From NCBI GenBank assembly GCA_947442505.1, contig CANEVR010000001.1:30305-94304 (forward strand): a stretch of DNA of 64,000 nucleotides. Reading direction: 5' to 3'. The DNA is from Flavobacteriales bacterium. Its GTDB lineage: Bacteria > Bacteroidota > Bacteroidia > Flavobacteriales_D > Sanyastnellaceae. The notes beneath the pieces were generated by a model that was not told where the DNA came from, made no database searches, and saw only the letters and a program-made list of their open reading frames with translations. How positions within the stretch are numbered: the stretch's first letter is position 1; the number at the start of each line of letters is the position of its first letter. This document shows, piece after piece, positions 1-64,000 of this stretch. Made by a program: the position numbers and the translations under genes.

Positions 1-56
1 TTTGATTTGGTTGGCATAATAATTTTATTAAACTAATTTCTTTATTTCAAGATTGA

Positions 57-623
57 TTAACATATCTCCCAGCCTCTTTCATTCTCTTCCCAATTTCCTT
101 TATCATAACCTTTCGGATAATTGAGCTCCACAAAATCATCACCGTTCATAATGCTTCCTTGATGTAAAAAAAAGTAAGCAAATGGTAATACTTGATAGTC
201 ATGCACATCCCGCGCGTCATACAACTCGCCACTATCTCTCATATCTCCCTTTCCGTTTAATAGCCCAGTGATTTTATTCAAATTTGAATTATTATTTGCA
301 ACTTCGTACTCTTTTCCATCTATTTCAACCAAAACATTTTCAGTGTTTAAATTAAAGTTAGAAGGCCCATAATAATACCAACGATCAATACTTGAGAAAC
401 GATAAAAATCGTCTATTGTCTCCGAAATAAAAACTACCCAATTCACAAATTCCTCATCTGATCTCACCACTGATTGAATTCGACCTTGAAGCCATTTGCT
501 ATCATTAAATACTGAATAGGAAAGATGAAAAATATCTGAATAAGCCATTTCTTCATCGAAATTCTTGGACCAAATTCTAATATCAAAACCAAATTCTTTT
601 TTGCGCAATTTAGACATTGACAA
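57..623 (-). CDS. hypothetical protein, 188 aa, no recognisable domain
   Basis: Uninterrupted minus-strand ORF that starts 7 nt after the stop of the BRCT-FISUMP gene. No signal peptide and no motif recognised. Confidence 0.55.
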   Translation of the reverse strand: MSMSKLRKKEFGFDIRIWSKNFDEEMAYSDIFHLSYSVFNDSKWLQGRIQSVVRSDEEFVNWVVFISETIDDFYRFSSIDRWYYYGPSNFNLNTENVLVEIDGKEYEVANNNSNLNKITGLLNGKGDMRDSGELYDARDVHDYQVLPFAYFFLHQGSIMNGDDFVELNYPKGYDKGNWEENERGWEIC

Positions 624-630
624 TTCGTTT

Positions 631-1578
631 TTACTTATTGTTTTCTTTTACACATCTAACATAAAAACCTTCTTCTTCAAAAGGATTTGAATGTGTTGCC
701 TCTCGTTCTTCATTGTTGATATTAACAATCCAAAGTTGACCTGGAAACCAAACAGAACCATTACACCACCATGACACAGAGTAACCTTTTCCACCGAACG
801 AACCGTCATCACATCTCATGCCTCCTGGTTGGGCATTAAACAAAGGCTTTTTAGAACCATTCATATCCTCTTCCCATCCAACCGACGATTTAATTTTTTT
901 TGCTGAGTCCTTACCTAAAACATCTCTCAACTCAGTCCAATCTTCTAAAGTCGAAAGTCTCCACCCCAAAGGGGCAAGACCTCTTTTATCATCAAGGACA
1001 AAAGAATTATAAATTCTTCCAAACGTAACTCCGAACTCATTACTGTTCTCGTAATAGCAACAAGCAGGCTGTCTCTTTTTAAAAGCAGCGAGCCACTCTT
1101 TGGCTGACTTAGCTTCCGGTATCAAATCTCCATTTCTAAAATGTGCAACATCTAAATTCTTTGCCATCCAAATTTGCTTTCCAATCTTAACCTCTTCCAA
1201 AGTGGTTTCAACTGCTACTTTCTTTGCACTCGCTTTACTAACGGTTGGTTTGGTTTTTTCTTTGACAGTGTCCTTCTTCGTAGCGGCTGGCTTGATGATC
1301 TTTTTGCTCGTAGGCTCATTCGCTGCTGCCTTACCCTTCGGCACCATCTTCAAAAATTCCTTCTCTGTTATAATCTTCACCGTTCCCAATTTCTTGGCTT
1401 TTTCCAATTTACTTCCTGCATCTTCGCCCACTACCAAGTAGTTGAGCTTGGCACTCACACCTGAAAGGACTTTACCACCGTTGGCTTCTACCAATGCTTC
1501 GGCTTCATCGCGGGTGAATTCGGTTAATGTTCCTGTGAAGAGGAAGGTTTGGTCTTGGATTTTTGATTGGGTTGGCAT
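631..1578 (-). CDS. BRCT domain (LigA-type) fused to a FISUMP (Fibrobacter succinogenes major paralogous, TIGR02145-like) domain
   Basis: The N-terminal ~80 aa ([57 protein letters not shown]) resemble the C-terminal BRCT domain of NAD-dependent DNA ligase. A Lys-rich linker follows. The C-terminal part ([59 protein letters not shown]) fits the FISUMP pattern. No ligase adenylation or OB domains and no signal peptide. Confidence 0.85.
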
Positions 1579-1639
1579 AACAAAATATTTTTTTTTTAAT
1601 CTCTCGGATACTCTAATAAAACTCTAAAATTAATTATTA

Positions 1640-3544
1640 TTAGAATTGTCGCACTGCTCTAATTTTACAATTTGTGTTTCTCCCTAGAACCAATGATTTT
1701 GTAGGATAATCAGGCAACATTTCCCCTTTTCTAAAAACTCTCTCACCTTGAATGGCATGTGCATGATGACCATGAATCATTTTATCATTGAACCATTTCG
1801 ACATCTCTCCTCCTTGCTGCTCTGCAGTCCAGACAACTCCCGTAGTGACCTCTGTTGAACTCCAATATACTCCAACTAATTTCAAATTGTCAACCAACAC
1901 TTTCAATTCCTTCACTGTAGGCAAATACCAATCACTAAATCCGCTTTGACGACACGCGGAGCACAACCTAGCGGCGGTCGAAACTTGTGTTTCCGTACTT
2001 TTAAAAAAACCTTTTTCAATTAAAGTACTTGCTAATGTAATAATCTTATTTGTGTTAGACTTGCCCGTACTGTCAGAAATTCCATTTCCGTCTGCACCAA
2101 TTTTACCATCTATTCCCCATGGTGCATTTCCAATGTCATCACTTGTACTGACTAAACCGTGTTTACCCGATTTATCCAAATAAAACACCAAACCACCAGC
2201 ATAACGCACACCCACCTTCAACTTATCAGCATTCAATTCAAGCTTTAACTTTTGAAGCAATGTCTTTGACTTCTCTAATGGTTCAGTTTTAGATCTATTC
2301 AAATTTTGAATAATCAATTCGATATTGTCTGCGCTATGGGACACATATGTGGTTGCTTTGATTTCACCAATGAAAGCATCAATTTCCAATTCATGTAAAT
2401 TTATCTCGTTTTGAACATTCGTTATTACATGCTGATATTTACTTACTTCTGCAATTTTTACTTCGTAAGACTCTTTTGAAAGTCCTATTAAATTTTCCAA
2501 GACATCTGCGGCGTCATTCGAATTTATTCCCTTCCAAACATTAATAAGTGCATTTATTTTTTTATCAACACTATCATTCTTTTCTTTTATTAATTTGATT
2601 ACCTCTGCTTCATTAATCAAATCAATTTCTTTAAATGCAGCAATAGCCAGAATAGGCTCTTGATCTATACATAAATCCAGGTTCTCAATAGCATCATTAA
2701 TCTGTCCATTTCTAACTTGGTATTTTGCCAAGAGGAATCGATTCCGCGGATAATCATGAAACTTCAAAGATTTCATCTGGTAATTCACCGACTCGGCAAA
2801 TCGTCCTAATACGTATGATGAAAATGCTGCCTTTTCATATGAATCTGCAACAAGGATTCCAATTTGGCCTACGGAGTTGTATAATTCCGAGTTTACCGTT
2901 AGGAAACCATTCGTTAACACATTAACTAATCTTGTTGCATTACCATCATTTTCAACACTGGCGTATTTTGCGGCCTTAACAAAGTACTCCAAAGCTTTTT
3001 CGGGATTCAAATATTTCTCAACGTATAAATAAATGCATCCAATCCGATGTAAAACAAAATAATCTTGTTTCATCAAAGATTCCGCTTTTGAAAGTTCCTC
3101 CATTGCGTCAACAAACAAATCGACATCTTTTGAAGCATTTACAAAAAATTTAATACCCAACTCAATACACTGCTGTCTCTCTTTCTCGCTATCAGGAACC
3201 CGCAATAACTCAGCAATATTTTTAAGGAGCATATTGCTTAGTCGCTGTTGTTCAATTTGAACATCCAAGTTGCGGTTTAGAAAATTTAGCGTTTCATTAA
3301 TATCAGACATCTGATTAGAAAGCACATTCATGCCCCTTCCGATAGCGTTGCCCAATTGATTAACAGCTTCAACATGTTCTTTAGAAGCTTGTTTGATATA
3401 GGTCCCCACAGCATCTGCCCCATACTTTAAGAGAGCGGTATCTTTCGAATATTCAAGAAAACTATCATAAAGATTAGCATTCTCCTCCCATGGTTTCCAA
3501 TAACCATAGACAAAAAGAGGTTTCATTGGTTTGATATCACTCAT
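1640..3544 (-). CDS. helical/TPR-like coiled-coil protein with a C-terminal DUF1566-like (Lcl C-terminal, lectin-like) domain
   Basis: 634-aa ORF. The C-terminal ~150 aa (GGLVFYLDKSGKHGLV, FSDWYLPTVKELKVL, VYWSSTE, IRAVRQF) fit the DUF1566 pattern. The N-terminal 450 aa are helical repeat or coiled coil. No signal peptide. Confidence 0.7.
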   Translation of the reverse strand: MSDIKPMKPLFVYGYWKPWEENANLYDSFLEYSKDTALLKYGADAVGTYIKQASKEHVEAVNQLGNAIGRGMNVLSNQMSDINETLNFLNRNLDVQIEQQRLSNMLLKNIAELLRVPDSEKERQQCIELGIKFFVNASKDVDLFVDAMEELSKAESLMKQDYFVLHRIGCIYLYVEKYLNPEKALEYFVKAAKYASVENDGNATRLVNVLTNGFLTVNSELYNSVGQIGILVADSYEKAAFSSYVLGRFAESVNYQMKSLKFHDYPRNRFLLAKYQVRNGQINDAIENLDLCIDQEPILAIAAFKEIDLINEAEVIKLIKEKNDSVDKKINALINVWKGINSNDAADVLENLIGLSKESYEVKIAEVSKYQHVITNVQNEINLHELEIDAFIGEIKATTYVSHSADNIELIIQNLNRSKTEPLEKSKTLLQKLKLELNADKLKVGVRYAGGLVFYLDKSGKHGLVSTSDDIGNAPWGIDGKIGADGNGISDSTGKSNTNKIITLASTLIEKGFFKSTETQVSTAARLCSACRQSGFSDWYLPTVKELKVLVDNLKLVGVYWSSTEVTTGVVWTAEQQGGEMSKWFNDKMIHGHHAHAIQGERVFRKGEMLPDYPTKSLVLGRNTNCKIRAVRQF

Positions 3545-3694
3545 ATCTCATCTATTCTTTTTTGTATTTCCCAGCTCCTAAATTTCATAGGTAAAATGCT
3601 CGTTTGAACTTTTGAAGAAGAAAAACTTGATTCCAAATTTTCTTTACACCAAATTTCCACACTTAATTTGGTAATTCTGGCATTTTAAATATGC

Positions 3695-4309
3695 CTAATC
3701 CTTGATTAATCGCAAAGAGTAACCGTTTCCTTTTTCCGATGCTTTGCTTTCAGCTGTTTTACGATCTTCAAACAATCTGAAATCAATAGCCGAGCTCTTG
3801 ACGTAATCTGTCGATGTCCAAAAGTGCATTTGCATTCCACCGCCAAAAAACTCTCCATCTTCAGAGCACATACCAACAGGAGACGCAGCAAATCCGGACT
3901 TATTATCTCCATTGCCATCTTGGGTATTCAAATCATCATCCATAAACTCATCCCAGCCCTTAGTATCCTTTAATGCATGACCACCATTCTCTTCTCCACC
4001 ACATTGTTCTATTAAAACGGAGCATTCTTCGTCGGATGGCACATGCCAACCTTCTGGCGCCAATCCACGGTTGTCATTAACTGCAAACCAGTTGTACAAA
4101 GCCTCTCCGTTCTTCTCAAAGAAATTGTAGCACATCATTGGCTTCTCTTCTTTGACGGCCTTTTTCCACTCCTTTTCATTCTTGGCCAATGGAACTTCAT
4201 CTCCATTTCTGAATTGTACCACAACTACATTTTTTGAGGACCAAACTTGCTTACCAATTTTCACCTCTTCAATGTCCGCATTCGCGTTAATACCACTTTT
4301 TTTACTCAT
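3695..4309 (-). CDS. stand-alone FISUMP-domain protein, 204 aa
   Basis: Motifs VKIGKQVWSSKNVVVVQFRNGD, PMMCYNF, ALYNWFAVNDNRGLAPEGWHVPSDEE and GYSLRLIKD. Paralogous to the C-termini of the 631..1578 and 13858..17100 products. No signal peptide. Confidence 0.8.
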   Translation of the reverse strand: MSKKSGINANADIEEVKIGKQVWSSKNVVVVQFRNGDEVPLAKNEKEWKKAVKEEKPMMCYNFFEKNGEALYNWFAVNDNRGLAPEGWHVPSDEECSVLIEQCGGEENGGHALKDTKGWDEFMDDDLNTQDGNGDNKSGFAASPVGMCSEDGEFFGGGMQMHFWTSTDYVKSSAIDFRLFEDRKTAESKASEKGNGYSLRLIKD

Positions 4310-4425
4310 GATTTATAATTTTACTTTTTCAAATTCGGATTTCTTTTGTTCTATACAAATTCTCTTTCATTCCAAAATCCGATGCTAGATTTCAATTGCT
4401 CTCTACTAATTCCGTTAACACCTTT

Positions 4426-5169
4426 TCATTTTGATTTTAACAAGTGAATAATTTCACTTCTAACGTCCTCTTCTGTCTCGCCATTCAACTCAAAAATGGA
4501 ATCATCGATATAAAAAGGCATTTGCCCTTTGTCTGTGGTTGCATAAAAAATAATCTCACCATCCTTTATTAAAAATTGATGTGTCCCATATATTTCACCA
4601 CTCTCTTCTTCACTAGTTGAATTTCGCTCCATATTTTCTCCGTCAATTGTAGCAGACTTCAAAATTGAAATATCCAAATCTGCCATTTCTTGAAGGAAAC
4701 GATAACAAGTAATTTGACATTTCACTGTCTTACTGGTTGAGTCCATTAATGACTTTTCCGCTATAAAATAGATGGTTTCATTTCTGAAGGTACATAAATA
4801 AACCCCCTTATCTTGAAGCTTGACCTCACTTTCCTCAGATGTTTCAAATTCGAAGTTGTGAGTTGAGAGTGCATTCTTGTCTCCCAATTCTTGAACTTCC
4901 TGTCCGTTGAGGTACAATCCATTTTCATGAAGAACATTGTCGTAGATAAACCAATCATTGAAATATTCACTATCAAGGTATGAGTTTCCTTCAACGAGAA
5001 TTGCAATCGTATTCAGATCCTTTTTGCTCAATTTACCAATGGCAATCTCCATTCCATGACATTCACACAATTCAGTTGGAGAGTTCCGAGCAAAAATGAA
5101 ATCAGTTGTTTCCGCATGATCCCTTTCTTCTCCTTTTAATTGATTTGAACTATCCATATTGAATCGCAT
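4426..5169 (-). CDS. hypothetical protein, 247 aa
   Basis: Long ORF co-directional with its neighbours, acidic, no recognised motif. The start may be the internal MDSSNQ. Confidence 0.55.
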   Translation of the reverse strand: MRFNMDSSNQLKGEERDHAETTDFIFARNSPTELCECHGMEIAIGKLSKKDLNTIAILVEGNSYLDSEYFNDWFIYDNVLHENGLYLNGQEVQELGDKNALSTHNFEFETSEESEVKLQDKGVYLCTFRNETIYFIAEKSLMDSTSKTVKCQITCYRFLQEMADLDISILKSATIDGENMERNSTSEEESGEIYGTHQFLIKDGEIIFYATTDKGQMPFYIDDSIFELNGETEEDVRSEIIHLLKSK

Positions 5170-5194
5170 TTAATATTAGGAATTGCCTAAAAAT

Positions 5195-6679
5195 CTATTT
5201 TTTCAACTCCAAACTCAATGTTGGACCATCTGTTTCCATTTCGTATTTCTTGGTCAAGTCTTTGAAATCTTTTTTAGCAAACTTCCATCCATCAATATCG
5301 AAGTTTATTTCACTAATTTCTATATCCTTAAATGCTAAAATCCCTTCCTTTTTAAACTTAACTTCTGTACCCCAGTAACCTCCAATAACAAAAACAAACT
5401 TATTCAAATGAATTGAACCTAATTCCATGAAATCAGCGATTTCATGGCAATCACTCAACTCAAGCTCTTTCAATTTTTTCAAAGGCGCAATTCCCTTCAA
5501 CGAGGAAATTCTCGACTCATACAATTTCAAATAGTCAAGATTCTCTAGAGATCCAAACCCAGACATATCTGACACATTCCCCATTCCTTTCAAGGTTAGT
5601 TTTTTCAATCCCGAAAGTGCGTTCAAACAACTTGGAGTAAATTTCGATTTATATCCTTCCATTCCTAGTCCGTCTTCACCAATTTCTAATGTTTCTAATT
5701 TGGTCAAACATTTCAAGCTTTCATAATTGGCAAAGCCCTTTCCGCCGTTACGCACATTTGAAGAAACTTCTAAATGGCGTAAATCCTGACAAGTCTCTAC
5801 AAATCCCAAATCAATTGTAATGCTATCTTGACTTGAGGTATGTAATTTCAGACTTTGCAAATTGGACGGCATTTCAATTTTGTTTTTTCCTTTAACAGGA
5901 TATCCAACAATATTCAGTTCCAAATCTTTCAAGGATAGCAAATCCTTAAAGAAAACCAGATCATCCTTTGACTCTTCGTCAACAGAGAATATTAAGGACT
6001 CCAATCCCTTTAAATCAGACCAATTGATTTTTGCCTTTGACTCGCAACTACCCATCTCCAACTTTTGAATTCCGATTGGCAAATCCAATCTCGCAAATTT
6101 TGCACTCCAGTTTATTTCAGCGATGGTTGATTGAGATAAATCTAAACTTTTATCAGAAATTGCCGGCGCATTAATTCTAAAATATTTCAATTTGATTTTC
6201 TCTAAATCCTTCAATTCAATTTTAAATTCAGACCAAGTCTCGATTTCAAATCTTTCCAATTTTGGGCAAGCCTCGTACAGATTTTCTGAATTAAAATCAT
6301 CAACCTCTAGAATAACAGACAGTTCGATTATTTCTGCCCCGATAATTTCCATGAATTTCTGAAATTGAGAAAATCTCAAACCTTGTAAATGAACTTTAAC
6401 AATGGGTAATTCAAATTCCCAACTGGATTTATCTTTCAGTAATGCATCTAAATCCTCGAATGAAGTCGCATCATAAATACTTATTGAAACTCCACTATAA
6501 AATCCAGTTTTCGATTCTTCTTCAAAGTTATCAATGTCAATACTGATGAAATCATCTTTGTAATGTTCCTCTCCTTTGGCGTTTTGAACAAGATCAAATG
6601 AAATTGCGTCATATGTCTTAAGTGTAGATACCAATCCTACTGGGCTCCCTTTTTTACTCTTTGCGTTTGCTTTTGCCAT
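5195..6679 (-). CDS. leucine-rich repeat (LRR) protein
   Basis: Repeated LxxLxLxx(N/C)xL units (LQSLKLHTS, LRHLEVSS, LTKLETLEIGE, LKKLTLKG, LENLDYLKLYES, LKKLKELELSDC). I moved the start to ATG 6679 (MAKANAKSKK) because the longest ORF (to 6760) would overlap the upstream gene by 34 nt. No signal peptide. Confidence 0.8.
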   Translation of the reverse strand: MAKANAKSKKGSPVGLVSTLKTYDAISFDLVQNAKGEEHYKDDFISIDIDNFEEESKTGFYSGVSISIYDATSFEDLDALLKDKSSWEFELPIVKVHLQGLRFSQFQKFMEIIGAEIIELSVILEVDDFNSENLYEACPKLERFEIETWSEFKIELKDLEKIKLKYFRINAPAISDKSLDLSQSTIAEINWSAKFARLDLPIGIQKLEMGSCESKAKINWSDLKGLESLIFSVDEESKDDLVFFKDLLSLKDLELNIVGYPVKGKNKIEMPSNLQSLKLHTSSQDSITIDLGFVETCQDLRHLEVSSNVRNGGKGFANYESLKCLTKLETLEIGEDGLGMEGYKSKFTPSCLNALSGLKKLTLKGMGNVSDMSGFGSLENLDYLKLYESRISSLKGIAPLKKLKELELSDCHEIADFMELGSIHLNKFVFVIGGYWGTEVKFKKEGILAFKDIEISEINFDIDGWKFAKKDFKDLTKKYEMETDGPTLSLELKK

Positions 6680-6726
6680 TTCTATTTCTTTTTTGTGTTT
6701 GTATTTTTCTTGCAGATTTATCAATA

Positions 6727-7611
6727 TCAATCTGGAATTGTTTTCAATTGAGTATACCACTCAGGTGCTAATCCCAAATAGTTAACACCAGAGGCCAATG
6801 AATCTCTGAAATCGTATATTAAATCATAAACCTCTTCACTATCCCATTCCTTATCACCATCTTCATTCTTCTTCTTTTTAAGGCCGCTGTCTTTTGCGAG
6901 TTTAACAAAATAAGGAACGTCATCGAAATAATATGGATCTTCCCAATCACTGACAGTCGAATATTCGAAAGAAACCTTTCCTTTAGTGAAAACACAGAAA
7001 GACAACTCCCAAAGATTACGATCGAGATAAACAACTTTAAAATCTGACTTGGAATGTTTCGCTAAATCCTTGAAAAAGTTTTCATTCAAACGTATCGTAT
7101 CTTCAACATCCTGAAATAAATAGTTTATCATTAATTTACCTTCAGACTCATGAAAGTAAAAAAATGAATCATCTTCAGAGGTAATATCTTCAAACGAACG
7201 AATTGAATCTGTCACCATTAAAATCTTTTCTGTAATTGCAATGGTGCAGTACTTTTTGAACAACTTCTTTAAATCTGAAAGATTCAAATTGAGAAGAATT
7301 TCATTTTTATCTTGCTCCCCATTGTCTTCACTTATTGTACTTATACTCGATTTTAACGAGCTTGATTTTGACTTCGGTACCATCTTTAAAAACTCCTTCT
7401 CAGTTAAAATATTCACAGTTCCCAATTTCTTGGCTTTTTCCAATTTACTTCCTGCATCTTCGCCCACTACCAGGTAGTTGAGCTTGGCACTCACACCTGA
7501 AAGGACTTTACCGCCATAGGCTTCTACCAATGCTTCAGCTTCGTTCCTAGTAAATTCAGTTAATGTTCCTGTGAAGAGGAATGTTTTGTCTTGAATCTTC
7601 GATTTACTCAC
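6727..7611 (-). CDS. BRCT domain (LigA-type) fused to an unrecognised ~190-aa C-terminal domain
   Basis: The N-terminal 80 aa are nearly identical to those of the 631..1578 product ([56 protein letters not shown]). The C-terminal half is unrelated to FISUMP. Confidence 0.85.
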
Positions 7612-7767
7612 GCTTTAAAACTATGTAAATTCATAACTTAATTGAATTAAAATCGCATCTAAATATACACCAACAAAAGTAATCTCTCTATTAAGAATAC
7701 AACAAATTGAACATTAAACAAATGTCCAATAAACTAAATGTTCTGAAATTGAATAACCCCTAAAAAA

Positions 7768-8271
7768 TCACCTAATCGTCACCACCTCTGGATAGGGGAT
7801 CAACATCTCACAAACAGAGGCCACTTGATCTTTCATGATCATCGATAAGCCCAAGATCAAAGCCGCACTGATGATGGCTGAGGCTATGTTGTTCTTGCGG
7901 ATCTCTTCCCACTCATTGACATGCGTCAATTGAAACAACACCATTATTCCTCCCGCTATCACCAACATCGAAAACAATATGCCAATGATCAAGAACATCA
8001 TCACATATCCCAAACTGGTGCTGATGGTGGCGAAACTTACTTCCGATTGATTGATGAACCGAATGGCATTCATCCCTGGCCCAACTATGGAGCCCACCAA
8101 CAATGATGTCGATAACAATATCCCCGCCTGAAGCGTCGCAAAAGATGTATTCAACTCCTCCAACTGAAAGGCTTTCTTCAAATAAAAGTTCAATACCTTG
8201 TACACCATAAACAAAGCCACTACCCCCATCATAAAGGCAATACCAGCCTGCATTAAAATCACTGTATTCAT
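7768..8271 (-). CDS. DUF350-like (YjfL-like) integral membrane protein
   Basis: Four predicted TM helices. The second half carries the DUF350-type signature THVNEWEEIRKNNIASAIISAALILG (compare E. coli YjfL, ITPHNEWQLIKNNNTAASLAF). Last gene of a coupled operon, 15 nt after the upstream stop. Confidence 0.7.
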   Translation of the reverse strand: MNTVILMQAGIAFMMGVVALFMVYKVLNFYLKKAFQLEELNTSFATLQAGILLSTSLLVGSIVGPGMNAIRFINQSEVSFATISTSLGYVMMFLIIGILFSMLVIAGGIMVLFQLTHVNEWEEIRKNNIASAIISAALILGLSMIMKDQVASVCEMLIPYPEVVTIR

Positions 8272-8286
8272 TTTTCTTGTTGTTTT

Positions 8287-9771
8287 TTAATATAATACTA
8301 CATTCCAATTGTCCATGTCCGTGTGCTCCGGAGCAATCATTCCAACCCTAAATCCTTTGGCCGTTAACTCCACGCCAAAATGTCTCACCCCATCCACTTT
8401 CTTGTAGTGCGCTGAATTGGCCGGTACCGCCACTCCCATGATGGAATGTCCATACTCCCGACTTACCCAAACACTGCTCTCAATCCCCAATCGCTTCAAC
8501 AATGTATACCCCAACAAACTGCGCGTATCACAGTCGCCTTTCATGTTGTGCACAAACTCATAAGGACTCTGCACCCCTCCAACCACCTCCGGCAAACAGG
8601 GTCTTCCCTCTGAATGGTATTGCGCCACAAATCCTCCCTGTCCACTGGCCTCTTGGCAACTGCCATCGTGCACCAAATAGTAAGGAATCTCCTGTATAAA
8701 CGTCACCACCATCTCTGCTGTCTCCAAGACGTTGAGCGATTTGCTCTTGCGCTGACCGTCAAAATACTGAACCAAACTGTCCACTTTGTGTTGGTCGTGG
8801 TCATAAAAGTCAAAATACAAATCATGCCAGAAAGTAAGCTCATTGCCCACCGGAACATTCACCCAATGGTTGTGCAATTTCTTAGAATCTTCAAATGCTA
8901 AAGTTCCAGTAGTGTATCGGGCTTGAAAATCCCTTGGCTGAAAGTCGCTCCATCGCACCTCATGATCCACCAAGTAATTCCAAGGCTGCGGAGCCATGGT
9001 ATCTTGCTTGGGATCCAATCTTTGGTCTTCCAACTGCACATTTCCTTTCTTCGTCTTCAAAGGATCTTCTTGCCATTTGGATTTCAACCAACCTCCCAAC
9101 GATTGAAACAGTCCAATCAGTAAGCCCAAGATAAACAACCACCGCAATGCTTTGAATAATCCTCCGATACAACCCATTGGAGCCATACATCCCTTTCTCA
9201 TGCAACCTTTGGCATTGGCCAATGGGACGGTTGAACCCTGATTCCCAGCAATTAAATCGGGAACCAACAATGGATTGTCTGTTACCCCAACATTAGCATT
9301 TCCCAATACAGTGGTTGACTGAGGAGTGACTTTGCTGGCCGCTGTCGCAGGTACTATGGTTTTGGGCGGAGTCGGTTTTGGGATCGAGAAAAATACCTCT
9401 CCATATGCCACCCCCTTGGTTGTCCCCAAATGCAACGAACCCATTGAACGCACATTGGTTCTTTCTGCAGATCGCGGTCCTGCCTGCTCGCGAAAAACAA
9501 CGTGCTCAATGGGTTTGGCGTATGACTTCCCATCGGGCATTTCCAAAATCAAATCAACACTGCGAAAACCTTTGGGCTTAATCTTGGGAACATAAATAAA
9601 ATCACCCACCTTTTCTTGCTCAGGTAAACGATCATACACCTGCACAACACTGCTGATCTCCAACCACTCCCACTTCAATTGTGCAAATTGATGACCATGA
9701 CCACCCTGATTCCATTGCTTGGAAAAGGCTCCACGATATTTTCCTTTGAAATGAAAATACTCCTTACTCAT
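8287..9771 (-). CDS. single-pass membrane protein with a C-terminal transglutaminase-like/cysteine-peptidase-like domain
   Basis: N-terminal ~190-aa soluble domain, then a Cys/Gly-rich segment (KGCMRKGCMAPMGCIGG) and a TM helix. The C-terminal domain has a Cys...His arrangement (MKGDCDTRSLLGYTLLKRLGI ... EYGHSIMGV) typical of the transglutaminase-like fold. The start overlaps the upstream stop by 8 nt (ATGAGTAA). Confidence 0.65.
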   Translation of the reverse strand: MSKEYFHFKGKYRGAFSKQWNQGGHGHQFAQLKWEWLEISSVVQVYDRLPEQEKVGDFIYVPKIKPKGFRSVDLILEMPDGKSYAKPIEHVVFREQAGPRSAERTNVRSMGSLHLGTTKGVAYGEVFFSIPKPTPPKTIVPATAASKVTPQSTTVLGNANVGVTDNPLLVPDLIAGNQGSTVPLANAKGCMRKGCMAPMGCIGGLFKALRWLFILGLLIGLFQSLGGWLKSKWQEDPLKTKKGNVQLEDQRLDPKQDTMAPQPWNYLVDHEVRWSDFQPRDFQARYTTGTLAFEDSKKLHNHWVNVPVGNELTFWHDLYFDFYDHDQHKVDSLVQYFDGQRKSKSLNVLETAEMVVTFIQEIPYYLVHDGSCQEASGQGGFVAQYHSEGRPCLPEVVGGVQSPYEFVHNMKGDCDTRSLLGYTLLKRLGIESSVWVSREYGHSIMGVAVPANSAHYKKVDGVRHFGVELTAKGFRVGMIAPEHTDMDNWNVVLY

Positions 9772-11056
9772 TCACCTCAGTGCTTTTGGTTTCTGTTGTC
9801 TCAGTGTTGGTCAATTGAACCTCTACCCTTCTATTCAATGCTCTGCCCTCTACCGTGTCATTGGTCGTTCTTGGCTGACTTTCTCCCTTGCCGACTGCCT
9901 GCACCCGCGCACCATCCACTCCAAAACTCAGCAATACCTTTTTCACCGTCTCGGCACGCGCCTGGGACAAATTCAAATTGGCGGTTGCATCCCCCACATT
10001 ATCTGTATGTCCCACAATGGTGGCCTGCACCTTTGGATGCTCATTCAGATACTCTGCCAGTTGCTGAATGCTGCTGATGGAGTATGGAAGCAAATTGGCA
10101 CTGTTGGTATAGAATTGTACGTTGGGCAATTCAATGGCCTCTGTCTTTGAAATCGTTGTGGTATCCTTAAATTTCTTGATGATGTCTTCTTTGGATTTTT
10201 CATCCACATAAACTGTGTCATGAATCACCCGCGGACCCTGTGTACGTTCCATTTGATCCGAACATCCTTTCAATAAGCTAAACAACAAAAGCAAAAGCGC
10301 CAATAGTCCTAAAATACCACAACCTATTTTTCCGCAGCCACCTTGCAAGCAGCCTCCTCCGACTCCACCGGCACTCAAACATCCACCTGGCCCAGCTCCT
10401 ATGCCGCCAGGAGACAACATCATGCCCAAAGGACCACAACCCCGACGCTGTGATAATCGAGAAACGGAACCCATACAGCCCTTGCGTGATTGAAGCAATG
10501 TATCTCGATCAGCAATCAATTTCAATTGGTCTTCCTTCTCCTTTTCAGACCATTGGGGAATGGCACAATATCCTTGCCCCTGCAACCGGCCATGCCATAA
10601 ACCCTCTTTGTAGGCCAAAAACTCAAACCCTTGGTAGGCATTGCCTGCTGCATTGGGCGCAAACTCCACATAGATTTCCGAAGCCACTTCTTTGGTCGCT
10701 ACCGTTTTTCTTTCCAGCTCTATGGGATGGGATTCTTCCAGCAAAACATGGGGCTCGACTTGGAAAGGAGTATCCTGAGAAACATGACGCAGATGTTGTT
10801 CTTTTTGCCAATCAACCACTGAAGCGGATAAGCGATTGTCCTTGGCCTTAAAATATTCTTCCTTGGAAATTTCAGATTCAACAACCAATCGGAAACGTTG
10901 CTCCAATTGAATGGGCGCATGTTTGTATACACCGCCCATGGTTTGGGCTTTCTCAGCAATGAATTGCGAGAAAAAAACACCTTTGTAATATTTGATTTTA
11001 ACCTCTTCCATCACAATGCCTTGACCCATTGGTTCCAAGAAACGTCGGTTCCCCAT
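9764..11056 (-). CDS. single-pass membrane protein with a C-terminal OmpA-like peptidoglycan-binding domain
   Basis: The C-terminus (NVQFYTNSANLLPYS...LNEHPKVQATIVGHTDNVGDATANLNLSQARAETVKKVL...GESQP...GRALNRRVEVQL) is a canonical OmpA/MotB-type domain. It is preceded by a Gly/Cys-rich stretch and the TM helix ILGLLALLLLLFSLL. The more likely start is ATG 11011 (MEEVKIKYY), which overlaps the upstream TGA by 1 nt (TGATG). Confidence 0.85.
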   Translation of the reverse strand: MGNRRFLEPMGQGIVMEEVKIKYYKGVFFSQFIAEKAQTMGGVYKHAPIQLEQRFRLVVESEISKEEYFKAKDNRLSASVVDWQKEQHLRHVSQDTPFQVEPHVLLEESHPIELERKTVATKEVASEIYVEFAPNAAGNAYQGFEFLAYKEGLWHGRLQGQGYCAIPQWSEKEKEDQLKLIADRDTLLQSRKGCMGSVSRLSQRRGCGPLGMMLSPGGIGAGPGGCLSAGGVGGGCLQGGCGKIGCGILGLLALLLLLFSLLKGCSDQMERTQGPRVIHDTVYVDEKSKEDIIKKFKDTTTISKTEAIELPNVQFYTNSANLLPYSISSIQQLAEYLNEHPKVQATIVGHTDNVGDATANLNLSQARAETVKKVLLSFGVDGARVQAVGKGESQPRTTNDTVEGRALNRRVEVQLTNTETTETKSTEVNE

Positions 11057-11889
11057 TCACGCTGCTTGGTTTGTTTTAATATTGAATTGAAAGGTGCATC
11101 TTCATAGGGACTGAGGTCTTGCAACCTTTTGGAGTAAAAAGGGAAACGTTGGCTCAGCCGCAATTGACTCTCTTCTAAAGTCTCCGCATAATCGATTTGA
11201 ATATCTCGAATGGCTTTTTCAGATGCACGCTGAGCATACACAAAACTTTTGTTGTGTTTGATAACAACCATGAAAAAGAAAGGAAAAGCCACCATGATCA
11301 TCCAAAAACCAATCTCAGCGCGCTTTCCCGCATTTGACCACCATTGACGAAACACATAAAATGGATAATTGGCCTGCAGCAATTCTCTTTTCAAAGCCAC
11401 CGACATGTTGCTCTGTCCACCTTGTTTTTCAGCTGAAGCTTGAAAAACCTCCATTCGCTTCTGGCGATTCATGTCCTGAGAAGATGTGTGATGAAAAGCG
11501 CTGACCAGAGGAAAGGCCATGGAAACGGCAATGCATCCCACAAAAATCCAACGGACACCATTGGCAAAAGTGAACCATGAGCCGAAGGCAAGCACTTTCT
11601 TCCAGCGAGAAGCCTTCACCAAGGATACTTCATTCTTCTTGACCAATGGAAGAGAAATCATGGTAATGATGGCAATGCGCAAAATAGAGAAATGAATAAA
11701 CCCCATTAAAAACGCCATGGACACCACACCCAACCAAGACGCTGTCATCATCCAACCAAAATAACCATTGGACACTATAGACAGAACAATTACCGCCACA
11801 AACGACCATATGGTACAATGGTACATGAATCGTTCATTGCCGGATAACTGCGCAAACAAATCAGGATCTAACCCAATGATTTTCTTCAT
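11011..11889 (-). CDS. polytopic membrane protein, possibly a diverged DUF4407-like protein
   Basis: 292-aa ORF with at least five hydrophobic helices. The N-terminus (LDPDLFAQLSGNERFMYHCTIWSFVAVIVLS) resembles the start of DUF4407 proteins. ATGA overlap with the upstream gene at 11886..11889. Confidence 0.65.
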   Translation of the reverse strand: MKKIIGLDPDLFAQLSGNERFMYHCTIWSFVAVIVLSIVSNGYFGWMMTASWLGVVSMAFLMGFIHFSILRIAIITMISLPLVKKNEVSLVKASRWKKVLAFGSWFTFANGVRWIFVGCIAVSMAFPLVSAFHHTSSQDMNRQKRMEVFQASAEKQGGQSNMSVALKRELLQANYPFYVFRQWWSNAGKRAEIGFWMIMVAFPFFFMVVIKHNKSFVYAQRASEKAIRDIQIDYAETLEESQLRLSQRFPFYSKRLQDLSPYEDAPFNSILKQTKQREWGTDVSWNQWVKAL

Positions 11890-13127
11890 GCCTTGGGCGT
11901 TGTGTTGTCCTCTTGGTAGAAACGTTCAGGGTGATCATTCAACTCTTTGACTTTCTTTTGCGACCACACCCCAATAATCTTCTTGGACAAATCTTCTTGG
12001 GCCTTCAATTTTTCGACTTTTTCTTTTCGGTCATTTTCGACTTCCAAGAAATTGGTCTTTTCAATCAACACCATGCCATTGCGACCTTCAAAAATTTGGT
12101 CCTCTTTCACAATACCATTCTTCACATACATTCTGTAGTTGTAATTTTCAACCATGTAATCGTATGGTCCTTTGTTCATCATCATCTTGAAGAAAATAGG
12201 ACCCATCTCGATGGACAAGAAAATGAGGGTTAGGGCTATACCCAAACCAAAGCCGATTTCATGTGCAATTTCGATGCGCTCCAATAAACCATCCAGATTC
12301 TCTGCGTTCTTTTTATTATCAACGTTCAATTCCTTTTCTTGATCCGCCAACTTCTGATCCCGTTGTTTTTTAAGACCACTCAATTCTGCAGCATGCTTTT
12401 GATCATAGGCTTGAACATCTTTGATTTTCTCATTCTTAAAAACCTCTAGCTGCTTGGCTCTAGGACCGTAACCTGCCTCACCTGCTCTTCCTTGCATTTG
12501 ATCCAAATATTCCTGCTCTGCATCTTTTTGACGTTGAACCAGCACGTTGCGATCGTCCTCCAATTTCTTGATGTCCTTATCGATCAGGATAATTTGCTCT
12601 TTGAACTTGGCATAGGTATTCTTGTTGAACTCGTCCAATTTCTCTTGTTGCTTTTTACGCAACTCCACATTGATTTCGGTCTCGATGATTTTCAATTCCA
12701 GTGGTTTGGAAATCGTAATACCCAGAATCAAGGCAATGATCAAACGAGGAACGGCTTGACCAAATTCTTTTAGTGTGATGCTATCCGTTCCATCCCCTTT
12801 ACCGGTGCTGGAGACGATGAAGCGATCGAGATTAAAAATCAATGCGCCCCAGCACAAACCAAAAACGGCCGAACCAATCATCCACCCTGTTGAAGAGACA
12901 TCATCCCCGGCCATGCCTTTGGGACCAAAAGCGGTATTGAAAGCGAAACCTCCCGCAAAGGTGGCCAATAGACCGGTAGAAAAAACAATGCCGCCAATTC
13001 CTGCATATTTGACGCGGTCTTGGGCCGGAGAGCGCATCAGGAAAAACTGATCGGCACCTGCGCACCACCACAAAAAACGGGTGATGAAATTGACTTTTTG
13101 TGTGGGATATTCTTGTTGATTAATCAT
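11886..13127 (-). CDS. DUF4407 family membrane protein with a central coiled coil
   Basis: Motifs FLWWCAGADQFFLMRSPAQDRVKYAGIGGIVFSTGLLA, NLDRFIV and PRLIIALILGITISKPLEL, followed by a ~150-aa Lys/Glu/Gln-rich coiled coil and another TM helix. I chose the start at ATG 13127 (MINQQEY) because it forms an ATGA overlap with the upstream ORF stop (13124..13127). The longest ORF reaches 13211. Confidence 0.8.
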   Translation of the reverse strand: MINQQEYPTQKVNFITRFLWWCAGADQFFLMRSPAQDRVKYAGIGGIVFSTGLLATFAGGFAFNTAFGPKGMAGDDVSSTGWMIGSAVFGLCWGALIFNLDRFIVSSTGKGDGTDSITLKEFGQAVPRLIIALILGITISKPLELKIIETEINVELRKKQQEKLDEFNKNTYAKFKEQIILIDKDIKKLEDDRNVLVQRQKDAEQEYLDQMQGRAGEAGYGPRAKQLEVFKNEKIKDVQAYDQKHAAELSGLKKQRDQKLADQEKELNVDNKKNAENLDGLLERIEIAHEIGFGLGIALTLIFLSIEMGPIFFKMMMNKGPYDYMVENYNYRMYVKNGIVKEDQIFEGRNGMVLIEKTNFLEVENDRKEKVEKLKAQEDLSKKIIGVWSQKKVKELNDHPERFYQEDNTTPKA

Positions 13128-13726
13128 ATGGTTTGAATAAATTGACGAATAAAAATTTCTGGATTTACATTTTCCTCTAGGGCCTGTTCGCTCAATTCTC
13201 CCACTGGCCAATCACATGCCACAGAAGGGGGACTGGCTATATCGTTCAATTGACACTGAGGCAAAACCCAATCGGTAGATGGCGTAACAACATGACAAGG
13301 GGGAATAGTTTCGGGAGTCGCAATTGGGGCCGTTCTGCAAGACACATCAAGGAACTGAGGTTCATGTTCAGCCATCGACCAATCCGACGGCAACACTTCC
13401 AAATGTTGCACCTCCCAACGCACCACTTTTCTTTTGGGAAAAGAAATGAGAAAAGGAAAGAAGAACAAGGTGGCTCTGGGAGAATTAAAATTGGCCAGGT
13501 TCTGAAATTGGTCGTTGCCTTTTTTGACAAACCACCTTTTAAATCGATATCCTCTTCCTGGTCTTTTGTACCAGGGCTTAGACTGCCCATTGCGATAGTA
13601 GACCAACACCCACCGAGCATCAGAGGTCCATGACAAAGTAAAAAGTTTGTCGTGAAAGCAATGCGAAGGGGCATCGATCTGTCTCATCATGAACTCAAAT
13701 AAACAAAATTCGATGAAAAAAGACAA
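13124..13726 (-). CDS. hypothetical protein (up to 200 aa), first gene of the coupled operon
   Basis: The ORF's TGA overlaps the ATG of the DUF4407 gene (ATGA), which supports this frame over the alternative ORF 13246..13674. The start may be the MMRQ methionines at ~13690. No recognised domain. Confidence 0.5.
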   Translation of the reverse strand: MSFFIEFCLFEFMMRQIDAPSHCFHDKLFTLSWTSDARWVLVYYRNGQSKPWYKRPGRGYRFKRWFVKKGNDQFQNLANFNSPRATLFFFPFLISFPKRKVVRWEVQHLEVLPSDWSMAEHEPQFLDVSCRTAPIATPETIPPCHVVTPSTDWVLPQCQLNDIASPPSVACDWPVGELSEQALEENVNPEIFIRQFIQTI

Positions 13727-13857
13727 CTTAAGTTATAAACAAAAAAAATAGCGAGGAGAAAATTAAAGATCCCTATTCGACAGTATTTGATCTTACAACT
13801 CAACCGATCCAGATAAATCAACATTTGCAGCACAACGATTCCTTCCAGAATTTTAAT

Positions 13858-16800
13858 TTACTCCTTGATGCATAAAACTGGGAAACCCATTCCCCTGGGG
13901 TAAGATTCCCGTATCATTTTATCCGTCCTCATTTCATATGCATATCCATTTAAACGACCTTCAGAAGAAGTCCACCAAGCGTGATTGGGCGAAATACTAA
14001 AAGTACCCGTTTCTTTTCTTCTAGATCCAAGATTCCAACCCTTTGAAGCCGCTAATTTTTCTTTAGCCACTTCTTCATCTCCAAAGAATGTGATAAGATT
14101 TGACCAGTCCTGAGCATCCGCTATTCGCCATCCATGTGGAGCCAATCCACGCTCGTCATTAACCGCATACCAATTGTATAACCTTCCTTCTTCTTTGCCA
14201 ATAGACTCATCATTCTTGTAGTAACACCATGCAGGTTGTCCTTCTTCGTTTGCCTTGACCCAATCCGATTTGTCTTTGGCATGAGGTATCAGGTCTCCAT
14301 TTCTAAAAACCGCATTATCTAAATTATCTTGAGCCCAAAAGACATCAGTCTGACCTTTCATTTTTTTCCCTAAAGGAATTTTAACGGTAGCCATGTTTTC
14401 CGGCTCCATGTCCAACTGACTCGGCGCTTTGCCTTTTGTGATTTTCTTCTTTTCGACCTCATTCACACTCTCCTTTGTGGGAACAGGCGGCTGGATATCT
14501 AATGAAATATTGGGGACATTTGGTCGATTAGCAATATTATTTAACTCACCATGTTGACTTTCTGAACCCGAGTTGGATTTTGGTGTCTCACTTTTTTTCA
14601 ATGGAGTCTCGCTTGCCTTAAGAATTTCCTTATTGAATTTAATGGTGTAGTGCTGAAAAACTTTAGGAACATTTGGAAGAGGGTTCCAAATCCTGAAGGA
14701 GGGCTCTTCAGTCCATTTATAATTGGATTTATAAAATGGTACCTTAAGTTCCCTTGAATTTAGTTTGCCTCCAGCTGAGCGTATTGTCGTGTTAATTTTA
14801 ACATCTTCTCTCTCCATATAATCCTTTATATCTCGTTTGGATTGCTTTAACTTGCTGTCCACCCAGTTTATTAAAACCTTCACATCTTCAGGACATTCAT
14901 CTTCAAGGTCTAGGGAAAGCTTAAATAAATCCTCATAAAATTCATTTACTCTGCCCAAAGCACCTTTTGCCATAGCGATATTATAACGTGCAATCAAAAC
15001 ATAATTTCTGAAATATTTTACTTTTTCCCAAAATTCAATTGCCAGAGGAAAATCCTCTGAATAAAAAGAAATCGCACCAAATAAAAAATTATGACGATCT
15101 TTATCCCAAATAATATTGGATTCTTCAAATAAAATTCTGTTAAACCTTTTGGTTTCGATAATCTTTTCCTCAATCCCATCAATTTCCCTTGAGATGACAT
15201 GTAGTAATAAAATATCTTCCAAATAAAAAATCTCATTCAAATGAGACAATAAAAAAATCTCTTGATTTTTAGATTGATGATCTACAATTCCCTTTTTGAA
15301 CTTATCCCTTCTCCCATTGAAATAAGCATACTCCTCACGAATACTGGACCGATAATCCCAAATCATATTTTCCGAATCACCTGAGCCCAACTTTTTCATC
15401 TTTAGAAAAATTAAATTCCGCCTTATAACTATTGCCTTAAAATCAGAAATTTCATCCATTAATATCAATGAGTTTATCCAATTCTCTTCGTTGTAATTAA
15501 GATGAACCCCTACAATTTCTGCAAACTCCACATTCTTCATTTCACCTATAATTTGAGTCAAACCAAACACATTTGAATTCTTATTCAATTGCGTTGAAAT
15601 CGTAGTAATAAAAAACTTGATTCGTCTAATTCCAACATTTTCAATTAGTAGTTCTTTAAACCTTAGCTTGAGAATATTCAAAGAATAATATGCAAATAAT
15701 ATTACCAAGAAGATTACGGACCCAATTGCAAAATAAATATCAAGCAGCAAAAAAACTCCCACAGAAACACTAAGAAAAGCTGAAAATGAAAGAAGCATCC
15801 TTAACTTTCTTTCCAAGTTGAATCTATTTATATCAAATAATTTTAACAGTTGCCAACCAATACCAAAATCTGGTGCCAAATAAAAATACTGTGGTAGAAA
15901 ACTAATAACCATCCTAAAAAACAAATTGTATTGCACCTTATCTTTTCTTTTCACAGCATCATGAAATAAAAAAACAATCGATTCGTAAACGACACCCACC
16001 AATATTTTAGCCTCTTCATTTGATAGAACCGAAAAATCGGAATTGCGCAATTCAATGATTCTGTTGTGAAAGAAAATGAGAGATTCACGATCCGATACAT
16101 TCTTCAGTTTAGCGCTTAACCCAGACCCAAAATCATAATCTGAAATTTGTTCATCTTTTTCAATTTGCAATTCTTTTTCTAATTTCCTTGCTACCAGCAT
16201 CTCCTCATACCACTGTTGAATACCAACTTTCTCATCTTCCATCATTTCTTCCAAAGCAGCAGTTTTACTTTTGAGGTAATTCAAATAAATGGGGTTGGCC
16301 ATTTTTTTCCAATCTTCATAAGGAAATCCTGATAAATCAGTAATATTATCAACCTCAATTGTCTGAGATTCCGAACTCAAATAATTTTGAAATACGCCTT
16401 TGTCTCCATTCCGTTGATTCCAAAATACCAAAGAGTAATTGAGTCCCATGTCATCCTCACTTCTGATTCCTAAGACAAATGGCATCAGGCATAATTCGCT
16501 ACCGTCCAAAGACCATTCTTCATTGTTATAGACTGAATCAGGTTTAATGACAATAAAGTGTTGATTTAAATTGGACAGACCTTTTGTATTGATAATTCTC
16601 GCAGCGCTTATCTCATTCGCGTCAGCCACAATCAAGCTTGTTTTCTTGTAAAACGGAGAATTAAGGATAATTTCAAAACAAGTTTTAATCTCTGAGATAT
16701 GATCCTTGTTCAATACAATGGAAGCATGTGCATCTTGATTACGAATCTTAATCAATTTTTGCAAATACTCCTGGGTTTGATCATAATTTTTAGCAAAATC

Positions 16801-17100
16801 AGTCCATAAAGAGTTTTCTTCCTGTGATTTCAGTATGATCCTATTGACCATAGTCGACATGGCATTACAAAAGCCCAATGACGGTGGCTTTTGATACATT
16901 TGAACCAATTGAACCCTCAGGTTCATAGGAATCTCACTTTTCAGCTCCTTTAGCAACCATCCAGTATGAAAAGCAGCATTGAACTTAACACAAGCCTCCA
17001 GTAAACCTTTAAACATATTTTTTTGTACATCTATACTTTTTGACCTTCGTAACTCTTGGAAAGCAGCATGGAAAGGATACTCTATTCTGATTTTACTCAT
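13858..17100 (-). CDS. 1080-aa protein: N-terminal HEPN-like module, central TM hairpin, helical region, C-terminal FISUMP domain
   Basis: The N-terminal module is paralogous to those of the two STAND genes (PPSLGFC ... IKIRNQDAHAS, with R120-x4-H125 at nt 16726..16743). Two adjacent TM helices lie near aa 435-480 (LLSFSAFLSVSVGVFLLLDIYFAIGSVIFLVILFAYY). The C-terminus has FWAQDNLDNAVFRNGD, PAWCYYKND, GRLYNWYAVNDERGLAPHGWRIADAQDW and GFPVLCIKE. No P-loop seen. Confidence 0.85.
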   Translation of the reverse strand: MSKIRIEYPFHAAFQELRRSKSIDVQKNMFKGLLEACVKFNAAFHTGWLLKELKSEIPMNLRVQLVQMYQKPPSLGFCNAMSTMVNRIILKSQEENSLWTDFAKNYDQTQEYLQKLIKIRNQDAHASIVLNKDHISEIKTCFEIILNSPFYKKTSLIVADANEISAARIINTKGLSNLNQHFIVIKPDSVYNNEEWSLDGSELCLMPFVLGIRSEDDMGLNYSLVFWNQRNGDKGVFQNYLSSESQTIEVDNITDLSGFPYEDWKKMANPIYLNYLKSKTAALEEMMEDEKVGIQQWYEEMLVARKLEKELQIEKDEQISDYDFGSGLSAKLKNVSDRESLIFFHNRIIELRNSDFSVLSNEEAKILVGVVYESIVFLFHDAVKRKDKVQYNLFFRMVISFLPQYFYLAPDFGIGWQLLKLFDINRFNLERKLRMLLSFSAFLSVSVGVFLLLDIYFAIGSVIFLVILFAYYSLNILKLRFKELLIENVGIRRIKFFITTISTQLNKNSNVFGLTQIIGEMKNVEFAEIVGVHLNYNEENWINSLILMDEISDFKAIVIRRNLIFLKMKKLGSGDSENMIWDYRSSIREEYAYFNGRRDKFKKGIVDHQSKNQEIFLLSHLNEIFYLEDILLLHVISREIDGIEEKIIETKRFNRILFEESNIIWDKDRHNFLFGAISFYSEDFPLAIEFWEKVKYFRNYVLIARYNIAMAKGALGRVNEFYEDLFKLSLDLEDECPEDVKVLINWVDSKLKQSKRDIKDYMEREDVKINTTIRSAGGKLNSRELKVPFYKSNYKWTEEPSFRIWNPLPNVPKVFQHYTIKFNKEILKASETPLKKSETPKSNSGSESQHGELNNIANRPNVPNISLDIQPPVPTKESVNEVEKKKITKGKAPSQLDMEPENMATVKIPLGKKMKGQTDVFWAQDNLDNAVFRNGDLIPHAKDKSDWVKANEEGQPAWCYYKNDESIGKEEGRLYNWYAVNDERGLAPHGWRIADAQDWSNLITFFGDEEVAKEKLAASKGWNLGSRRKETGTFSISPNHAWWTSSEGRLNGYAYEMRTDKMIRESYPRGMGFPVLCIKE

Positions 17101-17113
17101 GATATATTAATCT

Positions 17114-17121
17114 TACATTTG
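17114..17121 (+). promoter_or_regulatory. candidate Bacteroidota -7 promoter box (TAcaTTTG) for the 17182 gene
   Basis: Exact match to the TAnnTTTG consensus, 60 nt upstream of the ATG, in the 81-nt divergent intergenic region. Motif match only. Confidence 0.3.
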
Positions 17122-17181
17122 TAAATATAGTGAATCGAAAAAGATAAGATTCTCTATAAAACGAATACCCACATTTTAAAA

Positions 17182-20100
17182 ATGAGTTTCAAATGCACCA
17201 ACATTGAATGTACTGCACCGGAGAATAAAAAGGGCAGAGAATACCCTTCGGCCATGGAATGTCCATTTTGTGATGTTCCTTTGGTTGAATTTTCAAGTTT
17301 TAATGAGGTTGATTTACAACTTATCAATACACTCCCCTACATCATCGCCTATCCCCTTAAAAGAACGCTGGAAGAAAAACATCCCTGGACGAAAATCAAT
17401 TTGTTCAAGGATACGTTTTTGAATTACCTAAAATATCTGGGATTGCTGACTGCATCCGAATTCTTCAACAGCCCCTTCAAAGACAAACGCATGGTGGCCT
17501 TGTTTCAGCAATCATTGTCAGAGCCTTCCTTTGGAACATGGAACCAATACATTAGAGAAACTTTGGCATTCTTGAAAGAAAAAGAACACTCCTTCTTTAT
17601 TCCTGAATTGGCGGAGCACTATGAAAAAGTGGAGACAGGTAAGAAAAGAAAATTGTACAAAGGCGAAATTGAATTTATCGATGGCAATGGAGATGTCCAA
17701 ATCAAAAAACAAGAAGCTACCGCAATTGGAATGCTTATCAATTTCAGAAACCGTTATTTGGGACATGGATTGACTTTGGACGCAGACACGGCTGAAAAAC
17801 TGTGGGCAGAATATTCTCCTATGTTTTTTGAAATTCTCAGAGAGCTGAAGTTCACGCTAGATTATAAGATGTACAAGTATGAAAATGATGAGACGTTTCT
17901 CTTGCAATCTGCCCAAATCGTTCAAAAAGAAAACAACAGAAAAAGCAATCAAGTTTGGTTGGAAAGTCCTACGGGTGAGGTGATGGATATACTTCCCTTT
18001 TACGTCGTTCCGGGAGAGTTAACGATCCGAAAAGAAGATAAGGAGCAAATATTGGCTTATGAATCCTACACAGGGAAGTCCATCAAGTTCTTTAGTCCGG
18101 AAGGTACTGAGAAGCAAACCTCAGGAAGAATTCTCGAAAAACTGAATTTGCTTTTGCGCGACAAGCAGAAAGAAAAAGCCTATTCACCCGAAGAATTTAC
18201 CAAGGAAATTTTTCTTTCCCGAGTTGCCGAGGAGAACAAACTCATTCTCGATACGCTCATTGCAGAGAAGAAAGTCATTCCGGGAGTTTATGTCCACCGT
18301 GAAGACATGGAGATCAAACTCCGCGAATGGATTGGTGCTCGAGCAAACATTTTCGTTATTGCTTCAGAAGCTGGTAGCGGAAAAACCAATTTGTTGGTGG
18401 AAATACAGAAGCAATACGCGGAGCGTGAATTGCCGACATTACTCATTCGAGCCGGCCGAATGGAGAAAACAACCATTCATGCACAGTTGTGCTACCTGTT
18501 GAATATTGATGAACATTGTAATCTAAACCAATACCCTGCCATTGCCGGGACGCAAGAGGCACCCACCTTTGTCCTGATCGATGGACTAAACGAGGCACTC
18601 GAATCGGAAAAACTTTGGACCGAACTATTTGAAATCTCCAAACACTTTGAACCCGGTAGTTTGAAGTTTGTGATTACAAGTCGGGCGAACTCCAAGGTAG
18701 GTTTAAATCGTTATACATTCGATGCGAACGACAAGCATTTTATTTATGGTAAAAATAACCAGCGCGAAAATGACCTAGGCGACTATGCACACTGGCTAAC
18801 AACTCTCAATATGGCAGAAATAAAATCTGCCTGGGAAAACTATTCGCAAAATGAAAGAAACAAATACAAACCCTTATTCTTATTTGATGATCTTGCTGCA
18901 TTTGATCGCGCATTATACAACCAAATTAGTAACCCTTTAATATTGAGACTATTTCTAGAAACCTATCACAATAAATCTCTTCCGAAGAAAGGTAACAAAC
19001 AACTAAATATATGGGCTGACTGGCTTGCAAACTTTTCTGAGGATGAAATTATTTTTTTAAAGTATCTGTCTCAGGCCGTTTGGGATAAAGGAGTAAACGA
19101 ATTATTATTAGATGATTTACTTAGCAAAGCGAATCTTAAGCCATACTTAACCACCGATATTATAAACGCTCCATATCATCGCCTTAAAAACATTGGTTGG
19201 ATAACACGATTTACTAAAGAATTGAATGTTTATTTATCTTTTACAGTTGAAGGGGCACTGCTCTATATTATGGGGGCAATCTTGAAGGAACAACAATTAT
19301 ATACGGATATTGAAATCATTAAAAACACTCTCAAAAAAGGATCGAAAATTCAACAATCTGCTATTGAAGTTTTGTTAAGTCAACTTTCACTATTGAATGA
19401 CCTCAAAATTCCGCGTATTCTTACTGATGCAGGTCAAGAATATCAATACGCTTGTGTCAATCCTTTGATTTTGTATATACGAAATTATGGAGTGAAATCT
19501 TTTGTAGACTTTTTTTTCACTCCGTCAAACGTTAACTACTGGTATTCGGCTCTATTATTATCTAATACATTATCTGATCTAGAGGAAAAATTGTTGAGAA
19601 AGGAGTTTTTAATTCAATTAATGCCTTTAAATACTTTTGTTTCCAGACCCGAAATTGAGATAGGAATTAAAACTTGTGATTTGTTGGATTGGGAGCAAGC
19701 CCATAATTACGTAAGTATTATTGATAAAAATTGCAACTCAAATGATTTATCTACTGTCAAAGTTGAACTTGATTCGTTTTTATTGGTTGAGTTAGGTCAT
19801 CTTGAATTACATTATGGCAACTATGATCAAGCATTAAACTACTACAAAAAATCTCTTGAAATAGATGAAAATAAATTTGGCAAAAATATAGATATAGGTA
19901 CAACCTACTATTTTATTGGAACGGCCTATAGCGCAAAAAGCGAGTATATAAAAGCAATTGAATATTTCGAAAAAGCAATTAATACTTATCGAATTTTTCT
20001 AGACGAAAATCATATTTTCTTTTTTCGAATTTATAATGACCTTGGATTACTATTAGGCTCAATACAACAAAATAATAAGGCTCTATTAACACTCGAAAAA

Positions 20101-21348
20101 TCTCTTCAAATAGCCATTAAAAATCATGGAACACAGCACTCAAGTGTCGCCGCAGCTTATAATAATTTGGGGGTGGTTTGGCACTACATGAGTGAACGTG
20201 AAAAAGTCCTACCTTACTTTGAAAAGTGTCTTGAAATAACTTTAGCTGTATATGGCGAAAATCATCTAATAGCTTCTGATTCATATTTAAATATTGGTCA
20301 TGAATGGAAGTTATTGGGGAACAACGAAAAGGCCCTAAGCTTTTACGAAAAATCCTTAAGAATAAGACTCTTAAAATTAGGTGACAAACACCCTAAAATT
20401 GCAGATACATATTTAAAAATCGGAGATCTATTTAATGTCGATATGCCTATTAGCTCAACAATCGAATATTACGAAAAAGCCCTAAATATTTATTTAGATA
20501 ATTTAGACCCAAACCACGATTCTATTGCAAACCTATATAATAGTATGGGAAATTATTATAGGAAAATAAGTGAATTTGACAAGGCCATAGAATTCTGTGA
20601 AAAGAGCTGTGAAATTTACATAAATACTTTTGGAGACCAGCATCCCTGGGTTTTTTCAATTTACAATAATATAGGGAAAATCTATCGTGATAAAGGTGAT
20701 AAACTCAACGCGTTAGATTTTCTTCTTAAAGGTTTAAATGGCAAATTAACAACTTTAGCTGATAATCATCTTTCTTTAACTCATTCGTATAATTCGATAG
20801 CCATTCTCTATGAAAATCTTGAAGATTATGATAAAGCTTTGGATTATTATGAAAAATGTCTACAAATTGAACTTAATAACTTTGGAGATAACAACATAAA
20901 TGTAGCAAATTCTTATAAAAATATTGGTAATGTGTGGGAAAGTAAGGGCCATTATTCTAAAGCTATAGAATTCTTTCAAAATGCCTTGGATATAGAAATA
21001 AAAGTTTTGAAGGAGGATCATTCAGAAGTAGCGATGTTGTATTTAGCCATTGGAGAATGTTACCAAAATTCAAATGATTTTGATTCAGCAATTCAAGCCT
21101 TTAAAAGTGGATTTAGCTTTTCCAAGACAGGACGATTCCCATATCGTATCGCAGAATGTATGGAAAATCTCAATGAATATGATAGTGCATTTAGATACTT
21201 TTTACAATCAGCAGAAATTAAAATAGAAGATCATGATTTAGGCATTGAAGCTGAGGCAACACAAGAATCGATTAAGGCTTGTATTCGGCTGGCGAAAGAA
21301 TTGGGTAAGGAAAGTGAGTTGCCGGAATGGATAAAGGAGAACTATTAG
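17182..21348 (+). CDS. STAND/NACHT-type NTPase: Zn-ribbon, HEPN-like module, P-loop NTPase, C-terminal TPR array
   Basis: CTNIEC...ECPFC four-Cys ribbon at the N-terminus. HEPN-like module (EPSFGTW ... INFRNRYLGHG, with R189-x5-H195 at nt 17746..17766). Walker A SEAGSGKT at nt 18364..18387 and Walker B-like FVLIDGLNEA. From about aa 860 there are roughly 12 or more TPR units of the kinesin-light-chain type (YYKKSLEI, YFEKAINT, YFEKCLEI, FYEKSLRI, YYEKALNI, YYEKCLQI). Confidence 0.9.
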   Translation: MSFKCTNIECTAPENKKGREYPSAMECPFCDVPLVEFSSFNEVDLQLINTLPYIIAYPLKRTLEEKHPWTKINLFKDTFLNYLKYLGLLTASEFFNSPFKDKRMVALFQQSLSEPSFGTWNQYIRETLAFLKEKEHSFFIPELAEHYEKVETGKKRKLYKGEIEFIDGNGDVQIKKQEATAIGMLINFRNRYLGHGLTLDADTAEKLWAEYSPMFFEILRELKFTLDYKMYKYENDETFLLQSAQIVQKENNRKSNQVWLESPTGEVMDILPFYVVPGELTIRKEDKEQILAYESYTGKSIKFFSPEGTEKQTSGRILEKLNLLLRDKQKEKAYSPEEFTKEIFLSRVAEENKLILDTLIAEKKVIPGVYVHREDMEIKLREWIGARANIFVIASEAGSGKTNLLVEIQKQYAERELPTLLIRAGRMEKTTIHAQLCYLLNIDEHCNLNQYPAIAGTQEAPTFVLIDGLNEALESEKLWTELFEISKHFEPGSLKFVITSRANSKVGLNRYTFDANDKHFIYGKNNQRENDLGDYAHWLTTLNMAEIKSAWENYSQNERNKYKPLFLFDDLAAFDRALYNQISNPLILRLFLETYHNKSLPKKGNKQLNIWADWLANFSEDEIIFLKYLSQAVWDKGVNELLLDDLLSKANLKPYLTTDIINAPYHRLKNIGWITRFTKELNVYLSFTVEGALLYIMGAILKEQQLYTDIEIIKNTLKKGSKIQQSAIEVLLSQLSLLNDLKIPRILTDAGQEYQYACVNPLILYIRNYGVKSFVDFFFTPSNVNYWYSALLLSNTLSDLEEKLLRKEFLIQLMPLNTFVSRPEIEIGIKTCDLLDWEQAHNYVSIIDKNCNSNDLSTVKVELDSFLLVELGHLELHYGNYDQALNYYKKSLEIDENKFGKNIDIGTTYYFIGTAYSAKSEYIKAIEYFEKAINTYRIFLDENHIFFFRIYNDLGLLLGSIQQNNKALLTLEKSLQIAIKNHGTQHSSVAAAYNNLGVVWHYMSEREKVLPYFEKCLEITLAVYGENHLIASDSYLNIGHEWKLLGNNEKALSFYEKSLRIRLLKLGDKHPKIADTYLKIGDLFNVDMPISSTIEYYEKALNIYLDNLDPNHDSIANLYNSMGNYYRKISEFDKAIEFCEKSCEIYINTFGDQHPWVFSIYNNIGKIYRDKGDKLNALDFLLKGLNGKLTTLADNHLSLTHSYNSIAILYENLEDYDKALDYYEKCLQIELNNFGDNNINVANSYKNIGNVWESKGHYSKAIEFFQNALDIEIKVLKEDHSEVAMLYLAIGECYQNSNDFDSAIQAFKSGFSFSKTGRFPYRIAECMENLNEYDSAFRYFLQSAEIKIEDHDLGIEAEATQESIKACIRLAKELGKESELPEWIKENY

Positions 21349-21367
21349 TATAATTGTAAAAAAAATT

Positions 21368-21931
21368 ATGAGAGCAAAAACATACAAAAGCACAAACGGT
21401 TTTACCTCACCGCAATCACTTTCCGATTTTGGAATTGAAGTTTCTAATGGAAAAGAAACAAAATACTTAGGTTTAGAGGAATTTAATTTTTGCTCAATCC
21501 TAAAATCATATTCCTTCAATGGAAAGCATATCGCTTTTATTCCTTGTTTCAGCATCAATAGAGGAGCTGCTATTATTGAAGAATTAGACCTTTTCTTTCA
21601 TGATGGCCAAGGTGTTACCTTACACTACGCTACTCTTCACGGAGTTACTCAAATTCAAGCTCCGGAAATCCCAGCGATACGTAAAGATTTAATTGCTGTG
21701 GGTCTTCCAGAATTCGTTCATAACTCTATTGAATTTCAACATAATTACGGCCCATTGTTCAATCCTGCGATTAAAATTTGGAAAAAGTGTTTTGACACCA
21801 ATATTATCACTGCCAAAAGAACCGATGATAGGTTTGTTGTCAATACCTTTTATGAGAAAGTGGTTTTACATAATCCAAAAAGAAAAGTTAATTGGACTAA
21901 CTTAAAACGTGCAAGACAACTTCATCCATGA
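21368..21931 (+). CDS. hypothetical protein, 187 aa, downstream partner of the STAND-TPR gene
   Basis: The ORF starts 19 nt after the STAND-TPR stop on the same strand. No recognised motif. Confidence 0.6.
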   Translation: MRAKTYKSTNGFTSPQSLSDFGIEVSNGKETKYLGLEEFNFCSILKSYSFNGKHIAFIPCFSINRGAAIIEELDLFFHDGQGVTLHYATLHGVTQIQAPEIPAIRKDLIAVGLPEFVHNSIEFQHNYGPLFNPAIKIWKKCFDTNIITAKRTDDRFVVNTFYEKVVLHNPKRKVNWTNLKRARQLHP

Positions 21932-21960
21932 ATTCATAGTCCTAGTAACATTAGAGTTCT

Positions 21961-22695
21961 TTATGCATCAGCATTTACGATAAAACCCAAATTCTTTTCT
22001 TGAAGTAAATCATTCAGGTTTTCTATTTTAAAATGAACAACCTGGCTCCAATTTAATATGTTTCGATCCGTGCGTCTAGCCAAAGCTTCATTAAAAGGAA
22101 TTTTATACAATTCTAGTAATTTGTAGTTTGGATCAAAAACCACAATTACAATATAGTTTATTATTGCGTCTGTTGAGTATTCAATTGGTGTCCATCTCGC
22201 ATTTGTCGTTAAAGATTTTGCATGTGATTTTACTTGAAACTTAATACCATCAGCATTTTCTAAATCCCAAAATTGATTGATTCCGTTTGCAGATATATTA
22301 GCATCAAATATTACACTTGCTACCCACTCGCCCAATTGACCTGTAATATCCTTTTGGTTTCTCAATATTCCAACTTCTTTCAATGCATTATAAGACTCAA
22401 TAAAAGATGTGAATAATACAGACATCATTTCAAAACTTCTATTTGAAAAGTTTACGTTTTGATTACTGTCAATTCGTTGAACAACATCCTCTTCAGCTCC
22501 ATTATAGGCCTCCGGTGAAAACAAAAGAATTTCATTACCCACAACTTCCGATTTCCATCCATCTGCAAGCAGCGAAAAATACAAAGCATGGGTTATTTTG
22601 TTTGTGGGTCCGACGTTTAACCTCCACCACTTTTTCAAACCAATTTTAACGGCATTACCTTCTTTTATTGTTATTACAAAAAATTTCTTAATCAT
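21961..22695 (-). CDS. hypothetical protein, 244 aa, downstream partner of the 1815-aa STAND gene; possible PD-(D/E)xK-like nuclease core
   Basis: Starts 11 nt after the stop of the 1815-aa gene. The C-terminal half (GQLGEWVASVIFDANISANGINQFWDLENADGIKFQVKSH) resembles small restriction-endonuclease-fold proteins (E ... D ... xVK). This is a weak, motif-level call. Confidence 0.6.
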   Translation of the reverse strand: MIKKFFVITIKEGNAVKIGLKKWWRLNVGPTNKITHALYFSLLADGWKSEVVGNEILLFSPEAYNGAEEDVVQRIDSNQNVNFSNRSFEMMSVLFTSFIESYNALKEVGILRNQKDITGQLGEWVASVIFDANISANGINQFWDLENADGIKFQVKSHAKSLTTNARWTPIEYSTDAIINYIVIVVFDPNYKLLELYKIPFNEALARRTDRNILNWSQVVHFKIENLNDLLQEKNLGFIVNADA

Positions 22696-22706
22696 AATTT
22701 CTATTC

Positions 22707-25700
22707 TTAATTCAAGTCTTTAATTCTAATTTCAAACTCCTCCTCCGTAATCTTCCCCTTAGCCACCTGCTTAGCCCAGAGTTCAATTTGCTCCCGGTCG
22801 TCTTCATCGGCGATTTCGTGAAGCCATTCGATGAGGTTGGTGGAGGATTGAACTATATTATTTTTTGATATTAAATAAGTGCATGCCAAGTCCAAAGCCC
22901 ACTGAATTTCTAGTGTACGATTAAGTCGTTCTAAATTCGGGTTATTCTCCTCAATTAAAATAGCATGAGCTGCATACTTATGAAGGAGAATTTCTATACT
23001 ATCTGAATCATGGGCCAACATGCGAAGAGCGATTTGTAAACAATCTTTATCTGCTTCATTTTCTTTCAAGGCCATAGTCCAGCCCTTCAGATAATGCAAA
23101 CGAACGTCGCTATTGTTAAATACATTGGCCGTGAGTAAAGAGGATAGAAAGCCTTGTCTTTCATAAACAGATTCGGCAACTGCATACAGACATCTATGTT
23201 GCTGCAATGTATCTTCAATCTCTAGAGTGACAATCTCTAAATCAATCCATTTTTCATCTTGAGACATAGTCTTCAGCAAAAATTGTATCGCCTCTATCTT
23301 ATCATTAGATCGTTTATCAATGAATTTAACTACCATAACACCATACTCATAATTACCCAATTGTAAATACAACTTCGATATTTGCTTGTACTCAAAATCT
23401 CTTGCCGTATCCCTAGGAATCAATTCCATCCAAACAACATGTGATGCCTTTTCTTCTAGTTCAATAGCAAAGTTAAAATTGTAATCTTCCTTAGCTTTGA
23501 CTGCCAACTTCAAATAAATAATTGAAAGACTATAATCATCTTTGACTTGTTCTATTAATTTGATTTGAAACTCTGTCAAACAATTGGCATCTTTATTATA
23601 TGTCTCTACTATAAACTCACTTAAGAAAAAGAACTTATCTTCATCATCCAATTCCGAAATTGTTTTAAAAAACAATTCAATATCACCTTGGCGATATATT
23701 TCTTTTGCGATGTCTCCTTTGTAAATATCTATATTACCAAATTCAATACAATCAATCAACTTCAACGCATCTTTGAAATGACCTTGAAACGCCATTTCCC
23801 TACTTAAAGTTTGAAACACATAAAATCTTGCTTCTTTATTTTCAATTTGATTCGCCATCTCCTGTGCACGAATCAAGCAATCATTAGCTTCAAAAAAGCA
23901 ATTTAATTCATAATAAATAGTGGAAATCTTAGATAAGAAAATGGAAATTATCTCATTAGAATCCGTGAGAATAATATCAGCAATAGCACGCTCCACTAAC
24001 GCTATTTGCTTCGAACTGCGCAATACATGAAGAACTAATTCAATTTCTTCCCTCTTATAATCCTTTAGATCACAATAAAATGAAAAAATATAATTAAATG
24101 TAATTTCGTAGTCTTCATTTTTTATACAATCCTCAATATTTTTTTTCAATTCGTTCAACATTTTTTTATCATTGCTATGAGCATGTATAAAATCAAAAGC
24201 CTCTTGCCTTCGTCCTGAAAGAAATAATCGTCTAAATAGAACACTTTTCCCTTTGGATACATATTCACCTGATTCGAATTCAAATCTAGATTCAAGAAGA
24301 AGAAACACTAGATTATTGGATGCTACATTCTCTCCACACTGAATAAAGATTATTGCCAAATCCCCCAATATTGATTTACATTCTCTTGATAATAGAAATT
24401 GTTTTCCGCACTTTTCAATCAAATCCAAAATGAATTTTGCAGCATAAATTACCCGAGATTTTTTGATCAGCAGAATTGCACTTTGAATCGCCAAATCTAT
24501 CCTTTGTGGGTATGAACTAATTGATTCAATAGAAGTTAATGCTTCATTTAAAAACAAATCAGAATAGTATTTCATCTCTTGCCTCAACAGTTCTTTTGAA
24601 ATTTTATTTAGCAAAACAACCCTTTCTCCATTCTCGAGTTTCTGGATTAATTTCAAAGCATTATCAAAGTCCCCTTTTTCAGCTAAGTCGAATATTGCCA
24701 TTTCTAAGAATACCAAAAGGCCATCGGATATCTCTATTTCGTCAAATAATTCTATAGCCCTATGAACAGCCTCATTTTTTATAAAAGCAATTGCAATAAA
24801 ACACTGTATTCTTCTTCTAAAATAACCCTTTACAGCAACCGTACGTTTCAGCTTTTCTCCCGGTAAAAAGTAATCATCGATTTGAGCTGCCAGCGGTATA
24901 ACTATTTCTAAAATTTCAATAGCCTTTGAATGAAATTTAACTTGACTAAGATTCTTAGCTAATTCCAATAAAATATTACAACGGTAAAAGATGATTTCCT
25001 CTAATTCAACGCATAATAAAACTTCATTTATTAGTTCATCACACCAAATAGCGTCCAAGCCTATGATAAACGAAATTGCATTCGATCTATAATATGGCAT
25101 TGTAACTAATCTTGCGTATCCAATAGCCTCTAAATAAATTGACCTATTATCTATAAAAATACTTTTAGCCTGAGAAAAAACAACCATTTCAGCCAAAGTC
25201 TTGCTCTTCCAAAAATTGGTATTTATAGATCTAGCTATTGAAAATGCAAAATCAACTTCCCCTAATTTTAAAAAGGCTAACGCCAACTCTTTCTGCGATT
25301 CGCCTCTATAGCCATTGTCTTGTAAATCATTTGATAATTTATTTATTTCATCCAATACAGAAAAGGCATCTTCTTTGCAGAATTCATTAATTCTTTTACA
25401 AATCGCTATTATTGCGGCACTCTTCGAACCTTCATTTAGTATCTTGCTCATGCACTCCAATGCACGAGACCAATCACCAATGTCAAAAAAATGAATAACT
25501 ATCTTAGTCAATTCATCGTGTAAATAACTGTCAGTAAAGGAATAGTGACCAAAACTTAATATTAATTGAACACAGTCATTTAACTGGGCAATTGCCTGAC
25601 TTTTTAAATTCAATTTTTTTAAGTGATTTATTAAAAATTCTCTTTGATAAAAGTTGTAATTCTCAGATTGTGATTCAATTACAAATTTGTAAACTTCAAG

Positions 25701-28154
25701 CTCAAATAAACCATTTGGAGCGTCCAAATCGAACCAATTCAACCAATTATGGTCATATTTACCTTTCTTAAATAATATACGCCAATCTAAATCAGACAAA
25801 TCCAATTCGAACGCAAGACTGAGTACTATTTTAACGGGAAAAAAATCATTCCAATTCAGCACACTATGATCTGTTGGCAATTGCTCATCCAAATGGTTCA
25901 ACAACTTTTCAATTGCATCCTTCCTAAATGGCTTATCCTTGCTTTCCAATAAGGTGAGCTCCATCAAACAAAGCATGTACAAAATGAATTTACGCTGTAG
26001 GCCTTCTTTGTCTGCGCCTCCGAAGCTCTCAATCCTTTTCAACGCCAAATCAATTTCACCCGCAGCGACCATTGCCACAATCTGAGGAGCATCGTTGGCT
26101 TCTTCATATTTCAAATCAACCAAACACAAGGCCGCCTCCAATTGATCATCATAACGTTTGACATCGGATGCCTTCAACAAGGACAATCGGAAGAGTGCGT
26201 TGGTAGCTTCAAATCCCCTAAGCACTTTCTTCTGTGTCGCCTGGTACTCCGTATCATACATCAACTTCAATAGAGTTTCACCATGTTGCTCTTTGGCGCT
26301 CTCGTGCAAATGCGCTGCATAATGTTCCAGTGCATATCGCTGTTCCCAATCGCCTTTCAATTCCTTCCATCCAGCACAAAAAGCAATAATTCTTTGTTGT
26401 GCTTCTGACACTTCTCTGGCGTGCTCTTTCACCAAATATTCTCGGAAACTTTCATGAAACAACTGATAATCCAACACCTCCTCCGTGAGTGGATTTTCAT
26501 ACAGCACTTCCTTGAGCGTACTCCCAATTCGCATGAGTGTCGCGCTGCCTATCCCATTGATCAATCCCAAATGTGACATGGTCAAATAATCCTTAGCGGC
26601 CGCAAAGGTGAACAAACCACTCAATAAGGCTTCGCCATCAACATCGTTGGCATAGCGGAGCAAAATGGCTTTGTAATATTCGTCAATCTTGGAGGGCAAT
26701 GCCTGAACATCATTCAAAGCGATTCCATTATTTTCAATGGCATCACACAGCAATTTTAAGTACAAAGGATTTCCCTGGGAACGCTGCTGCACAGCATCAA
26801 TCCACAAACTATCTCGCTCTACTTCGTATTTATTGGCTACCTCATAAATCAGCGCACGAATATCCTCCTTACCCAACCCAGTAAGTTCTAATTTTTCATG
26901 TTGCTCCGGAGGCAACGTACCCCATAGATCGTCGATACTCTTGTGTCCACCGGGCCTTGAACCATAGATGATCAATACATTCTCGAAGTTCTCTCTTGGC
27001 AGGTAAACCGGAACATTGGCCTCGGTCCCCTCATCCAAACCATCAATCAAGAAAATGAGCTTCTTGCCTTGGCTGTGTTCATTCCACTGTCGCCATTTGC
27101 TGAAAAGTTGATATTGCAAATCAAAAATCAATTTGCCTTCCGCACGAATTTCTCTTCCCTGAGGAAACAATTCATCCGTGCGCTTGATGAGGTATTGAAA
27201 CAAATACTCAGCTTGCGCCTGTTGGGTTCCCCGACGAATAAAATATTCAACAATGGAGAAATTTTGAGCTTCCTTAAATCCCTTGAGATCTTTAAAGAAC
27301 TGAGCAATCAATGCAGACTTACCGATACCCGGATTCCCCTGAATGGAGAAATACCCTTTGTTCTTTTCTACAACAAAATCCAAGAGCCGCTTACGCTCGA
27401 TGGTGCGCCCCTTAAATGATTCTGTAAGTTCCTCGATCCGTTGAAAAAACTCATTATTCCCAGATTTCTTCCATTCGTTCAAAGGAAGATGAGACAGAAA
27501 TTCTTGGTAAAAATCCTTTTCCCGATAATGTTTGCCCAAAGGATAATTGAGTAATCCAATCTTATCATTCTTAATATCATTGAAGAATGCTAATGAGGCT
27601 TCAGTTTTTTCATCTCTGAAAATTAAAATAGGATGCAACGAAAGTTCAGTACTAATGGAACACAGGCGCACCTTCCCTTCTCTTACATCCAACGATGATT
27701 CTTGCAGCCACTGTGATTGCAAAAGCTTCAACAAGAATAATTCGAACTTTACTATATCTGCTACACAAGCCTCATCCGATGGTGTAGCACCGTGCGCATA
27801 TCCATTTCGAAAGGCAATAACATTGGTCTTATCGTTATTCAATGCCTTATCCAATGCTGCAAATTCTTCAGGAAAATGGGAAATGCTCCACTGAAATTGA
27901 TCTTTCTCGAGCTCCTCAAATAAAACGCGACTAAAAAGTTGCCAAGTTCCCAAAGATGGCGTTCTTAATCCTTGAGAAAGTAGTCCTTTTGCAGCATCGC
28001 TCAAGTTGTTTTGTCGCACATATTCAGAAATAATGACAGCAGTATGAGTTTTAATGATGCTTTCAAAAAGATCAATCATTCGGTGCACCTTGCGAAAGGG
28101 CTGGGACTCTTTTTGGTATAAGTCGTATAGAAATGTCAAATGGGGAAATCTCAT
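22707..28154 (-). CDS. 1815-aa STAND/NACHT-type NTPase: HEPN-like module, P-loop NTPase, ~1200-aa helical repeat region
   Basis: HEPN-like module (TPSLGTW ... IAFRNGYAHG, with R116-x4-H121 at nt 27792..27809). Walker A GNPGIGKS at nt 27315..27338 and Walker B IFLIDGLDEG. The long C-terminal alpha-helical repeat region has no clean TPR consensus. Confidence 0.9.
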   Translation of the reverse strand: MRFPHLTFLYDLYQKESQPFRKVHRMIDLFESIIKTHTAVIISEYVRQNNLSDAAKGLLSQGLRTPSLGTWQLFSRVLFEELEKDQFQWSISHFPEEFAALDKALNNDKTNVIAFRNGYAHGATPSDEACVADIVKFELFLLKLLQSQWLQESSLDVREGKVRLCSISTELSLHPILIFRDEKTEASLAFFNDIKNDKIGLLNYPLGKHYREKDFYQEFLSHLPLNEWKKSGNNEFFQRIEELTESFKGRTIERKRLLDFVVEKNKGYFSIQGNPGIGKSALIAQFFKDLKGFKEAQNFSIVEYFIRRGTQQAQAEYLFQYLIKRTDELFPQGREIRAEGKLIFDLQYQLFSKWRQWNEHSQGKKLIFLIDGLDEGTEANVPVYLPRENFENVLIIYGSRPGGHKSIDDLWGTLPPEQHEKLELTGLGKEDIRALIYEVANKYEVERDSLWIDAVQQRSQGNPLYLKLLCDAIENNGIALNDVQALPSKIDEYYKAILLRYANDVDGEALLSGLFTFAAAKDYLTMSHLGLINGIGSATLMRIGSTLKEVLYENPLTEEVLDYQLFHESFREYLVKEHAREVSEAQQRIIAFCAGWKELKGDWEQRYALEHYAAHLHESAKEQHGETLLKLMYDTEYQATQKKVLRGFEATNALFRLSLLKASDVKRYDDQLEAALCLVDLKYEEANDAPQIVAMVAAGEIDLALKRIESFGGADKEGLQRKFILYMLCLMELTLLESKDKPFRKDAIEKLLNHLDEQLPTDHSVLNWNDFFPVKIVLSLAFELDLSDLDWRILFKKGKYDHNWLNWFDLDAPNGLFELEVYKFVIESQSENYNFYQREFLINHLKKLNLKSQAIAQLNDCVQLILSFGHYSFTDSYLHDELTKIVIHFFDIGDWSRALECMSKILNEGSKSAAIIAICKRINEFCKEDAFSVLDEINKLSNDLQDNGYRGESQKELALAFLKLGEVDFAFSIARSINTNFWKSKTLAEMVVFSQAKSIFIDNRSIYLEAIGYARLVTMPYYRSNAISFIIGLDAIWCDELINEVLLCVELEEIIFYRCNILLELAKNLSQVKFHSKAIEILEIVIPLAAQIDDYFLPGEKLKRTVAVKGYFRRRIQCFIAIAFIKNEAVHRAIELFDEIEISDGLLVFLEMAIFDLAEKGDFDNALKLIQKLENGERVVLLNKISKELLRQEMKYYSDLFLNEALTSIESISSYPQRIDLAIQSAILLIKKSRVIYAAKFILDLIEKCGKQFLLSRECKSILGDLAIIFIQCGENVASNNLVFLLLESRFEFESGEYVSKGKSVLFRRLFLSGRRQEAFDFIHAHSNDKKMLNELKKNIEDCIKNEDYEITFNYIFSFYCDLKDYKREEIELVLHVLRSSKQIALVERAIADIILTDSNEIISIFLSKISTIYYELNCFFEANDCLIRAQEMANQIENKEARFYVFQTLSREMAFQGHFKDALKLIDCIEFGNIDIYKGDIAKEIYRQGDIELFFKTISELDDEDKFFFLSEFIVETYNKDANCLTEFQIKLIEQVKDDYSLSIIYLKLAVKAKEDYNFNFAIELEEKASHVVWMELIPRDTARDFEYKQISKLYLQLGNYEYGVMVVKFIDKRSNDKIEAIQFLLKTMSQDEKWIDLEIVTLEIEDTLQQHRCLYAVAESVYERQGFLSSLLTANVFNNSDVRLHYLKGWTMALKENEADKDCLQIALRMLAHDSDSIEILLHKYAAHAILIEENNPNLERLNRTLEIQWALDLACTYLISKNNIVQSSTNLIEWLHEIADEDDREQIELWAKQVAKGKITEEEFEIRIKDLN

Positions 28155-28323
28155 GAAGTCAACAGCATTTTTTAATTAGTAGTCAAGGATGAAATATAAT
28201 ACAAAAATTAAAAATGCTACAGCTATTCATCCACAATTAATCAATAGAATTGACTACATGAGTGCGATCCCAATTGCGCGATCATTATTGTTGGACGCTA
28301 GACATAATCTAACTAGAATGGAA

Positions 28324-28512
28324 TTAAAAAACCACCAACACCAAAACAAACAAGAACAACAATAAAAGAAAAGAAAAAATGGTACACCCCAGTTGAATCA
28401 AATAACTCTCCAACTCCAACTGTAAGGTTTGTTCAAATTCTTCCATACCAAAATGAACCATAAGTACACGCACTACCACGGTTCCAAACATCATAAAAAG
28501 AAATAGACTCAT
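28324..28512 (-). CDS. small two-TM membrane protein, 62 aa, paralog of the 36226..36417 product
   Basis: Hydrophobic-acidic-hydrophobic layout. It aligns with the 63-aa product at 36226..36417 (shared MF.T...R...V..G..F..T...E.ESY.IQL). Conservation of the frame in two copies supports coding. Confidence 0.5.
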   Translation of the reverse strand: MSLFLFMMFGTVVVRVLMVHFGMEEFEQTLQLELESYLIQLGCTIFSFLLLLFLFVLVLVVF

Positions 28513-29034
28513 CGTTTTTAGATTTAGAGGTGAATAAAATGTTATACTTCAACACAACACAAAAAAATCAGATAAAAAAACTTGAGGAAAGGATAGCAGA
28601 TACCCAATACAATTATAATGAAGACAATTGCGGTTTTGTTTCAAAATGAAAGTTCTCGAATTCTCTTATTACGATATTCTTACATTGAAACAAAACTGCA
28701 AAACATCAATATAATTTTGTATTCTCAATCGCTATTCGAAATTCTAACTCCTTATGTCTATCTTATCCGTGTGCTTATTCCTTATCCTGTCCCACTATAT
28801 AGGTCAGATCGTTTGTTGGGTCAATGACGATGATAGACTACCACTATTTGTTGGCGCTTTATTTATCATCAAAATAGCGCTTGCACTTGCACTTGTTTTA
28901 ACAATCTGATATATGGGAGCTGAACTCATTGAGGCTTTAACGCAAGGAAAATTAACGTAATCATGAACTAAAATATTTTGAATCCCTAGAAAAATCTAAT
29001 ATATTTATCACTAAACCGACTAAACCAAAAATAT

Positions 29035-30819
29035 ATGCCAATCCCAGCTAACGCAACATTCAATCAAGTCAAACAATGGCTTGAAAAAAAATTACATGAT
29101 TCGAGAAGCATCTCAGCTGATCGCTCTCAAACACGATCAGTACCTCAAACAAAGGGGATTTATTTTTGGTTTATGAAACAAAGTTGCTACAAGCAATTAT
29201 CATCACTAATCAGCATAACTCCCGTTGAAAATCGAATAACTAAAACAATCAATGGCGAGAAATACGACCTTGTCTATTTAGGTACAGCAGGTGTCCGACC
29301 CAATACAAGCGGAATAAACAATGGTCACCTCAAAGAAAGACTAAAATGGCATTTGGCGAATAATATGTCAATCAGTGCATTTTGCAATGGAACGATGTCA
29401 ACTTTCAGAAGAACCATTGGACCTTTATTGGGAAATGATTTGTTCGGAAACAGTATGCAAGACAGAATCGATCAATTGCTTTACGAAAACTTCATTGTTT
29501 ACTGGATTGAATATCCTGGAAGTTTCAAGGATGTAGTAGAAGCAGTAAATCAAGATGAAGAGATTCTTATCCAAACAATCAGACCATTATTCAACCTTAA
29601 AAATAATCCCAACGCTAATATTGCGCATACATCCACTTATAAAATTCAGCAAAAAAGACTTCAATGTGAAAGTGTGAATAAGGCAAAGTATTGTAATGAC
29701 AAAGGACTTAAAGCCTCAGAACCATTGAAATCAAACCCTCCTACCCCCAAAACGCCAACTACAATTCAATTGGAAATACTGGAATGTGTTGAGTTTAAAG
29801 TGAGGAAGCATGAAAACATTTCACAAGTTTCTTCTAGGATAACCAATTTACCAAATGGCCCCTGCACTATTGAGTTATATAGTAAGGACAGGCAAAATAG
29901 GAAACTATACATCAATGGAAATCCGAGAACCGTACGAAAAGAAGGGAGAACTGTATCGCAATTTTTCAATTCGCCTGATGGCAACACACCAAAATGGCGC
30001 TTGGTTCAAGATGAGATGAATGATAAAAAGAATCCCATTGATATCATCACTGTGCGTGTTTGTAAACTTGGCAGCAGTTCCAATCCAGAAACGAAACCCA
30101 AAGTAAAAACGCAAACTCACAAACCAGTAATGACTTCTGCACAAATTTTTATCGATGATATTATCAAAAAAATTCCAAGTTTAACTGAACCGAAAAATAA
30201 AAAACTACTGATTATTAATTGCTGCGACGCAAAATCCATGCAGCCCAATAATCTTACCAATGCACATCATACAAACTATAACTTCGGGGCAGCCCTTAAT
30301 AATGCGCGGTTGATTCGGTTGACAGCTTACCAGGCAATGAATGCCAATTATTTCAATGGAAAAAAAAGAAATAATACACCTGTCAATCGCGCCTACTTCA
30401 TGGGGGCGATCAATCCAAATAACAGAAGACCTGTTTTTGATACTTACGGCAGCAATCATTCTCCATTTTTTAAACCCAACATCAAAGCACTCTACATTAA
30501 TAAAATACAAAATTCAAACTTACATATTCTTATTATTTCTGGTCTTTACGGGCTTTTACATCATAGTGACTACATCAACGATTATCACTTGGAAATCAAT
30601 AAAGGCAACAATGTGTGGGGAGCGACTATTTTGAATGCAATTAACGAATTCATTATTCAAAACAACATCGATAATCATCATGTTTTTTATTGCCTATCTC
30701 CTACATATCTACCTTTTATAGGGCACCCCAATGCGCATTGGAAGAATTTATGGAGAAATTTAGGCGGACGTGGGTATAATCAAGCCGCAGAATTAATTGA
30801 ATTTTTAAATCGAATCTAA
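29035..30819 (+). CDS. fusion protein: N-terminal GIY-YIG nuclease-like domain, Lys/Pro-rich linker, C-terminal YaaA/DUF328-like domain
   Basis: N-terminus: KGIYFWF ... YDLVYLGTAG ... LKERLKWHL ... EEILIQTIRPLFNLKNN, which matches the GIY / Y-x-G / R / E...N elements of the GIY-YIG fold. C-terminus: LLIINCCDAKS and LHILIISGLYGLLHHSDYINDYHLEI, which closely match the E. coli YaaA signatures ILISPAKT and [24 protein letters not shown]. Confidence 0.75.
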   Translation: MPIPANATFNQVKQWLEKKLHDSRSISADRSQTRSVPQTKGIYFWFMKQSCYKQLSSLISITPVENRITKTINGEKYDLVYLGTAGVRPNTSGINNGHLKERLKWHLANNMSISAFCNGTMSTFRRTIGPLLGNDLFGNSMQDRIDQLLYENFIVYWIEYPGSFKDVVEAVNQDEEILIQTIRPLFNLKNNPNANIAHTSTYKIQQKRLQCESVNKAKYCNDKGLKASEPLKSNPPTPKTPTTIQLEILECVEFKVRKHENISQVSSRITNLPNGPCTIELYSKDRQNRKLYINGNPRTVRKEGRTVSQFFNSPDGNTPKWRLVQDEMNDKKNPIDIITVRVCKLGSSSNPETKPKVKTQTHKPVMTSAQIFIDDIIKKIPSLTEPKNKKLLIINCCDAKSMQPNNLTNAHHTNYNFGAALNNARLIRLTAYQAMNANYFNGKKRNNTPVNRAYFMGAINPNNRRPVFDTYGSNHSPFFKPNIKALYINKIQNSNLHILIISGLYGLLHHSDYINDYHLEINKGNNVWGATILNAINEFIIQNNIDNHHVFYCLSPTYLPFIGHPNAHWKNLWRNLGGRGYNQAAELIEFLNRI

Positions 30820-30849
30820 TTATTCACAGAATACAAATCAATCAAGAAT

Positions 30850-32031
30850 ATGACAGACCAAATTGAGGACACCTTTTTTGAAGACTACTTATCGTTCGAA
30901 AAATTTCCAAATTCATTGTACTACATTGCACCGGGGTTTGATTTTGAACCCCTGTGGAGAATGTCACATTTATGTGACACCTTCTTCTATGCAAATTTGT
31001 ATTACACTTTGGATAAAGTTCAAACCAGTATTTACAATCAACTTCAAAATTCTAAGAATGTCGAAATTGTTTCTTTGGAGATTGATGAGCGCTTTGATGA
31101 AACAACACATTTCGATCTTCATCCCAACTTCAGAAAACATTTCAAAGAAGCATCATCACTGCTCTCTCCAACTGAGCAAAGAGGCTATATCAACACTTTT
31201 GTGCCTGCATTGCATGAAAGTCAATGGATGATCACCGTTAAACTTAGAAGAAAGTCTACAGACCGCATAATAACTCTTTTCTACTTCACTGGTGAAGGTT
31301 TAGCTTCCTATGTTGCACTCAGTAAAAATGGAGCATCTGCACCCCGAGTAATTTGCACCATTCAGTCTGGAATTTTAGAAAGACCCAACGGATTAATGTC
31401 CCGCCTGCTCAACTCGTTCGAAAAAAAGCCTTTATTGTGGATAAGAGGTTTTGAAGAAACTTCTGACAAGTGGCTATACTCAGATGCTTTCAATGAAGAC
31501 AACTTGTACAATCATGTTGGACTCGACTTCATTCATGAATGGATTGTACCTGCATCTTACTTAGGTTTTTATGAGGATGCTCCCAGCAGAAGGTTTTGCA
31601 AAGGGTTTATTACCCAACAGACCTTTGATGAAAATCTTCAAATCCCTAAAGTGAATGTAAATAATCATGTTATCCATTTCAATGGTATTGAAAATATCCA
31701 ATGGCGCAACAACAATGATCATCGCTCTGCACTTTTTATTTTCAAGAATGTTTATGCCCCTTTTGAAACTATATTGGATAAGTGCGATGATGTCAGTTTC
31801 TGGGAAGAATGTTTATACCCATCATTTCGCAAAGACTCCTCTAAGGAATGCATCGATTTTTTGAGAAAAATTGATTCCCTCAACAAATACAAAGAAATTC
31901 ACTTCATTCCTTTCGGTATGGAGGATGAAGGGAAATTGTACCAAGACTTTTTCAATGAAAATCACAATGCGCAATTCCATATGTATCTGCATCGCCCCAT
32001 GGACTTTTATGACTTAAAGCCCGGTCAATAA
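30850..32031 (+). CDS. hypothetical protein, 393 aa, downstream partner of the GIY-YIG::YaaA-like gene
   Basis: The ORF starts 30 nt after the upstream stop on the same strand. No recognised motif. Confidence 0.65.
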   Translation: MTDQIEDTFFEDYLSFEKFPNSLYYIAPGFDFEPLWRMSHLCDTFFYANLYYTLDKVQTSIYNQLQNSKNVEIVSLEIDERFDETTHFDLHPNFRKHFKEASSLLSPTEQRGYINTFVPALHESQWMITVKLRRKSTDRIITLFYFTGEGLASYVALSKNGASAPRVICTIQSGILERPNGLMSRLLNSFEKKPLLWIRGFEETSDKWLYSDAFNEDNLYNHVGLDFIHEWIVPASYLGFYEDAPSRRFCKGFITQQTFDENLQIPKVNVNNHVIHFNGIENIQWRNNNDHRSALFIFKNVYAPFETILDKCDDVSFWEECLYPSFRKDSSKECIDFLRKIDSLNKYKEIHFIPFGMEDEGKLYQDFFNENHNAQFHMYLHRPMDFYDLKPGQ

Positions 32032-32044
32032 TTATGAAGCCTGA

Positions 32045-32224
32045 GCGAAGAAAACAGCAGCGCTAAATTATTACATTCAATCTGGTGAAATAAGAAAAAA
32101 TGATCCTGATTTCGGCATTGAAGCTGAGTTAACACAGGAATCCATTAAGGCTTGTATTCGGTTGGCGAAAGAATTGGGGAAGGAAAGTGAGTTGCCTGAT
32201 TGGATGAAAGAAATAAAAAATTAA
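32045..32224 (+). pseudogene. relic 3' end of a STAND-TPR gene, paralogous to the end of 17182..21348
   Basis: The in-frame translation NYYIQSGEIRKNDPDFGIEAELTQESIKACIRLAKELGKESELPDWMKEIKN* aligns with the last ~55 aa of the 1388-aa protein (RYFLQSAEIKIEDHDLGIEAEATQESIKACIRLAKELGKESELPEWIKENY*). Nt 32114..32203 against 21240..21332 have only a handful of mismatches. An upstream in-frame stop sits at 32042 and there is no start codon, so only the tail survives. Confidence 0.75.
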
Positions 32225-32286
32225 AGTCGAATATTAGCGACATCGCAGTAAACTTTTATATTTATAGAAAACTAAAACTCAAAACA

Positions 32287-32943
32287 ATGGCCTATATCGC
32301 AAAACTCGTCTGCAACCGATTGGGTTGGACAGTTCCCTCTGGACTTGATGCAAAATCTGATAATGTTGAATACGGCCCATTTGAGGCTCAAGTTCATTTT
32401 GGATTTGAAGAATGGCTGTATAATGAAACCCACTCCATTGAATTGGAAGATGGCCGTTACTATTTTGGATTCGTCGAGTGCTTTCGAAATAGTAGAAATT
32501 TCAATCCGATAGCTCAATTACATCTATTCACTCAGTTGTTTTCAAATTCTGCCAACCCTAATCAAGTCAACACCAAAAGATATGTGGGTTCTTTGTCAGG
32601 AGTTTATCCTATTACAAAAGATGTCTACGCTCAAATTATTAACTCTCATCCAGGAATCGTGGATAGAATGAGAAAGGAATTAATCACAGCACTCGCGAAT
32701 GACCCCGTTTTACAAGAAGCCCTTGTCGAATTTGACGAAGCCGCAGAAAATCAAGATTTATTCAATTGTCTTTACGTCCGACGTAATCGACATCGCAAAC
32801 CTGCCGTAGCTCACAATTGGGAGTACCTTCAAATTCAACAAGGATTGCAAAAACACTTACCCAATAATTTTGGACTGACCGAAATCGGGCAGGATTTTAT
32901 TCAGAAGCTCCAAAACAACCAAAACACACCTCAGATTCCATAA
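32287..32943 (+). CDS. hypothetical protein, 219 aa
   Basis: The supplied ORF starts at TTG 32200 inside the relic. ATG 32287 (MAYIAKLVCNRLGWTVPSG ... FGFEEWLYN) is the more likely start. Family not recognised. Confidence 0.6.
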   Translation: MAYIAKLVCNRLGWTVPSGLDAKSDNVEYGPFEAQVHFGFEEWLYNETHSIELEDGRYYFGFVECFRNSRNFNPIAQLHLFTQLFSNSANPNQVNTKRYVGSLSGVYPITKDVYAQIINSHPGIVDRMRKELITALANDPVLQEALVEFDEAAENQDLFNCLYVRRNRHRKPAVAHNWEYLQIQQGLQKHLPNNFGLTEIGQDFIQKLQNNQNTPQIP

Positions 32944-33020
32944 AGAAATAATAGATATCCAAATTTGTTTTTAGTGAGCTTTCTCTCTTGGGATTAAAAG
33001 CATCCTTATTTTCTCAACAA

Positions 33021-34058
33021 TCAAATAAGATGAATCGAATTATTCAAAACCATTTGATATACTTCTTGTCTGTATTGCGTTGTAGGGCTTCCGTTAGCAA
33101 TTAGCTGATGGTTGATTGTCAAATATTGACTAACATTCTGCCCCATTTGAAGCTGAGGTAATCCCAACAAATTAGCTTTATAATTAATCCATTTACGGAA
33201 GAAAGAACTTTTAAACATTTGGATCGCTGCAGCACCAGCAGGACTTGGAAGATTAATAATTCGAATTGTCTTATTTTCTGATTTTAACCACCATACGACT
33301 CCACCTTCTTGTTGCAGAACAGCCATTTGCAAGCCTGTATTATTTATTGGGTAATACGGCCCATTGCCTGAAATGTCACCAGATACTGTAAACGCATCAA
33401 GACCACCACAACAGTCCTCTAATATCCACCTAAACCCAGTCAATGTTGAAACGGAATTCGATAAAAACGAATCTAACTTTCCGCTCGTAAATAGGACAGT
33501 CCTAATCGAAGAACTTGAATCAAATAACCGACTTAAGTTACAATTAACCACAATGTTTTTCAAATCGCTATCCGCAGCACTTCTCATGTTTTTTCGCTGA
33601 ACAAAAGAAAATACATCTGAAATAGAAATATCATGCAATGCTAATTGTTGCTGTAGAAAAGGGATTGCAATATTCCCTTGAATGCCTGGAAATAAATAAT
33701 TCCACAAGCTATTCATGTTCCCATAGAAGAAATGCGTTGGATTATTGTTTTGAACATTTGGATTTGGTAAATTATTCAAAGGCAAATTATTCAAATAGGA
33801 AGATGGAGGAAATGTACCCAAAAGTATAGTATGGCGTTGAAAATCGCAGTCGGCAGCATACAAATCAATGTAAGGGTGTTTCTCTATAGGTCCGGGGGAT
33901 TTAGGCTGCTGAATTAGACCTAAATAAGTATCTAAATGCTCGTAGACATTATTAATAACACTACCCCAATTCCGTATTACCAAATCTGTTAAAGCTGGTG
34001 TATTTGCTACTCCATTTTGGATTAGGAAATTATAAATGGCTTGATTTCTTTTTCTCAT
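33021..34058 (-). CDS. uracil-DNA glycosylase superfamily-like protein (family 6 / deoxyinosine glycosylase-like motifs), enlarged to 345 aa
   Basis: Motifs in the expected order: ILLGTFPPSSY (aa 78-88, nt 33795..33827), FFYGNMNSLWNYL, ISDVFSFVQRKNMRSAADSDL, VLFTSGK, and NLPSPAGAA (aa 269-277). The protein is roughly twice the size of typical family members, with an N-terminal extension and inserts. Confidence 0.6.
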   Translation of the reverse strand: MRKRNQAIYNFLIQNGVANTPALTDLVIRNWGSVINNVYEHLDTYLGLIQQPKSPGPIEKHPYIDLYAADCDFQRHTILLGTFPPSSYLNNLPLNNLPNPNVQNNNPTHFFYGNMNSLWNYLFPGIQGNIAIPFLQQQLALHDISISDVFSFVQRKNMRSAADSDLKNIVVNCNLSRLFDSSSSIRTVLFTSGKLDSFLSNSVSTLTGFRWILEDCCGGLDAFTVSGDISGNGPYYPINNTGLQMAVLQQEGGVVWWLKSENKTIRIINLPSPAGAAAIQMFKSSFFRKWINYKANLLGLPQLQMGQNVSQYLTINHQLIANGSPTTQYRQEVYQMVLNNSIHLI

Positions 34059-34209
34059 AATTATTTATTTCAATTAATCATTTTTATTACGCTAAAACAT
34101 TAACAAGGTAATTAATTTTTTACCCGATCATCGAACTCATCCTCGGGCGTTGATTCGGTTTATTGATTGTACACTTAAACCTAATAGCAGAAAACCCTAC
34201 GATTTCTTC

Positions 34210-34217
34210 TATATTTG
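34210..34217 (+). promoter_or_regulatory. candidate Bacteroidota -7 promoter box (TAtaTTTG) for the EF-hand gene
   Basis: Exact TAnnTTTG match ending 25 nt upstream of ATG 34242. Motif match only. Confidence 0.35.
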
Positions 34218-34241
34218 TTGGAATATATAATACACGCAATC

Positions 34242-35591
34242 ATGGGAAATTTCAAACTTTGGGATGACATAGATTCTGAAGATTTCGAATTATATGAACA
34301 AAAGAAATCAATTATAGCTGATGTTTTAATAAATTTATACCAACAAGAAAAAAATAAACCCAATGTTATTGACGATGTTGAGGTATATCGTTTACAAAAC
34401 AAAACTTCTTTCTTCGGCTCTTCAATTTGGGAGGGAGTAATTCCGATATCCTCAAATGTTATTTTTGGATTGAGGTCAGGCGTGGTTTTTAAGGATGATT
34501 CAATTGTTTTTCTAACCGGTAAAGAGTTCCATAAATATTTTGATATTTCATATTTTAGTGATTTGGATCGGTTAAAAGTAAAAGGGAATCATATCCTTGG
34601 ATATCCCGAAGATATCTATAAAATAACCTGCAGTTCAGAGGACATAGCTTTTATTTTAGAATTCCAAAAACGACTTCGGAAAGCAAAGGAGAAGTTTAAT
34701 TTTAGTACCAGTGAAAGTATTAATAAAGAACACTCTCAATCTGAAATGCAAAAAGATAGGCTTAAGGAATTAAAGGACCAAGAAATGTCGAAATTGGATG
34801 AGAATGGGGATGGAGAAATTGACCTAATGGAATATTTAGATTTTTCAAAAACGCTTCAGAAAAATCAGTCAATAATTGCAGGTATTGACAATTCTCACAT
34901 TCATAAGTTCATAAAGCTGTCAAATTATTTGAAGGAGAAGCATAATAATATTAAATCACTATACAATTCATTAAGAAGTAATACTAAGGAGATATTAGTA
35001 ACCGAAGAAAATTATCTCGATGATGAAATAATTAGGGGAATAGATGAAGATGAGCTCCAAAGTACTCTAATTCTATTGGATTTGGCTGATTCTGCCGACG
35101 AAGCTGGTCATTTTGAAAAGCCCTTCCTAATTGAATTAAATAATGAGGATTTGCTTTACAGAATTGAGTTGATAAAGAATCTCAACAATTTAGTGTACTC
35201 ATACAACTTAATGATTTTTCACTCTTTCAATATGATTAGTTCCTTAGTAAGTGGTGACCTAATTTCATACTATGAGATTTATGAAATGTTTGACAAGCTA
35301 GGTGTTTATAATTCTAATTGGGAAAATGAAGTGGCTCAGAAACTCAAATCCATTGGTAATAAGTTAGACGAACTATTTTCCTCAATTAATGAAATGGAGG
35401 AAAATTTAGTTAAGGAAATGAAAAGTATGAACTATACAATGCACGAAGGTTTCTCAAAACTTACTTCAACTGTAAATAAACAGTTACAAGAAATTGATTC
35501 AACTATGAAGTGGGGGAACTTGATATCGACTATTCAAACTTATCAATTGTACAAGATTAATAAACAAACGAAACCACAGCTGAAAAAATAA
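34242..35591 (+). CDS. EF-hand-containing coiled-coil protein
   Basis: Canonical EF-hand loop DENGDGEIDLMEY. The C-terminal half is helical or coiled coil. I chose the start at ATG 34242 (MGNFKLWDD) over the TTG at 34215. Confidence 0.65.
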   Translation: MGNFKLWDDIDSEDFELYEQKKSIIADVLINLYQQEKNKPNVIDDVEVYRLQNKTSFFGSSIWEGVIPISSNVIFGLRSGVVFKDDSIVFLTGKEFHKYFDISYFSDLDRLKVKGNHILGYPEDIYKITCSSEDIAFILEFQKRLRKAKEKFNFSTSESINKEHSQSEMQKDRLKELKDQEMSKLDENGDGEIDLMEYLDFSKTLQKNQSIIAGIDNSHIHKFIKLSNYLKEKHNNIKSLYNSLRSNTKEILVTEENYLDDEIIRGIDEDELQSTLILLDLADSADEAGHFEKPFLIELNNEDLLYRIELIKNLNNLVYSYNLMIFHSFNMISSLVSGDLISYYEIYEMFDKLGVYNSNWENEVAQKLKSIGNKLDELFSSINEMEENLVKEMKSMNYTMHEGFSKLTSTVNKQLQEIDSTMKWGNLISTIQTYQLYKINKQTKPQLKK

Positions 35592-35757
35592 TGTTTGACA
35601 GGAATTTATCGAATTTTTTAAGGCTAAATTTTAAAAGACACAATTTTTTCGGAGAGATTTCAATTTGGTATCCCTTTTGTGTTGAAAACCGCTGCTTGAA
35701 TCACCGCACTCTTGTGATGAAAGTTAAAAAAGTGAATGAACTGATTTTTTCGATTCG

Positions 35758-36102
35758 TTAGATAGCATAGTAAACCTTACAAGGTTTATTTCTTTTTCGA
35801 CAATAACGAATTCCGTTCGAAGTACCCTTGCAGAGTCCATCCCAAAAGGCGATGCACAAATCATAATTGTCAATGATCTCTTTGCTCCTCATTACTCCGG
35901 CACTTTTACCATAGGCAGCCCAATTGGGTTCAAAGATCAATGTTGGGATTGAATGAGCAATGGCCCACTCTTCTGCCATTTTGTCTGCCCCTCTGCACCC
36001 TCCAGAAATCAAAAATGTTATTTGAGGCAAATACTCAATAAGAACTTCACTCAACAGTCTTCGATTATCAAAATCTCGACTTTCTATTACAGCAATTTTC
36101 AT
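35758..36102 (-). CDS. SLOG-superfamily protein (DUF2493/YspA-like), 114 aa
   Basis: Motifs ISGGCRGADKMAEEWA, NWAAYGKSAGVMRSKEII and IAFWDGLCKGTSNGI match the DUF2493 pattern (GGARGAD ... W..yGk.AG..RN ... aFWDG.S.GT). Confidence 0.8.
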   Translation of the reverse strand: MKIAVIESRDFDNRRLLSEVLIEYLPQITFLISGGCRGADKMAEEWAIAHSIPTLIFEPNWAAYGKSAGVMRSKEIIDNYDLCIAFWDGLCKGTSNGIRYCRKRNKPCKVYYAI

Positions 36103-36225
36103 ACTATCTAGAATTACAAATTAAACTATAAATGAGCAAGGTCTTTTCAGGCCATAAACCATGAAGATGCTCACTTCTAAATACCCAAGAAAGGATTGAA
36201 AAGACACCGCAGAATTCATGAATCA

Positions 36226-36417
36226 TCACGGAATCAACATCAACAACAACACGTACACTAAAATGATAACAAAATAATAGTAAGTTGAATAGGACAATTG
36301 AATCACATACGACTCCATCTCCATCCAAAAGGTTTTTCCAAATACATCCCACCCCGCATACACAATAAACAAGCGGGCGAAAATGGTCCAAAACATCAAA
36401 GAGAGTAATCCATTCAT
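36226..36417 (-). CDS. small two-TM membrane protein, 63 aa, paralog of the 28324..28512 product
   Basis: See 28324..28512. I preferred this frame over the overlapping ORF 36104..36391 because only this one has a paralog. Confidence 0.5.
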   Translation of the reverse strand: MNGLLSLMFWTIFARLFIVYAGWDVFGKTFWMEMESYVIQLSYSTYYYFVIILVYVLLLMLIP

Positions 36418-36663
36418 TGTTTAGAAATTTTTAGGGTTAATAAAAAGTTACACTTCTATACAACACTACCAAACAATAAAAACGAAACGAAACATTTACA
36501 CAACTATTCTAATACGCAATCATGCATCCCTCTATTGCATTTCTGCTTTAAAATAACTTTTTCCTCTTTTTTCTAAAATATTTTATCTATTGCAACAAAA
36601 CTGCAAACAATTGGTTGTATATTTAAAATTCTCGCCAAGTAACCCCTTAAATAATATATATAT

Positions 36664-36930
36664 ATGATGAAAAAAATGGTGAAGTTAAGTTTTGGGAAGT
36701 GGAAGGTGGTAAAGTTTAGTGGTAGTTATTATGTGAATTTTTTTGTGGAGAAGGATTTGTTTGTGGTGATTGATGGTGAAAAGTATTTTAAGATTAAAAA
36801 AGGGAAGTTGAGAAGTTTGGGGATGAAGTATTTTGAAAAGAAAAAAGAGGAATCCTATGAAGGTGTTGAATCCTCCCCCGAACTCATCCGTCTCATCAAA
36901 CTTCTCGTCGAACTCAATCAGGCCGCTTAA
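36664..36930 (+). CDS. questionable 88-aa ORF; its first ~63 codons lie in a cytosine-free tract
   Basis: An ORF exists, but the composition is bizarre: no C in 36647..36853, so no Pro, His, Gln, Thr or Ala are encoded there. It could equally be non-coding. Confidence 0.3.
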   Translation: MMKKMVKLSFGKWKVVKFSGSYYVNFFVEKDLFVVIDGEKYFKIKKGKLRSLGMKYFEKKKEESYEGVESSPELIRLIKLLVELNQAA

Positions 36931-36963
36931 TCCATCCCCATACCGTTCTGGTATTCCTGATTA

Positions 36964-37075
36964 TTGAGTAAAGAGTATTGAGTATTCAGTAACGAGTAAC
37001 GAGTAACGAGTAACGAGTAACGAGTATCCAGTATCCAGTATCCAGTATCCAGTATCCAGTATCCAGTAATGAGTA
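36964..37075. repeat. 16 tandem heptamers NNNAGTA (ttg, aag, ttg, ttc, acg x5, tcc x6, atg)
   Basis: Counted directly: 16 x 7 = 112 nt with an invariant AGTA core. There are two internally perfect sub-arrays, (ACGAGTA)5 and (TCCAGTA)6. Confidence 0.95.
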
Positions 37076-37105
37076 CTATCTACTCTCTACTGTGAGCTGT
37101 GAACT

Positions 37106-37217
37106 CATTCCTTCATTCCTTCATTCCTTCATTCCTTCATTCCTTCATTCCTTCATTCCTTCATTCCTTCATTCCTTCATTCCTTCATTCCTGCATCCCT
37201 TCATCCCTTCATCCCTT
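37106..37217. repeat. 14 tandem octamers (CATTCCTT x10, CATTCCTG x1, CATCCCTT x3)
   Basis: Counted directly: 14 x 8 = 112 nt, ending 30 nt before the NADAR start codon. The + strand is G-free across 37102..37192. Confidence 0.95.
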
Positions 37218-37246
37218 TAAGTATAACCCCTAAATACACAAACTTT

Positions 37247-37720
37247 ATGGCAAACATCTCTTTTACAAAAGTCAACCTCCCTTACGGTTGGTTGGGAAAC
37301 ATGGCTCCTTCCACCATCACTTGGAACGGAAAAACCTGGAGAACATGTGAAGCAGTTTTTCAAGCAATGAGATTCTCTAACCCAGAAATCCAAGAAATCA
37401 TTCGGTTGGAAAAAAGTCCCATGTCTTGTAAGATGAAATCAAAAAAGTACAAATCTGAAATGACAGTGGAACCCATGTCCAAACAGGATGTTCAAAACAT
37501 GAAAACCTGTCTCCTTCTCAAATTCACTCAAAACCCGGTTCTACTTCAAAAACTTCTTTTAACCAAAAATCATGTTCTAATTGAAGACATTGGATCAAGG
37601 AAAGGTGAACGTCACCTCTTTTGGGGAATGAGAAACAAAGGAGGTCTGTGGGAAGGAAAGAACATTTTGGGAAAACTTTTGATGGAAGTACGTGAGGAAC
37701 TAAAACATAACGTCTCATAA
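37247..37720 (+). CDS. NADAR (DUF1768/YbiA-like) domain protein
   Basis: Aligns by eye along its whole length with E. coli YbiA: GWLGNMAPSTITWNGKTWRTCEAVFQAMRF vs GDFSNFAAWPIKVDGKTWPTSEHYFQAQKF; SPMSCKM vs SPMVAARM; WEGKNILGKLLMEVREEL vs GKGKNRLGYLLMELREQL. Confidence 0.85.
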   Translation: MANISFTKVNLPYGWLGNMAPSTITWNGKTWRTCEAVFQAMRFSNPEIQEIIRLEKSPMSCKMKSKKYKSEMTVEPMSKQDVQNMKTCLLLKFTQNPVLLQKLLLTKNHVLIEDIGSRKGERHLFWGMRNKGGLWEGKNILGKLLMEVREELKHNVS

Positions 37721-37802
37721 CCCTTGAAGGTCAAAAAGACCTTCCCAACATCTATTTATCTTTTTAAAAAAAATTACCCATCATTTAATAAAAACAAACA
37801 CC

Positions 37803-38924
37803 ATGAAAATCTTTGAAAACTTGTCCGAAGCAAAATCCTTCATCGCGTCATTCATTCATGATCAAAAATGGACCACACAAATCAATAACTACAGTTATCG
37901 TCAATACTACAGAACTCGTATTTATCCCGAAAAACCCTTATTGAACTATTTCAACAAAGTCAGTATCACTCCATCTTCATATACCTTCTCCCGAATTTTT
38001 GATCGTGTCCCTAGGGAAAACCACAATTCCATTATTACTGCCTTTCACGATGGAGACATCGAATATGAGAAAATGGACCTGATCACTGAAGACATCTACT
38101 ATGAAATCACTCAACCACAACCCACCAGTGCCTCTCAATGGTTCACCATCTTCGAATCCTTTTTCTCCTCTTCCTACCTATCAAATAACAACATCCACCC
38201 AAACACCCTCGACCAACTTCTCAATCAAGAAAAAGAAGAAAAAGTCATGAGATGGGAAGAAATCCGACACGACCTCCGAATCATTCTTTCGTTCTCCCTG
38301 TATGATCATGAAGTTCAAATATCATTCTGTGACATGGACAAAAGAAATGACCAATTTGTCCGAACCAATTGGAATCCCGTCACCGCATACTATGAAGGTA
38401 AATTCTTATATCGTCCCAAGTTCTTTGACCGTTTTTGTAATCGACACGATGTCGCATTCATGGAATGGCAAGGTTATCCTCAACATCCTTTGGCCAACCT
38501 GAACGAACAAGTGTTCAACATCCAGTTCAATGAATACAGTGAAGGTCAATGGGATCGCATCTTTTCAAGAAGTCGTTCCAATCTTAAAAAGGAATTAATC
38601 AATGTACTCTCCCACATTCATTTGACCATTGGAAAAGACATCCTGGGGAATTTTACCAATGACTTGAAAACATTATCCCTTCAAGCCCCTACTCCAGAAG
38701 AACAAAAAGACGCCAAAGTCAAAAAAATGTACGGAGACCGATTGTACTTCTATACACCAGAAAACGACATCTTCATCTACTACGGTCCCATCATCACCAG
38801 AGACTATAATGGAACCCAATTTCTTATTTACACCTTGCGCATTCGTGTTGTTCCATTTGACAACCAAAAGTGGGATGAGCGCCATTGCTACGCTCATCCC
38901 TTGGTTTATGAAATGGACAAATAA
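37803..38924 (+). CDS. hypothetical protein, 373 aa, downstream of the NADAR gene
   Basis: Long ORF 82 nt after the NADAR stop on the same strand. No recognised motif. Confidence 0.65.
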   Translation: MKIFENLSEAKSFIASFIHDQKWTTQINNYSYRQYYRTRIYPEKPLLNYFNKVSITPSSYTFSRIFDRVPRENHNSIITAFHDGDIEYEKMDLITEDIYYEITQPQPTSASQWFTIFESFFSSSYLSNNNIHPNTLDQLLNQEKEEKVMRWEEIRHDLRIILSFSLYDHEVQISFCDMDKRNDQFVRTNWNPVTAYYEGKFLYRPKFFDRFCNRHDVAFMEWQGYPQHPLANLNEQVFNIQFNEYSEGQWDRIFSRSRSNLKKELINVLSHIHLTIGKDILGNFTNDLKTLSLQAPTPEEQKDAKVKKMYGDRLYFYTPENDIFIYYGPIITRDYNGTQFLIYTLRIRVVPFDNQKWDERHCYAHPLVYEMDK

Positions 38925-38931
38925 ATCCAAA

Positions 38932-39900
38932 TTACTTCCCAATCGATTGAGCCAGGCGAGAGGACAAGTCCCGAATGTCCTCCACCCTGGCCAATTGTTT
39001 TAGCCAATGTTGGGGTATCTCATCTTCCCCGTAAGCAATACCGGCCAAACCACCCACCACAGCTCCCGTGGTATCCGAATCTTCGCCCAGATTCACTGCT
39101 TTTAGGACCGCTTCTTCAAATGATTGGGTATGCAACAGACACCAAATGGCCGCTTCCAAGGTATCAATGACGTATCCACTGCTCGAAATCGTTTCTATTC
39201 CTCTCTTCCACAAATCACCTGACAATATCCCGGAGAAGTGAATCAACTCCGATGGATCGAGCAACGACTCGCGCTCAATCAAAGACTGGATAGATCCGTT
39301 GGTCTCAGCATAAGCATCATCCACCCGCATGCCTCTCAACATCCGAACGGCCAACTCAATGAAATAAATGCAAGCAAAGATGGATCGTGGATGGCGATGG
39401 GTGATGGAGGATACTTGCCTCACGATTTCCATTCTGTCCTTTCTGTCCATATCAATGGTAAAGAAGGCCAACGGTAAAATGCGCATCAATGACCCATTGC
39501 CATTGCTCATCTCATCTGCCCCTCCTGCCAACGCTGGAGAAACGCCGGCCTCGATATTCTGCAATGCTTTTCTTGTTGCTATCCCAATGTCAAAGACATC
39601 GCCATCTGCGGACCAATACGCTCTGCGGTACCATTGAACAAAACGATTCGAGATATCGTTCAAATCAAAACCACTGATCAACGACTCTGCCAAGCAAAAG
39701 GTCAAGGACGAATCATCCGACCATGTTCCTGGAGGCAAATCATAGGTTCCATACCCCGTCATGTCGCGGACAGGTGACTCCAAAAGGGAGGATCTTGAAC
39801 GAAATTCAAAGGGAACGCCCAAAGCATCTCCAATGGCCACCCCCAAAAGGGCAGATTGCACTTGGTGATTCCAATCACCAGCTGTTTTGTTATTTATCAT
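38932..39900 (-). CDS. ADP-ribosylglycohydrolase (ARH/DraG family)
   Basis: N-terminal LGVAIGDALGVPFEF and C-terminal GEDSDTTGAVVGGLAGIAYG..IP..W are the family's metal-site signatures. Confidence 0.9.
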   Translation of the reverse strand: MINNKTAGDWNHQVQSALLGVAIGDALGVPFEFRSRSSLLESPVRDMTGYGTYDLPPGTWSDDSSLTFCLAESLISGFDLNDISNRFVQWYRRAYWSADGDVFDIGIATRKALQNIEAGVSPALAGGADEMSNGNGSLMRILPLAFFTIDMDRKDRMEIVRQVSSITHRHPRSIFACIYFIELAVRMLRGMRVDDAYAETNGSIQSLIERESLLDPSELIHFSGILSGDLWKRGIETISSSGYVIDTLEAAIWCLLHTQSFEEAVLKAVNLGEDSDTTGAVVGGLAGIAYGEDEIPQHWLKQLARVEDIRDLSSRLAQSIGK

Positions 39901-39928
39901 TGTTAATCATTTACTTATCATTCATTCA

Positions 39929-41596
39929 TCAAAACCCAATCCCCCTCCTACTCACCGTTGTACTATAACTCAACTCTTGTTGACACAATTGACTGAGGCA
40001 ATCCATGCGGTTGATGCGGGGATGAGTGATGGTTTCAAGGACAAACTTCCTGCGGATGTTCATCAATTGACCGCCAGTCAAAGAAAACTGCTGCGCCAAA
40101 GTCTTGACCTCAGGTCGTTTCATGTCGGTCTTAAAGGCACTCCACATCATTCTTTCCTGCGTCGCGGTATCGGGATGACCGATTTCTACCTTCCACAAAA
40201 AGCGTCGCTCAAATGCTTGATCCATGTTTTTGTTCAAATTGGTAGTGGCAACCAAAATACCCTTGAAATTCTCCATCTCTTGCAGGAAAATATTCTGCAT
40301 GGCATTCATCGCCATATCCACGGACCGCTCAACATCCAGTCGCTTTGATATCAAGGCATCGGCTTCATTGAAAAGCAATATGGGCATCCGCTCTTGACCT
40401 TCAGCCCATTTGTAATACTCGTCAAAAATCTTTTTGGCATTGCGCTCTGTATCCCCCAAGTACTTCCCTCGGATTTGACTGATGTCCACCATGAAAACAG
40501 ATCGTTTATTCTTCCGCGCCCATTGCATCACACTGGCTGTTTTGCCTGTACCAGGCTGACCATACAATAAAATGGTAACTCCCTTACCCAATTTTCTTTT
40601 GCTCAATGCTTGAGTCACGCGCTGATACGAAGATTGGCTGAGCAACTTACCCAAGGAATTCAACTGCTGTTCTTCTGCGGCATTAAAAAACAAGATCTCG
40701 TCTGTAATCGTATCCCAACTCAACTTCCTTCCCACAGAACTGCGTCCCTCTCCTTCTTGAGCTGCAGGCGGTGTCTCCCATACGATTTCCGGATAAAAAA
40801 CCCTCATCGCCAAAGGTGTTGCCTTGTACTCTTCGTCAATAAATGGATCAATGCTTGTCCCCAATTTCACCAACGATTGACTAATCAAAACAGCCTCGTC
40901 TTTGTTCAATCGTTGTTTCCAAATACAACGATCCGAATCGGTATCCGACAATGTATCACAAATGGCCTCTAACGGAAGACCGGACTGCGTGCGCATCTGC
41001 TGGTCGACCAAAACCATCAACGCCACAGCATTGCCAATTTCCAACTTCCAATCGTCTTTTATTTTACGCACAAATCCCACCTTGGGATGGGCCTGCATCC
41101 AATCCTCCACATTTTGCTCGACTTTGCGTGCAGTAAGGACCTTGTTCTTGGCCGCCTGCATCCAGGTATTGAACTTCAAGAAGAATTGATGGGTTTCATT
41201 CTTTCCATCGGTCTCCACTTCTTGATTGAACAACCGTTGTAAAAAAGCCGAAGATGCAGCAACGCTATCAAACTGCACCCCATTTTTCCTTTTGGAGGTG
41301 ATGAATCCATCTTGCGTCCACTGATACCACAATGGGTGAATCCATTCCCAATCCCTTATACCCCATTGATAAGTATCCAAAACTCCCATGGAGGACTCCT
41401 CACCCGATCGCAATGTTTTCAAAACAATGCCGGCCAAAAGCAAGGCCTCACGGTCACTGGATAATCCCAATTCACTTTTGAACGATTCAAATTCAGGATG
41501 ATCGTCAAACGACTCATTTAAGAATTTGGTCATCAATTCAAGTCCTGGATATAAGTCCATTTTTTCAAATAAAGGAAGGAAGTTTGTTTTGGGCAT
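39929..41596 (-). CDS. AAA+ ATPase (classical AAA clade) with an unrecognised ~330-aa N-terminal region
   Basis: Walker A LLYGQPGTGKT, Walker B ILLFNEADAL, sensor-1 region VATTNL and the second region of homology DQAFERRF. It ends 28 nt upstream of the ARH gene on the same strand. Confidence 0.85.
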   Translation of the reverse strand: MPKTNFLPLFEKMDLYPGLELMTKFLNESFDDHPEFESFKSELGLSSDREALLLAGIVLKTLRSGEESSMGVLDTYQWGIRDWEWIHPLWYQWTQDGFITSKRKNGVQFDSVAASSAFLQRLFNQEVETDGKNETHQFFLKFNTWMQAAKNKVLTARKVEQNVEDWMQAHPKVGFVRKIKDDWKLEIGNAVALMVLVDQQMRTQSGLPLEAICDTLSDTDSDRCIWKQRLNKDEAVLISQSLVKLGTSIDPFIDEEYKATPLAMRVFYPEIVWETPPAAQEGEGRSSVGRKLSWDTITDEILFFNAAEEQQLNSLGKLLSQSSYQRVTQALSKRKLGKGVTILLYGQPGTGKTASVMQWARKNKRSVFMVDISQIRGKYLGDTERNAKKIFDEYYKWAEGQERMPILLFNEADALISKRLDVERSVDMAMNAMQNIFLQEMENFKGILVATTNLNKNMDQAFERRFLWKVEIGHPDTATQERMMWSAFKTDMKRPEVKTLAQQFSLTGGQLMNIRRKFVLETITHPRINRMDCLSQLCQQELSYSTTVSRRGIGF

Positions 41597-41905
41597 ATGG
41601 GTTATTGTTTGTGATAAATAAAATTCAACACTTTGCGATATTGTTGCAATTTTTAAATATTGTTCAAAACGTTATGATATTTTCTGAATCGACACCATCA
41701 GCTTGACTTAATCATGCTGGCAGGAAAAATCACTTCCTTGCCAACCGACACATCTTTATCTGTGTGATATTCAGAAACAATCTGACAAACGAAAACTTCT
41801 GCGATTTATTGGGAAAGAAAAAAAATAATCCAAATCCCAGAAATGATCACAGATTGCAACAATATCGCAAATCTGTTTCGCAACTTTGCATTCAAATCTT
41901 AATCT

Positions 41906-42151
41906 ATGGCTTTTATCTCTCTCCTCTTTGTTGTTGTTTTTATCATTGTCACGATGGCCTGGGGCGTTTCGCTTTGGATGCGAATTGATGAGAATTTTCC
42001 CTTTCAAGATTTCCCCCTGCGACATGTGTTACTAAAAATTTTCATGATTTGCATTTTCTTTCCAGCCTTGATTTTATTGGCTTTGGTCTTGATTTCATCC
42101 TTGGCTGATAAAAAAACACTTGACAAAAATTTCGATTTATATTATATTTAA
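41906..42151 (+). CDS. possible small membrane protein, 81 aa
   Basis: Two clear hydrophobic helices. No other support. Confidence 0.3.
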   Translation: MAFISLLFVVVFIIVTMAWGVSLWMRIDENFPFQDFPLRHVLLKIFMICIFFPALILLALVLISSLADKKTLDKNFDLYYI

Positions 42152-42529
42152 ATCCATGACGAACTATCCAACAACTTTGGTCTTCTAATTCCCGCTCTCT
42201 TCTTCATCCCTCTCTGTTCCATTCATTGGAGCCTGGGATTTCCATGTTTTTAAAATTCTTAAACCCCAATACATGCAAAATGAAAAACCTGTTTTTTACT
42301 TATTACTCTCTCAACGTCCGACCACTGATACTGTTCCTAATGTTCGGAAAGTCATCAAACTTAATGGCCTTGCCACTACCCCGCTATTATGGGAGGAAGC
42401 CCTTTTGGATGAATCTGAAACTGTACCAGGATTGCCAAGGGTAAAGGTTAGAAACCTATTCGTGTGTTTATGTCTTAATTAAATCAATCTATTCTTTATT
42501 CAATTATTGTTCAACTTAAAAACATCAAC

Positions 42530-42832
42530 ATGAAAAAAACAAGAATCAACTTTTTCTCCATGCAAGTACCTCCGGTGAATGCCGTATTCAAAAAACAATT
42601 CGATGAAATGATGCAGCAAATTCCGGATGGACCTGGATGCTGCGTGGTCATTGGATACTGCGGAACGGAATCTAAAATCATTGATTTGATCAAAACATCT
42701 GATCGCCTGCGCAAAGCCATCAAGGGAGGAACTAAACTTTGGGGAGAGACGAAAATCAGTCGCTACCGATGGATTCAAGAACAAGTGAAACAAAATCAAT
42801 ACGACAGCATTAAAATTCAAATCATCGACTAA
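42530..42832 (+). CDS. hypothetical protein, 100 aa
   Basis: The ORF ends 5 nt before the next same-strand gene. No motif recognised. Confidence 0.5.
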   Translation: MKKTRINFFSMQVPPVNAVFKKQFDEMMQQIPDGPGCCVVIGYCGTESKIIDLIKTSDRLRKAIKGGTKLWGETKISRYRWIQEQVKQNQYDSIKIQIID

Positions 42833-42837
42833 TTCCT

Positions 42838-43872
42838 ATGCAAGAACAAATCATCATCTTTATAAAATCTCCCCTACAGTCCATTTGGTATGCGGAGATC
42901 CCCAATTACCCTGGCGCCCATGACGATTTAGAAATGGTTGACTCAGCGGGTACTTTCTTGTCGCAATTGGACAAAGGACTGGGTATCGTACAAGTCAAAA
43001 TCAGCGATGAGCCCGATGATATGGTCGATGTCATCTTGGAGAAAACAGAAGAGACCAAGGACGAAAAAGGAGCCCACTACAATATCGCTTCTGGCTACCA
43101 ACACGTGGATTCTATTTGGCTATGTGGAGTTTTGGAATATGTATTCGGAACATTCCCTAACCACCTTTATTTGGAAATACTCCCCATACAGGAATGCAGA
43201 GACATCACTGAGGAGGCCTTTTTCAAAGCGGGTCGCCATTACCAATTGGATGAGAACAGAGTGAACAGAGAATGGAATTTGTTGTCCCGAACCAATAAGT
43301 GGCGGTTCTGGCATTTCTTAGCTTTATGGGCAGATTACGCCAATGAGCGGAAAATGGGTTGGATGCCAGGGGATAGACAAATGTTTCAATTCGAAAGTTT
43401 TAGATATTTCATGCCAGAGAATAAACTCAAGAACTGCCTGACTTTCCCTGAGCTATATATTTCTACCACCAAAAACTTTCCTTATCAATTCCCCATTGTT
43501 ATCAACCATGAAAATATCCAAGAACTAAAAGCGTTCATTCAGGATTATTTCAAAAACGAGGTACCTTTTGTTGAAGTCTATTCCTATCTCGATGTGGCTT
43601 GGAGCAAATTGGAAGTTCAAGAGGCAGATGTATATATTGAAGATGTCATGGAAAAGGCCTTTAACATAACGCAGTGGGATTACAACGAGATTGATTTGTG
43701 GCGAAGGGTTGTTGGCAAAAAAGACAAATGGTCCAAGGCACTGCTGTATGGCAATTTGAATATGCATCAAAAGGAACAAATGGAAGAATTGGAAAACACC
43801 ATTCACCAAACACCCCCTAGCATCAATGAGAAAGTGTGGTGGGAGTTGCATGAAAAAATGAAAAAACAATAA
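42838..43872 (+). CDS. hypothetical protein, 344 aa
   Basis: Long ORF, tightly spaced between the 100-aa ORF and the DUF2779 gene. No motif recognised. Confidence 0.65.
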   Translation: MQEQIIIFIKSPLQSIWYAEIPNYPGAHDDLEMVDSAGTFLSQLDKGLGIVQVKISDEPDDMVDVILEKTEETKDEKGAHYNIASGYQHVDSIWLCGVLEYVFGTFPNHLYLEILPIQECRDITEEAFFKAGRHYQLDENRVNREWNLLSRTNKWRFWHFLALWADYANERKMGWMPGDRQMFQFESFRYFMPENKLKNCLTFPELYISTTKNFPYQFPIVINHENIQELKAFIQDYFKNEVPFVEVYSYLDVAWSKLEVQEADVYIEDVMEKAFNITQWDYNEIDLWRRVVGKKDKWSKALLYGNLNMHQKEQMEELENTIHQTPPSINEKVWWELHEKMKKQ

Positions 43873-43892
43873 GAACAAACAAAAAAAACAAT

Positions 43893-45830
43893 ATGAACAA
43901 CTTGAACAAAAAATTCTATTACGACGATTTCAGTCGAAAGTATCCCATGAGCAGTCTGATTGTCAACAGCAAGTCTAAAATGCTGACCAAATCCAAATTC
44001 AAATTGGGTTTGGAATGCACAGGTAAGCTGTTTTACTCGTTGGATAAACAATACAACAATGTTCAAATGGACGACAGCTTCATGAAATCACTGGCAGAAG
44101 GCGGATTTCAAGTTGAAGAATATGCGCGTCAGCATTACCCTGGAGGCATCTTCATTGAAGCCGATCATCACGAGTATGCTTTTGCCCATGAAGACACGAT
44201 GCAACTACTGAGAAAAAGAGAGCATGTTGTTCTCTTTGAGGCAGGATTCAAGTTTGAGCATCTTTTTATTCGTGCAGACATCGTTGTTAAAAAAGGCAAC
44301 CACATTCAATTGTTGGAAGTAAAGGCCAAGTCTTATGATGAACACAATACCAAGAAGGCCATCTTAAAAGACAATGGCCAATTGAGCTCTGAATGGAAAC
44401 CCTACTTGTTTGATCTTGCCTTTCAGACCTATGTGATGCAACAATGTTTACCCGGCTATACCATCGAGTCATTCTTGATTTTGGCGGATAAGAATAAGGT
44501 GGCAAAGGTTGATGGCTTAAACCAAAACTATCGTGTCACACAATCACCTGATGTTCCAAGACACATTGCGGTGATGGATGCCTCGCCGGTAGATTGGCAA
44601 GATTCTATCCTTATCCGCTTGGATCAAACCGAGGTGGTTCGCCGCATCTTGAACAATGAAGAAGATTACAGACCGGGATATTCCTTTCACCAGGCCTTGG
44701 CGGAGATGATTCCCATTGTCAGAGATCGCATTTACCCCAACCATCAGGTCAAACAAAGTACTTGCAAGAAATGTGAATTCAGGAAAAAGGACTTCAGTGA
44801 TGCTGGTGTATCGGGTATGGAGCGTTGTTTTAAAGAACAAAGAGGTATAAATCCTGAAGCATTGTATGAACCCAACTTGTTGGATGTTTGGGATTTGAGA
44901 AATAGTCAATTGTTCGATGCTGGTCATTTCGCCTTGTCCGAAATCACCGAAGATCTATGGGCCAAAGAGGAAAAAGAAGATCATTTCTCGCACTCCCACC
45001 GGCAATGGGTTCAGATAGCCGCAACGCAGACGGCACCTGCCACCCATGTTTTGGCTGCCCCTCTGCGCGAAGAGATGAAAACATGGCAGTTCCCTTTGCA
45101 CTTCATCGATTTTGAGACCACTCGATCAGCGCTGCCCTTTTATGCAGGCAGAAAACCATACGAGCAGATTGCTTTTCAATATTCACATCACATCATGCAA
45201 TCCGATGGCAGCGTGGTACATCAAGGGCAATCATTGGTGGCCAATGGGAGCTTTCCCAACTTTGCCTTCATTCGCCAGTTACGCGATAGTCTGCAACAGG
45301 ACAAAGGCAGCGTCATGACTTATTCCCAACACGAGAACACCGTGGTAAAGGAAATCAAAGAACAACTGCTTCGTTCACAAGAAGCGGATCGCGATGAATT
45401 GATCGCCTTTATTGACGAATTGATGGAGGGACGCTTGGTGGATTTGCTGAAGGTGGTGAAAAAATACTATTATCATCCATACATGAAAGGTTCCAATTCC
45501 ATCAAAGATGTATTGCCCACCATCCTCCGAACCAGTGCGCCTTTGCAAGCCAAGTATGGACAAACCATCGAACAAATCGGATTGAGCAGTTTGAATTTTG
45601 ACTCAACGCACACCTGGTTGCCTGCAGGGGTTACCAATCCATACAAAACACTCACCCATATTCAAGATGGCGGAGCTGCCATGATAGCCTACGCCCGATT
45701 GATGTACACTGACATCAGTGATGAAGATCGGAATGAAAACCAAAAGTCGTTGCTGCAATACTGCGAGTTGGACACCTTGGCGATGGTGATGCTGTATGAA
45801 CATTTAAGAGAACTTACAGGAGAAGAATGA
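43893..45830 (+). CDS. DUF2779 family protein (N-terminal PD-(D/E)xK nuclease-like core plus C-terminal RNase-H-like/exonuclease-like region)
   Basis: Family signatures: LTKSKFKLGLECTGKLFY near the N-terminus, IRADIVVKKGNHIQLLEVKAKS (D ... ExK), HFIDFETTRSALPFYAGRKPYEQIAFQYSHH and YCELDTLAMVMLYEHL. The true start may be an internal Met. Confidence 0.8.
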   Translation: MNNLNKKFYYDDFSRKYPMSSLIVNSKSKMLTKSKFKLGLECTGKLFYSLDKQYNNVQMDDSFMKSLAEGGFQVEEYARQHYPGGIFIEADHHEYAFAHEDTMQLLRKREHVVLFEAGFKFEHLFIRADIVVKKGNHIQLLEVKAKSYDEHNTKKAILKDNGQLSSEWKPYLFDLAFQTYVMQQCLPGYTIESFLILADKNKVAKVDGLNQNYRVTQSPDVPRHIAVMDASPVDWQDSILIRLDQTEVVRRILNNEEDYRPGYSFHQALAEMIPIVRDRIYPNHQVKQSTCKKCEFRKKDFSDAGVSGMERCFKEQRGINPEALYEPNLLDVWDLRNSQLFDAGHFALSEITEDLWAKEEKEDHFSHSHRQWVQIAATQTAPATHVLAAPLREEMKTWQFPLHFIDFETTRSALPFYAGRKPYEQIAFQYSHHIMQSDGSVVHQGQSLVANGSFPNFAFIRQLRDSLQQDKGSVMTYSQHENTVVKEIKEQLLRSQEADRDELIAFIDELMEGRLVDLLKVVKKYYYHPYMKGSNSIKDVLPTILRTSAPLQAKYGQTIEQIGLSSLNFDSTHTWLPAGVTNPYKTLTHIQDGGAAMIAYARLMYTDISDEDRNENQKSLLQYCELDTLAMVMLYEHLRELTGEE

Positions 45831-45838
45831 AATCAAAG

Positions 45839-47089
45839 TCATCTCACAATCTGCAACCGCTGAAATGAAGCTCCTAACTTCAAAAAGTAAATTCCTTCGG
45901 GCAATTGTTCAACGTTGATGACTTGGTTTTCTGAAACGATACGATCACGCATTATCAATTCGCCAAGTGCATTGTACACTTCATATAGTTCACAGGAATT
46001 ACTTTTGTTGATTTTTAAAACAACTGATGAAGACGCAGGATTGGGGAAGAGTTGAAATCTTGTCTGCGATACCTCCCGGATGTTTTGGGGAACCATACTC
46101 AAAACATTGGAGCGCGAGAAGACCAAGGCGCGGTCGGGATTGCAACTCACCCCTTCCAATTCAATCATGTAATTCCATTCATCTGCTGGAGGATTGAAAT
46201 CGGTGTAGGACAAAATGTTACTGGCCACCGTCGCGATGAGATTCATGCTGCCAACATTATTGCCTCTGTAAATATTGTAACTCGTAAAATCTGCGCCTTC
46301 GTAAGCGGACCAATTGAGATTGATGTTGTTGTTCAATCCGGGGGAGGTGGTCAAATGAATCGTCTTGTGTATCCCTCCAAAAGGTTCATAAACAAAACCG
46401 CAGCTGTCTTTCAAACCAATCTTGTATCGATTGGCCTGCACCTGCGGATTGGAGTTGATGTCTTCAAAAGTTCCGGATGCTGAGAAATCCACTAACCCAA
46501 TTTGTTCAAAAACATTGAGCACATTCGTTTCTTTGTAAACAACAACCTCTTGCACAACACTATTGGTGACCGGCTCCCAGATAATGTGATTGTATCCTGA
46601 GGTAACATCAACGGTGACCAAACAAATGGTAATAGATGGCGGATTAGAAGGATCGATGCAGCCCGCTCCGCAGGCCAAACATTGGTTCCAACAAACTACA
46701 GGAATGGCAATATTCACATCTCCAATGGTGATGGAACGATTCCCATTGAGCGACTGCGCGCAGAAAACATCTGGAGAAAAAAACTCAGGATTAGACCAAT
46801 CGTTTCCATTAACAAACTTGTATTCATACAGACCTGCAACCAAATCAACAGTCACCGACCAAATTCCATTTCCTCCATCAGCAAGAGCAATGCCACCAGG
46901 ATTCCAATTGGGCAAATCGTTGTCAATTACTCCATCTCCATTGACATCAGAAAAGCTACCCGCCAAATGAACCCCATTGGGACTTACCGTTTGACCGGAC
47001 ATATCCACTTGAAAAGTCACCTGAACCGCATTGGTAATAAAAGACAACCCCAATACCATTAAACAAACCAAACCCATCTTTTTCGTCAT
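45839..47089 (-). CDS. secreted protein with a CBM20/48-like N-terminal beta-sandwich and a type IX secretion C-terminal sorting domain
   Basis: Signal peptide MTKKMGLVCLMVLGLSFITNA. VTFQVDMS...NGVHLAGSF...GNGIWSVTV...YEYKFVNGNDW resembles starch-binding-type modules. The C-terminus FQLFPNPASSSVVL...YEVYNALGELIM...LPEGIYFLKL matches the T9SS CTD (Por_Secre_tail). Confidence 0.8.
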   Translation of the reverse strand: MTKKMGLVCLMVLGLSFITNAVQVTFQVDMSGQTVSPNGVHLAGSFSDVNGDGVIDNDLPNWNPGGIALADGGNGIWSVTVDLVAGLYEYKFVNGNDWSNPEFFSPDVFCAQSLNGNRSITIGDVNIAIPVVCWNQCLACGAGCIDPSNPPSITICLVTVDVTSGYNHIIWEPVTNSVVQEVVVYKETNVLNVFEQIGLVDFSASGTFEDINSNPQVQANRYKIGLKDSCGFVYEPFGGIHKTIHLTTSPGLNNNINLNWSAYEGADFTSYNIYRGNNVGSMNLIATVASNILSYTDFNPPADEWNYMIELEGVSCNPDRALVFSRSNVLSMVPQNIREVSQTRFQLFPNPASSSVVLKINKSNSCELYEVYNALGELIMRDRIVSENQVINVEQLPEGIYFLKLGASFQRLQIVR

Positions 47090-47209
47090 TGCGCTTTATT
47101 TGATAAGTAGGAAATGTAGGTATAGTTACACTTGAACAGAAAAATTTATAAAATGATGTCGCTCCGCTGGAGCTTTGATCTAGGTTCTGACGCTAATTAT
47201 AATCAGTAA

Positions 47210-47229
47210 GGGCGTATTGCAATACGCCC
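47210..47229. repeat. perfect 20-bp palindrome GGGCGTATTGCAATACGCCC
   Basis: Read directly. The reverse complement of the first 10 nt equals the last 10 nt. It is a GC-rich island in an AT-rich intergenic region. Confidence 0.9.
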
Positions 47230-47286
47230 CTACCCCGGAGCTAACGAAATCTCAAAAAGAAGTTAGAATTAATCCCCAACTACTTA

Positions 47287-47410
47287 TCACTTCATCTCCT
47301 CATCACTTCATCTCCTCATCACTTCATCTCCTCATCACTTCATCTCCTCATCACTTCATCTCCTCAACTCCTCATCACTTCATCACTTCATCTCCTCATC
47401 ACTTCATCAC
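47287..47410. repeat. 16-nt tandem repeat TCACTTCATCTCCTCA (5 perfect copies, two half units, one more copy, one partial)
   Basis: Counted directly. The + strand has no G across 47267..47427. The array abuts and overlaps the stop of the Fic gene. Confidence 0.95.
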
Positions 47411-48360
47411 CTTTTCCTCTTCCTAATGTCATGATACTGCATTACGGCTTCTGCCGTGGTGAGCCAATTGCGTCCTTCCTTGTAGCCCGCTATTTTTCCC
47501 TGCCTGACCAATAAACTCAAATACTCTTGTCCATAGGGTACTTCAATCTCTTGAACAATATTGGATATCGGAAGATAACTTTCATTGTCATTGTCCAAAT
47601 GACTGAGGTAAATGTCCAACGACCGCTCAACCGCTTGAAGAATCAACAACAACAATTTCTCGTAGTTGCCTTGATTGGCCTTGTTCAGGGCATCGTAATA
47701 TTTCTTTCTGTCTTGTTGCAGGATGATGGCGGGAGGATAACCCGCACGCATCAGCAACAAGTTGAACATCAAGCGAACCGTTCTGCCATTGCCGTCAAAG
47801 AAAGGATGAATCCAAACCATTCGGTGATGAAACATCATGGCCTTGATCAAAACGGGAATATTGTTTTTTTCATTGACCCATTCCAACAACTCATTCATCA
47901 GGTCATCCACCTTCAGCGCATTGGGTGGTGTGAAATTGGCACCCATGATGCGAACACCGGCATTGCGGTACCTTCCGCCAAACTCCAATTCGATGTTTTT
48001 TAATACAACACGATGGATGTCGAAAATCTGTGATGCAGCAAGCAATCCCTTTTTCTGGACCATGCCTTCCAGAATCTCAATGGCCTCATGGTGGTTGAGG
48101 GTTTCAAAGTGCTCTCTCAAGGTCTTACCTCCTACCGTGATGCCATCCGACAAAACGATGCGGGTTTCCTGTAAGGTCAGCGTATTGCCCTCGATGCCAT
48201 TGGAATGGCAGGTCCATTCCAACATCAGCGACTCCCGCAGCCGATGTATAGCGGCCGATGCAATGGGACGTAATTTATCCAATCGATCTTTTTTCTGATC
48301 AATTCGATCCAGCATAAACTGCCACTTTTCTTGTCCCGTTGGATAATCTTTCCAATTCAT
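47407..48360 (-). CDS. Fic family protein (class II, with an N-terminal inhibitory S-x-x-x-E-G motif)
   Basis: Fic motif HPFFDGNGRTVRL. The upstream SNGIEGN matches the (S/T)xxxE(G/N) inhibitory helix. The C-terminal ~70 aa look like a winged helix. Confidence 0.9.
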   Translation of the reverse strand: MNWKDYPTGQEKWQFMLDRIDQKKDRLDKLRPIASAAIHRLRESLMLEWTCHSNGIEGNTLTLQETRIVLSDGITVGGKTLREHFETLNHHEAIEILEGMVQKKGLLAASQIFDIHRVVLKNIELEFGGRYRNAGVRIMGANFTPPNALKVDDLMNELLEWVNEKNNIPVLIKAMMFHHRMVWIHPFFDGNGRTVRLMFNLLLMRAGYPPAIILQQDRKKYYDALNKANQGNYEKLLLLILQAVERSLDIYLSHLDNDNESYLPISNIVQEIEVPYGQEYLSLLVRQGKIAGYKEGRNWLTTAEAVMQYHDIRKRKR

Positions 48361-48426
48361 AGCGCAAATATCGGATAAATACTTTAATTACACAATCCGA
48401 TATTCATCTATTTTCAAGCTTGATTC

Positions 48427-49542
48427 TTATGGCATAACGAAGCTTCTAAAATTCTCCCGATCGATAACATGACCTTGAGCTTCGTATCCTTTCAAAAAAG
48501 CAGGTGGCAACTTCTTTCCCTTTCCTTTCCATTTGAACTCATATGCTGTAATTGTACCATCTTTTGATTCAACAAAATCGATTTTTTGCTTTTGAATATT
48601 TCGCCAAAAATAGTTTTGTGTATTCCTCAAGTGATAATGCTGATACTTGATTCGTTCCGCGATCAAAAAATTTTCCCACAACGCCCCTTTATCTGATCGC
48701 ACATCTAATGGATTCAAATTGTTGATGAGCATATTGCGAATGCCGTTGTCATAAAAGTAAATTTTTCGATTGAACTTAATCTCATTTCTTTGATTCCCTG
48801 AAAAACTAGACAATTTGAAAACGATGAAAGTTTTCTCTAATAAATCAATATATCTTGCCACAGTTGCTTTATCAACCTCCAACAAATTGGCAAGTTCGTT
48901 GTAAGAGACTTCACTACCCATTTGAAGTGCCAATGCTTTAAGCAGTTTATCCAATAAATCTGGTTTTCTGATTCCTGAAATTGATAAGACATCTTTATAC
49001 AAATAACTTTCTGTAAGGTTCTTCAAAACCAAAGCTGCATCTGATCTATTGTTGATTACATCTGGATACATACCGAAAATCAAACGTTCCTCTAGCTGAC
49101 GTTCTGCATCTAAAAAACCTATATCACCCTCAAATTCCTCCCAACTTATTGGCATTAAATTGAATTCAAACTTTCGTCCTGTCAATGACTCTTGGGTTGC
49201 ATTGTTGATGTCCAATGCCGATGACCCACTGATCATTACTTGAACATCAGAAATCTGATCAATAATAATCTTAGCCAACAACCCAACATTTGGAATTCGC
49301 TGAGCTTCATCGATAAAAACAATTTTCTTTTGACCCATTATTCGCTCTAAAACAGATTTTCCCGCATTGGTCAACAACCCACGCACTTCGGGGTCATCTC
49401 CATCAATGAACAAATAATCCGAATCATTAATGCACAGCTTCACAAGTGTCGTTTTACCCACCTGTCTTGGCCCAATTAAAACAATGGCCTTACCCTTAAA
49501 CATTCTGTCTCGAATGACAGAAAACAAAATTCTCAGTATCAT
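48427..49542 (-). CDS. AAA-type ATPase with DUF4143 (AAA_14 + DUF4143 architecture)
   Basis: P-loop LIGPRQVGKTTLV, Walker B-like IVFIDEAQ, and a C-terminal region typical of DUF4143 ATPases. I chose the start at ATG 49542 (MILRILFSVIRDRMFKGKAIV) over the longest ORF (49665). Confidence 0.8.
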   Translation of the reverse strand: MILRILFSVIRDRMFKGKAIVLIGPRQVGKTTLVKLCINDSDYLFIDGDDPEVRGLLTNAGKSVLERIMGQKKIVFIDEAQRIPNVGLLAKIIIDQISDVQVMISGSSALDINNATQESLTGRKFEFNLMPISWEEFEGDIGFLDAERQLEERLIFGMYPDVINNRSDAALVLKNLTESYLYKDVLSISGIRKPDLLDKLLKALALQMGSEVSYNELANLLEVDKATVARYIDLLEKTFIVFKLSSFSGNQRNEIKFNRKIYFYDNGIRNMLINNLNPLDVRSDKGALWENFLIAERIKYQHYHLRNTQNYFWRNIQKQKIDFVESKDGTITAYEFKWKGKGKKLPPAFLKGYEAQGHVIDRENFRSFVMP

Positions 49543-49695
49543 AATCCCCAAATATAGTATATAATCAGAGAATATAATCCCTAAAAAACATATATAATTG
49601 GGGATTTCAGTTTTCGATTTAAAAAATCGCCCGTTTTCACAACTATATAGAACACTAAAAGACAATCACTTACTTTAAACCCATTCCATTTTGGT

Positions 49696-49747
49696 TAATT
49701 TGGTCAGTGGACGAACCAAATTCACGTGAATTTAGTCAGTAGACTGA
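49696..49747. repeat. two direct copies of AATTTrGTCAGTrGAC (49696..49711 and 49728..49743) with embedded inverted repeats
   Basis: Read directly. AATTTGGT (49696..49703) pairs with ACCAAATT (49714..49721). GTCAGT-AG-ACTGAC is a palindrome at 49734..49747. Confidence 0.7.
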
Positions 49748-49802
49748 CAAAATTTATCCAATCTTCCAACTCTGGCTTTGAATTTGAATCAATAGGGATA
49801 AA

Positions 49803-49828
49803 CCAAAAAAGAGGCTCTCGCCTCTTTT
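49803..49828 (-). terminator. candidate intrinsic terminator downstream of hbd
   Basis: The minus strand reads AAAAGAGGC-GAGA-GCCTCTTTT followed by TTGG, a 9-bp stem with a 4-nt loop and a T-run, 24 nt after the hbd stop. Confidence 0.55.
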
Positions 49829-49851
49829 CCTTTATTGTAAGCAATAACAAA

Positions 49852-50736
49852 CTATTTAAAATGTACAGCTGTTGCTGTCTTGGTTGCTGGATCCACTTTG
49901 TAGAAGCCTTCGCCGCTCTTGTCACCTAGCTTGCCCGCTTGAACCATGTTGACCAACAAGGGACATGGTGCGTATTTGGGATTGCCAAATCCGTCGTGCA
50001 TGACACGCAAGATAGCCAAGCAAACATCCAATCCGATGAAATCCGCCAAACGCAATGGGCCCATGGGATGTCCCATGCCCAACTTCATGACTGTATCAAT
50101 TTCCTCTACTCCAGCCACGCCTTCGAACAAAGTGTAAATGGCTTCGTTGATCATGGGCATCAAAATACGGTTGGCTACAAAACCAGGATAGTCATTGACC
50201 TCGACGGGGACTTTTTGCAATTGCTTGGACATTTCAAACACCGATTCTGTAACCGCGTCTGATGTGCTATAACCACGAATCACCTCCACCAATTTCATGA
50301 CAGGAACGGGATTCATGAAGTGCATGCCTATCACTTGCTCTGGACGCTTGGTTACTGAAGCAATCTTGGTGATTGAAATGGAGCTGGTATTGGAGGCCAA
50401 GATGCAAGCCGCTGGAGCGAACTCATCCATGGATTGAAAAATCTTCAATTTCAAATCCACATTCTCTGTTGCCGCCTCCACTGCTAAATCAGCATTGGCA
50501 ATTCCTGTCTTTAAATCCGTAACCAAACTCAAATTGACCAATGTGGCGTTCTTGGCTGCTTCATCGATGATTCCTTTGGAAACCTGACGATCCAAATTCT
50601 TGGTAATGGTCTGCAAGGCGCGATCCAATTGGGCTTGATTGACATCTACTAAGTTGACCTTGTTGCCATATTGTGCAAAAACGTGAGCAATTCCATTTCC
50701 CATGGTACCTGCTCCGATAACTGTAATATTCTTCAT
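49852..50736 (-). CDS. hbd: 3-hydroxybutyryl-CoA / 3-hydroxyacyl-CoA dehydrogenase
   Basis: N-terminal Rossmann motif ITVIGAGTMGNGIA, and full-length resemblance to the Hbd/PaaH family (SNTSS, MHFMNPVP, GFVANR, GPLRLADFIGLD). Confidence 0.9.
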   Translation of the reverse strand: MKNITVIGAGTMGNGIAHVFAQYGNKVNLVDVNQAQLDRALQTITKNLDRQVSKGIIDEAAKNATLVNLSLVTDLKTGIANADLAVEAATENVDLKLKIFQSMDEFAPAACILASNTSSISITKIASVTKRPEQVIGMHFMNPVPVMKLVEVIRGYSTSDAVTESVFEMSKQLQKVPVEVNDYPGFVANRILMPMINEAIYTLFEGVAGVEEIDTVMKLGMGHPMGPLRLADFIGLDVCLAILRVMHDGFGNPKYAPCPLLVNMVQAGKLGDKSGEGFYKVDPATKTATAVHFK

Positions 50737-50774
50737 GATTTTAATTTCAGGGGCGAAAATACATCAGGATGGTA

Positions 50775-51230
50775 TTACTCCAACTGACGCCAAGCGGTTT
50801 CTCCGTCACGCGTGATTTGTAAGATCCAATACAGCACGGCAACACCGATAAAGGGAACCAAAGCATCTGTCCATTGACGGGTGACCCAAAACAAAAGTGC
50901 TGCGCTGAACATGGAAGAAATAACCACCAAATGAAAACCCAATTTCCTTTTGCGGTACAACAAAATGGTTCCAGCAATGGTGATTAAACCAATGTAGCCT
51001 GACCATTCATAGTATGGCGGATTGAGATAATCGACTCCATCCATCTTGGCCATCATCTCACTCATGGTGATGCTCACCAAACTACTTATTGCATTTCCTA
51101 CAATAAGCAATATCAACCAAGTAACCACACAACCATGTCTTCTACCCGTAGGCGGAATGGTAGGCTGTTCTGGTGTGGTTTTCAAGGGGGCTTGCTCTTC
51201 TTTCTGTTCTGACTCTGTCCAATTTTCCAT
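50775..51230 (-). CDS. membrane protein, 151 aa
   Basis: Four hydrophobic helices. No family recognised. Confidence 0.55.
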   Translation of the reverse strand: MENWTESEQKEEQAPLKTTPEQPTIPPTGRRHGCVVTWLILLIVGNAISSLVSITMSEMMAKMDGVDYLNPPYYEWSGYIGLITIAGTILLYRKRKLGFHLVVISSMFSAALLFWVTRQWTDALVPFIGVAVLYWILQITRDGETAWRQLE

Positions 51231-51320
51231 GGGTCAAAAATAGTTATTTTAATTCTTCCTCGATTTATGGTGTGTTTTTACCCGCTTGGATTATTTTTGT
51301 GCCACTTACGAAATAAAGAT

Positions 51321-52298
51321 ATGCGCGAAATTCAATTTAGAGAGGCCATCTGTGAGGCCATGTCAGAAGAAATGAGAAGAGACTCCTCTGTATTCCTTTT
51401 GGGAGAAGAGGTGGCTGAGTACAATGGTGCTTACAAGGCTTCCAAAGGCATGCTCGACGAATTTGGTCCCAAGCGCGTTATAGATACTCCTATTGCTGAA
51501 TTGGGTTTTGCCGGTATTGCAGTAGGAGCTGCCATGAACGGTTTGCGTCCTGTTGTGGAATTCATGACCTGGAACTTCGCTATTTTGGCGGCTGACCAAA
51601 TCATCAACTCTGCAGCGAAAATGTTGCAGATGTCAGGTGGACAATACAATGTTCCCATTGTATTTCGTGCACCAAACGGAACTGCTGGTCAATTGGCCGC
51701 AACCCATAGCCAAAGCTTTGAAGCTTTTTACGCACACGTTCCCGGTTTGAAAGTCATTACCCCTTCTAATCCATATGATGCGAAAGGTTTGTTGAAAGCA
51801 GCCATCCGAGACAATGACCCTGTGTTATTCATGGAGTCCGAGAAAATGTATGGTGACAAGGGAATGGTTCCAGATGGAGAGTATATTTTGCCCATCGGTG
51901 TGGCGGATATCAAGCGCGAAGGAACGGATGTTACTTTGGTTTCTTTCGGGAAAATCATGAAGACTGCCCTGGCTGCTGCTGAAGAGTGTGAGAAAGAAGG
52001 CATCAGCGTCGAGGTCATCGATTTGCGTACGATTCGTCCTTTGGACATCGACACCATCATCAACTCTGTTAAGAAGACCAATCGATTGATCATATTGGAA
52101 GAAAGTTGGCCCGTGGCGAGCATCTCTACTGAGATTGCTTACCGTGTTCAACGCAACGCATTTGATTATTTGGATGCACCCATCCGCAGATTGACCCAAA
52201 CAGATACTCCTTTTGCTTTTGCCCCAACTTTGATTGAAGCAGCATTGCCACAAATCAAAGACGTGGTTCAAGCAGCCAAGGAAGTTTGCTATAAATAA
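51321..52298 (+). CDS. pdhB: 2-oxoacid (pyruvate) dehydrogenase E1 component, beta subunit
   Basis: Start at MREIQFREAI. Typical E1-beta sequence (VFLLGEEVAEYNGAYK, DTPIAELGFAGIAVGAAMNGLRPVVEFMTWNF, NPYDAKGLLKAAIRDNDPV, IDLRTIRPLD). Confidence 0.9.
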   Translation: MREIQFREAICEAMSEEMRRDSSVFLLGEEVAEYNGAYKASKGMLDEFGPKRVIDTPIAELGFAGIAVGAAMNGLRPVVEFMTWNFAILAADQIINSAAKMLQMSGGQYNVPIVFRAPNGTAGQLAATHSQSFEAFYAHVPGLKVITPSNPYDAKGLLKAAIRDNDPVLFMESEKMYGDKGMVPDGEYILPIGVADIKREGTDVTLVSFGKIMKTALAAAEECEKEGISVEVIDLRTIRPLDIDTIINSVKKTNRLIILEESWPVASISTEIAYRVQRNAFDYLDAPIRRLTQTDTPFAFAPTLIEAALPQIKDVVQAAKEVCYK

Positions 52299-52311
52299 CA
52301 ATTCTTCAAAT

Positions 52312-53343
52312 ATGACGATGTCTTCTTCTCAATCGGAATCCAGAAAGAAGGCCATCGAAGCATTGCGCCGACATCAGCAACAATGGACCGCTGATCAGTT
52401 GGCGCAGCGTGTTTTAGAGGGAGATCGTGATGCCCTATCTACCGCCATCACCTGGTGCGAGAGCACATTGCCCCTACACCGCGAAAAAGCCCATGAAGTA
52501 TTGGATCAGATTATGCCACGTAGTGGGCAGTCCTTTCGATTGGGAATTACTGGTGTTCCAGGAGTAGGCAAAAGTACTTTGATTGAGACCTTGGGATTGA
52601 TGTGGATAGCGCAAGGCCATCGAGTGGCGGTATTGGCCATCGATCCTTCCAGCCCCATTACGCAAGGAAGCATTTTGGGAGACAAAACCAGAATGGAACA
52701 GCTCTCCGTTCATGCTTCTGCTTATGTTAGACCAACAGCTACCGCAAATGAATTGGGCGGAGTTGCTGCACGCACCCATGAAGCCATTCTGCTGTGTGAA
52801 GCAGCGGGATACGACCGCATCATCATAGAGACGGTTGGCGTGGGGCAAAGTGAGACGGCGGTCTATCACATGACCGATTGTTTTTTATTGTTGATGTTGG
52901 CAGGAGCAGGAGATCAATTGCAAGGCATCAAACGCGGAATTATGGAGATGTGTGATATCATGGCCATTACCAAAGCCGAAGGAGAGAATGAACGACCTGC
53001 GGAGCGCGCCAAAGCAGAATACCAGAATGCACTGCATTTGTTTCCAGAAAGATCAGACAGTTGGTTTCCACCGGTAATCACCGTTTCTGCTTTGCAGCAC
53101 AAAGGCATGGACACATTAATGGATGCATTGACGCGATATGAAACTTGGTCTAAGGAAAGAACTTGGACACAAAAGCGAAAAGACCAATTGCTCTATCAGA
53201 TGGAGCAAGAATGGGTAAGGCAATTGAAACAAAGCAAAATGCAAGATTCTAATTTTGTATTAAAATTCAAATCGCTGCAAGAGTTGGTGAGTCGAAATGA
53301 AATCAGTTTATCCTCAGCAGTGCAGCAATTGGTGAGGGATTGA
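52312..53343 (+). CDS. meaB: methylmalonyl-CoA mutase-associated G3E GTPase (MeaB/ArgK)
   Basis: P-loop GITGVPGVGKST, then DPSSP..GSILGDKTRM, ETVGVGQSE and the NKAD-equivalent ITKAEG. I chose the start at ATG 52312. Confidence 0.9.
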   Translation: MTMSSSQSESRKKAIEALRRHQQQWTADQLAQRVLEGDRDALSTAITWCESTLPLHREKAHEVLDQIMPRSGQSFRLGITGVPGVGKSTLIETLGLMWIAQGHRVAVLAIDPSSPITQGSILGDKTRMEQLSVHASAYVRPTATANELGGVAARTHEAILLCEAAGYDRIIIETVGVGQSETAVYHMTDCFLLLMLAGAGDQLQGIKRGIMEMCDIMAITKAEGENERPAERAKAEYQNALHLFPERSDSWFPPVITVSALQHKGMDTLMDALTRYETWSKERTWTQKRKDQLLYQMEQEWVRQLKQSKMQDSNFVLKFKSLQELVSRNEISLSSAVQQLVRD

Positions 53344-53357
53344 AGCGGTATCCCGCA

Positions 53358-53418
53358 GTGCAGGCTGTAAGGCCTGCACGAGGAATACAAGCGGAAAGCC
53401 CGACCCCGCAAGGCGGGG
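53358..53418. other. two GC-rich hairpins in a convergent intergenic region; possible bidirectional terminator or REP-like element
   Basis: GTGCAGGC-tgtaag-GCCTGCAC (53358..53379) and CCCCGC-aag-GCGGGG (53404..53418). Neither is followed by a T-run. Confidence 0.35.
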
Positions 53419-53434
53419 GCACCACCAAAAAGCA

Positions 53435-54847
53435 TTAGTGATTGATGAGCAACTTCACAAAAAACATGCGACCTTCTTGTTGAATTTGAACGCTGTAAAA
53501 ACCGTTGGGAAGCTCTCTGAACGTGATGATTCCTGAGTTGTTTTGCTTTGTCAACACGACTTGCCCCATGGCATTCAACACCCAAATTTGAGCAGAGGAT
53601 TGGTTGTCATTCAGCACCACCACAGGATCTATTCCGTTGTTGTATAAGTCAAAATGGAATTTAGGAATTTCACGAACAAAAACGGTATTGGTGTCGGAAG
53701 TATCCGTGGTATCAACGATTTCCGTGGTGTCAATGGGAATATAGGTGAGGTCATGAAAGTCAATCATCTCCACCCAATAAGGATGATCAATGAAAGGATT
53801 GCGGTTCATTTGGATGGACTGAATATAGTCATTGCGTGCACGCTCGTATCCATCCGGAAGGTCGGAGAAATGCCAATTCAAGAGTGTTTCAACCGACTGA
53901 GGAGCTTCGCTCAATGCAGGCAACACGACATTGTTCAATTGATCAAAGGTCCAATCGAGGTTTTCCAAACCGTCATATCGCAATGACATATAGAGTAAGG
54001 CGCGAGCGGCATCCCCTTTTTGAATTTCGCGGGGTTCATAGACCACTTGATTGAGGTCATTGAAGCCCAATTTTCCGAGGTGAAAAGATGAAGAAATGGT
54101 TTCTACTTCGCCCAAAGGATGGTTGCTTCTCACACCATTGGCATTGTTTTGTTGGGTTGGAAACAAGTGGTGTTGATCGGCATACTCATCTGTGCCTGTA
54201 CCGGAATAACTGGGCATCCAACTGTGGCAGTAGGTGTGCTCGCGGCTGATGGGCAACCAATCGAACGGAGGGGTGTAGACATGATGGAATTGAGAGTAGA
54301 CGCAAGTGACCACTTTTTGCTCATCTGCCGTATCCTCAGCGGCAAAATCTGCAATCATGGTCTCGTCATAATTGTTGTAACTGATTTTGACATAAGGTGA
54401 ACGAATGCGATCTTTCAAATCATCCACGAAGGTGGCTTGGGTGGAGTCAATGTCCGCATAATAATCCGCCATCATGTTGAAAGGGGTATTGATGACAAAA
54501 GGTTCGTCATAGACCATGTAAACAGGACTTCCACCGCCATTCTCTTTTGTATACAATTGATAGAAATAAGCATTGCTCGCGCGCAAAGATTTTTGCAAGA
54601 AACTAGGAACGGTTCCGGCATAGGCCACTTGATCATCTCCAAGATAATCCCCTTGCTGATAGTCAATACCGTCCTCTGGAGCGCTCAATGCAGGGCTATT
54701 TCCACGAACCAGTAAATAGCCCAAAACGTTGGTCGCAGCTGGCCAATTAAGTTGCGCTTTAAAAGAAGTTATACCAGACACTTGAACTTGTGAAAGAGAC
54801 AATAAACCCAAACACAAAAAAAACACCAACGCTATAACTCTATGCAT
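53435..54847 (-). CDS. secreted endonuclease I family nuclease with a T9SS C-terminal sorting domain
   Basis: Signal peptide present. Endonuclease_1 motifs (REHTYCHSW, DQHHLFPTQQNNANGVRSNHPLG, GDAARALLYMSLRY, NRNPFIDHPYW). The C-terminus (WVLNAMGQVV...LPNGFYSVQI...FVKLLINH) is the T9SS CTD. Confidence 0.85.
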   Translation of the reverse strand: MHRVIALVFFLCLGLLSLSQVQVSGITSFKAQLNWPAATNVLGYLLVRGNSPALSAPEDGIDYQQGDYLGDDQVAYAGTVPSFLQKSLRASNAYFYQLYTKENGGGSPVYMVYDEPFVINTPFNMMADYYADIDSTQATFVDDLKDRIRSPYVKISYNNYDETMIADFAAEDTADEQKVVTCVYSQFHHVYTPPFDWLPISREHTYCHSWMPSYSGTGTDEYADQHHLFPTQQNNANGVRSNHPLGEVETISSSFHLGKLGFNDLNQVVYEPREIQKGDAARALLYMSLRYDGLENLDWTFDQLNNVVLPALSEAPQSVETLLNWHFSDLPDGYERARNDYIQSIQMNRNPFIDHPYWVEMIDFHDLTYIPIDTTEIVDTTDTSDTNTVFVREIPKFHFDLYNNGIDPVVVLNDNQSSAQIWVLNAMGQVVLTKQNNSGIITFRELPNGFYSVQIQQEGRMFFVKLLINH

Positions 54848-54868
54848 ACACCTTAGGATTAAAATTAT

Positions 54869-55249
54869 TTATTCTCCCTGTTTAAAATACAACCAACCCA
54901 TTTTCAGCCAACCTGCAATCATCAGCACTCCACCAATGGGGGTAATCGGGCCAATAAAAGCATTGATGGGCCAATTAAAAATGGCATTAAAAACCAACAA
55001 ATAAATGGAACCGCTAAAAAGGCATACACCAATAAAAACCAGTCGAATGGCTGACGATCTGCTTGGCGAAAAATCACCTGAAAACCTCACCACCATTAGC
55101 GCTACAGTCATGATTAAATGATACATAACACCTATCTTGAAAGATTCGATGCGCTCAGCATCAACCAACTTTTTTAGACCATGCGCACCAAATGCACCTA
55201 GAACAATGGCCAAAGCCAAAAAGAAAAGCAATGTTGATTTCTTAGACAT
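54869..55249 (-). CDS. DUF423 membrane protein
   Basis: 126 aa with four TM helices and the GAFGAHGLK signature. Confidence 0.8.
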   Translation of the reverse strand: MSKKSTLLFFLALAIVLGAFGAHGLKKLVDAERIESFKIGVMYHLIMTVALMVVRFSGDFSPSRSSAIRLVFIGVCLFSGSIYLLVFNAIFNWPINAFIGPITPIGGVLMIAGWLKMGWLYFKQGE

Positions 55250-55284
55250 GGCAACAAAAGTAGGCTAAAATAAATTGGTCAGTT

Positions 55285-58200
55285 TTGAAAGATTCCTTAT
55301 ATTTCGTGATTAAACAAACCGAATCAGTGAAAGTGAAACTAAAGATTTATATAGGCTTAATCTTTTTGTTGCTCAGTGTGTCGATGTCTGCGCAGACCAA
55401 AAAAGATGAAGCCAAGTTGGCCAAAGAAGCCCTAGGTTTTTTTGATGCCCGTCAATATGTTGATGCGTTTCCGATGTACTCCCAGTTGGTGGCCTTGAAT
55501 CCTTCCAATGCCGATTATGCCTATTTCTTCGGTGTTTGTGCTACCTATTGCGATGTTGATAAGACCAATGCTGTTAAGTATTTGAAGCAAGCGATCAAAG
55601 GCAATTATTCCGCACCTGAAGTCTATTATTTTCTGGGACGCGCCTTGCACCTCAGTTATCAATTTGGAGAAGCATGTGCAGCCTATGAAACTTTCCTCGA
55701 TGTCGCTACTCCAGAAGTTATTCGCAGGTATGATGCATTGCGTCAAATTCAAATGTGTATTTACGGAACACGGTTATTAGCCAACCCCAAAGAGTTGATG
55801 GTGAAGAAAAGAACGGAGGCTGAGCGCATTAATTTCTTCCGTTACATGCAACTGGAGGCCGTTGGTGGTAAGATCATCACAACACCCAATGAGCTTTTGC
55901 AAAGCAGAGACAAGAAATCCGCTAATCCGCATTTGATCTATTTGAATGGCACGCCCAAGAATATCTATTTTTCAATGCTGACGGATACCGCAGGATTGGA
56001 CATATTTCAAGCAGAGCTCAAATCAGACGGAACATATGGCACGCCAACTCCTTTGAGCGGTAAGGTGAATACAAGTTTTGACGAAGACTATGCCTTCCTT
56101 CATCCCAATGGCAGAAGTTTATATTTTGCATCAAAGGGACACAACAGCATGGGAGGATATGATATATTTCGTTCCGATGTTGACTCATTAACCAGGAAAT
56201 GGAAGAAGCCTGTCAATCTTGGATTTGCATTCAACACGCCTGATGATGATTTGTTTTTCATATCTGATGCCGACAACAAGACCGCGATTTTTGCTTCTGG
56301 TAGAACCAGTGATTTGAATCACTATTCGCTTTACCAAACGGCATTTGAGGGCACGCCCATTGACATCATCTATGCCAAGGCAAAGTTCACCAATCTCAAC
56401 AATCCGGAGAACAATGTAGCGCAATTGGTGGTGAAGGATTTGGAGACAGGAGAGATTGTGGGAGACGTTACTTCTGATGTGAAAACCGGCGCTTTTGATG
56501 TTTACTTTCCTAAGCCGGGTCGCTATTCCTACAGCGTTACATTGCCCGATGGCACAGAACAATTGGTAGCAGAATTTGATGTACAACCAGGAAGATCTGG
56601 TTCTGTATATTTTCCACAGCAGGTGAATGTGTCCAAAAATGATGAAGGCAAAGATGTTGTTACGGTGAAAAATGGACAAGACTTGGCCTTGGACGGAGGA
56701 ATGGAAAAAGCTGTTGCCGGACTTTTGCGCAGCAAGTCGCAACTCCCCGTGTCCAAGCAGGCTGAAGACATGGCCAACATGGAACGCAGCATGACCAATG
56801 CTCCAGCATTGGCGGGATTTTCCAAAGGAAAAACAGCAGAGGATATATTGAACGACATGAAGGCCGAGGCAAAAGCTTTGAGTGCAGCCCAGCCCGTTGT
56901 TCAGCAACAAAAACAATCGGCTTATCAGTTGGCCAACCAACAAATCAAGTTGTCTCAAATCACAATGAATCAATCTGACTCATTGATTAAATTGGTAAGT
57001 GACAAAGTAGATGCGGCCAAGGCGAAAGGAAATCCGTACATTTTCACAGATGCGGATCGTGAAACTTTGAACCAAGCCCAGCAGCTACGAGAGGAGTCGG
57101 AAGCACATCGACTGAAAGCAAAAGGAGCAATGGAATTGGCGGAACAATTGAGTGCCTACCAAGCCACGTTGGAGCCTACTTCAAAAGAGTTGCTCTCCCG
57201 TTCCACCAAACTTCAGAGTTACTTAAAAGACAACAATGTAGAAGGTGCTGTTGAAGTTTTGACAGAGGAGCGCAAACGCCTTCTGGCAGAACAATCAAGA
57301 CCAAAAAAACCAAACAACGCTTTGCCTCAACGTGCCAAATCCTCAGCACGTGATCACCAGGGCAACGAGGAGTTGTACACAAAAACTCTTCAAGAGTTGA
57401 ATGCCGCTGAGGCCAAAGTTATTCTTGATCAGAAGTCTGGAGCACCATCATTGGCGCAGTCGCAAGCCACTGCGAAAAATAAGAAAACGGAACTGTTGCA
57501 AATGGATCCCAAGGTTAAAAAGACCTATGATGAGGCAGCCTCTTCTAAACTTTCCAATGGCATATATACCCAAATGACCAACAATGAATCATTGGGATTG
57601 AGTGAGTCCGAAAAGATCAATTATGATCCTGCCGCTGTGGCACAATTGCAAAACCAAATGAAAGGTTTGGAAAGTAAATCCAGCGGACCATTTGCGGCGC
57701 AACCAGTGTACGATCTGGCCAAGGTTTCTCCTTACCGCAATTACAGCATCAACGATGTTAAAGACCCTGGCACACAAAAATCAACCATTACTCCAGCAAA
57801 TCAAGGATTGGCTGTCAATGGTGAGGTCAAAACAAATGAAACCGGCTCTTCCAATGGCAATGAGAAGAAAATGACCGATAATGGCAGCAGCGGTGAAACC
57901 AAGGTGGACATTACTGTCCCTGCTGATACTGCTGGAAAGAAAAACAACCTAGAAGTAAAAACAACCGTTTCTCCCGAAGGTGCAAAAGTTGAAACAACAG
58001 TGACCTCCGATGGAGACCCGGAAGTAAAAAGCAAAGTCAATGCAACAACCGTTGATCCAAGCAACAAAACTGAGGATAACAAGGATTTGGAATTGGCGTT
58101 GAAATCGTCTAAAATCATGAAGCAAATCATTGACAGCGCGCAATTCAAAGAGTACGATGCATTGTATGCTTATGAGGAGTTAAAGGCTATGGATCGACTG

Positions 58201-60111
58201 AAAAAATATCCTGATTTGACCAGTCTATTCAAGCAAAGAGCGAAATTGGATTCCATCAATCAAGTGATTGCACAGGCTGAGTTGAGCATTAAAAATGAAT
58301 CCGATCCTGCCAAGAAACAAAGTTTGATCAATGGACAAGGGCAGCTCATTGCACAGCGATCAACCATAGAATTGGCGAACAAAGAAATCTTTAGGGGATT
58401 GGCTAGAAATGAAACCGAAGCCAGCAAAGGTCCAGCTATGAAGCGCTATGAAGAGTCGTTGGCCGCGCTTAAAAATGAACCTATCCTTTCAGCTTTCATT
58501 AATCAATTGAGAAATGATATAGATTCAGTGAGTGACCTGGCGTTGATTGACCGCAAGAAAGCTGATGTTGCCTCCAATGATGTTGAGAAGGCCAAAGCGC
58601 TTCGCAGTGCATTTGCCAAAGAACTCATGGTGGCTGACATGTATGCACACATGAAAAAAGCATTGGATGCCATGGCCATATTTGCATTGTACAACACTGC
58701 TGATGAGGCGTTCTTGTTGTCCAATGACGAGGCGGCCATTCGCGCCAAATACTCCACACATTCTGTTAAGGTTGAAGTACCCGAGGAAACTACCATTGAA
58801 GAAAGTGGCAAAGATGAAAGTGGCAATGCTGAAGTCATGCGTGATCTGCAATCCCTCACTTTTAGTGATGAGCAGATGAAGAAAAATGGTATTAAGCTGA
58901 CGCAAGAAAGCTATACCAAAGAGAACGTCAGTGATTTGTTCATGCCCAAAGCGGAGCGCGTTGATAAGCCGTTCTTTGTTAAAATGAATAAATCTGCCTA
59001 CGGCGCTCAAAATCCCATTCCAGTAGATGAGCAAATGCCCATGGGTATTGTTTACACGGTTCAGGTTGGTGCTTTCAGAAACCCAATCCCTAACAACACA
59101 TTCAATGAATTTGCTCCAGTAATGGGACAAAAATTGAACAATGGATTTACACGCTACATGGCTGGATTATTCCCTGACAAAAAATCTGCGATACAAGCCC
59201 GCAACGAAATTCGCATGATGGGCTACAGTGATGCGTTTGTTGTGGTATACAAAGACGGAAAGCGCGTGGGCATGAATACCGTTCCTGCCACCCCAAACAA
59301 TGAAAAGGTCAACACGCAAGCTACACCACCTACAGCTCCAAAATCAACAACCACTTCAGGCACAAAAACCATCGCCGCAACCAATGTTAGCGATGAAGAA
59401 GGATTCTTCACCATTCAAGTGGGAGTCTTTGGTAGACCTGCTTTGGAAGGTGAAATCGGCATAGGCAATTTGAACATGGAATACGATGCAGGTAAAAACT
59501 TGTACCGCTATTCTACTGGTATTTATTACAAAAAATCTGAAGCGCAAGCAGCCTTACCAGGTGTCAAAGCGAAAGGATTTGAAGATGCTTTTATTACTGC
59601 CTATAAAAAAGGAAAGAAAGTGTCTGTTGCACAACTTGGCGAAAATGATTTTCAACCCAAGAGCGAGCCCAAAGCTCCTGTTCAACCTGTGGAAAATGTG
59701 AAAACGCCAAAGCCAGAAAACCCAATAACGGAGCCTGCTGTGCAAGAAAAGAAATCGGCACCAAAAGGAGCTGCTGATTTGAACAAAGACTGGGATGAGA
59801 GTGACCCCAACAAGATTTTCTACTTCCGATTAGAAGATGTTTACGGAACCTACAAGTGTTGTGAATCGAGTGATTCAATCTGCAACAATCCAGACAACAG
59901 GAATGCCATCAAACGATTGACATTGATCTCCAACGGAAGCGGAGTTGCCATAGATGGCAACAACAAAACCACCAATTTCAAATGGAAGTATGTGAAAAAT
60001 GATCCCATGCCCATCCAAGAAATGGAATCGATTTTGGGTCCCAATTACTCCTTCTACTACCGAAATGGCAATATCCATTTGGGCGATTTTTGCAAACCCA
60101 AAGACCAGTAA
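55285..60111 (+). CDS. large envelope protein: signal peptide, TPR, PD40/TolB-like repeats, long coiled coil or low-complexity region, two C-terminal SPOR domains
   Basis: Signal-like KLKIYIGLIFLLLSVSMSAQ; the likely true start is GTG 55327. PD40-like GRSLYFASKG..GGYDIF. SPOR-like YTVQVGAFRNP...MGYSDAFVVVY and FTIQVGVFGRP...KGFEDAFITAY. Confidence 0.85.
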   Translation: MKDSLYFVIKQTESVKVKLKIYIGLIFLLLSVSMSAQTKKDEAKLAKEALGFFDARQYVDAFPMYSQLVALNPSNADYAYFFGVCATYCDVDKTNAVKYLKQAIKGNYSAPEVYYFLGRALHLSYQFGEACAAYETFLDVATPEVIRRYDALRQIQMCIYGTRLLANPKELMVKKRTEAERINFFRYMQLEAVGGKIITTPNELLQSRDKKSANPHLIYLNGTPKNIYFSMLTDTAGLDIFQAELKSDGTYGTPTPLSGKVNTSFDEDYAFLHPNGRSLYFASKGHNSMGGYDIFRSDVDSLTRKWKKPVNLGFAFNTPDDDLFFISDADNKTAIFASGRTSDLNHYSLYQTAFEGTPIDIIYAKAKFTNLNNPENNVAQLVVKDLETGEIVGDVTSDVKTGAFDVYFPKPGRYSYSVTLPDGTEQLVAEFDVQPGRSGSVYFPQQVNVSKNDEGKDVVTVKNGQDLALDGGMEKAVAGLLRSKSQLPVSKQAEDMANMERSMTNAPALAGFSKGKTAEDILNDMKAEAKALSAAQPVVQQQKQSAYQLANQQIKLSQITMNQSDSLIKLVSDKVDAAKAKGNPYIFTDADRETLNQAQQLREESEAHRLKAKGAMELAEQLSAYQATLEPTSKELLSRSTKLQSYLKDNNVEGAVEVLTEERKRLLAEQSRPKKPNNALPQRAKSSARDHQGNEELYTKTLQELNAAEAKVILDQKSGAPSLAQSQATAKNKKTELLQMDPKVKKTYDEAASSKLSNGIYTQMTNNESLGLSESEKINYDPAAVAQLQNQMKGLESKSSGPFAAQPVYDLAKVSPYRNYSINDVKDPGTQKSTITPANQGLAVNGEVKTNETGSSNGNEKKMTDNGSSGETKVDITVPADTAGKKNNLEVKTTVSPEGAKVETTVTSDGDPEVKSKVNATTVDPSNKTEDNKDLELALKSSKIMKQIIDSAQFKEYDALYAYEELKAMDRLKKYPDLTSLFKQRAKLDSINQVIAQAELSIKNESDPAKKQSLINGQGQLIAQRSTIELANKEIFRGLARNETEASKGPAMKRYEESLAALKNEPILSAFINQLRNDIDSVSDLALIDRKKADVASNDVEKAKALRSAFAKELMVADMYAHMKKALDAMAIFALYNTADEAFLLSNDEAAIRAKYSTHSVKVEVPEETTIEESGKDESGNAEVMRDLQSLTFSDEQMKKNGIKLTQESYTKENVSDLFMPKAERVDKPFFVKMNKSAYGAQNPIPVDEQMPMGIVYTVQVGAFRNPIPNNTFNEFAPVMGQKLNNGFTRYMAGLFPDKKSAIQARNEIRMMGYSDAFVVVYKDGKRVGMNTVPATPNNEKVNTQATPPTAPKSTTTSGTKTIAATNVSDEEGFFTIQVGVFGRPALEGEIGIGNLNMEYDAGKNLYRYSTGIYYKKSEAQAALPGVKAKGFEDAFITAYKKGKKVSVAQLGENDFQPKSEPKAPVQPVENVKTPKPENPITEPAVQEKKSAPKGAADLNKDWDESDPNKIFYFRLEDVYGTYKCCESSDSICNNPDNRNAIKRLTLISNGSGVAIDGNNKTTNFKWKYVKNDPMPIQEMESILGPNYSFYYRNGNIHLGDFCKPKDQ

Positions 60112-60114
60112 AAC

Positions 60115-62142
60115 ATGTTGAAGAAATATCTTATCATTGGTCTGCTCACAGTGGTCACTATTGCTGTGAATGGGCAAGAAGGATGTGAACATGTCCCTCT
60201 TCCCAAGGCGCTCAAAGCGCTTGAGCAATCCAAAGACAAAGACAAAAATGCTGCAGAGAAAAAAGCAGCAGTTCAAAAATCATTGGAGATCGATCCTGAA
60301 TGTTTGCCATGCTTGCATCAACTCGGAGAAATGACTTTTTTCAGAGCGAAGAGCGGTGGAATGGACTTTGCGGAGTCCAAAGAAATTTTTAAATCGCTCA
60401 TCGAAAAATGCGACGTCTACCATCCAGAACCATTCTACTATCTGGGAGCAATGGCCTATGCCGACAAAGAATACGACGATGCCATCAAATACTTTGAGTT
60501 GTTCTTAAGATTCCCTTCCGATGACCCCACCAAGCTCGGAAAACAGTATGAAAAAAAATATGCCGAGGTAGAGGAAGCCTTGCCGCATGTCAAAGCCTAC
60601 AGAGAAATTTATCAGAACAAAACCCCATTTGATCCTGAAAAAGTTGTTGGCGTTTGCACAGACAAGGAAGAATATTTGCCCCTACTCTCCCCCGATGGAG
60701 AACTCATTTTCTATACCCGACAATTTCAAAAGCAGGCAAAAGGTGATGTAGAACCCAGAATGGTCGAGGAATTGACATGGTCCAAAAGGAAAAACATCAA
60801 TGAAGATTTTGATGGTGGAGCTGCCCTTCCCTCCCCTTTCAATGTGGGGCAAAACTATGGCGGCATTACCATCTCCATTGACAACAAAGAAATGATTGTT
60901 GCCCGTAAAAATCCCAAACCCAAGAATCCTGGGAACTTTGATTTGTTCAGCACACAATACATCAAAAAAACAGATAAGGACGGCAACAAATATTACGAGT
61001 GGCAGGAGTTGGTGGATCTTGGACCCAATGTCAATACAGACAATGGCTGGGAAGGACAACCCACATTGAGCGGAGATGGCAACACCCTTGTGTTTGTTAC
61101 CGTTCGTGAAGGATGCTTGAAAGATGGCAGTGGCAACCCTACCCACGACTTGTTTTATAGTACAAAACAACCCGATGGATCATGGGGCGTAGCACAACCG
61201 ATGAAAGGTCCCATCAACACCAAAGGACAGGAGAAAGCACCCTATTTTCATGCCGATAGCAAAACCCTTTATTTCTCCAGTGACGAGCACTTGGGTGTAG
61301 GTGGAATGGACATTTTTTACACCAAAATCAACGATGACTTTTCTTGTGGCGACATCAAAAATATTGGTGCGCCCATTAATGATGAGAATGATCAGATTGG
61401 CGTCATCGTGAGCAGTGATGGAGAGTTGGGTTATTTTGGCGCCAAGAAATTCAGGGGAGAAAGAACTTGGGACATCTATTCATTCACCATGCCTCCGCAA
61501 GCCAAACCAGAGAAAGTGATGTTGGTCAAAGGAGAAGTAAAGGACAAAGAAGGAGAACCCGTCAGCAATGCAGAAGTTGAATTAAAATACACCAACTCAG
61601 GTGAGGTCGAAAAAGTAAAAGTGAACGAAGACGATGGAACCTATGCCACCATCATGAAAGTAGGAACCAAAGAAGATGTTGTCTTAAGTGTCAAAGGAGA
61701 TGACATTGCCTTTAACACCCGCGTCATTGCCCACAAGGAAGATACTGTCCCTCCAGTTGTGGTGAAATTGGATATGAAAACTGAAACCTTGGAAGGCGAC
61801 AAACCCTTTGCCATCAATGACATTCAATACGGCAGCAACAAGGCGGAATTGATGGAATCCAGTTTTATCATATTGAAAGAATTTGCTAACTACCTGAATG
61901 AACATCCCAACATGGAAGTCGAGATACGCGGACATACCGATGCCTCGGGCAGTGACCAAGCCAATCTTGCGTTGTCCATGGAACGGGCATTTGAGGTAAT
62001 GAATTTCTTGGCCAAGAATGGCGTTGATGGCAAACGACTTTCTGCAAAAGGATTTGGTGAAACCATGCCCGTTGCCTCCAATGATACCGAGGAAGGTAGA
62101 TCCAAGAACCGCAGAACGGAGTTTTTTGTGAAGAAGTTGTAA
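60115..62142 (+). CDS. OmpA family protein with TPR and PD40/TolB-like repeats
   Basis: Signal peptide present. PD40-like segments (DGELIFYT, DGNTLVFVT, SKTLYFSSDE..GGMDIF). The C-terminal OmpA domain has IQYGSNKAEL...EVEIRGHTDASGSDQANLALSMERA...GRSKNRRTEF. Confidence 0.9.
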   Translation: MLKKYLIIGLLTVVTIAVNGQEGCEHVPLPKALKALEQSKDKDKNAAEKKAAVQKSLEIDPECLPCLHQLGEMTFFRAKSGGMDFAESKEIFKSLIEKCDVYHPEPFYYLGAMAYADKEYDDAIKYFELFLRFPSDDPTKLGKQYEKKYAEVEEALPHVKAYREIYQNKTPFDPEKVVGVCTDKEEYLPLLSPDGELIFYTRQFQKQAKGDVEPRMVEELTWSKRKNINEDFDGGAALPSPFNVGQNYGGITISIDNKEMIVARKNPKPKNPGNFDLFSTQYIKKTDKDGNKYYEWQELVDLGPNVNTDNGWEGQPTLSGDGNTLVFVTVREGCLKDGSGNPTHDLFYSTKQPDGSWGVAQPMKGPINTKGQEKAPYFHADSKTLYFSSDEHLGVGGMDIFYTKINDDFSCGDIKNIGAPINDENDQIGVIVSSDGELGYFGAKKFRGERTWDIYSFTMPPQAKPEKVMLVKGEVKDKEGEPVSNAEVELKYTNSGEVEKVKVNEDDGTYATIMKVGTKEDVVLSVKGDDIAFNTRVIAHKEDTVPPVVVKLDMKTETLEGDKPFAINDIQYGSNKAELMESSFIILKEFANYLNEHPNMEVEIRGHTDASGSDQANLALSMERAFEVMNFLAKNGVDGKRLSAKGFGETMPVASNDTEEGRSKNRRTEFFVKKL

Positions 62143-62166
62143 CGCGATAATCCTTATTTTAGCCAC

Positions 62167-62637
62167 ATGAAAAAAATTATCTGCATCGCAATCGCGGCGC
62201 TACTATCATACACCACTGCAAAAGCCCAAGATGGCTGTTTTTTCGGTGAGCAATTCATCCACTCCAAGACCTCTGATTTGGTCGACCTATATGGCAAAAT
62301 GGAGAAAATGGACAGTGTAGATGTTGTATTGTCTGCCAAAACTGTGACCACTTGCAAAAAGGCGGGATGTTGGATGGAAATTTGCACCAAGGAAAATAAC
62401 CTGAGCACACGAGTATTCATGAAGGACCATGCTTTTGGTGTTCCTTTGGAAGGATGTGAAGGAAAAGACGCCATCATCCATGGCCGCGCTTTTCGATACA
62501 AATTGTCCGTTGAATACCTTCGCCATTTGGCCGAAGATGCGGGTAAAACCAAAGAAGAAATAGAAAAAATCACTGAACCGGAAACAGCGATTGGCTTAGA
62601 TGCTTGGGGCGTGTGGATGGATGTTAAATGCAATTGA
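62167..62637 (+). CDS. DUF4920-like secreted protein
   Basis: Signal peptide MKKIICIAIAALLSYTTAKA and the CKKAGCWM motif typical of DUF4920. Confidence 0.65.
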   Translation: MKKIICIAIAALLSYTTAKAQDGCFFGEQFIHSKTSDLVDLYGKMEKMDSVDVVLSAKTVTTCKKAGCWMEICTKENNLSTRVFMKDHAFGVPLEGCEGKDAIIHGRAFRYKLSVEYLRHLAEDAGKTKEEIEKITEPETAIGLDAWGVWMDVKCN

Positions 62638-63881
62638 TTTTGGAGAATTTAGATCACCCCCTGTCCGCTTATTTATCCAATGGGATTCGGTTTGTACACC
62701 AACCGATGAAGCGAGCCATTGGCCATTGTGGATTGATGATAGGATGCGGCAGCCGCGACGAATTTCCCTTGGAGCATGGATTGGCCCATTACATTGAGCA
62801 CGGCTTATTCAAAGGAACCAAGAAAAGAAACAATACCCAGGTCTTATCTCGACTTGATGCCGTAGGCGGAGAAATCAATGCCTTCACAGCCAAAGAGGAA
62901 ACATGGATACATGCTTCCTTTTTGAATGAGCATACAGAAAGAGCCATTGAGTTGATCGCGGACATCGCTTTGAACAGCGTTTTCGACGATGAGGAGATGG
63001 CCAAGGAAAAGGATGTCATCATTGATGAGATCAATGGTTATAAGGACTCACCTACTGATATGTTGTTTGAAGAGTTGGACGACATGGTATTTCCCAATCA
63101 TCCCATAGGCAGAAGCATATTGGGCACGGAAGAAAGTGTCAAAGGATTTAAGCAGAAGGATGTTGTCTCCTTTTACAAAAGATGTTTTGTGAACCAAAAC
63201 ATGGTATTCAGTTATGCTGGACCCATTGCCTTTGAAAAGATGTTTCATTGGTTGGAGAAATATTTTGAGCGCGTGCCCAGTCAAACGGCGCAGTTCAATC
63301 GACCCGATTATCCGGCTTATGCCAAGGCGCATTTGAAGGTGAACAAAGAAATACACCAAGCCCATTATGGCATGGCGTGCAGAGCACCGCATTTGCATGA
63401 CAAGGAGCGACATGCGTTCATATTGCTCAACAACCTATTGGGTGGGCCAGCGATGAACAATATCTTGAATTTAAAGATCCGTGAGAAGTATGGCATCGCG
63501 TATCAAGTTGATTCCAATTATTCCCCATTCACGGATACGGGGGTATTCTCCATCTATTTGGGAACGGAGGTGCATCAATTGGAGAAGGCGTTGACGCTGA
63601 TTGAAAAAGAATTGGAATTGTTGCGCGAGAAACCATTTGCCCCCAAAACCTTGAATGGGTATAAAACACAACTCAAGGGACAATTGGCCTTGGCTCAAGA
63701 CAGTGGATCGTCGTTGATGTTCAACAATGGAAAAAGCTTATGGGTGTACAACCGCATCCATACGATGCAGGAGGTGTTTGACGTTGTGGATCAAATCACA
63801 CCGGAGGACATTCAGGCGGTGGCTCAGAAGTATTTGGATCCAAAGAAGTTCACATCGTTGACGTATTTGCCGGTGCATTGA
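62628..63881 (+). CDS. M16 family (pitrilysin/insulinase-like) zinc peptidase
   Basis: Inverted zinc motif HxxEH in GLAHYIEHGLFKGT, and full-length resemblance to the M16B family. Confidence 0.9.
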   Translation: MQLILENLDHPLSAYLSNGIRFVHQPMKRAIGHCGLMIGCGSRDEFPLEHGLAHYIEHGLFKGTKKRNNTQVLSRLDAVGGEINAFTAKEETWIHASFLNEHTERAIELIADIALNSVFDDEEMAKEKDVIIDEINGYKDSPTDMLFEELDDMVFPNHPIGRSILGTEESVKGFKQKDVVSFYKRCFVNQNMVFSYAGPIAFEKMFHWLEKYFERVPSQTAQFNRPDYPAYAKAHLKVNKEIHQAHYGMACRAPHLHDKERHAFILLNNLLGGPAMNNILNLKIREKYGIAYQVDSNYSPFTDTGVFSIYLGTEVHQLEKALTLIEKELELLREKPFAPKTLNGYKTQLKGQLALAQDSGSSLMFNNGKSLWVYNRIHTMQEVFDVVDQITPEDIQAVAQKYLDPKKFTSLTYLPVH

Positions 63882-64000
63882 GGTCGGTGCGGCTGAGTTG
63901 AAGATAAGCCTGCGAGTATACTGAGGATAGGGATTGAAGTTCTGTTAGAAATTTACATGCTTTGAGTGGGCAGATTTGTCCAAGGGGAGGATTTGGTTTC

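Follow-up and report, generated by a model that had tools for sequence, protein, structure and literature searches.

An Enlarged Clade of UDG-Superfamily Glycosylase Homologues Related to Family 6, with a Possible Role in Antiphage Base Excision

Introduction

Base-excision defense has a short history: Brig1 appeared in 2024, and 2025-26 added Brig2, the Dag enzymes, and Brig3. The three Brig enzymes belong to the UDG superfamily, and each acts as an antiphage glycosylase encoded by a single gene (PMC11078745; bioRxiv 10.1101/2025.10.29.685425; 10.64898/2026.02.25.707755). The known defense glycosylases as a group act on modified cytosines and thymines, with guanines handled by a different fold. 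Brig1, whose motif 1 is of the GLNPG type, is similar to family 4; its family was defined by PSI-BLAST (PMC11078745). The genes for Brig1 and Brig3 adjoin ADP-ribosyl glycohydrolase genes (PMC11078745; bioRxiv 10.64898/2026.02.25.707755). Dag1-Dag6 are defense glycosylases of the HhH superfamily directed against modified guanines (bioRxiv 10.1101/2025.10.29.685425). Family 6 of the UDG superfamily, the compact, single-domain hypoxanthine-DNA glycosylases (HDG; NCBIfam TIGR04274; structure 2L3F), is represented by the Methanosarcina barkeri enzyme (Lee, Dominy & Cao 2011 J Biol Chem 286:31282, as listed among the references of PMC10776899).

Here we compare with these systems a 345-aa glycosylase homologue encoded in the window, by which we mean the whole 64,000-nucleotide stretch of DNA that was analyzed. 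A preliminary description of the locus had assigned the protein to the UDG superfamily close to family 6 and had proposed a role in defense.

The Gene and Its Recognition

33021..34058, minus strand: UDG-superfamily (family-6-derived) glycosylase homologue gene, full 345 aa (ORF, homologues, dN/dS)
34059..34214, unstranded: divergent intergenic region of 156 bp between the glycosylase gene and a 458-aa gene, presumed promoter (position)

The stop-free ORF of 345 aa is a complete gene with a GC content of 35.9%. Compared with its closest relative, it has a dN/dS of 0.17 at a dS of 0.74, which indicates strong purifying selection. Homologous clusters of about 345 aa number 80, and an exhaustive profile search with the family collected 495 cluster representatives. 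These counts, the dN/dS value, and the match to a family-6 profile described below confirm that the ORF is a real gene and that its motifs are beyond chance. The gene is monocistronic, with a divergent neighbor on one side and a convergent neighbor on the other. An Rfam search upstream of the gene returned no RNA element, and a sigma-70 and terminator scan of the same region, a kind of scan ill-suited to Bacteroidota promoters, gave only a background level.

Existing models pass over this protein. Searched as a single sequence, it matched nothing in Pfam, NCBIfam, PADLOC, or the sequences of the PDB. The UDG model PF03167 (gathering threshold 24.3 bits) was not matched even at E<=10, and P0220, a short relative from the wider clade, scored just 18.3 bits against it, under the threshold. 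No NCBIfam model, TIGR04274 (equivalog cut-off 80 bits) included, matched the 345-aa protein at E<=10. The family as a whole, about 500 sequence clusters, has no Pfam, NCBIfam, or PADLOC model, and its members are labeled hypothetical throughout.

Motifs and Architecture

33894..34058, minus strand: N-terminal three-helix extension, residues 1-55, not present in family 6 or the short relatives (AF2 model, alignment)
33870..33887, minus strand: IEKHPY, residues 58-63, the clade signature E-x-H-P-Y directly ahead of strand beta1 (alignment)
33795..33827, minus strand: ILLGTFPPSSY, residues 78-88, strand beta1 and UDG motif 1, G-T-F-P-P (alignment, hhalign)
33735..33794, minus strand: Asn/Pro-rich conserved loop, residues 89-108, inserted behind motif 1 (profile, model)
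33702..33734, minus strand: HFFYGNMNSLW, residues 109-119, matching family 6 YYGHPxNxFW (alignment, hhalign)
33540..33629, minus strand: ISISDVFSFVQRKNMRSAADSDLKNIVVNC, residues 144-173, matching family 6 ALWDV..C.R.GSLDS.IKN...N (alignment, hhalign)
33273..33476, minus strand: 68-residue insert, residues 195-262, separating strands beta3 (TVLFTSG) and beta4 (AF2 model, alignment)
33228..33269, minus strand: TIRIINLPSPAGAA, residues 264-277, strand beta4 and UDG motif 2, LPSPxG (alignment)
33024..33203, minus strand: C-terminal helical extension, residues 286-345, a 60-aa tail (AF2 model, alignment)

The four motifs quoted in the preliminary description are all found in the 345-aa protein in the order claimed, the third of them being ISISDVFSFVQRKNMRSAADSDLKN (residues 144-168). 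Its statement that the protein is about twice the usual size also holds, with 345 aa set against about 150-200 aa in family 6. The N-terminal extension that it noted is present, but the length of 75 aa was an overestimate. The true value is about 55 aa, because residues 56-76, including E-x-HPY, align to the N-termini of the short relatives and of family 6. Within this extension, AF2 places helices at residues 6-14, 25-32, and 35-48 with pLDDT >95.

The clade has five additions: the helical head, E-x-HPY, the Asn/Pro loop, the 68-aa insert, and the helical tail. E-x-HPY aligns to the conserved N-terminal s-F-x-P-i of family 6 and is strongly conserved across 137 representatives (E59 92%, H61 96%, P62 91%, Y63 91%). 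In the Asn/Pro loop, N91, N99, and N101 are nearly invariant, and AF2 confidence is reduced. The 68-aa insert comprises two helices plus a beta-hairpin; it is absent in family 6 and rudimentary in the short relatives. The C-terminal extension closes with a conserved helix, Y-R-x-E-V-Y-x-M-x-L-N.

The remaining blocks include every family-6 motif block, in order. Motif 1 corresponds to G-T/S-M/F-P-G in family 6, and the family-6 counterpart of motif 2, which includes NLPSPAGAA (residues 269-277), is LPSTSPAN. Over the same 137 representatives, the HFFYGNMNSLW block retains G113 and W119 at 99% each and N114 at 86-90%, and residues 144-173 retain D148 and R155 at 100%, D163 at 97%, and N172 at 93%. 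R155 is the equivalent of family-6 R76, D163 of D81, and D148 of the Asp of WDV. The spacing from G to W in HFFYGNMNSLW is longer by one residue in family 6, and the Asn of this block differs in position. In family 6 an Asn lies at W-3, counted from the Trp of HPxNxFW (N35, invariant in the alignment); we take it to be Asn39, reportedly important for function (Lee et al. 2011). At this W-3 site N116 is variable in the large clade and the neighboring N114 (W-5) is conserved; the short relatives retain Asn at W-3.

The displaced Asn raises the prospect of a dead or nonhydrolytic UDG fold that serves as a sensor or binder of DNA or modified bases, possibly cross-linking like UdgX. Motif 1 (GTFPP) also offers no acidic or Asn water-activating residue, and UDGX is among the weak fold matches. 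Family 6, however, is active despite the same kind of motif 1. Moreover, D148 and R155 are invariant and D163, N114, N172, S272, and P273 nearly so in 137 diverse representatives, an active-site-like pattern, and no effector partner is conserved beside the gene. We consider a nonhydrolytic role very improbable.

Relationship to Family 6 and the UDG Fold

Kinship to family 6 was recovered by profile comparison and by fold. Aligned by hhalign against eight TIGR04274 proteins, a profile of 34 homologues gave 97.4% probability (E 1.3e-11, 119 columns), and the family profile against one HDG gave 96.3%. The control, the genome's own Ung, gave 0.05%. The AF2 model of the 345-aa protein (pLDDT 92.7) contains a four-stranded parallel sheet core (strands 77-81, 144-148, 187-190, and 264-269) in which motifs 1 and 2 are correctly placed, with GTFPP behind the first strand and LPSP behind the last. 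The best Foldseek match of this model in the PDB is the family-6 structure 2L3F, at probability 0.96 with modest statistics (E 0.012, TM 0.43) against a target that is an NMR model. A profile search of PDB sequences ranks 2L3F third, at E 0.3, across the same motifs. The top entries in that search are of ribosomal protein eL21 (E 0.0095) and align along a short segment, GT.P.S.YL...FYHG; they are dismissed as chance because the fold is unrelated and the match spans only 50-70 residues. Foldseek against viral structures returned nothing significant, with a Sylvanvirus UDG-like domain at probability 0.6.

The large clade, the short relatives, and family 6 form a collinear alignment. Together with the hhalign and Foldseek results, in which the UDG fold was recovered with 2L3F as best match, this alignment bears out the earlier assignment to the UDG superfamily with family 6 as closest characterized relative. 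The 345-aa protein is almost certainly a member of this superfamily akin to family 6, and falls in an unnamed, unannotated clade that branched off family 6 (HDG).

Genomic Neighborhood

The preliminary description had placed the gene next to a nuclease fusion and a SLOG protein, within a defense setting. The nuclease fusion is real, consisting of a GIY_YIG_2 domain and a weak YaaA/DUF6884 match; a SLOG protein found no Pfam support among the neighbors scanned. The window also holds a relic STAND fragment and bracketing paralogs, which point to cassette turnover.

The defense setting was upheld by homologues in other genomes, which are located in defense or mobile islands. About 18 independent loci were compared, and their neighbors include type I R-M, GmrSD-like type IV enzymes, WYL regulators, AAA ATPases, DUF2779, toxin-antitoxins, integrases, and ADP-ribosylglycohydrolases. 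In L034 the order is type I R-M, a GmrSD/HEC-06 enzyme (PADLOC E 1.6e-80), the glycosylase gene, and an ADP-ribosylglycohydrolase, the last being a neighbor in three loci. A WYL regulator lies near the gene in L011, L016, L035, L037, L044, and L045, with an AAA ATPase beside it in L011, L016, and L035 but not in L037. Toxin-antitoxin pairs occur in L014, L017, and L035, integrase or RteC genes in L011, L016, and L048, and STAND NTPases in the window, L019, L036, and L042. Defense genes recur in unrelated genomes (R-M, GmrSD/HEC-06, WYL, IetA-like AAA, GajB-like helicase, toxin-antitoxins, STAND NTPases), where recurrence means presence within 10 kb in most of the roughly 18 loci, as a plain count with no statistical enrichment test. 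The neighborhoods of L012 and L018 contain no obvious defense genes. Synteny is confined to the closest clade, and across loci no fixed or conserved effector partner adjoins the glycosylase gene.

This last point bears on the suggestion that the convergent 219-aa gene (32287..32943) encodes a partner with which the glycosylase acts. Close, convergent placement of the pair is seen in the window and in L019, L036, and L042/G410. All four loci, however, belong to one close clade in which the glycosylase is at least 65% identical, and a methyltransferase gene separates the pair in three of them. The 219-aa gene is missing from G413 and from every locus with a more distant glycosylase, and its own distant homologues lie in a 109-341-111-214-217-aa block with DUF2779, where the glycosylase is not nearby. 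The convergent orientation rules out co-transcription. The two-gene idea is largely refuted, the 219-aa gene being a companion only in the closest clade, and joint action of the two proteins is scarcely credible. The 219-aa protein itself has a mediocre AF2 model (pLDDT 70.9), and Foldseek and a PDB profile search gave no meaningful match for it.

A function for mobile elements rather than for host defense, such as handling or shielding ICE/IME DNA during transfer, or attacking competing elements or host defenses, would fit some of these neighborhoods. In L011 the gene adjoins RteC, an excisionase-like HTH_17 protein, and a Toprim/AAA_25 primase; integrases lie 4-10 kb away in L016 and L048; and the cassette turnover in the window also fits. 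Yet transfer or integration genes are missing within 10 kb at most loci, and a search of 2.9 million viral contigs turned up no relative. A mobile-element function is quite improbable in our estimate, and it overlaps with antiphage base excision, the explanation we prefer, because such elements commonly carry defense islands.

Distribution and the Question of Repair

A canonical Ung (GQDPYH, HPSPL) is encoded on another contig of the same genome (C37), which answers the question of whether a housekeeping enzyme exists elsewhere. The glycosylase homologue is very patchy in its distribution. It occurs in 3 of the 14 species of its genus, at identities of only 60-72%, and in none of the family's 23 other genera searched. 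Full-length members of the clade appear in one of 401 sampled genomes of the phylum, and a search of 185,579 species genomes located only 10 loci. The gene (35.9% GC) and its island (35.3%) are more AT-rich than the genome (42.0%). The gene is not housekeeping, and it is horizontally mobile among Bacteroidota genomes. The earlier view that it stands outside a repair context is borne out: with Ung elsewhere and a patchy distribution, it is no universal sole repair glycosylase.

An accessory role in repair is a separate matter. A horizontally acquired glycosylase could clear spontaneous purine lesions, such as hypoxanthine or xanthine, from the host chromosome, and the nearest characterized family is indeed a repair enzyme, HDG. 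The genome search found no endonuclease V and no standard TIGR04274 HDG, which leaves room for a repair role on deaminated purines; the repair glycosylases seen were Ung and two HhH-GPD enzymes only. Against this, EndoV is also missing in Bacteroides thetaiotaomicron, the sole Bacteroidota genome among the controls, and the gene was not found in 11 of 13 congeners or in 400 of the 401 sampled phylum genomes, which cope without it. It lies in an AT-rich island and has no synteny beyond the closest clade, and its neighbors are not repair genes but genes for restriction, toxin-antitoxin, WYL, and integrase proteins. These points also argue against repair, which we regard as unlikely though far from negligible.

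Proposed Function

Antiphage base excision is the most likely explanation because the gene is rare, mobile, and found repeatedly among antiphage genes. We give about an even chance to a solo antiphage base-excision enzyme, possibly a purine-specific one, by analogy with the Brig enzymes. Such an enzyme would, in the manner of Brig1, Brig2, and Brig3, scan DNA and flip into its pocket a noncanonical base from an invading phage or plasmid. The pocket would be made by motif 1, the YGN..W loop, the SDV..R..D block, and motif 2, and the added loop and insert are likely specificity elements. Hydrolysis of the N-glycosidic bond by a monofunctional enzyme would leave abasic sites, which would either arrest replication or be cleaved by the host's AP endonucleases.

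To our knowledge, family 6 is the one UDG branch with purine-excising characterized members. Because the nearest characterized relatives excise a purine, we favor modified or deaminated purines as the putative substrate class. A more specific proposal is that a purine-directed antiphage glycosylase arose from HDG, with the Asn/Pro loop and the 68-aa insert forming an enlarged pocket for a hypermodified or substituted phage purine; this we offer tentatively and consider rather unlikely. Candidate substrates would include a 7-deazaguanine derivative, 2-aminoadenine, or an N6-modified adenine. If the purine reading is true, this would be the first purine-aimed defense enzyme of the UDG superfamily, and immunity would have recruited the UDG fold a third independent time, with Brig1 as the Brig enzyme compared in sequence. 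A defense enzyme of this clade would widen the range of DNA modifications open to bacterial attack, offer a handle on the poorly known DNA modifications of Bacteroidota phages, and possibly yield a new base-specific reagent to map modified bases. Flavobacterium aciduliphilum DSM 25663, whose homologue (L044) shows 64% identity, is a cultured carrier of the family.

Comparison with Known Systems

Family 6 HDG shares with the clade its alpha/beta core, an invariant Asp and Arg, and a series of ordered blocks: hhLG(T/S)xP; YYG..N.FW / FFYGN...LW; (W/S)DV....R; (S/A)xDSx(I/L)xN...N; hhF(N/T)(G/S); and LPS(T/P)S. Unlike HDG, the clade has the five added elements, a Ser or Thr for the Trp of WDV, a YG-to-W spacing that is one shorter with the conserved Asn displaced, and a setting in mobile or defense islands instead of a repair setting. 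Family 2 MUG/TDG and UdgX (4Z3A, 6AJO) match the same core weakly, with target-normalized TM values of 0.37-0.44, and differ in their low probabilities (0.28, 0.11), their motifs (GINPG / HPS...), and their lack of a sequence signal.

Brig1 itself is set apart by sequence. The hhalign probability between the family profile and the Brig1 sequence from the published supplement is 0.13%, so the 345-aa protein shows no sequence kinship to Brig1 and is not a member of its family; its origin lies in the family-6 branch, and it exceeds Brig1 in length by about 85 aa. The PDB fold matches, which extend to April 2026, include no Brig structure. The likeness to Brig1, Brig2, and Brig3-BapA is one of fold and circumstance: a UDG-superfamily fold, a single gene without an obligate partner, AT-rich defense or mobile islands, recurrent ADP-ribosylglycohydrolase and modification-dependent restriction neighbors, and, as proposed here, excision of a modified phage base that would leave abasic sites. 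Dag1-Dag6 differ in having the unrelated helix-hairpin-helix fold where this protein has the UDG fold. Their setting is also mobile and AT-rich, and they would be a possible functional analogue if the 345-aa enzyme targets modified phage purines.

Gene and Kinship

The preliminary description had quoted four motifs, and all are found in the stated order in the stop-free, 345-residue translation of the glycosylase gene:

residues 78-88: ILLGTFPPSSY
residues 109-119: HFFYGNMNSLW
residues 144-168: ISISDVFSFVQRKNMRSAADSDLKN
residues 269-277: NLPSPAGAA

The gene and its immediate neighbors are arranged as follows:

32287..32943, plus strand: convergent neighbor, encoding 219 aa
33021..34058, minus strand: glycosylase
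34215..35591, plus strand: divergent neighbor

Because its neighbors are convergent on one side and divergent on the other, the glycosylase gene is a monocistronic unit. The reading frame is a real gene, as evidenced by 80 homologue clusters in public data, nearly all of 340-350 aa (those bearing organism names are from Flavobacterium and Chitinophagaceae), and by a dN/dS of 0.17 at dS 0.74 relative to the closest relative. When 1.84 billion representatives were searched exhaustively with a profile, 495 clusters passed E ≤ 0.001 and 203 passed E ≤ 1e-10. Most are 320-390 aa long; a fringe of 196-231-aa relatives keeps E-x-HPY and every core block but has no head and only a small part of the insert (both described below).

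Searched as a single sequence, the protein hits nothing in Pfam, NCBIfam, PADLOC or among PDB sequences, even at E ≤ 10, and it falls outside family 6 (hypoxanthine-DNA glycosylases, HDG) as formally defined by TIGR04274 or PF03167. Its kinship to the UDG superfamily, specifically to family 6, is nevertheless well supported by profile, fold and block evidence, in agreement with the original assignment. A profile of 34 aligned homologues matched a profile built from eight TIGR04274 proteins, all encoded by members of this phylum, with 97.4% probability (E 1.3e-11, 119 columns) and one HDG sequence alone with 96.3%; the probabilities were 0.05% against the genome's own Ung and 0.13% against the antiphage glycosylase Brig1. 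A confident AlphaFold2 model (pLDDT 92.7, pTM 0.91) found 2L3F, a Methanosarcina acetivorans "putative uracil DNA glycosylase," as its top match among 350,542 PDB chains (probability 0.96, E 0.012), with TDG (4Z3A) and UdgX (6AJO) ranking below it. In a joint alignment, six blocks are collinear across the ~345-aa clade, the short relatives and family 6: hhLG(T/S)xP, (F/Y)YG...(F/L)W, (S/W)D(V/I)....R, (S/A)xDSx(L/I)xN...N, hhF(T/N)(S/G) and LPS(P/T)S.

Architecture and Conservation

Family 6 proteins have ~150-200 aa, so the protein is indeed about twice the usual size. Five elements are added:

residues 1-55: three-helix head
residues 59-63: E-x-H-P-Y just ahead of beta1, aligning with the family-6 N-terminal s-F-x-P-i
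residues 89-108: conserved Asn/Pro-rich loop following motif 1
residues 195-262: 68-residue insert (two helices plus a hairpin) that follows beta3 and precedes beta4
C-terminus: helical tail of 60 residues

Over 137 representatives, D148 and R155 are conserved at 100%, G113 and W119 at 99%, G81 at 98%, D163 at 97%, H61 at 96%, N172 at 93%, E59 and P273 at 92% and N114 at 86%. Family 6 has a conserved Asn three residues ahead of the Trp (invariant N35 in its alignment). The short relatives retain this Asn, whereas in the large clade the position is variable and the nearby N114 is conserved in its stead. The conservation across the 137 representatives fits an active enzyme and argues against a noncatalytic binder, which we regard as improbable.

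Distribution

The source genome (2.64 Mb, 96.7% complete) carries a canonical family-1 Ung, which has the motifs GQDPYH and HPSPL, on a different contig, as well as two HhH-GPD glycosylases. Of 401 genomes sampled across the phylum, the source genome alone has the full-length family, and 8 others have only distant, short relatives. Within the genus it is present in 3 of 14 species, at identities of just 72% and 60%, and the 23 other Sanyastnellaceae genera searched yielded no member. Among 185,579 species genomes there are 10 loci, every one in Bacteroidota, and 2.9 million viral contigs held no relative. The GC content is 35.9% for the gene, 35.3% for the surrounding 14-38 kb and 42.0% for the genome. 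With Ung elsewhere, a patchy distribution and AT-rich surroundings, the gene is neither a housekeeping gene nor the universally conserved, syntenic repair gene that would have counted against the preliminary description. Acquisition as a repair enzyme acting on deaminated purines would suit a genome in which neither endonuclease V nor a standard family-6 HDG was detected genome-wide. However, the extreme patchiness and the genomic context count against that explanation, making it unlikely, though the least so of the alternatives.

Genomic Neighborhood

In the window, the glycosylase is set between, on the one hand, a pair of giant STAND NTPases (NACHT and TPR) and, on the other, further island genes, namely those for a GIY-YIG fusion protein, NADAR, an ADP-ribosylglycohydrolase, an IetA-like AAA ATPase, DUF6717 and DUF2779 proteins, Fic and an AAA_14 protein. 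The window also holds two pairs of related sequences:

32078-32211: 134 nt, 85% identical to 21205-21338, where the 1388-aa STAND-TPR gene has its 3' end
28324-28512 and 36226-36417: two small two-TM paralogs (34% identity, E 2e-12)

The first, located 80 bp ahead of the 219-aa gene, is a remnant of a replaced STAND cassette. The diverged paralogs flank an 8-kb block containing the glycosylase, and their adjoining DNA is similar in patches. Both the relic and the bracketing paralogs point to cassette turnover. Service to a mobile element, which overlaps with a role in defense, is a rather unlikely function.

The 219-aa gene had been suggested as a partner. The two genes occur together in the closest clade alone (the window, loci L019 and L036, and L042 of genome G410), with a methyltransferase gene between them in 3 of these 4 loci, and the 219-aa gene is missing from genome G413 and from every locus with a more distant glycosylase. 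Distant homologues (43% identity) form part of a conserved block of 109-, 341-, 111-, 214- and 217-aa genes that lies close to DUF2779 and has no glycosylase in its vicinity; the block is also present in L019. Since the gene is confined to the closest clade and has its own block without a glycosylase elsewhere, it is not a partner, and a two-gene system is highly improbable. The block spans 10348-13436 in L019, 5272-8654 in L038 and 428-3810 in L039; its 341-aa member is DUF6717-like and the nearby DUF2779 gene is nuclease-like. In the window it is split, with 100-aa, DUF6717 and DUF2779 genes at 42530-45830. The N-terminus of the 219-aa protein is invariant, reading IAKLVCNRxGWTxPSGxDxK...HFGFEEWL; structure and profile searches assigned the protein no fold.

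All-against-all clustering of neighbors at about 18 independent homologue loci revealed no universal partner. As plain counts of loci, WYL/WCX regulators occur at 6, AAA ATPases at 6 (often divergent to the WYL gene), DUF2779 at 5, ATE_C-like GNAT at 4, and ADP-ribosylglycohydrolase, small GIY_YIG_2 nucleases, toxin-antitoxin pairs, and integrase or RteC with primase at 3 each. The clearest case is L034, where a type I R-M system is followed by a GmrSD/HEC-06 type IV enzyme (PADLOC E 1.6e-80), the glycosylase homologue 106 bp downstream and a convergent ADP-ribosylglycohydrolase; HsdR, HsdM, HsdS and GmrSD/HEC-06 occupy 1173-9894, directly upstream on the same strand.

Several arrangements recur or stand out at individual loci. 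The ADP-ribosylglycohydrolase genes are homologous to one another (window and L016 49% identical) and, at each of three independent loci (window 38932-39900, L016 7204-8130, L034 11269-12189), are separated from the glycosylase by 0.2-5 kb. A WYL/WCX regulator near an AAA ATPase of the 555-567-aa IetA-like or the 355-361-aa type is found in L011 (10716-13593), L016 (11673-13883), L044 (11495-13668) and L035 (1-4070), with divergent transcription in the first three, and may be a separate WYL-controlled defense unit. Small GIY_YIG_2 genes lie straight upstream on the same strand in L017 (8966-9625) and L046 (9079-9798), and the window's fusion protein (29035-30819) is at a distance of 2 kb, an arrangement that might couple base excision to strand cutting. 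In L048, where an integrase lies 4 kb upstream of the homologue, a tandem series of ~14 paralogous ORFs, each 136-160 aa long (12834-17673), comes after it and resembles an immunity-protein array. L044 (NZ_QLSZ01000003.1, 10001-11038) encodes a 64%-identical homologue in the cultured type strain Flavobacterium aciduliphilum DSM 25663, a practical experimental organism, and shares its WYL-AAA neighbors with the metagenomic locus L016.

Proposed Mechanism and Comparison with Known Systems

From the UDG core with family-6 blocks, the conserved constellation of polar residues, the solo-gene organization and the mobile or defense-island distribution, we infer a monofunctional glycosylase that would flip a noncanonical base out of invading DNA and excise it, leaving abasic sites that would stall replication or be cleaved. 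The same mechanism has been demonstrated for three UDG-superfamily enzymes: Brig1 on alpha-glucosyl-5hmC (PMC11078745), Brig2 on modified thymidines (bioRxiv 10.1101/2025.10.29.685425) and Brig3, helped by BapA, on 5hmC (bioRxiv 10.64898/2026.02.25.707755). Hypoxanthine, on which the nearest characterized relatives act, is a purine, so the obvious guess at the substrate would be a modified or deaminated purine. The recurring ADP-ribosylglycohydrolase neighbor is a further likeness, as such a gene is reported beside Brig1 (PMC11078745) and beside Brig3, in whose study it was dispensable (bioRxiv 10.64898/2026.02.25.707755). A UDG-fold glycosylase in a defense island is of a kind already known. 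What is new is a sizeable family without a model or annotation anywhere, together with its family-6-derived lineage and doubled architecture, in a comparison made by sequence for Brig1 and by published descriptions for Brig2 and Brig3.

Follow-up and report, generated by a model that had tools for sequence, protein, structure and literature searches.

Sequence-specific enzymes leave a known mark on nucleic acids, as in the avoidance of restriction sites, in transcripts poor in ACA or GCU with respect to the mRNA interferases MazF and MqsR, and in viruses that have lost CpG or TC under pressure from ZAP or APOBEC. Leader attenuators also depend on particular nucleotides, through UTP-sensitive pausing at pyrBI, CTP-sensitive reiterative transcription at pyrG and Rho-dependent leader attenuation; Rho prefers RNA that is C-rich, G-poor and unstructured. 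Transcribed stretches of about 200 nt without one nucleotide, which form no G-C pairs and for which that NTP is dispensable, are familiar as the synthetic G-less and C-less cassettes engineered for in-vitro transcription. A literature search returned no natural, conserved protein-coding segment from which one base is completely and durably excluded. NADAR proteins serve as antitoxins or anti-defence enzymes (PMC11543638; PMC11125620; PMC11825919), and described modules include DarT1-NADAR (PMC11543638), YbiA-YarT (PMC11125620) and DS-32, a PRTase with a NADAR (bioRxiv 10.1101/2025.01.08.631726). The YbiA type is set apart from the BC4488/DarG1 and phage gp30.3 types by two traits, a "naked" domain and a last strand that carries a Glu (PMC11125620), and YbiA-type NADARs are reported to reverse both cytidine and guanosine ADP-ribosylation on DNA and RNA (2026; PMC12945103).

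Here we analysed a 64-kb stretch of Flavobacteriales DNA (the window) in which a sequence-only reading had described 207 consecutive nucleotides without cytosine. A script recount of positions 36647..36853 on the + strand agreed (A77 T71 G59 C0), with the flanking Cs at 36646 on the 5' side (AACCCC) and at 36854 on the 3' side, as that reading had placed them. The tract comprises the last 17 nt of a leader and codons 1–63 of an 88-aa ORF (36664..36930, + strand), as had been proposed, and contains 29% G with a GC skew of +1. C makes up 21.7% of the window, for which the number of 207-nt C-free tracts expected by chance is ~1e-18 (N*p*(1-p)^207); the runner-up C-free run is 48 nt, near the chance level for 64 kb, so the claimed improbability held. 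A C-free tract of 203–205 nt was found in the same place in relatives L007, L019–L022 and L025, which come from independent assemblies (JGI, Logan/SRA and NCBI metagenomes) and in which the locus is ~12% diverged from the window at the nucleotide level. An assembly artefact, named by the reading as a possible refutation, is excluded because the same tract recurs in these independent assemblies. The tract is neither a product of chance nor an artefact. Across 118 kb of related loci, the C-free runs of at least 60 nt lay in homologues of the small gene, bar one. The sole exception was an intergenic 101-nt run in L011.

On sequence evidence the small gene is real and codes for a protein. Purifying selection acts on it: of the codons that differ between the window and L001, 18 are synonymous changes and 13 non-synonymous. 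Its product consists of a conserved N-terminal domain (codons 1–63) followed by a variable linker, a C-terminal helix and an Ala-Ala end. The part from codon 64 to the stop (36853..36930, + strand), which ends ...NQAA, is C-rich (C 34%, G 16%), and these tail sequences are unrelated between clades. The 3' edge of the tract thus coincides with a protein-domain boundary and not with that of a transcription unit. An AF2 model of moderate confidence (pLDDT 73, 11 sequences) predicted five strands (residues 6–44), a helix at 46–51, disorder at 60–64 and a further helix at 72–87. The protein gave no Pfam, NCBIfam or PDB-sequence match, and Foldseek against the PDB returned nothing below E=1. The family was found only in Bacteroidota/Flavobacteriales-type metagenomes; no homologue of the small gene, and so no sign of a mobile origin, was present in phage, plasmid or viral-contig collections.

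Codons 1–63 encode no Pro, His, Gln, Thr or Ala, as the sequence-only reading had noted, and the probability of this in 63 residues is ~6e-7. When the expected number of Cs was computed from the amino-acid sequence and the codon usage of the window, 13.8 ± 2.9 were expected in 62 codons against 0 observed, giving a probability of no C for this protein of ~2e-8 and a joint probability of ~1e-15. All Ser codons are AGT (21% of Ser codons genome-wide), all Arg codons AGR and all Leu codons TTR. It is therefore well supported that C avoidance acts on both synonymous codons and amino-acid choice. Extreme codon constraint, one of the three explanations originally offered, stands as a description of this pattern but not as an explanation of it.

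Low C content was also seen in homologues. The same 186 nt contain 4 Cs in homologues of 75–80% protein identity and 5–9 Cs in those of 57–60% identity; L001, L006 and L008 have 4 Cs against ~17 expected, L009 and L026 have 8–9 against ~18, and L027, at 57% identity, has 5. The avoidance fades in the most distant homologues (15 Cs against 19 expected in L014, and 31 against 30 in L011), and the close clades show no C-normal ancestor. Between the window and L019, the N-domain differs by 13 substitutions, 9 of them A<->G and 4 G<->T, and none involves C, whereas outside the N-domain (tail, NADAR gene and 373-aa gene) 52% of 188 substitutions involve C, among them 8 of the 13 in the small-gene tail. 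The reading had suggested that the Ts of the tract might correspond to Cs elsewhere, as the footprint of strand-specific deamination of a once-normal sequence. Alignment with L001 did not bear this out: in only 2 of the 31 differing codons does a C in L001 face a T in the window, and A<->G differences dominate. Ala21 (GCG) of L001 is Ser (AGT) in the window and Arg7 (CGA) is Lys (AAG); the L001 clade has four Cs, synonymous TTC and CTA/CTT among them, and these persist in L001, L003, L006 and L008. A recent C-to-T deamination footprint is unsupported because the homologues are C-poor too and substitutions between lineages are A<->G or G<->T, never creating C; the coincidence of the edge with a domain boundary also speaks against it. 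The + strand around the tract otherwise has more C than G, and the adjacent + strand genes are synonymously enriched in C and depleted in G (synonymous C/G z of +3.1/-4.2 for the NADAR gene and +7.6/-5.5 for the 373-aa gene, compared with -4.6/+4.6 for the small-gene N-domain). Taken from these sequence comparisons, C appears to have been long excluded from the sense strand by a nucleotide-level constraint, apparently by selection, and we infer selection rather than mutation bias.

Downstream of the small gene lies a 157-aa YbiA-like NADAR-domain gene (37247..37720, + strand; Pfam PF08719, E 1.2e-22), whose match scored 81.4 bits (gathering score 35.1) and covered positions 2–163 of 163. The sole PDB sequence match of its product was E. 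coli YbiA (2b3w, E 1e-13); the protein has no extension beyond its 157 aa, and its Glu in ..KGERHLFWG falls opposite the Glu in ..TENDAYWG of YbiA. Matches to TIGR02464 and to the NCBIfam "NADAR family anti-phage protein" DS32_2 were both sub-threshold. In at least 14 loci of several clades (L001, L002, L004, L006, L007, L008, L014, L015, L019–L022, L025 and L026), the gene directly 3' of the small ORF encodes a NADAR; where enough downstream sequence is available, most loci have the small gene immediately followed by a YbiA-like NADAR. L027 shows strong C depletion, yet has no adjacent NADAR, so the link between C exclusion and NADAR is an association only. A 373-aa protein gene (37803..38924, + strand) is another recurrent neighbour of the small ORF, with homologues of 31% identity in L027 and L008, a partial one in L026 and a weak one in L015; the gene order in L027 is small ORF, 166 aa, 391 aa. 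The 373-aa protein had no Pfam, NCBIfam, PADLOC or PDB match, and its single-sequence AF2 model reached a pLDDT of 32. On the - strand, the ORF list gave a divergent 63-aa hydrophobic ORF (36226..36417); it is conserved in L019, where it was called as a gene and is 98% identical over 45 aa. A 114-aa YAcAr/SLOG-family gene (35758..36102, - strand; Pfam PF10686, E 3.8e-13) and a 322-aa ADP-ribosylglycohydrolase gene (38932..39900, - strand; Pfam PF03747, E 1.8e-80) each occupy the same position in L019. The same island holds the ADP-ribosylglycohydrolase and the SLOG protein together with an IetA-like AAA ATPase, a Fic protein and a NACHT protein.

Like the described NADAR modules, this locus has a stand-alone NADAR, here a YbiA-like one, in a defence island with a tightly linked partner gene. 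In contrast to them, no DarT (DUF4433), YarT-like mini-ART or PRTase was detected beside the NADAR; the conserved partner is instead the 88-aa beta-rich protein upstream of it, and the candidate effector is the 373-aa protein. DarTG1 has an adjacent DarT, whereas no DarT or ART domain was found by Pfam or PADLOC in the ten ORFs between 33.0 and 48.4 kb. In YbiA-YarT, the YbiA-like gene is followed by a minimal ART of ~114 aa with an H-Y-E motif; here the small partner lies upstream, and it cannot carry that motif because its window sequence contains no histidine. The model of the small protein, with its five strands and helices, had no ART-like Foldseek match, and the 373-aa protein has no detectable ART domain. 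Diversity-generating or deaminase-based hypermutation systems are a poor match, with neither a reverse transcriptase nor a deaminase among the neighbouring ORFs scanned and only the 2 of 31 codons showing C versus T against L001. No cytosine-specific enzyme was identified in the locus.

The 316-nt spacer between the small ORF and the NADAR gene has the opposite bias to the tract, with 28% C, 11% G and 73 YC dinucleotides against 0 YC in the tract. It contains a heptamer tandem array (GAGTAAC / CAGTATC units; 36962..37068, + strand), which differs in copy number and unit sequence between strains (compare L007, L019 and L025), and an octamer array of 14 units of TCATTCCT (37102..37217, + strand; C 40%, G 1%, 44 YC dinucleotides). 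The mirror-image G-free tract that had been reported within the octamer array is real and covers 91 nt (37102..37192). At the array position, L019 and L025 have a different G-free pyrimidine repeat, a 74-nt CTCTTT-type run. Folding of the + strand RNA of the C-free tract gave an MFE of -17.2 kcal/mol, where 852 windows of equal length averaged -41.4; at the 0.7th percentile, it belongs to the least structured 1%. That of the - strand RNA gave an MFE of 0. Compared with dinucleotide shuffles, the fold energy of the tract did not differ (z -0.79); composition alone is special, and not structure, because the tract is no less structured than shuffles of the same composition. Rfam gave 0 matches in the whole window. 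Pairing of the G-rich tract with the C-rich tail and spacer was considered and is unsupported, as the 631-nt region from the small ORF to the NADAR gene is marginally less stable than its shuffles (z +1.42). Inverted repeats (14-nt perfectly matching arms at 36561-36574 / 36839-36852, and GGGATGAAG / CTTCATCCC pairs) were rejected as they are not conserved in L019 or L025, and a G-quadruplex was rejected because by eye the G-runs are not kept in L001. Avoidance of tRNAs with G-anticodons was rejected on reasoning: Phe, Tyr, Asn, Asp, Ser(AGT) and Ile(ATT) codons, which are read by G34 tRNAs, are abundant in the tract.

The sequence-only reading had also proposed selection for an RNA devoid of C (or of G on the other strand), and this part of its proposal is favoured by the data; a non-coding sponge or template is disfavoured, since the tract is protein-coding and under purifying selection. 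Our preferred reading, in which we have low confidence, is that C exclusion may represent target avoidance against a cytosine-directed nucleic-acid activity. The mRNA of the N-domain and the non-template DNA would present no cytosine to such an activity, which might be base ADP-ribosylation, deamination or a C-specific RNase, and which might belong to the module or be countered by it. A labile small protein could then still be made while the C-directed activity is on, and neither the variable, dispensable tail nor the genes further downstream would be protected. The existence and C-specificity of this activity, like the role given here to the small protein, are inferred. The absolute zero fits a situation in which every C is a liability better than hypotheses of mere C-poverty. 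Resemblance to target-motif avoidance lies in the purging of the element an enzyme needs at the synonymous and partly at the amino-acid level, and in the toxin-antitoxin or defence context; it differs in that one strand lacks a whole base for ~200 nt, where the known cases lose motifs of 3–6 nt, in that only the coding segment of one domain is affected, and in that no cognate enzyme is known. Protection would extend to the N-domain only, because the NADAR gene and the tail are not C-depleted. Counting against target avoidance, the C-modifying ARTs described so far (ScARP and Scabin) also modify G, and the tract would not escape ARTs of this type because it is G-rich. The weakening of C avoidance in distant homologues, in L014 despite its NADAR, and the strong depletion in L027 without an adjacent NADAR count against it too. 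A more specific version, which we regard as rather doubtful, is a "base-level stealth" in which the whole base has been purged so that the mRNA or non-template strand of a labile regulator or antitoxin escapes a C-specific effector, a new C-directed ADP-ribosyltransferase or deaminase, possibly of the 373-aa family, whose modification would be reversed by the adjacent YbiA-like NADAR.

Another explanation places the constraint on transcription: the tract may be a 5' mRNA segment that is free of structure and closed to Rho, and may form, with a rut-like spacer, an attenuator that gates transcription into NADAR. With no G-C pairs and no YC for a Rho primary site, the first ~230 nt might be transcribed and stay accessible with or without ribosomes, and the C-rich, G-free tail and spacer might be an ideal Rho loading site; we consider this explanation as a whole rather unlikely. 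The change from 0 YC in the tract to 73 in the spacer, the C and G contents of the octamer array and the weak folding of both strands all agree with it. So do the recurrence of a C-poor N-domain followed by a C-richer, G-poor tail and spacer in L001, L014, L019 and L026, and the G-free pyrimidine repeats in the spacer of all window-clade relatives despite their differing sequences. As in known leader attenuators, a short upstream ORF and a nucleotide-biased spacer precede a gene that would be regulated, with a sharp switch from C-free to C-rich RNA; unlike in these, the product of the ORF is a conserved folded domain and not just any leader peptide, pyrimidine metabolism has no connection with the locus, and no terminator hairpin was found (intrinsic terminator and sigma-70 promoter scans were at chance level, with models ill-suited to Bacteroidota). 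Rho has no need of an absolute zero, since a few Cs, as in L001, would suffice, yet the exclusion here costs amino-acid choice. Nor is the structure lower than in same-composition shuffles, the constraint tracks the protein-domain boundary and not how far a base lies from the 5' end, the presumed transcript is C-rich (38%) in its first ~20 nt, and the spacer is short (32–98 nt) and only mildly C-rich in L001, L026 and L027. The synthetic cassettes mentioned above share the composition of the tract but are engineered, whereas the tract is natural, protein-coding and maintained.

A C-free + strand is equally a G-free - strand, and the requirement might fall on the latter, the template, although this is unlikely. 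One motive, of the same low standing, would be immunity of the template or of a transferred single strand to a guanine-specific ssDNA ADP-ribosyltransferase of DarT1 or YarT type; the reversal by NADARs of G-ADP-ribosylation made by DarT1, ScARP and YarT on ssDNA, with ADP-ribosyl-guanine as the best-established substrate, speaks for this. The templates of NADAR and of every other gene are not G-free, however, so only 207 nt would be protected, the G-rich non-template strand exposed in transcription would itself be a good target for a G-specific enzyme, and no DarT-like gene was detected nearby. The other motive, no more probable, would be suppression of antisense expression, as a G-free strand can hold no ATG, GTG or TTG start and no TTTG or TAnnTTTG element; the antisense direction does lead into the conserved 63-aa hydrophobic ORF and the SLOG gene, and no - strand ORF overlaps the tract. 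We know of no precedent for antisense silencing by a G-free strand, and it leaves the choice of this gene unexplained. A persistent, local, strand-specific mutational process might instead hold C near zero without selection, as a chronic form of the deamination first proposed; an example is repeated C-to-U deamination of the non-template strand in a G-rich segment near the promoter that is prone to R-loops, as G-rich RNA on a C-rich template favours R-loops. The GC skew of +1 beside a candidate promoter agrees with this, and the lack of T-to-C fixations among the 13 substitutions would also be expected under an extreme C-to-T bias. Even so we rate such a process as decidedly improbable, given that Ts of the window so seldom match Cs of homologues, that Ala21 GCG to Ser AGT and Arg7 CGA to Lys AAG are not C-to-T paths, that the Cs of the L001 clade are retained across four loci, that the tail of the same transcript is C-rich with the tract edge at the domain boundary, that neighbours on the same strand are C-enriched, and that the neighbouring ORFs scanned include no deaminase or reverse transcriptase. 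A by-product of amino-acid composition and AT-rich codon usage in a protein rich in Lys, Val, Phe and Gly, or else chance or artefact, is effectively refuted. The family is indeed rich in residues for which C-free codons exist, and distant L011 and L014 are near the expected C content, but the probabilities of ~2e-8 given the protein and ~1e-15 jointly, the reproduction of the tract in assemblies from different projects and the repeated synonymous exclusion of C in several clades all oppose it.

If the exclusion is selected, a nucleotide-level pressure has been strong enough to dictate amino-acid usage, which would point to an agent that discriminates a single base. The setting is suggestive, as the small protein is a conserved partner of a YbiA-like NADAR in an island rich in NAD/ADP-ribose enzymes. 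If the stealth interpretation were true, the tract would point in the genome to an immune or toxin system, as yet undiscovered, that targets cytosine, and it would be the first case in nature of immunity gained by excluding a single base. The locus makes a concrete and cheap test bed because of its NADAR partnership, its ADP-ribose island and the fact that reversal of cytidine ADP-ribosylation was reported only in 2026. It could help to show what C-directed base modification does physiologically; otherwise, it could uncover a new kind of attenuation in Bacteroidota that depends on Rho or on nucleotides. Systematic searches for coding tracts that lack a single base could become a means of discovering systems that target nucleic acids with base specificity.

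The small protein has features of type II antitoxins, being basic, first in its operon and made up of a folded N-domain and a variable or disordered C-terminal part. Its terminal Ala-Ala resembles the ssrA/ClpX "LAA" degron, so that from its sequence the protein appears labile and antitoxin- or regulator-like; AA ends 7 of the 12 distinct family sequences compared, and none of the 55 long ORFs of the window. Unlike such antitoxins, it has no detected DNA-binding fold of a known kind (RHH, HTH, AbrB/MazE or Phd/YefM, by Pfam, NCBIfam, PDB-sequence and Foldseek searches, with a model of pLDDT 73), and a NADAR is normally the antidote and not the toxin.

Upstream of the tract, TATATTTA (36618..36625, + strand) was read from the sequence as a candidate promoter box, which we take to follow the Bacteroidetes -7 consensus TAnnTTTG; the relatives have TATATTTG (L001 and L025) or TACCTTTG (L019). 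The motif TAACCCCTTAAA (36640..36651, + strand) lies 12 nt upstream of the ATG of the small ORF, and its C-run forms the 5' edge of the tract. It is kept in L001, L019 and L025, and L026 has the variant TAAAACCTAAA. A copy on the - strand, TAACCCTAAA (36439..36430), stands 12 nt upstream of the ATG of the 63-aa ORF, and another, TAACCCCTAAA (37224..37234, + strand), 12 nt upstream of that of NADAR. The motif, TAACCC(C)T(T)AAA, also written TAACCCCT(T)AAA, thus precedes three start codons of the locus at the same distance, an arrangement that would suit an operator as in type II systems. As a genome-wide signal, the 14-mer GTAACCCCTTAAAT was not above chance frequency at up to 3 mismatches, and only the shorter, indel-tolerant form of the motif is specific to the locus. 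The copy upstream of NADAR is found in L019 as well, and in L026 as TAAACCTTAAA.

A script recount bore out the 207-nt cytosine-free tract at 36647..36853 that the sequence-only reading had reported: it contains 77 A, 71 T, 59 G and 0 C, and is flanked by C at 36646 and at 36854. C makes up 21.7% of the window, in which the second-longest C-free run is 48 nt, about chance level for 64 kb; by our own order-of-magnitude arithmetic, the expected number of 207-nt C-free runs is ~1e-18. The tract spans the last 17 nt of a leader and, as had been claimed, codons 1–63 of an 88-aa ORF (36664..36930, +; hereafter the small ORF), whose codon 64 holds the first C. We refer to codons 1–63 as the N-domain and to the remainder as the tail. 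Across 118 kb of fetched DNA, all C-free runs of at least 60 nt fell within the small-ORF family, bar one intergenic run of 101 nt (2715..2815) at L011, a locus carrying a distant homologue. Being intergenic, that run is G-free in the sense of its flanking - strand genes.

With codon usage taken from 26 long ORFs of the window, the N-domain residues predict 13.8 ± 2.9 C against 0 observed (P of no C given the residues ~2e-8), and the probability of 63 residues without P, H, Q, T or A is ~6e-7. Since both probabilities are low, C has been avoided by synonymous codon choice and by amino-acid choice. All four Ser residues in the tract are encoded by AGT, which accounts for 21% of Ser codons in the window, and the other six-fold residues use AGA (Arg) and TTA/TTG (Leu). 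Neighboring + strand genes, given their proteins, are C-enriched and G-depleted, with C exceeding G locally on that strand, whereas the N-domain given its protein has the opposite bias (C z -4.6, G z +4.6). The exclusion of C from the N-domain is thus counter to the local trend.

Homologue searches (of 5.8 billion proteins, by profile of 1.84 billion representatives, and by genome and metagenome scans) turned up a small family. Its members share a conserved stretch of ~63 N-terminal residues (MMKKMV.L.FGK.KVVKFSG.YYVNF.VEK.LFV.ID.EKY.KIKKGKLRS.GMK), and the C-terminal tails are of several types without relation to each other. A T9SS sorting domain in the window, together with the record titles, points to Flavobacteriales/Bacteroidota. 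Compared with the L001 homologue (80% identity in the N-domain), codon differences were 18 synonymous and 13 non-synonymous, the signature of a gene that is translated and under constraint. An AlphaFold2 model (11 sequences, pLDDT 73) predicted five beta-strands, a short helix, a disordered linker at residues 60–64 and a C-terminal helix, so that the C-free tract stops at the domain boundary. Profile, PDB-sequence and Foldseek comparisons recognized no known fold or family. Of the 12 distinct family sequences compared, seven end in Ala-Ala on otherwise unrelated tails: ..NQAA in the window (36925..36930), and ..FSAA, ..FYAA, ..NIAA, ..FNAA, ..RQAA and ..ETAA among homologues P0002, P0003, P0005, P0006, P0007 and L027. 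None of the 55 long ORFs of the window does so. This terminus resembles a ClpX/ssrA-type degron and, judged by that likeness, may act as one, which would make the small protein labile.

Independent assemblies of close relatives carry a C-free tract of 203–205 nt at the same place, namely L007 (97% protein identity), L025 (protein identical, flanks different) and L019–L022 (87.6% nucleotide identity across the locus). Between the window and L019, the 13 N-domain substitutions (nine A<->G and four G<->T) never involve C; outside the N-domain (tail, NADAR and 373-aa genes), C is involved in 52% of 188 substitutions, including 8 of the 13 in the tail. Elsewhere in the family, the corresponding 186 nt hold 4 C in L001, L006 and L008 (~17 expected given the protein), 8–9 in L009 and L026 (~18 expected) and 5 in L027 (57% identity). 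Counts are near expectation in the distant members L014 (15, expected 19) and L011 (31, expected 30), and the L015 and L018 loci are so C-poor that exclusion there is hard to judge. These comparisons argue that C exclusion has been kept over time and is still acting.

Deamination, the leading interpretation of the sequence-only reading, is therefore not supported by the homologues, although the tract itself is confirmed. A C-to-T footprint on a once-normal sequence sits poorly with homologues that are likewise C-poor, and T here seldom corresponds to C there: aligned with L001, C faces T in only 2 of 31 differing codons. Two of the four L001 Cs face non-T states through multi-step changes (GCG Ala/AGT Ser; CGA Arg/AAG Lys), all four are kept in L001, L003, L006 and L008, and the window lineage differs from L001 mostly by A-to-G at third positions. 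The proposal of an RNA selected to lack C fits, but not as a non-coding sponge, since the RNA belongs to an mRNA. For the tract RNA the MFE is -17.2 kcal/mol (0.7th percentile of 852 windows; z against shuffles -0.79) and that of the - strand transcript is 0; the tract RNA is unstructured because of base composition only, and Rfam gave no match to it. Extreme codon constraint, also suggested, holds as a description and fails as an explanation.

Three genes each have a copy of the motif TAACCC(C)T(T)AAA at exactly 12 nt before the ATG: the small ORF (36640..36651, +), the NADAR gene (37224..37234, +) and a divergent conserved 63-aa hydrophobic ORF (36439..36430, -). Only one copy occurs elsewhere in the 64 kb (7754), and in L026 a co-varying form precedes both the small ORF and NADAR (TAAAACCTAAA / TAAACCTTAAA). 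This suggests a candidate shared cis-regulatory site, operator or translational signal. The divergent ORF (36226..36417, -) is strongly hydrophobic and matches a called gene in L019 at 98% identity over 45 aa. It has a paralogue (~40% identity) about 8 kb off (~28372..28512, -) and may serve the module as a membrane peptide. About 14 nt upstream of the small-ORF motif is a TAnnTTTG-type box (36618..36625; TATATTTG or TACCTTTG in relatives). If this is a -7 promoter element, the transcript would begin with ~20 C-rich nt, followed by 207 nt without C. A perfect 14-nt inverted repeat joins a site upstream of this candidate promoter (36561..36574, TTCCTCTTTTTTCT) to the 3' end of the tract (36839..36852, AGAAAAAAGAGGAA); it is not kept in L019 and so is probably fortuitous. 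The spacer between the small ORF and NADAR (36931..37246) is built of heptamer, octamer or CTCTTT repeats, G-free and C-rich, and varies between strains: 15 heptamers and 14 octamers in the window, other heptamer variants in L007, and a CTCTTT-type array with fewer octamers in L019 and L025. Long G-free runs are kept in each of these versions, and the 91-nt G-free stretch noted in the octamer array (37102..37192) proved real on recount.

Wherever a locus has enough DNA, L011 and L027 excepted, the small ORF is directly followed by a gene for NADAR, a domain of base de-ADP-ribosylases. The window copy (37247..37720) scored above the Pfam threshold, with E. coli YbiA as its sole PDB sequence relative. 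NADARs strip ADP-ribose from guanine and either neutralize the toxins DarT1 and YarT or work as anti-defence enzymes of phages (PMC11543638, PMC11125620, PMC11825919), and DS-32, a NADAR and PRTase pair, is a validated anti-phage system (bioRxiv 10.1101/2025.01.08.631726). In 2026, cytidine ADP-ribosylation in DNA and RNA was described as reversed by NADAR and YbiA-type enzymes (PMC12945103). Domain and profile scans of neighboring ORFs detected no DarT, YarT-like ART, PRTase, deaminase or reverse transcriptase near the small ORF.

The next gene, encoding a 373-aa protein without recognizable domain (37803..38924), reappears alongside the small ORF in L027 (order: small ORF, 166 aa, 391 aa), L008, L026 and, weakly, L015. 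Given its protein, the gene ranks first among the ORFs of the window for C enrichment (z +7.6) and near the top for G depletion (z -5.5), a bias opposite to that of the N-domain, and G-free runs of 56 nt (38155..38210) and 66 nt (37739..37804) lie in or abut it. A family of 160–166-aa proteins without annotation (L027 370..870; L019 3194..3676, -; 39% identity between them) is a further recurrent module member, taking the place of NADAR right after the small ORF in L027 and lying ~1.3 kb upstream of it in L019. Genes around encode YAcAr/SLOG, ADP-ribosylglycohydrolase, an IetA/TRIP13-like AAA ATPase, GIY-YIG_2 proteins (one of them GIY-YIG_2 + YaaA-like), Fic, DUF6717, a DUF2779/Cas4-like protein, a DUF4143 ATPase and an 1815-aa NACHT protein (NACHT/STAND). 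These surroundings (22707..35591 and 38932..49665) look like a large defence or conflict island, and its gene families are reshuffled in relatives L001, L006 and L019. A WYL-domain gene follows the AAA ATPase in L019 and is missing from the window.

It is firm that C has been durably kept out of the sense strand of the N-domain segment, which belongs to a conserved small-protein gene of a NADAR-linked conflict module. Among five readings of why, we favor, at low confidence, avoidance of a cytosine-directed activity, despite which a C-free N-domain segment would let a labile protein, regulator or antitoxin-like, still be expressed. Three points put it first: the zero is absolute and maintained, amino-acid choice gives way to the constraint, and the context is one of ADP-ribose. 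Against it count that no C-specific enzyme was identified, that the tract is G-rich and that the NADAR gene is unprotected. Ranked second is a 5' segment that is Rho-proof and free of structure and leads into a rut-like spacer, a reading with which the YC dinucleotide counts agree (0 in the tract vs 73 in the spacer). The constraint might instead act on the G-free template or antisense strand, as immunity to a G-specific ART or as freedom from start codons and TTTG-type promoter elements, and we placed this third. A chronic, extremely local mutation bias, in fourth place, would need to halt where the protein domain ends, in a transcript whose tail is 34% C. Composition or artefact came last and is effectively excluded.

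Searches of the literature gave no account of a natural coding segment that is conserved and lacks one base. The tract is most aptly classed as an extreme form of target or motif avoidance, set in a new NADAR-associated module, and there is a real possibility that it marks something hitherto undescribed; the mechanism is directly addressable by synonymous recoding.

The window holds another long single-base-free tract, 161 nt without G at 47267..47427. Here ~8 copies of a 16-mer (ATCACTTCATCTCCTC) stand in tandem at the 3' end of the Fic-domain gene (47407..48360, -), and this tract, unlike 36647..36853, is accounted for by low-complexity repetition.

Follow-up and report, generated by a model that had tools for sequence, protein, structure and literature searches.

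The window, as we call the whole stretch of DNA analyzed here (64,000 nt), comes from a Flavobacteriales genome of 2.64 Mb in 106 contigs with 42% GC. Within it, a conserved small gene precedes a NADAR-domain gene on the same strand, and two tandem repeat arrays, one of heptamers and one of octamers, lie in the spacer between them. Arrays were located with Tandem Repeats Finder (TRF) and by exact parsing of the units. The features of the locus are the following:

36618-36625, plus strand: best Bacteroidota-type -7 box, TATATTTA, 5/6 to TAnnTTTG, upstream of the small gene
36640-36653, plus strand: leader motif TAACCCCTTAAATA, which ends ~ 10 nt before the ATG of the small gene
36664-36930, plus strand: conserved small gene, 88 aa, very C-poor, preceding NADAR (from conservation)
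36931-36962, plus strand: conserved left anchor of the spacer, 32 nt, identical in 5/5 alleles compared
36964-37075, plus strand: heptamer array, 16 x NNNAGTA (TRF, exact parse), copy number polymorphic
37076-37105, plus strand: linker with a CTATC loop, inverted units at 37081-37094, then 11 unique bases (hairpin in the fold)
37106-37217, plus strand: octamer array, 14 units (TRF, exact parse), one of ~ 42 in the genome
37218-37246, plus strand: conserved NADAR leader, 29 nt, holding TAACCCCTAAATA at 37224-37236
37247-37720, plus strand: NADAR-domain gene, 157 aa (PF08719, E 1.2e-22)

An earlier note on this DNA had described arrays of 16 x 7 nt and 14 x 8 nt, 112 nt each, with an invariant AGTA and the blocks (ACGAGTA)5 and (TCCAGTA)6 in the first of them. 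The exact parse reproduced all of this, and the PF08719 match bears out the naming of the downstream gene as NADAR. The heptamers run in the order TTGAGTA, AAGAGTA, TTGAGTA, TTCAGTA, (ACGAGTA)5, (TCCAGTA)6, ATGAGTA, and the octamers in the order (CATTCCTT)10, CATTCCTG, (CATCCCTT)3. TRF placed the heptamer array at 36962-37068 (period 7, 15.3 copies) and the octamer array at 37105-37217 (period 8, 14.1 copies, 97% matches). Of the two gaps given in the earlier note, the 30 nt between the arrays stood, while the distance from the end of the octamers to the NADAR ATG had to be corrected from 30 to 29 nt. The linker was not found to be neutral sequence: after its CTATC loop come TACTCTC and TACTGTG, two heptamer units in inverted orientation, and in the minimum-energy fold these form a short hairpin with the last part of the heptamer array. 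Few arrays in the genome match these two in length and perfection. Because the same heptamer and octamer arrays recur in independent assemblies, we do not regard them as an assembly artefact.

The octamer array is rich in C (40%) and almost free of G (0.9%), and 43 YC dinucleotides occur along its 112 nt; as RNA it is predicted to remain unpaired, in a fold of the spacer that is unremarkable (z = -1.3). All three frames of its pyrimidine strand are free of stop codons, and those of its purine strand all contain TGA. A reading of the octamers as an N-terminal extension of NADAR was rejected: the frame is open, but it offers no ATG, GTG, or TTG. The C-rich units also bear an anti-Shine-Dalgarno likeness, which is a resemblance of sequence only. 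Bacteroidota largely do without Shine-Dalgarno (SD) pairing.

The small gene shares 75% identity with the sister-species ORF over residues 1-64, and its exact protein was found on other contigs too. A NADAR match was observed in only 3 of 60 relatives, with the small gene adjoining in only one, and the NADAR locus sits in a variable, defence-like island. The box TATATTTA is the probable promoter of the small gene and, by extension, would serve NADAR as well; TATATTTG occupies the equivalent place at the sister-species locus (L010, genome G010). No TAnnTTTG-like box (at least 5/6) was found within 36931-37246, the scan for sigma-70 promoters and terminators gave no excess over shuffles, and Rfam returned no match in the whole window. 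With no such box between the end of the small gene and the start of NADAR, the arrays most likely form part of a leader or of an intercistronic stretch, and we infer that the small gene and NADAR are co-transcribed. The leader motif, written generally as TAACCCCT(T)AAATA, has only two copies in the 2.64-Mb genome, at 36640-36653 and 37224-37236. Both end ~ 10 nt before an ATG, that of the small gene and that of NADAR, and the second copy, TAACCCCTAAATA, is kept in all alleles. This motif may be a shared leader or operator of a two-gene module. In the sister species, a 5/6 -7-like box seen by eye, TATATTTC (L010:1417-1425), directly follows the stop of the small gene, so NADAR may have its own promoter there, and such a promoter is possible in some genomes.

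The same spacer was compared in other assemblies, giving an allele series of 78, 185, 191, 193, 309, and 316 nt. The window allele is 316 nt, with its 16 heptamers and 14 octamers. In another assembly (L014), the spacer is 309 nt and holds (TCCAGTA)5 where the window holds six copies. With 0 mismatches across 2191 + 2974 flanking nt, the missing TCCAGTA unit is the only difference between the two over 5.4 kb. In a related population (L018), the spacer is 185 nt, with 5 octamers, no heptamers, and a TCTCTT-type run instead. L018 differs from the window by 2 nt in the small gene, is 92% identical to it in NADAR, and retains both anchors, the 32 nt that follow the stop and the 29 nt that lead up to the ATG. 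L044-L046, a further three metagenome contigs of the L018 type, have spacers of 191-193 nt: relative to L018, L044 and L045 are longer by 6 nt, which is one extra TCTCTT, and L046 has 2 nt more still, in an A run. The heptamer array is missing from L018, L044, L045, and L046 alike. In the sister species (G010, L010), the spacer is 78 nt, and TRF found no array. Every one of these allele comparisons amounts to a change in the length of simple sequence between two fixed anchors.

Because L014 differs from the window by one TCCAGTA unit only, slippage instability is supported, and the NADAR spacer can be described as a hypermutable tandem repeat with natural copy-number polymorphism. The earlier note had taken the perfect internal copies as a sign of recent slippage or expansion; five against six copies of TCCAGTA in otherwise identical DNA agree with this, as does the TCTCTT variation in the related population. 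Among relatives the arrays are not identical (14 vs 5 vs 0 octamers). The equal 112-nt lengths, which had been noted as perhaps a coincidence, are indeed one. In L014 the heptamers and octamers span 105 and 112 nt, and in L018 0 and 40 nt; equal length as a design feature was rejected on these figures. Loss of mismatch repair was also rejected as the cause of the arrays: MutS is present in the genome, so such a loss is not needed to account for them. The length of the NADAR spacer is unconserved, and only measurements of expression could justify taking it for a regulatory design. Array size also varied between species at two further orthologous sites, from ~ 10 units to a proto-unit or none.

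The arrays also interrupt assemblies. The contigs of L015 and L016 break inside the NADAR arrays, and, in all, five contigs from other public assemblies (L015, L016, L019, L020, and L047) have ends that fall within arrays of this family. The arrays thus repeatedly cause assemblies of this lineage to break.

The supposition that the arrays are special to NADAR did not survive a genome-wide search, in which both words proved to be genus-wide. TRF on the whole genome reported ~ 40 period-8 arrays with related units, namely CATCCCTT, CATCTCCT, CATCCCCT, CATTCCTT, CATTCCCT, and CATCAC(C/T)T, and a regular-expression search of the whole genome yielded 42 octamer-family arrays of 3 to 15 units each. 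The commonest unit is CATCCCTT, with 94 copies. By comparison, CATTCCTT is uncommon: most of its 18 copies make up the ten-copy block of the NADAR array, and because it is rare elsewhere in the genome, this long perfect block looks like a local and recent expansion. A search for (CATCCCTT)3 that allowed 2 mismatches gave 66 matches in the host genome, and the reversed control matched in no genome. Of 7 further genomes in the genus, 4 contain the pattern, and none of the 113 searched from 31 other genera of the family does. Among the 14 genomes of the genus, 7 have heptamer arrays of the NNNAGTA type (controls gave 0-1); elsewhere in the genus they show the same invariant AGTA and variable triplet, often as inverted pairs. 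Three good-quality genomes of the genus (G001, G010, and G013) have neither repeat word. Perfect arrays of at least 3 copies numbered 18 for the octamer and 2 for the heptamer, compared with 0 for both in block shuffles. The 2 perfect heptamer arrays are most likely the two blocks of the NADAR locus.

None of the 18 perfect octamer arrays has its midpoint inside an ORF. The repeats therefore show both the genome-wide over-representation and the non-coding bias by which long simple sequence repeats (LSSRs) are recognized. The exception to the bias is a set of imperfect 4-unit runs in three giant paralogs, which lie outside the window:

C26:20013-25499, plus strand: giant paralog
C5:58604-64564, minus strand: giant paralog
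C62:8721-13175, minus strand: giant paralog

These proteins are 1484-1986 aa long and have a LamG-like 'GLVAWYPFNGNA' start, with the four octamer units in frame. The units follow a signal-peptide-like N-terminus, e.g., ...SSSLHSLIPSSL....

To examine where the octamer arrays lie, all 42 were oriented on the pyrimidine-rich strand and placed relative to crude longest-ORF gene calls. The 3' end falls between -17 and +27 nt from the stop codon of an antisense gene in 25 of the 42; equivalently, the purine-rich strand, read in sense, begins at or over the stop codon. If arrays were placed at random in intergenic DNA, the share would be 5.6%, a difference with p about 5e-21, although such p-values overstate the case because the gene calls are crude and the arrays are not independent events. 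The placement seen at NADAR, with the pyrimidine strand sense and shortly upstream of a start, was found in 6 of 42 arrays against 14.8% expected, which is the level of chance. At NADAR, the G-rich strand is the non-coding one.

At two sites, ATGA-rich 3' coding ends were seen to resemble the unit, e.g., ...GATGATGAAGGGGAT...TAA in an array-free species. The gene-end sites compared were L004/L021-L024 and L002/L027/L028, in genomes G000, G004, G007, G009, and G012. At these sites, one species has a canonical intrinsic terminator and the others have arrays. This hints that arrays are seeded at ATGA-rich gene ends. Local slippage alone leaves the sharing of one octamer word over ~ 42 loci unexplained, so some seeding or spreading process must exist, for example through mosaic REP-like modules or recombination.

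Mosaics of this kind were observed in the same genome. On the pyrimidine strand, many octamer arrays follow the order RAATGA hexamers, conserved linker, octamers, and GCTCCnnnGGAGC and GGGCGAAT...ATTCGCCC hairpins lie near many of them. The two-array layout at NADAR is a local version of this order of purine-leaning array, linker, and octamer array. A further array lies within the window:

47286-47412, plus strand: second octamer-family array, a 16-mer made of two octamers, 7.9 copies (TRF)

An antisense Fic-domain gene (47407-48360) takes its stop codon from the last unit of this array, and REP-like hairpins (GCTCCGCTGGAGC; GGGCGTATTGCAATACGCCC) precede the array at ~ 47156-47250. In other assemblies, every contig found breaks at this second array. 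The genome also encodes two Y1_Tnp (RAYT-like) genes of 145-155 aa, at C9:45114-45512 and C22:26372-26833. Each of these Y1 transposase genes is flanked by REP-like repeats: the C22 gene by GCTCCnnnGGAGC-type hairpins and the C9 gene by a different REP-like hairpin. A Y1_Tnp match was found in 9 of 14 genus genomes and was missing from G001, G010, G013, and G002.

We weighed three other readings against the view that the arrays are slippage-prone simple repeats without a switch function. The earlier note had proposed a classic phase-variation mechanism, in which copy-number changes of 7 or 8 nt would alter promoter-to-gene spacing or the 5'-UTR. Under this reading, NADAR expression would be switched or tuned across the population, and NADAR would be a bet-hedging gene of defence or counter-defence. 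Several features of the locus suit such a contingency locus: copy number differs in otherwise identical DNA and between related populations, the octamers end 29 nt from the ATG, the island is variable and defence-like, and the arrays stand out in the genome for length and perfection. Moreover, each of the three giant paralogs carries the octamers in frame, where the word could work as a switch by frameshifting; because a one-unit change there would shift the frame, the paralogs are better phase-variation candidates than NADAR. At NADAR itself, however, the arrays fall outside the reading frame, beyond the small gene's stop (36930) and ahead of the NADAR ATG (37247), and neither within nor downstream of them was a Bacteroidota promoter box (at least 5/6) found. 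Given a spacer that lacks such a box and arrays that are non-coding, a phase switch of the classical type is not supported. Units of 7 or 8 nt in a non-coding spacer would give gradual length change rather than a binary switch, and the family occurs at starts only at chance frequency, mostly following the stops of unrelated genes. For analogous repeats, Rehm et al. were negative too. We consider a contingency locus unlikely here.

It is likewise unlikely, in our estimate, that the octamers are a structural or binding element, with C-rich (CAUUCCUU)n RNA acting as a Rho loading or ribosome standby site, or with G-quadruplexes (G4) forming on the template. The Rho or standby version would set the ratio of the small protein to NADAR, in a phylum whose ribosomes work independently of SD pairing; the octamers' C-richness, YC content, and predicted lack of pairing fit it, and a rho gene is present. 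For the quadruplex version, the orientation rule relative to genes is identical to that of the G4-forming GGGNATC repeats, and octamer arrays account for 22 of the 33 G4 motifs of canonical form (four G3 tracts, loops 1-7) that the genome contains. These motifs occur in 15 of the 42 arrays, but 27 have none, and CATCTCCT, the second most common unit, contains no G3 tract. The NADAR array has only three G3 tracts, and a fourth would need an 11-nt loop reaching into the leader, so that it lacks the four or more G3 tracts, closely spaced, that a canonical quadruplex requires. Neither the related alleles nor the sister species has the long array. A broader form of this idea, which we find quite improbable, would make the octamers an orientation-specific RNA or DNA element, a Rho loading or standby site before NADAR and an antisense stop at 3' ends, with slippage tuning NADAR. 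If true, slippage would be a graded, heritable 'rheostat' of NADAR vs the small upstream protein and not a switch. Very unlikely, finally, is a mobile REP/BIME-type mosaic footprint, mobilized by RAYT, in which the arrays would have arrived by insertion and not by local expansion. The fixed-order mosaics with their hairpins elsewhere, the GCTCCnnnGGAGC-type hairpins around the C22 RAYT-like gene, and the spacer, which compared with the sister species looks like extra DNA over its whole 316 nt, would all suit this origin. The array-free genomes G001, G010, and G013 also lack Y1_Tnp, but the genomes compared are related, which makes this co-occurrence weak evidence, a lead and not a result, and G002 has heptamer arrays and no Y1_Tnp match. 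Within 36931-37246, no recurrent REP-like hairpin module was found, and single-unit allele differences are the mark of slippage, not of transposition.

The reading that we prefer, and consider probable, is that the arrays are slippage-prone simple repeats belonging to a genus vocabulary, situated inside a transcript or leader, non-coding, and without a switch function. According to this reading, two words would fill intergenic spacers across one freshwater Flavobacteriales genus, the NNNAGTA heptamers and the CATYCCYT octamers (GGGATGAA-type on the opposite strand). Both would have expanded in the spacer between the conserved small gene and NADAR, where the 32-nt left anchor and the 29-nt NADAR leader appear to be the only fixed parts. 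The arrays would most likely lie within a two-gene transcript, or in the leader of NADAR, and changes in copy number would be near-neutral or, at most, a gradual tuning of NADAR expression.

The NADAR arrays are of a kind of intergenic repeat known from other bacteria, and several systems can be compared with them. Classical phase-variable loci, such as those of Haemophilus and Neisseria, carry tetranucleotide or homopolymer tracts. The NADAR locus is like these contingency loci in having a hypermutable tandem repeat, with natural copy-number polymorphism, in a conflict-type island. It is unlike them in that the repeat lies outside the ORF and probably not between promoter elements, has units of 7-8 nt, and belongs to a family adjoining dozens of unrelated genes, mostly at their 3' ends. 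REP/BIME mosaics with RAYT transposases are reported from Proteobacteria (Di Nocera et al. 2013, PMC3733652). The genome studied here shares with them mosaic intergenic elements, small hairpins, and single-copy Y1 genes flanked by hairpins. REP/BIME elements are not known to include tandem arrays of 7-8-nt units, and the NADAR spacer differs from these elements in having no REP hairpin.

The STRR heptamers of heterocystous cyanobacteria, reportedly described by Mazel et al. in 1990, are also tandem families in the non-coding DNA of one lineage, built from few fixed words. They belong to a different phylum and use different words, and they are not known to show an association with stop codons or a period of eight. 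Long simple sequence repeats with units of 5-11 nt were surveyed by Mrazek, Guo and Shah 2007, as reported in MacGregor 2015 (PMC4679880). MacGregor 2015 described long intergenic heptamer arrays in Gramella forsetii and Aequorivita sublithincola, whose close relatives have shorter, repeat-free spacers (PMC4679880). They resemble our arrays in several respects: units of 7-8 nt are in excess, sporadic, and lineage-specific, with slippage as the proposed cause, and several words share one spacer, with shorter and repeat-free spacers in relatives. There are two differences: the word there is TAACTGA, and the Beggiatoaceae sets mostly lie just upstream of starts, where most of ours adjoin stops.

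The closest comparison is with the G-rich GGGAATC and GGGGA(C/T)T intergenic repeats of Xanthomonas and Nostoc (Rehm et al. 2015, PLoS One, PMC4692102). Their positional rule places the G-rich strand either as coding, at most 50 bp after or over a stop, or as non-coding, at most 50 bp before a start (Rehm et al. 2015, PMC4692102). Both the octamer family and the NADAR array follow it, the NADAR array as an instance of the second case. The unit is near-identical, GGGATGAA or GGGAATGA here vs GGGAATC there, and the repeats are genome-wide and non-coding in both. Close relatives were reported to vary in length at these repeats, without a link to gene function (Rehm et al. 2015, PMC4692102), and we observed the same in our arrays, with variation in length and sequence at the same site and no link to gene function. 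The differences are an octamer in place of a heptamer, a different phylum, no clear four-unit preference, and mosaics with hexamers and REP-like hairpins. In addition, 15 of the 42 arrays here have four G3 tracts and the NADAR array consists mostly of a GG variant, a contrast that bears on Rehm's G4 subclass, which the G4 criterion defines, and not on LSSRs in general. Phase variation was judged unlikely for the Rehm repeats and their function left open (Rehm et al. 2015, PMC4692102). Heptamer and octamer families have been known since STRR in 1990 and the LSSR survey in 2007 without an accepted function or origin. The NADAR locus adds a clean natural allele series in one spacer with fixed anchors on both sides, and because this series comes from a genus whose members exist with and without the vocabulary, the questions of origin and effect become directly testable.

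Follow-up and report, generated by a model that had tools for sequence, protein, structure and literature searches.

Four genes, two on each strand, occupy positions 37247 to 41596 of the window, by which is meant the whole 64,000-nucleotide stretch of DNA that was analysed. They encode a NADAR-domain protein, a protein here called unk373, an ARH hydrolase and an AAA+ ATPase. All four are intact in an open reading frame check of the window, and the domain calls of the initial annotation (NADAR, ARH and AAA+) are upheld by Pfam matches. The features of the locus and its surroundings are these:

35758..36102, minus strand: YAcAr (SLOG-family) gene (PF10686, E 3.8e-13)
36664..36930, plus strand: small88, a small basic protein (homologues lie upstream of unk373 homologues in other loci)
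37247..37720, plus strand: NADAR-domain protein, 157 aa (PF08719, E 1.2e-22)
37803..38924, plus strand: unk373, a 373-aa member of a rare family (alignment of the family)
38932..39900, minus strand: ARH/DraG/Tri1-type ADP-ribosyl hydrolase, 322 aa (PF03747, E 1.8e-80)
39929..41596, minus strand: AAA+ ATPase, 555 aa (PF00004, E 8.4e-21, residues 342-472)
41650..41989, no strand: site of a missing WYL gene (equivalent to L004 13947-15148 by blastn)
42530..45830, plus strand: operon of p100, DUF6717 (344 aa) and DUF2779 (645 aa) (PF20475, 8.9e-19; PF11074, 1.8e-27)

The NADAR and unk373 genes are separated by 82 nt and the convergent stops of unk373 and ARH by 7 nt, and on the minus strand 28 nt lie between the AAA+ stop and the ARH start, confirming the operon-like spacing first noticed for that pair. 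Divergent from the AAA+ operon is the p100-DUF6717-DUF2779 operon, whose 645-aa product combines a Cas4-like PD-(D/E)xK domain with DUF2779. The surrounding variable/defence island spans ~13.8 to 49.7 kb of the window on a Bacteroidota chromosome, and within it the four genes have STAND/HEPN, GIY-YIG, Fic, DUF2779 and WYL-type genes as neighbours and no metabolic operons. A genome-wide profile search of the 2.64 Mb genome (96.7% complete) recovers one ARH and one NADAR, both at this locus and 1.2 kb apart. Two genes placed uniformly at random would fall within 3 kb of each other with a probability of ~0.2%, although the real null is weaker than this because accessory genes gather in islands.

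Separate histories of the two halves

The initial annotation treated the four genes as one cluster, a view that does not survive comparison with relatives, as the halves differ in dS and occur apart in the more distant of them. In blastn alignments of the window with the related locus L004, identity is 87% over 35764-38923 but drops to 66-72% once ARH is reached, the break coming at the unk373 stop codon, that is, at the convergent stops of unk373 and ARH. Relative to the L004 lineage, dS is 0.09-0.45 for YAcAr, small88, NADAR and unk373, and 2.1-2.8 or saturated for ARH, AAA+, DUF6717 and DUF2779; the p100-DUF6717-DUF2779 operon lies in one slowly shared block with ARH and AAA+, and four-fold-site identity is 0.61-0.89 to the left of the break and 0.35-0.48 to the right. 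YAcAr, whose product is 94% identical in amino acids to the L004 copy (dS 0.09), marks the left end of the recently shared block, whose other members are small88, NADAR and unk373, and another copy, 60% identical, adjoins a further unk373-family locus (L062). The four-gene arrangement itself is kept in the L004/L060 lineage, and it is among more distant relatives that the halves are found separate. The locus consists of two separately inherited modules, NADAR with the rare unk373 and AAA+ with ARH.

The NADAR protein, unk373 and their linkage

The 157-aa NADAR protein scores 81.4 bits against PF08719 (Pfam cut-off 35.1), and E. coli YbiA (2b3w), its sole PDB sequence match, aligns along its entire length (E 1e-13) with the motifs C-E35-A-V-F-Q, S57-P-M, G-E121-R-H-L-F-W-G and G-K-N-x-L-G-x-L-L-M-E-x-R kept. 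Loss of catalytic residues in the NADAR or ARH homologue had been raised as a possibility, and the check found the motifs retained in both. The best NCBIfam match is the DS-32B model (E 1.7e-29), at 102 bits against a 240-bit cut-off. The protein is predicted to be an N-glycosidic de-ADP-ribosylase. Neighbour surveys of 400 genomes and a few metagenome contigs found NADAR at E<=1e-8 in 9 of the 400 sampled Bacteroidota genomes (~2%); no copy in these nine adjoins small88, unk373 or a member of the AAA+ clade, and ARH lies within 9 kb at one of the nine other NADAR loci.

The unk373 family is rare, with 21 representatives among 1.84 billion proteins and none in the 400 sampled Bacteroidota genomes. 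In its alignment the N-terminal half varies and a C-terminal domain of ~225 aa is conserved, with R150, E221, G224, N234, S257, P351, H365, Y369 and the C-terminal K373 invariant, and from these dense invariant polar residues unk373 looks like an enzyme. Searches returned no Pfam, PADLOC or PDB match and nothing significant in NCBIfam or PHROGs, and AlphaFold models have pLDDT values of 36 and 40. A phosphoribosyltransferase (PRTase) was ruled out, as there is neither a Pfam match nor a PRPP-loop motif. DarT as the NADAR partner was likewise eliminated, PF14487 having no match anywhere in the genome.

The pairing of NADAR with an uncharacterised 373-aa protein, singled out in the initial annotation, recurs in distant loci. 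At L062, unk373 (30% identity) is accompanied by NADAR (57%), YAcAr (60%) and WYL genes; small88 stands immediately upstream of unk373, p100-like and DUF6717-like genes follow, and NADAR is on the opposite strand, 3.5 kb away, so that its coupling with unk373 is looser there than in a classical toxin-antitoxin pair. A second arrangement (L065/L078) runs NADAR (48%), a 106-aa gene, unk373 (26%) and two WYL genes, and a third (L063/L077) small88, a 166-aa gene and unk373. Homologues of small88, 58% identical, precede the unk373 homologues, immediately in L062 and with one gene between in L063/L077, and the same NADAR subfamily is co-located with the unk373 family in all three lineages with sufficient flank. 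None of these loci contains ARH or AAA+. These data show that the NADAR subfamily, the small basic protein, the unk373 family and WYL regulators recur together across distant lineages, in varying order. Linkage and residue conservation are what suggest that unk373 may be the partner enzyme of NADAR.

The AAA+ ATPase and the ARH hydrolase

In the AAA+ ATPase a fast-diverging, uncharacterised head (residues 1 to ~300) precedes a single classic AAA module, and the C-terminal tail carries G-I-G-F. Walker A (G346..G-K352-T), sensor-1 N453 and the arginines R464/R465 are present; Walker B is N410-E411, not D-E, and this Asp-to-Asn change leaves ATP turnover in doubt. The best defence-catalogue match of the module is IetA (PADLOC 1e-23, NCBIfam 1.6e-24). 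Relative to L004 the head is 42% identical and the AAA module 72%. The head had been put forward as a candidate transferase; an alignment of 11 homologues contains no invariant polar residue in it, so an enzymatic role, and a transferase role in particular, is unlikely.

The clade to which the ATPase belongs (proteins of 535-610 aa) occurs in 9 of the 401 Bacteroidota genomes sampled, its own included, and the sample holds 11 full-length loci, two of them from its own genome. Their neighbours include WYL genes (L004, L047, L051, L052, C61), DUF2779 (C61, L048), small unknown proteins (L050, L052) and housekeeping genes (L044-47, L049). In the window a DUF2779 gene lies 2.3 kb from AAA+, a paralogous pair of AAA+ then DUF2779 is found on contig C61, and another such pair occurs in G015:C37. 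As the neighbour survey has it, the ATPase is associated with a WYL regulator and the DUF2779 dual nuclease, with variable extra genes. In the related loci L004, L005, L006 and L060 the regulator is a 350-aa WYL protein (PADLOC WYL model, 3.5e-25) encoded divergently from the AAA+ gene; in the window this gene is absent at 41650-41989.

Outside the window's lineage, no locus of the AAA+ clade has ARH after AAA+, and none has NADAR or unk373. AAA+ followed by ARH is confined to the window's lineage. Within the lineage their order and a spacing of 3-57 nt persist across a dS-saturated split over which ARH is 53% and the AAA+ head 42% identical, as against 80% for DUF6717. Since a single lineage carries the pairing, ARH may have landed behind the ATPase gene as a neutral insertion.

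Among PDB sequences the ARH protein matches Lmo0067 (8za7, E 1.4e-83) and Tri1 (6dre, E 3e-46), and it keeps the metal-site motifs in columns common to both: G24-D-A-L-G, S61-D62-D63-S, F-D104-I-G and E273-D274-S-D276-T277. The alignment with Tri1 begins at Tri1 residue 72, the Tri1 N-terminal extension being missing, and the Tri1 equivalog model scores 216 bits against a cut-off of 490. Homologues at ~55% identity number >7,900.

Proposed eraser cassettes, published systems and rival explanations

The modules are best read as writer-less 'eraser' cassettes and not as one new four-gene machine. We give an even chance to the reading as a whole, in which two independent modules meet at a tail-to-tail junction in a variable/defence island and act as follows. 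Module A (plus strand; small88, NADAR and unk373, with YAcAr beside) would be a NADAR-partner module in which NADAR hydrolyses ADP-ribose off nucleic-acid bases (G or C) and unk373 is its functional partner, either an activity checked by NADAR, as in DarT-DarG or the partner-swapped DS-32, or a co-effector. Module B (AAA+ followed by ARH, minus strand) would be a lineage-specific form of the WYL-associated AAA+ cassette. The slot downstream of AAA+ differs between genomes: it may hold a DUF2779 nuclease or small unknown proteins, or be empty, and here it is taken by a Tri1/DraG-like ADP-ribosyl-protein hydrolase. The variable ATPase head would bind target proteins, the AAA+ ring would remodel them, and ARH would strip the ADP-ribose placed on them by a foreign transferase, whether of a phage or a contact-dependent toxin; in relatives the divergent WYL regulator would keep the AAA+-ARH operon inducible. 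Such a scheme would follow the predicted 'ARG-centric' systems, which likewise lack a writer, except that an ATP-driven unfoldase would take the place of their passive chaperones. On this view the proximity of the only two ADP-ribose erasers in the genome reflects capture by the same island and not membership of a single machine.

Among published systems, the ARH half comes closest to the ARG-centric anti-ADP-ribosylation systems, themselves a computational prediction (Iyer, Burroughs, Anantharaman and Aravind 2022, Viruses 14:1977; PMC9503650 section 3.8), and the NADAR half to the NADAR partner-swap modules (DarTG, DS-32). In ARG-centric systems ARG occurs without ART, together with a chaperone and a regulator of the WYL or Nudix type, NADAR and REase nucleases being optional; they evolve rapidly, and modules are accreted and lost (PMC9503650 section 3.8), a prediction that the initial annotation's alternative of an immunity set against incoming ADP-ribosylation matches. 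Shared with the window are an ARH/ARG hydrolase without a coupled transferase, a protein-handling partner gene, a WYL-type regulator divergent from the operon (in related lineages), optional NADAR and PD-(D/E)xK nucleases nearby, rapid sequence evolution, and modules gained or lost between close genomes. The partner here, however, is an AAA+ ATPase with a novel head and not a vWA, SseB or TY chaperone; the published systems usually include a phosphatase, whereas the locus has neither phosphatase nor ARPP; Bacteroidota are not among the phyla named in PMC9503650; the WYL gene is missing from the window; and the AAA+ clade mostly lacks ARH.

Like DarT-DarG1 (with a NADAR-type DarG) and DS-32, a validated anti-phage system of NADAR plus a phosphoribosyltransferase, a non-ART partner (DefensePredictor; bioRxiv 10.1101/2025.01.08.631726), the locus has a small stand-alone NADAR beside a conserved, putative partner enzyme, and DS-32B is its best NCBIfam model, if far under cut-off. 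Here, however, the partner is neither DarT nor a PRTase and comes from a family without known relatives, the pairs are joined by a small basic protein and WYL regulators, and coupling is loose. Tre1-Tri1 (a Serratia T6SS ART toxin with ARH immunity) and Listeria Lmo0067 share the ARH core with all metal-site motifs, but the window has no cognate toxin gene and its ARH, lacking the Tri1-type extension and scoring well below the Tri1 equivalog cut-off, follows an AAA+ ATPase gene. IetAS (Gao_Iet), which pairs the AAA+ ATPase IetA with the subtilase IetS, is similar in its ATPase, yet IetA scores 86.8 bits against a cut-off of 510 and no IetS protease is present in the window. DarHTG, composed of DarT, a helicase and the ARH-like DarG3, is an example of a defence system that combines an ARH-fold eraser with an ATP-dependent motor (PMC13069673); the window differs in having no DarT and a motor that is AAA+, not a UvrD-type helicase.

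Somewhat unlikely, if the strongest of the competing explanations, is that NADAR and ARH each provide stand-alone immunity against foreign ADP-ribosylating toxins or phage transferases, with unk373 and AAA+ as uncoupled cargo. Close ARH homologues are solo in five sampled contexts, with neither AAA+ nor ART, and no ARH follows the AAA+ clade outside the window's lineage. The window ARH is without the Tri1 extension, and the hydrolase core of Tre1-Tri1 is able to give broad protection alone. PARG-type erasers, moreover, serve as immunity to an RNA-targeting ART toxin (PMC11833690). Uncoupled cargo sits poorly with the co-location of the NADAR subfamily and the very rare unk373 in three of three lineages, NADAR itself being found in so few sampled genomes, and with an AAA+-ARH order and tight spacing that outlast dS-saturated divergence.

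That one of the uncharacterised proteins is a divergent ADP-ribosyltransferase or other NAD-using toxin, with the erasers as its antitoxins in a DarTG-like or DarHTG-like system, is improbable, and it overlaps with the preferred reading of module A if unk373 is the checked activity. The many invariant polar residues of the unk373 C-terminal domain, its NADAR linkage and the existence of DarTG systems that use NADAR-type or ARH-like antitoxins and carry an additional ATPase (PMC13069673) speak for it. Against it, profile searches of unk373 and the AAA+ head in Pfam, NCBIfam, PADLOC and PDB give no sign of an ART, Sir2, TIR or macro fold; in unk373 the conserved residues run R...E...S, not in the R-S-E order of ARTs nor as H-Y-E; the AAA+ head has no invariant polar residue; and NADAR and unk373 are not translationally coupled, given the 82 nt gap here and the opposite strands of L062. 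The absence of a visible transferase, reported from the outset, stands: no tested ORF in 29-55 kb of the window has an ART Pfam match, and the DarT, ADPrib_exo_Tox, PARP and ART models find none genome-wide, a weak negative because three of the four are also silent in control genomes.

Quite unlikely is a single extended ARG-centric system of the four genes with WYL and DUF2779, NADAR and unk373 being accreted accessory modules. The template allows optional NADAR, REase-type nucleases, WYL regulators and accretion, the genome's sole ARH and sole NADAR are close neighbours, and the arrangement is kept in the L004/L060 lineage; but synonymous divergence of the halves is at least four-fold different with a sharp break between, the unk373/NADAR loci of other lineages and the AAA+ clade loci outside the window's lineage each lack the other half, and ARH is seldom near other NADAR loci. 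Housekeeping roles, with NADAR a YbiA-like N-glycosidase on riboflavin intermediates, ARH a DraG-like metabolic regulator and the island location incidental, are very improbable: YbiA is the only PDB match and TIGR02464 reaches 60.7 bits, near its cut-off of 73.7, but both scores are below the curated cut-offs, ~98% of sampled Bacteroidota are without NADAR, ARH is fast-evolving in the window's lineage, and the genes are set among defence-type and not metabolic neighbours.

Four genes and the island around them

The four open reading frames described in the initial annotation are all present, within a variable island at about 13.8 to 49.7 kb of the window whose end near 49.7 kb is judged from the flanking genes. 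They are given here with two neighbours to their left that enter the comparisons.

35758-36102, minus strand: YAcAr gene
36664-36930, plus strand: small basic protein (small88)
37247-37720, plus strand: NADAR protein (Pfam E 1.2e-22)
37803-38924, plus strand: 373-aa protein (unk373), without a family in Pfam or PADLOC
38932-39900, minus strand: ADP-ribosyl hydrolase (ARH; ADP_ribosyl_GH, Pfam E 1.8e-80)
39929-41596, minus strand: AAA+ ATPase of 555 aa, with a classic AAA module at residues 342-472 (Pfam E 8.4e-21)

The genes for unk373 and ARH are convergent, with 7 nt separating their stop codons, and the gap between AAA+ and ARH is 28 nt. The 2.64-Mb genome has a single ARH and a single NADAR, both located here. 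The island is flanked by genes for Fic and AAA_14/DUF4143 proteins and then a 3-hydroxyacyl-CoA dehydrogenase, along with Por_Secre_tail proteins that mark the host as a member of the Bacteroidota.

Both ADP-ribose-processing enzymes keep their catalytic motifs in alignments to PDB sequences. ARH matches PF03747 over its full length (271.2 bits, cut-off 26.2); its D62/D63 and D274/D276/T277, which form the di-metal site, are in line with Lmo0067 and Tri1, and every metal-site motif common to Lmo0067 (8za7, E 1.4e-83) and Tri1 (6dre) is retained. NADAR matches PF08719 over its full length (profile positions 2-163 of 163; 81.4 bits, cut-off 35.1) and, aligned to YbiA (2b3w), keeps the core motifs C-E35-A-V-F-Q, S57-P-M, G-E121-R-H-L-F-W-G and G-K-N-x-L-G, among which E121, the acidic residue ahead of W-G, would correspond to the catalytic Glu described elsewhere (PMC12945103). 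As for an enzyme that adds ADP-ribose, Pfam models for ART, Sir2, TIR and macro folds gave no match among the open reading frames scanned at 29-55 kb, and models for DarT, ADPrib_exo_Tox, PARP and ART gave none genome-wide, a weak negative, with control genomes positive for only one of the four models.

Separate histories of the two halves

The proposal that these genes make up one ADP-ribose-processing cluster is not borne out: the left and right halves differ in history, and distant loci carrying NADAR and unk373 homologues are free of ARH and AAA+. Related metagenome contigs (L004-L009, L060) retain all four genes. When the window is compared with L004 by blastn, 87% of positions agree from YAcAr through the final unk373 codon and 66-72% from ARH onwards. 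Synonymous divergence is 0.09 for YAcAr, 0.45 for small88, 0.29 for NADAR and 0.45 for unk373, as against 2.1 for ARH and 2.8 for the head of the AAA+ protein; the AAA module, DUF6717 and DUF2779 have reached saturation. Because synonymous divergence differs in this way, sharing between the lineages must be far more recent for the left block than for the right one. The breakpoint is between the convergent stops of unk373 and ARH.

Four of the relatives (L004/L005/L006/L060) also encode a WYL regulator of 350 aa, transcribed divergently from AAA+. The window has lost it, and positions 41650-41989 stand in place of the roughly 1.2 kb that holds WYL in the relatives. Since WYL is missing, the AAA+/ARH operon and the operon of p100 (a small gene), DUF6717 and DUF2779 may be unregulated in this strain. 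Gene order in the distant loci described below suggests an ancestral operon of small88, unk373, p100 and DUF6717. In the lineage of the window this operon would be interrupted by ARH and AAA+, which seem to have been inserted between unk373 and the p100/DUF6717 genes. Two enzymes of similar chemistry can thus be neighbours in an island without belonging to a single system, a point that matters for defence calls based on gene neighbourhood.

NADAR and the unk373 family

The pairing of NADAR with an unknown 373-aa protein, by comparison, is supported by its recurrence in distant loci. The first of these (L062) encodes an unk373 homologue 30% identical to that of the window, with small88 (58%) directly upstream and p100-like and DUF6717-like genes after it, together with DUF4407, YAcAr (60%), WYL and a NADAR (57%) on the opposite strand 3.5 kb off. 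A marine Flavobacteriales MAG (L065/L078) has a NADAR (48%), a 106-aa gene, an unk373 homologue (26%) and two WYL genes, and a further locus (L063/L077) has small88, a 166-aa gene and an unk373 homologue. None of the three contains ARH or AAA+. It therefore follows from this recurrence that the NADAR subfamily, small88, WYL and the unk373 family are linked across deep divergence. NADAR itself was found at E<=1e-8 in 9 of 400 sampled genomes, and beside those more distant copies there was no small88, unk373 or AAA+ gene of the clade. Two side observations concern the distant loci. The p100-like small gene and the DUF6717-like gene lie directly after the unk373 homologue (L062 8208-9557; L064 461-946; window counterpart 42530-43872). 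The cytosine-free stretch of small88 is not retained in its 58%-identical homologues (L062 6699-6956; L063 80-337), where 15-17 of 258 nt are C, beginning at nt 59; these are C-poor, not C-free.

The unk373 family is very rare. No relatives were found in the 400 sampled Bacteroidota genomes, and an exhaustive phmmer search against 1.84 billion representatives returned 21 family proteins, 357-402 aa long, and two fragments; two scans of genome contigs gave one locus, while viral contigs and phage records gave none. A 393-aa unknown encoded in the window (30850-32031) was considered as a paralogue and rejected on comparison. Across the family alignment the N-terminal half is variable and the C-terminal domain conserved, with R150, E221, G224, N234, S257, P351, H365, Y369 and the very last residue, a Lys, invariant, a residue pattern which suggests that unk373 is an enzyme. 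There was no significant match to NCBIfam or PHROGs, a Pfam scan of 20 family members yielded scattered single matches only (E>0.01), and word-based homologue searches with unk373 and the AAA+ head recovered only near-identical proteins. The divergent transferase or toxin that the initial annotation had envisaged, as one of two alternatives, in one of these two unknowns did not emerge when the unk373 family and AAA+ head alignments were searched as profiles against PDB sequences (best E 0.18). AlphaFold2 with 4 and then 8 sequences reached a mean pLDDT of 36 and 40, models of unk373 too poor for a fold assignment. Readings of the protein as a PRTase or as an R-S-E or H-Y-E transferase were rejected, by inspection of the family alignment only, because its residues are in the wrong order and it has no PRPP loop.

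Described NADAR systems offer partial likenesses. For DarTG, in which the toxin lies next to a macro- or NADAR-type antitoxin, DarT (PF14487) had no match in neighbouring open reading frames or in the genome, where the negative is weak and the controls were silent. DS-32, in which NADAR has a non-ART partner, is a validated anti-phage system (bioRxiv 10.1101/2025.01.08.631726), but the window's NADAR scores 102.2 bits against a cut-off of 240 (NF053876) and its neighbour unk373 has no PRTase match. The nearest catalogue model for NADAR in PADLOC/NCBIfam is DS-32B, far below cut-off and with the partner gene missing. The tie between NADAR and a very rare, enzyme-like protein would extend the 'partner-swapping' of DarTG and DS-32 and is a compact, experimentally tractable case.

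The AAA+/ARH pair and its closest template

The AAA+/ARH operon described in the initial annotation is real; it is nevertheless restricted to one lineage, within which the order AAA+ then ARH survives a saturated split. Across that split ARH is 53% and the AAA+ head 42% identical, whereas DUF6717 is 80% identical. Homologues of ARH at about 55% identity number in the thousands, and in five sampled contexts elsewhere it is a solo gene. In a tree built to ask whether the ARHs of the window and of L004 are sisters, both sit on long branches. The only other proximity of NADAR and ARH among the nine NADAR loci sampled is on L076 (G271:C61), with NADAR (30% identical) at 8852-9415 and ARH (45%) at 16563-17507, 7 kb apart.

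The AAA module scores 75.2 bits against PF00004 (cut-off 21.2). Its clade, proteins of 535-610 aa found in 9 of 401 genomes with a second copy in the window's own, has an invariant Walker A (G-P-G-T-G-K352-T), sensor 1 N453 and arginine fingers R464/R465, and a Walker B of N410-E411, with Asp changed to Asn, in all 11 clade sequences. The heads are homologous and strongly diverged, with not one invariant polar residue, and the head is therefore unlikely to be catalytic. An [IM]-G-[FY] tail is conserved 0-13 residues from the C-terminus (n=11; window residues 552-555) and recalls HbYX docking tails or the IGF loop of ClpX; a single ClpP is encoded in the genome, on contig C51 and unlinked.

No locus of the clade outside the window's lineage contains ARH. 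Five of the loci have WYL regulators as neighbours. A dual nuclease of the DUF2779 family lies directly downstream of AAA+ in two (contig C61 of the same genome, and G015:C37), and in the window it is 2.3 kb off. Two loci have small proteins of no known family beside AAA+, and the rest have housekeeping genes. DUF2779 occurs in 67 of 401 genomes, and PADLOC found no matches among variable genes downstream of other clade members. An ARH that has entered the variable position of an AAA+ cassette associated with WYL is a compact and experimentally tractable case.

Among known systems, PADLOC and NCBIfam put the AAA+ protein nearest to IetA of IetAS, far below the cut-off (86.8 bits against 510), and no protease gene such as that of the IetS subtilase is adjacent. 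DarHTG couples an ARH-like antitoxin with a helicase, and also includes DarT (PMC13069673). ARH falls well below the cut-offs for Tri1 (NF041672; 216.3 bits against 490) and DraG (TIGR02662; 152.7 against 337), the alignment begins at Tri1 residue 68-72 with the N-terminal extension missing, and no ART-family match that could stand for a cognate Tre1 or DraT partner turned up in the genome. The closest template for the ARH half is the group of computationally predicted ARG-centric systems (Iyer et al., 2022; PMC9503650), where ARG is an ARH-type hydrolase. These are fast-evolving and modular in gain and loss, with a writer-less ARH, WYL or Nudix regulators, peptide chaperones and, optionally, NADAR and REase nucleases; a Nudix- or WYL-HTH regulator lies beside ARG in over 42% and a coupled phosphatase in about 55%, and the chaperones are of vWA, SseB or TY type (PMC9503650). 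The logic fits but the usual parts list does not. Here too the hydrolase has no coupled ART or sirtuin, with no ART match in the island or genome and no Sir2 among the island open reading frames scanned with Pfam. WYL is divergent from the operon in L004/L005/L006/L060 and absent from the window. Phosphatase and listed chaperones are both missing from the AAA+/ARH operon, where the AAA+ ATPase sits in the chaperone position; a phosphatase, of NIF/HAD type, occurs only in the paralogous, ARH-less C61 locus. Of the two explanations first offered, a hidden transferase or toxin and immunity against incoming ADP-ribosylation, the latter is the better one for the ARH half. Erasers of ADP-ribosylation without a writer are a predicted host answer to ADP-ribosyltransferases of phages and toxins.

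The mechanisms of both halves are ones that we infer, and a far-reaching joint account of them is improbable. Under this account unk373 would found a new, non-ART-fold enzyme family writing an N-glycosidic (ADP-ribose-type) base mark on nucleic acid, with NADAR as its dedicated eraser and the small basic protein and WYL sensor completing a new reversible base-modification defence module; separately, AAA+/ARH would act on ADP-ribosylated proteins as an ATP-driven 'unfold-and-erase' machine, the first of its kind, and might dock on ClpP via its conserved C-terminal I-G-F.

Two other settings of the AAA+ clade were noted. On C61 (L003 2491-8680, minus strand) the first gene of an operon encodes a paralogous AAA+ of 582 aa, with 37% identity over the AAA module; next come DUF2779 (709 aa, 34% identical to the window copy), a phosphatase of NIF/HAD type, an unknown of 284 aa and WYL. 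This looks like the same type of cassette without ARH. After another clade member (L050, G005:C28; 12095-15712) lie genes for a B12-binding radical SAM protein and for a fusion of Cas_NE0113 (CARF-like) with adenosine deaminase.
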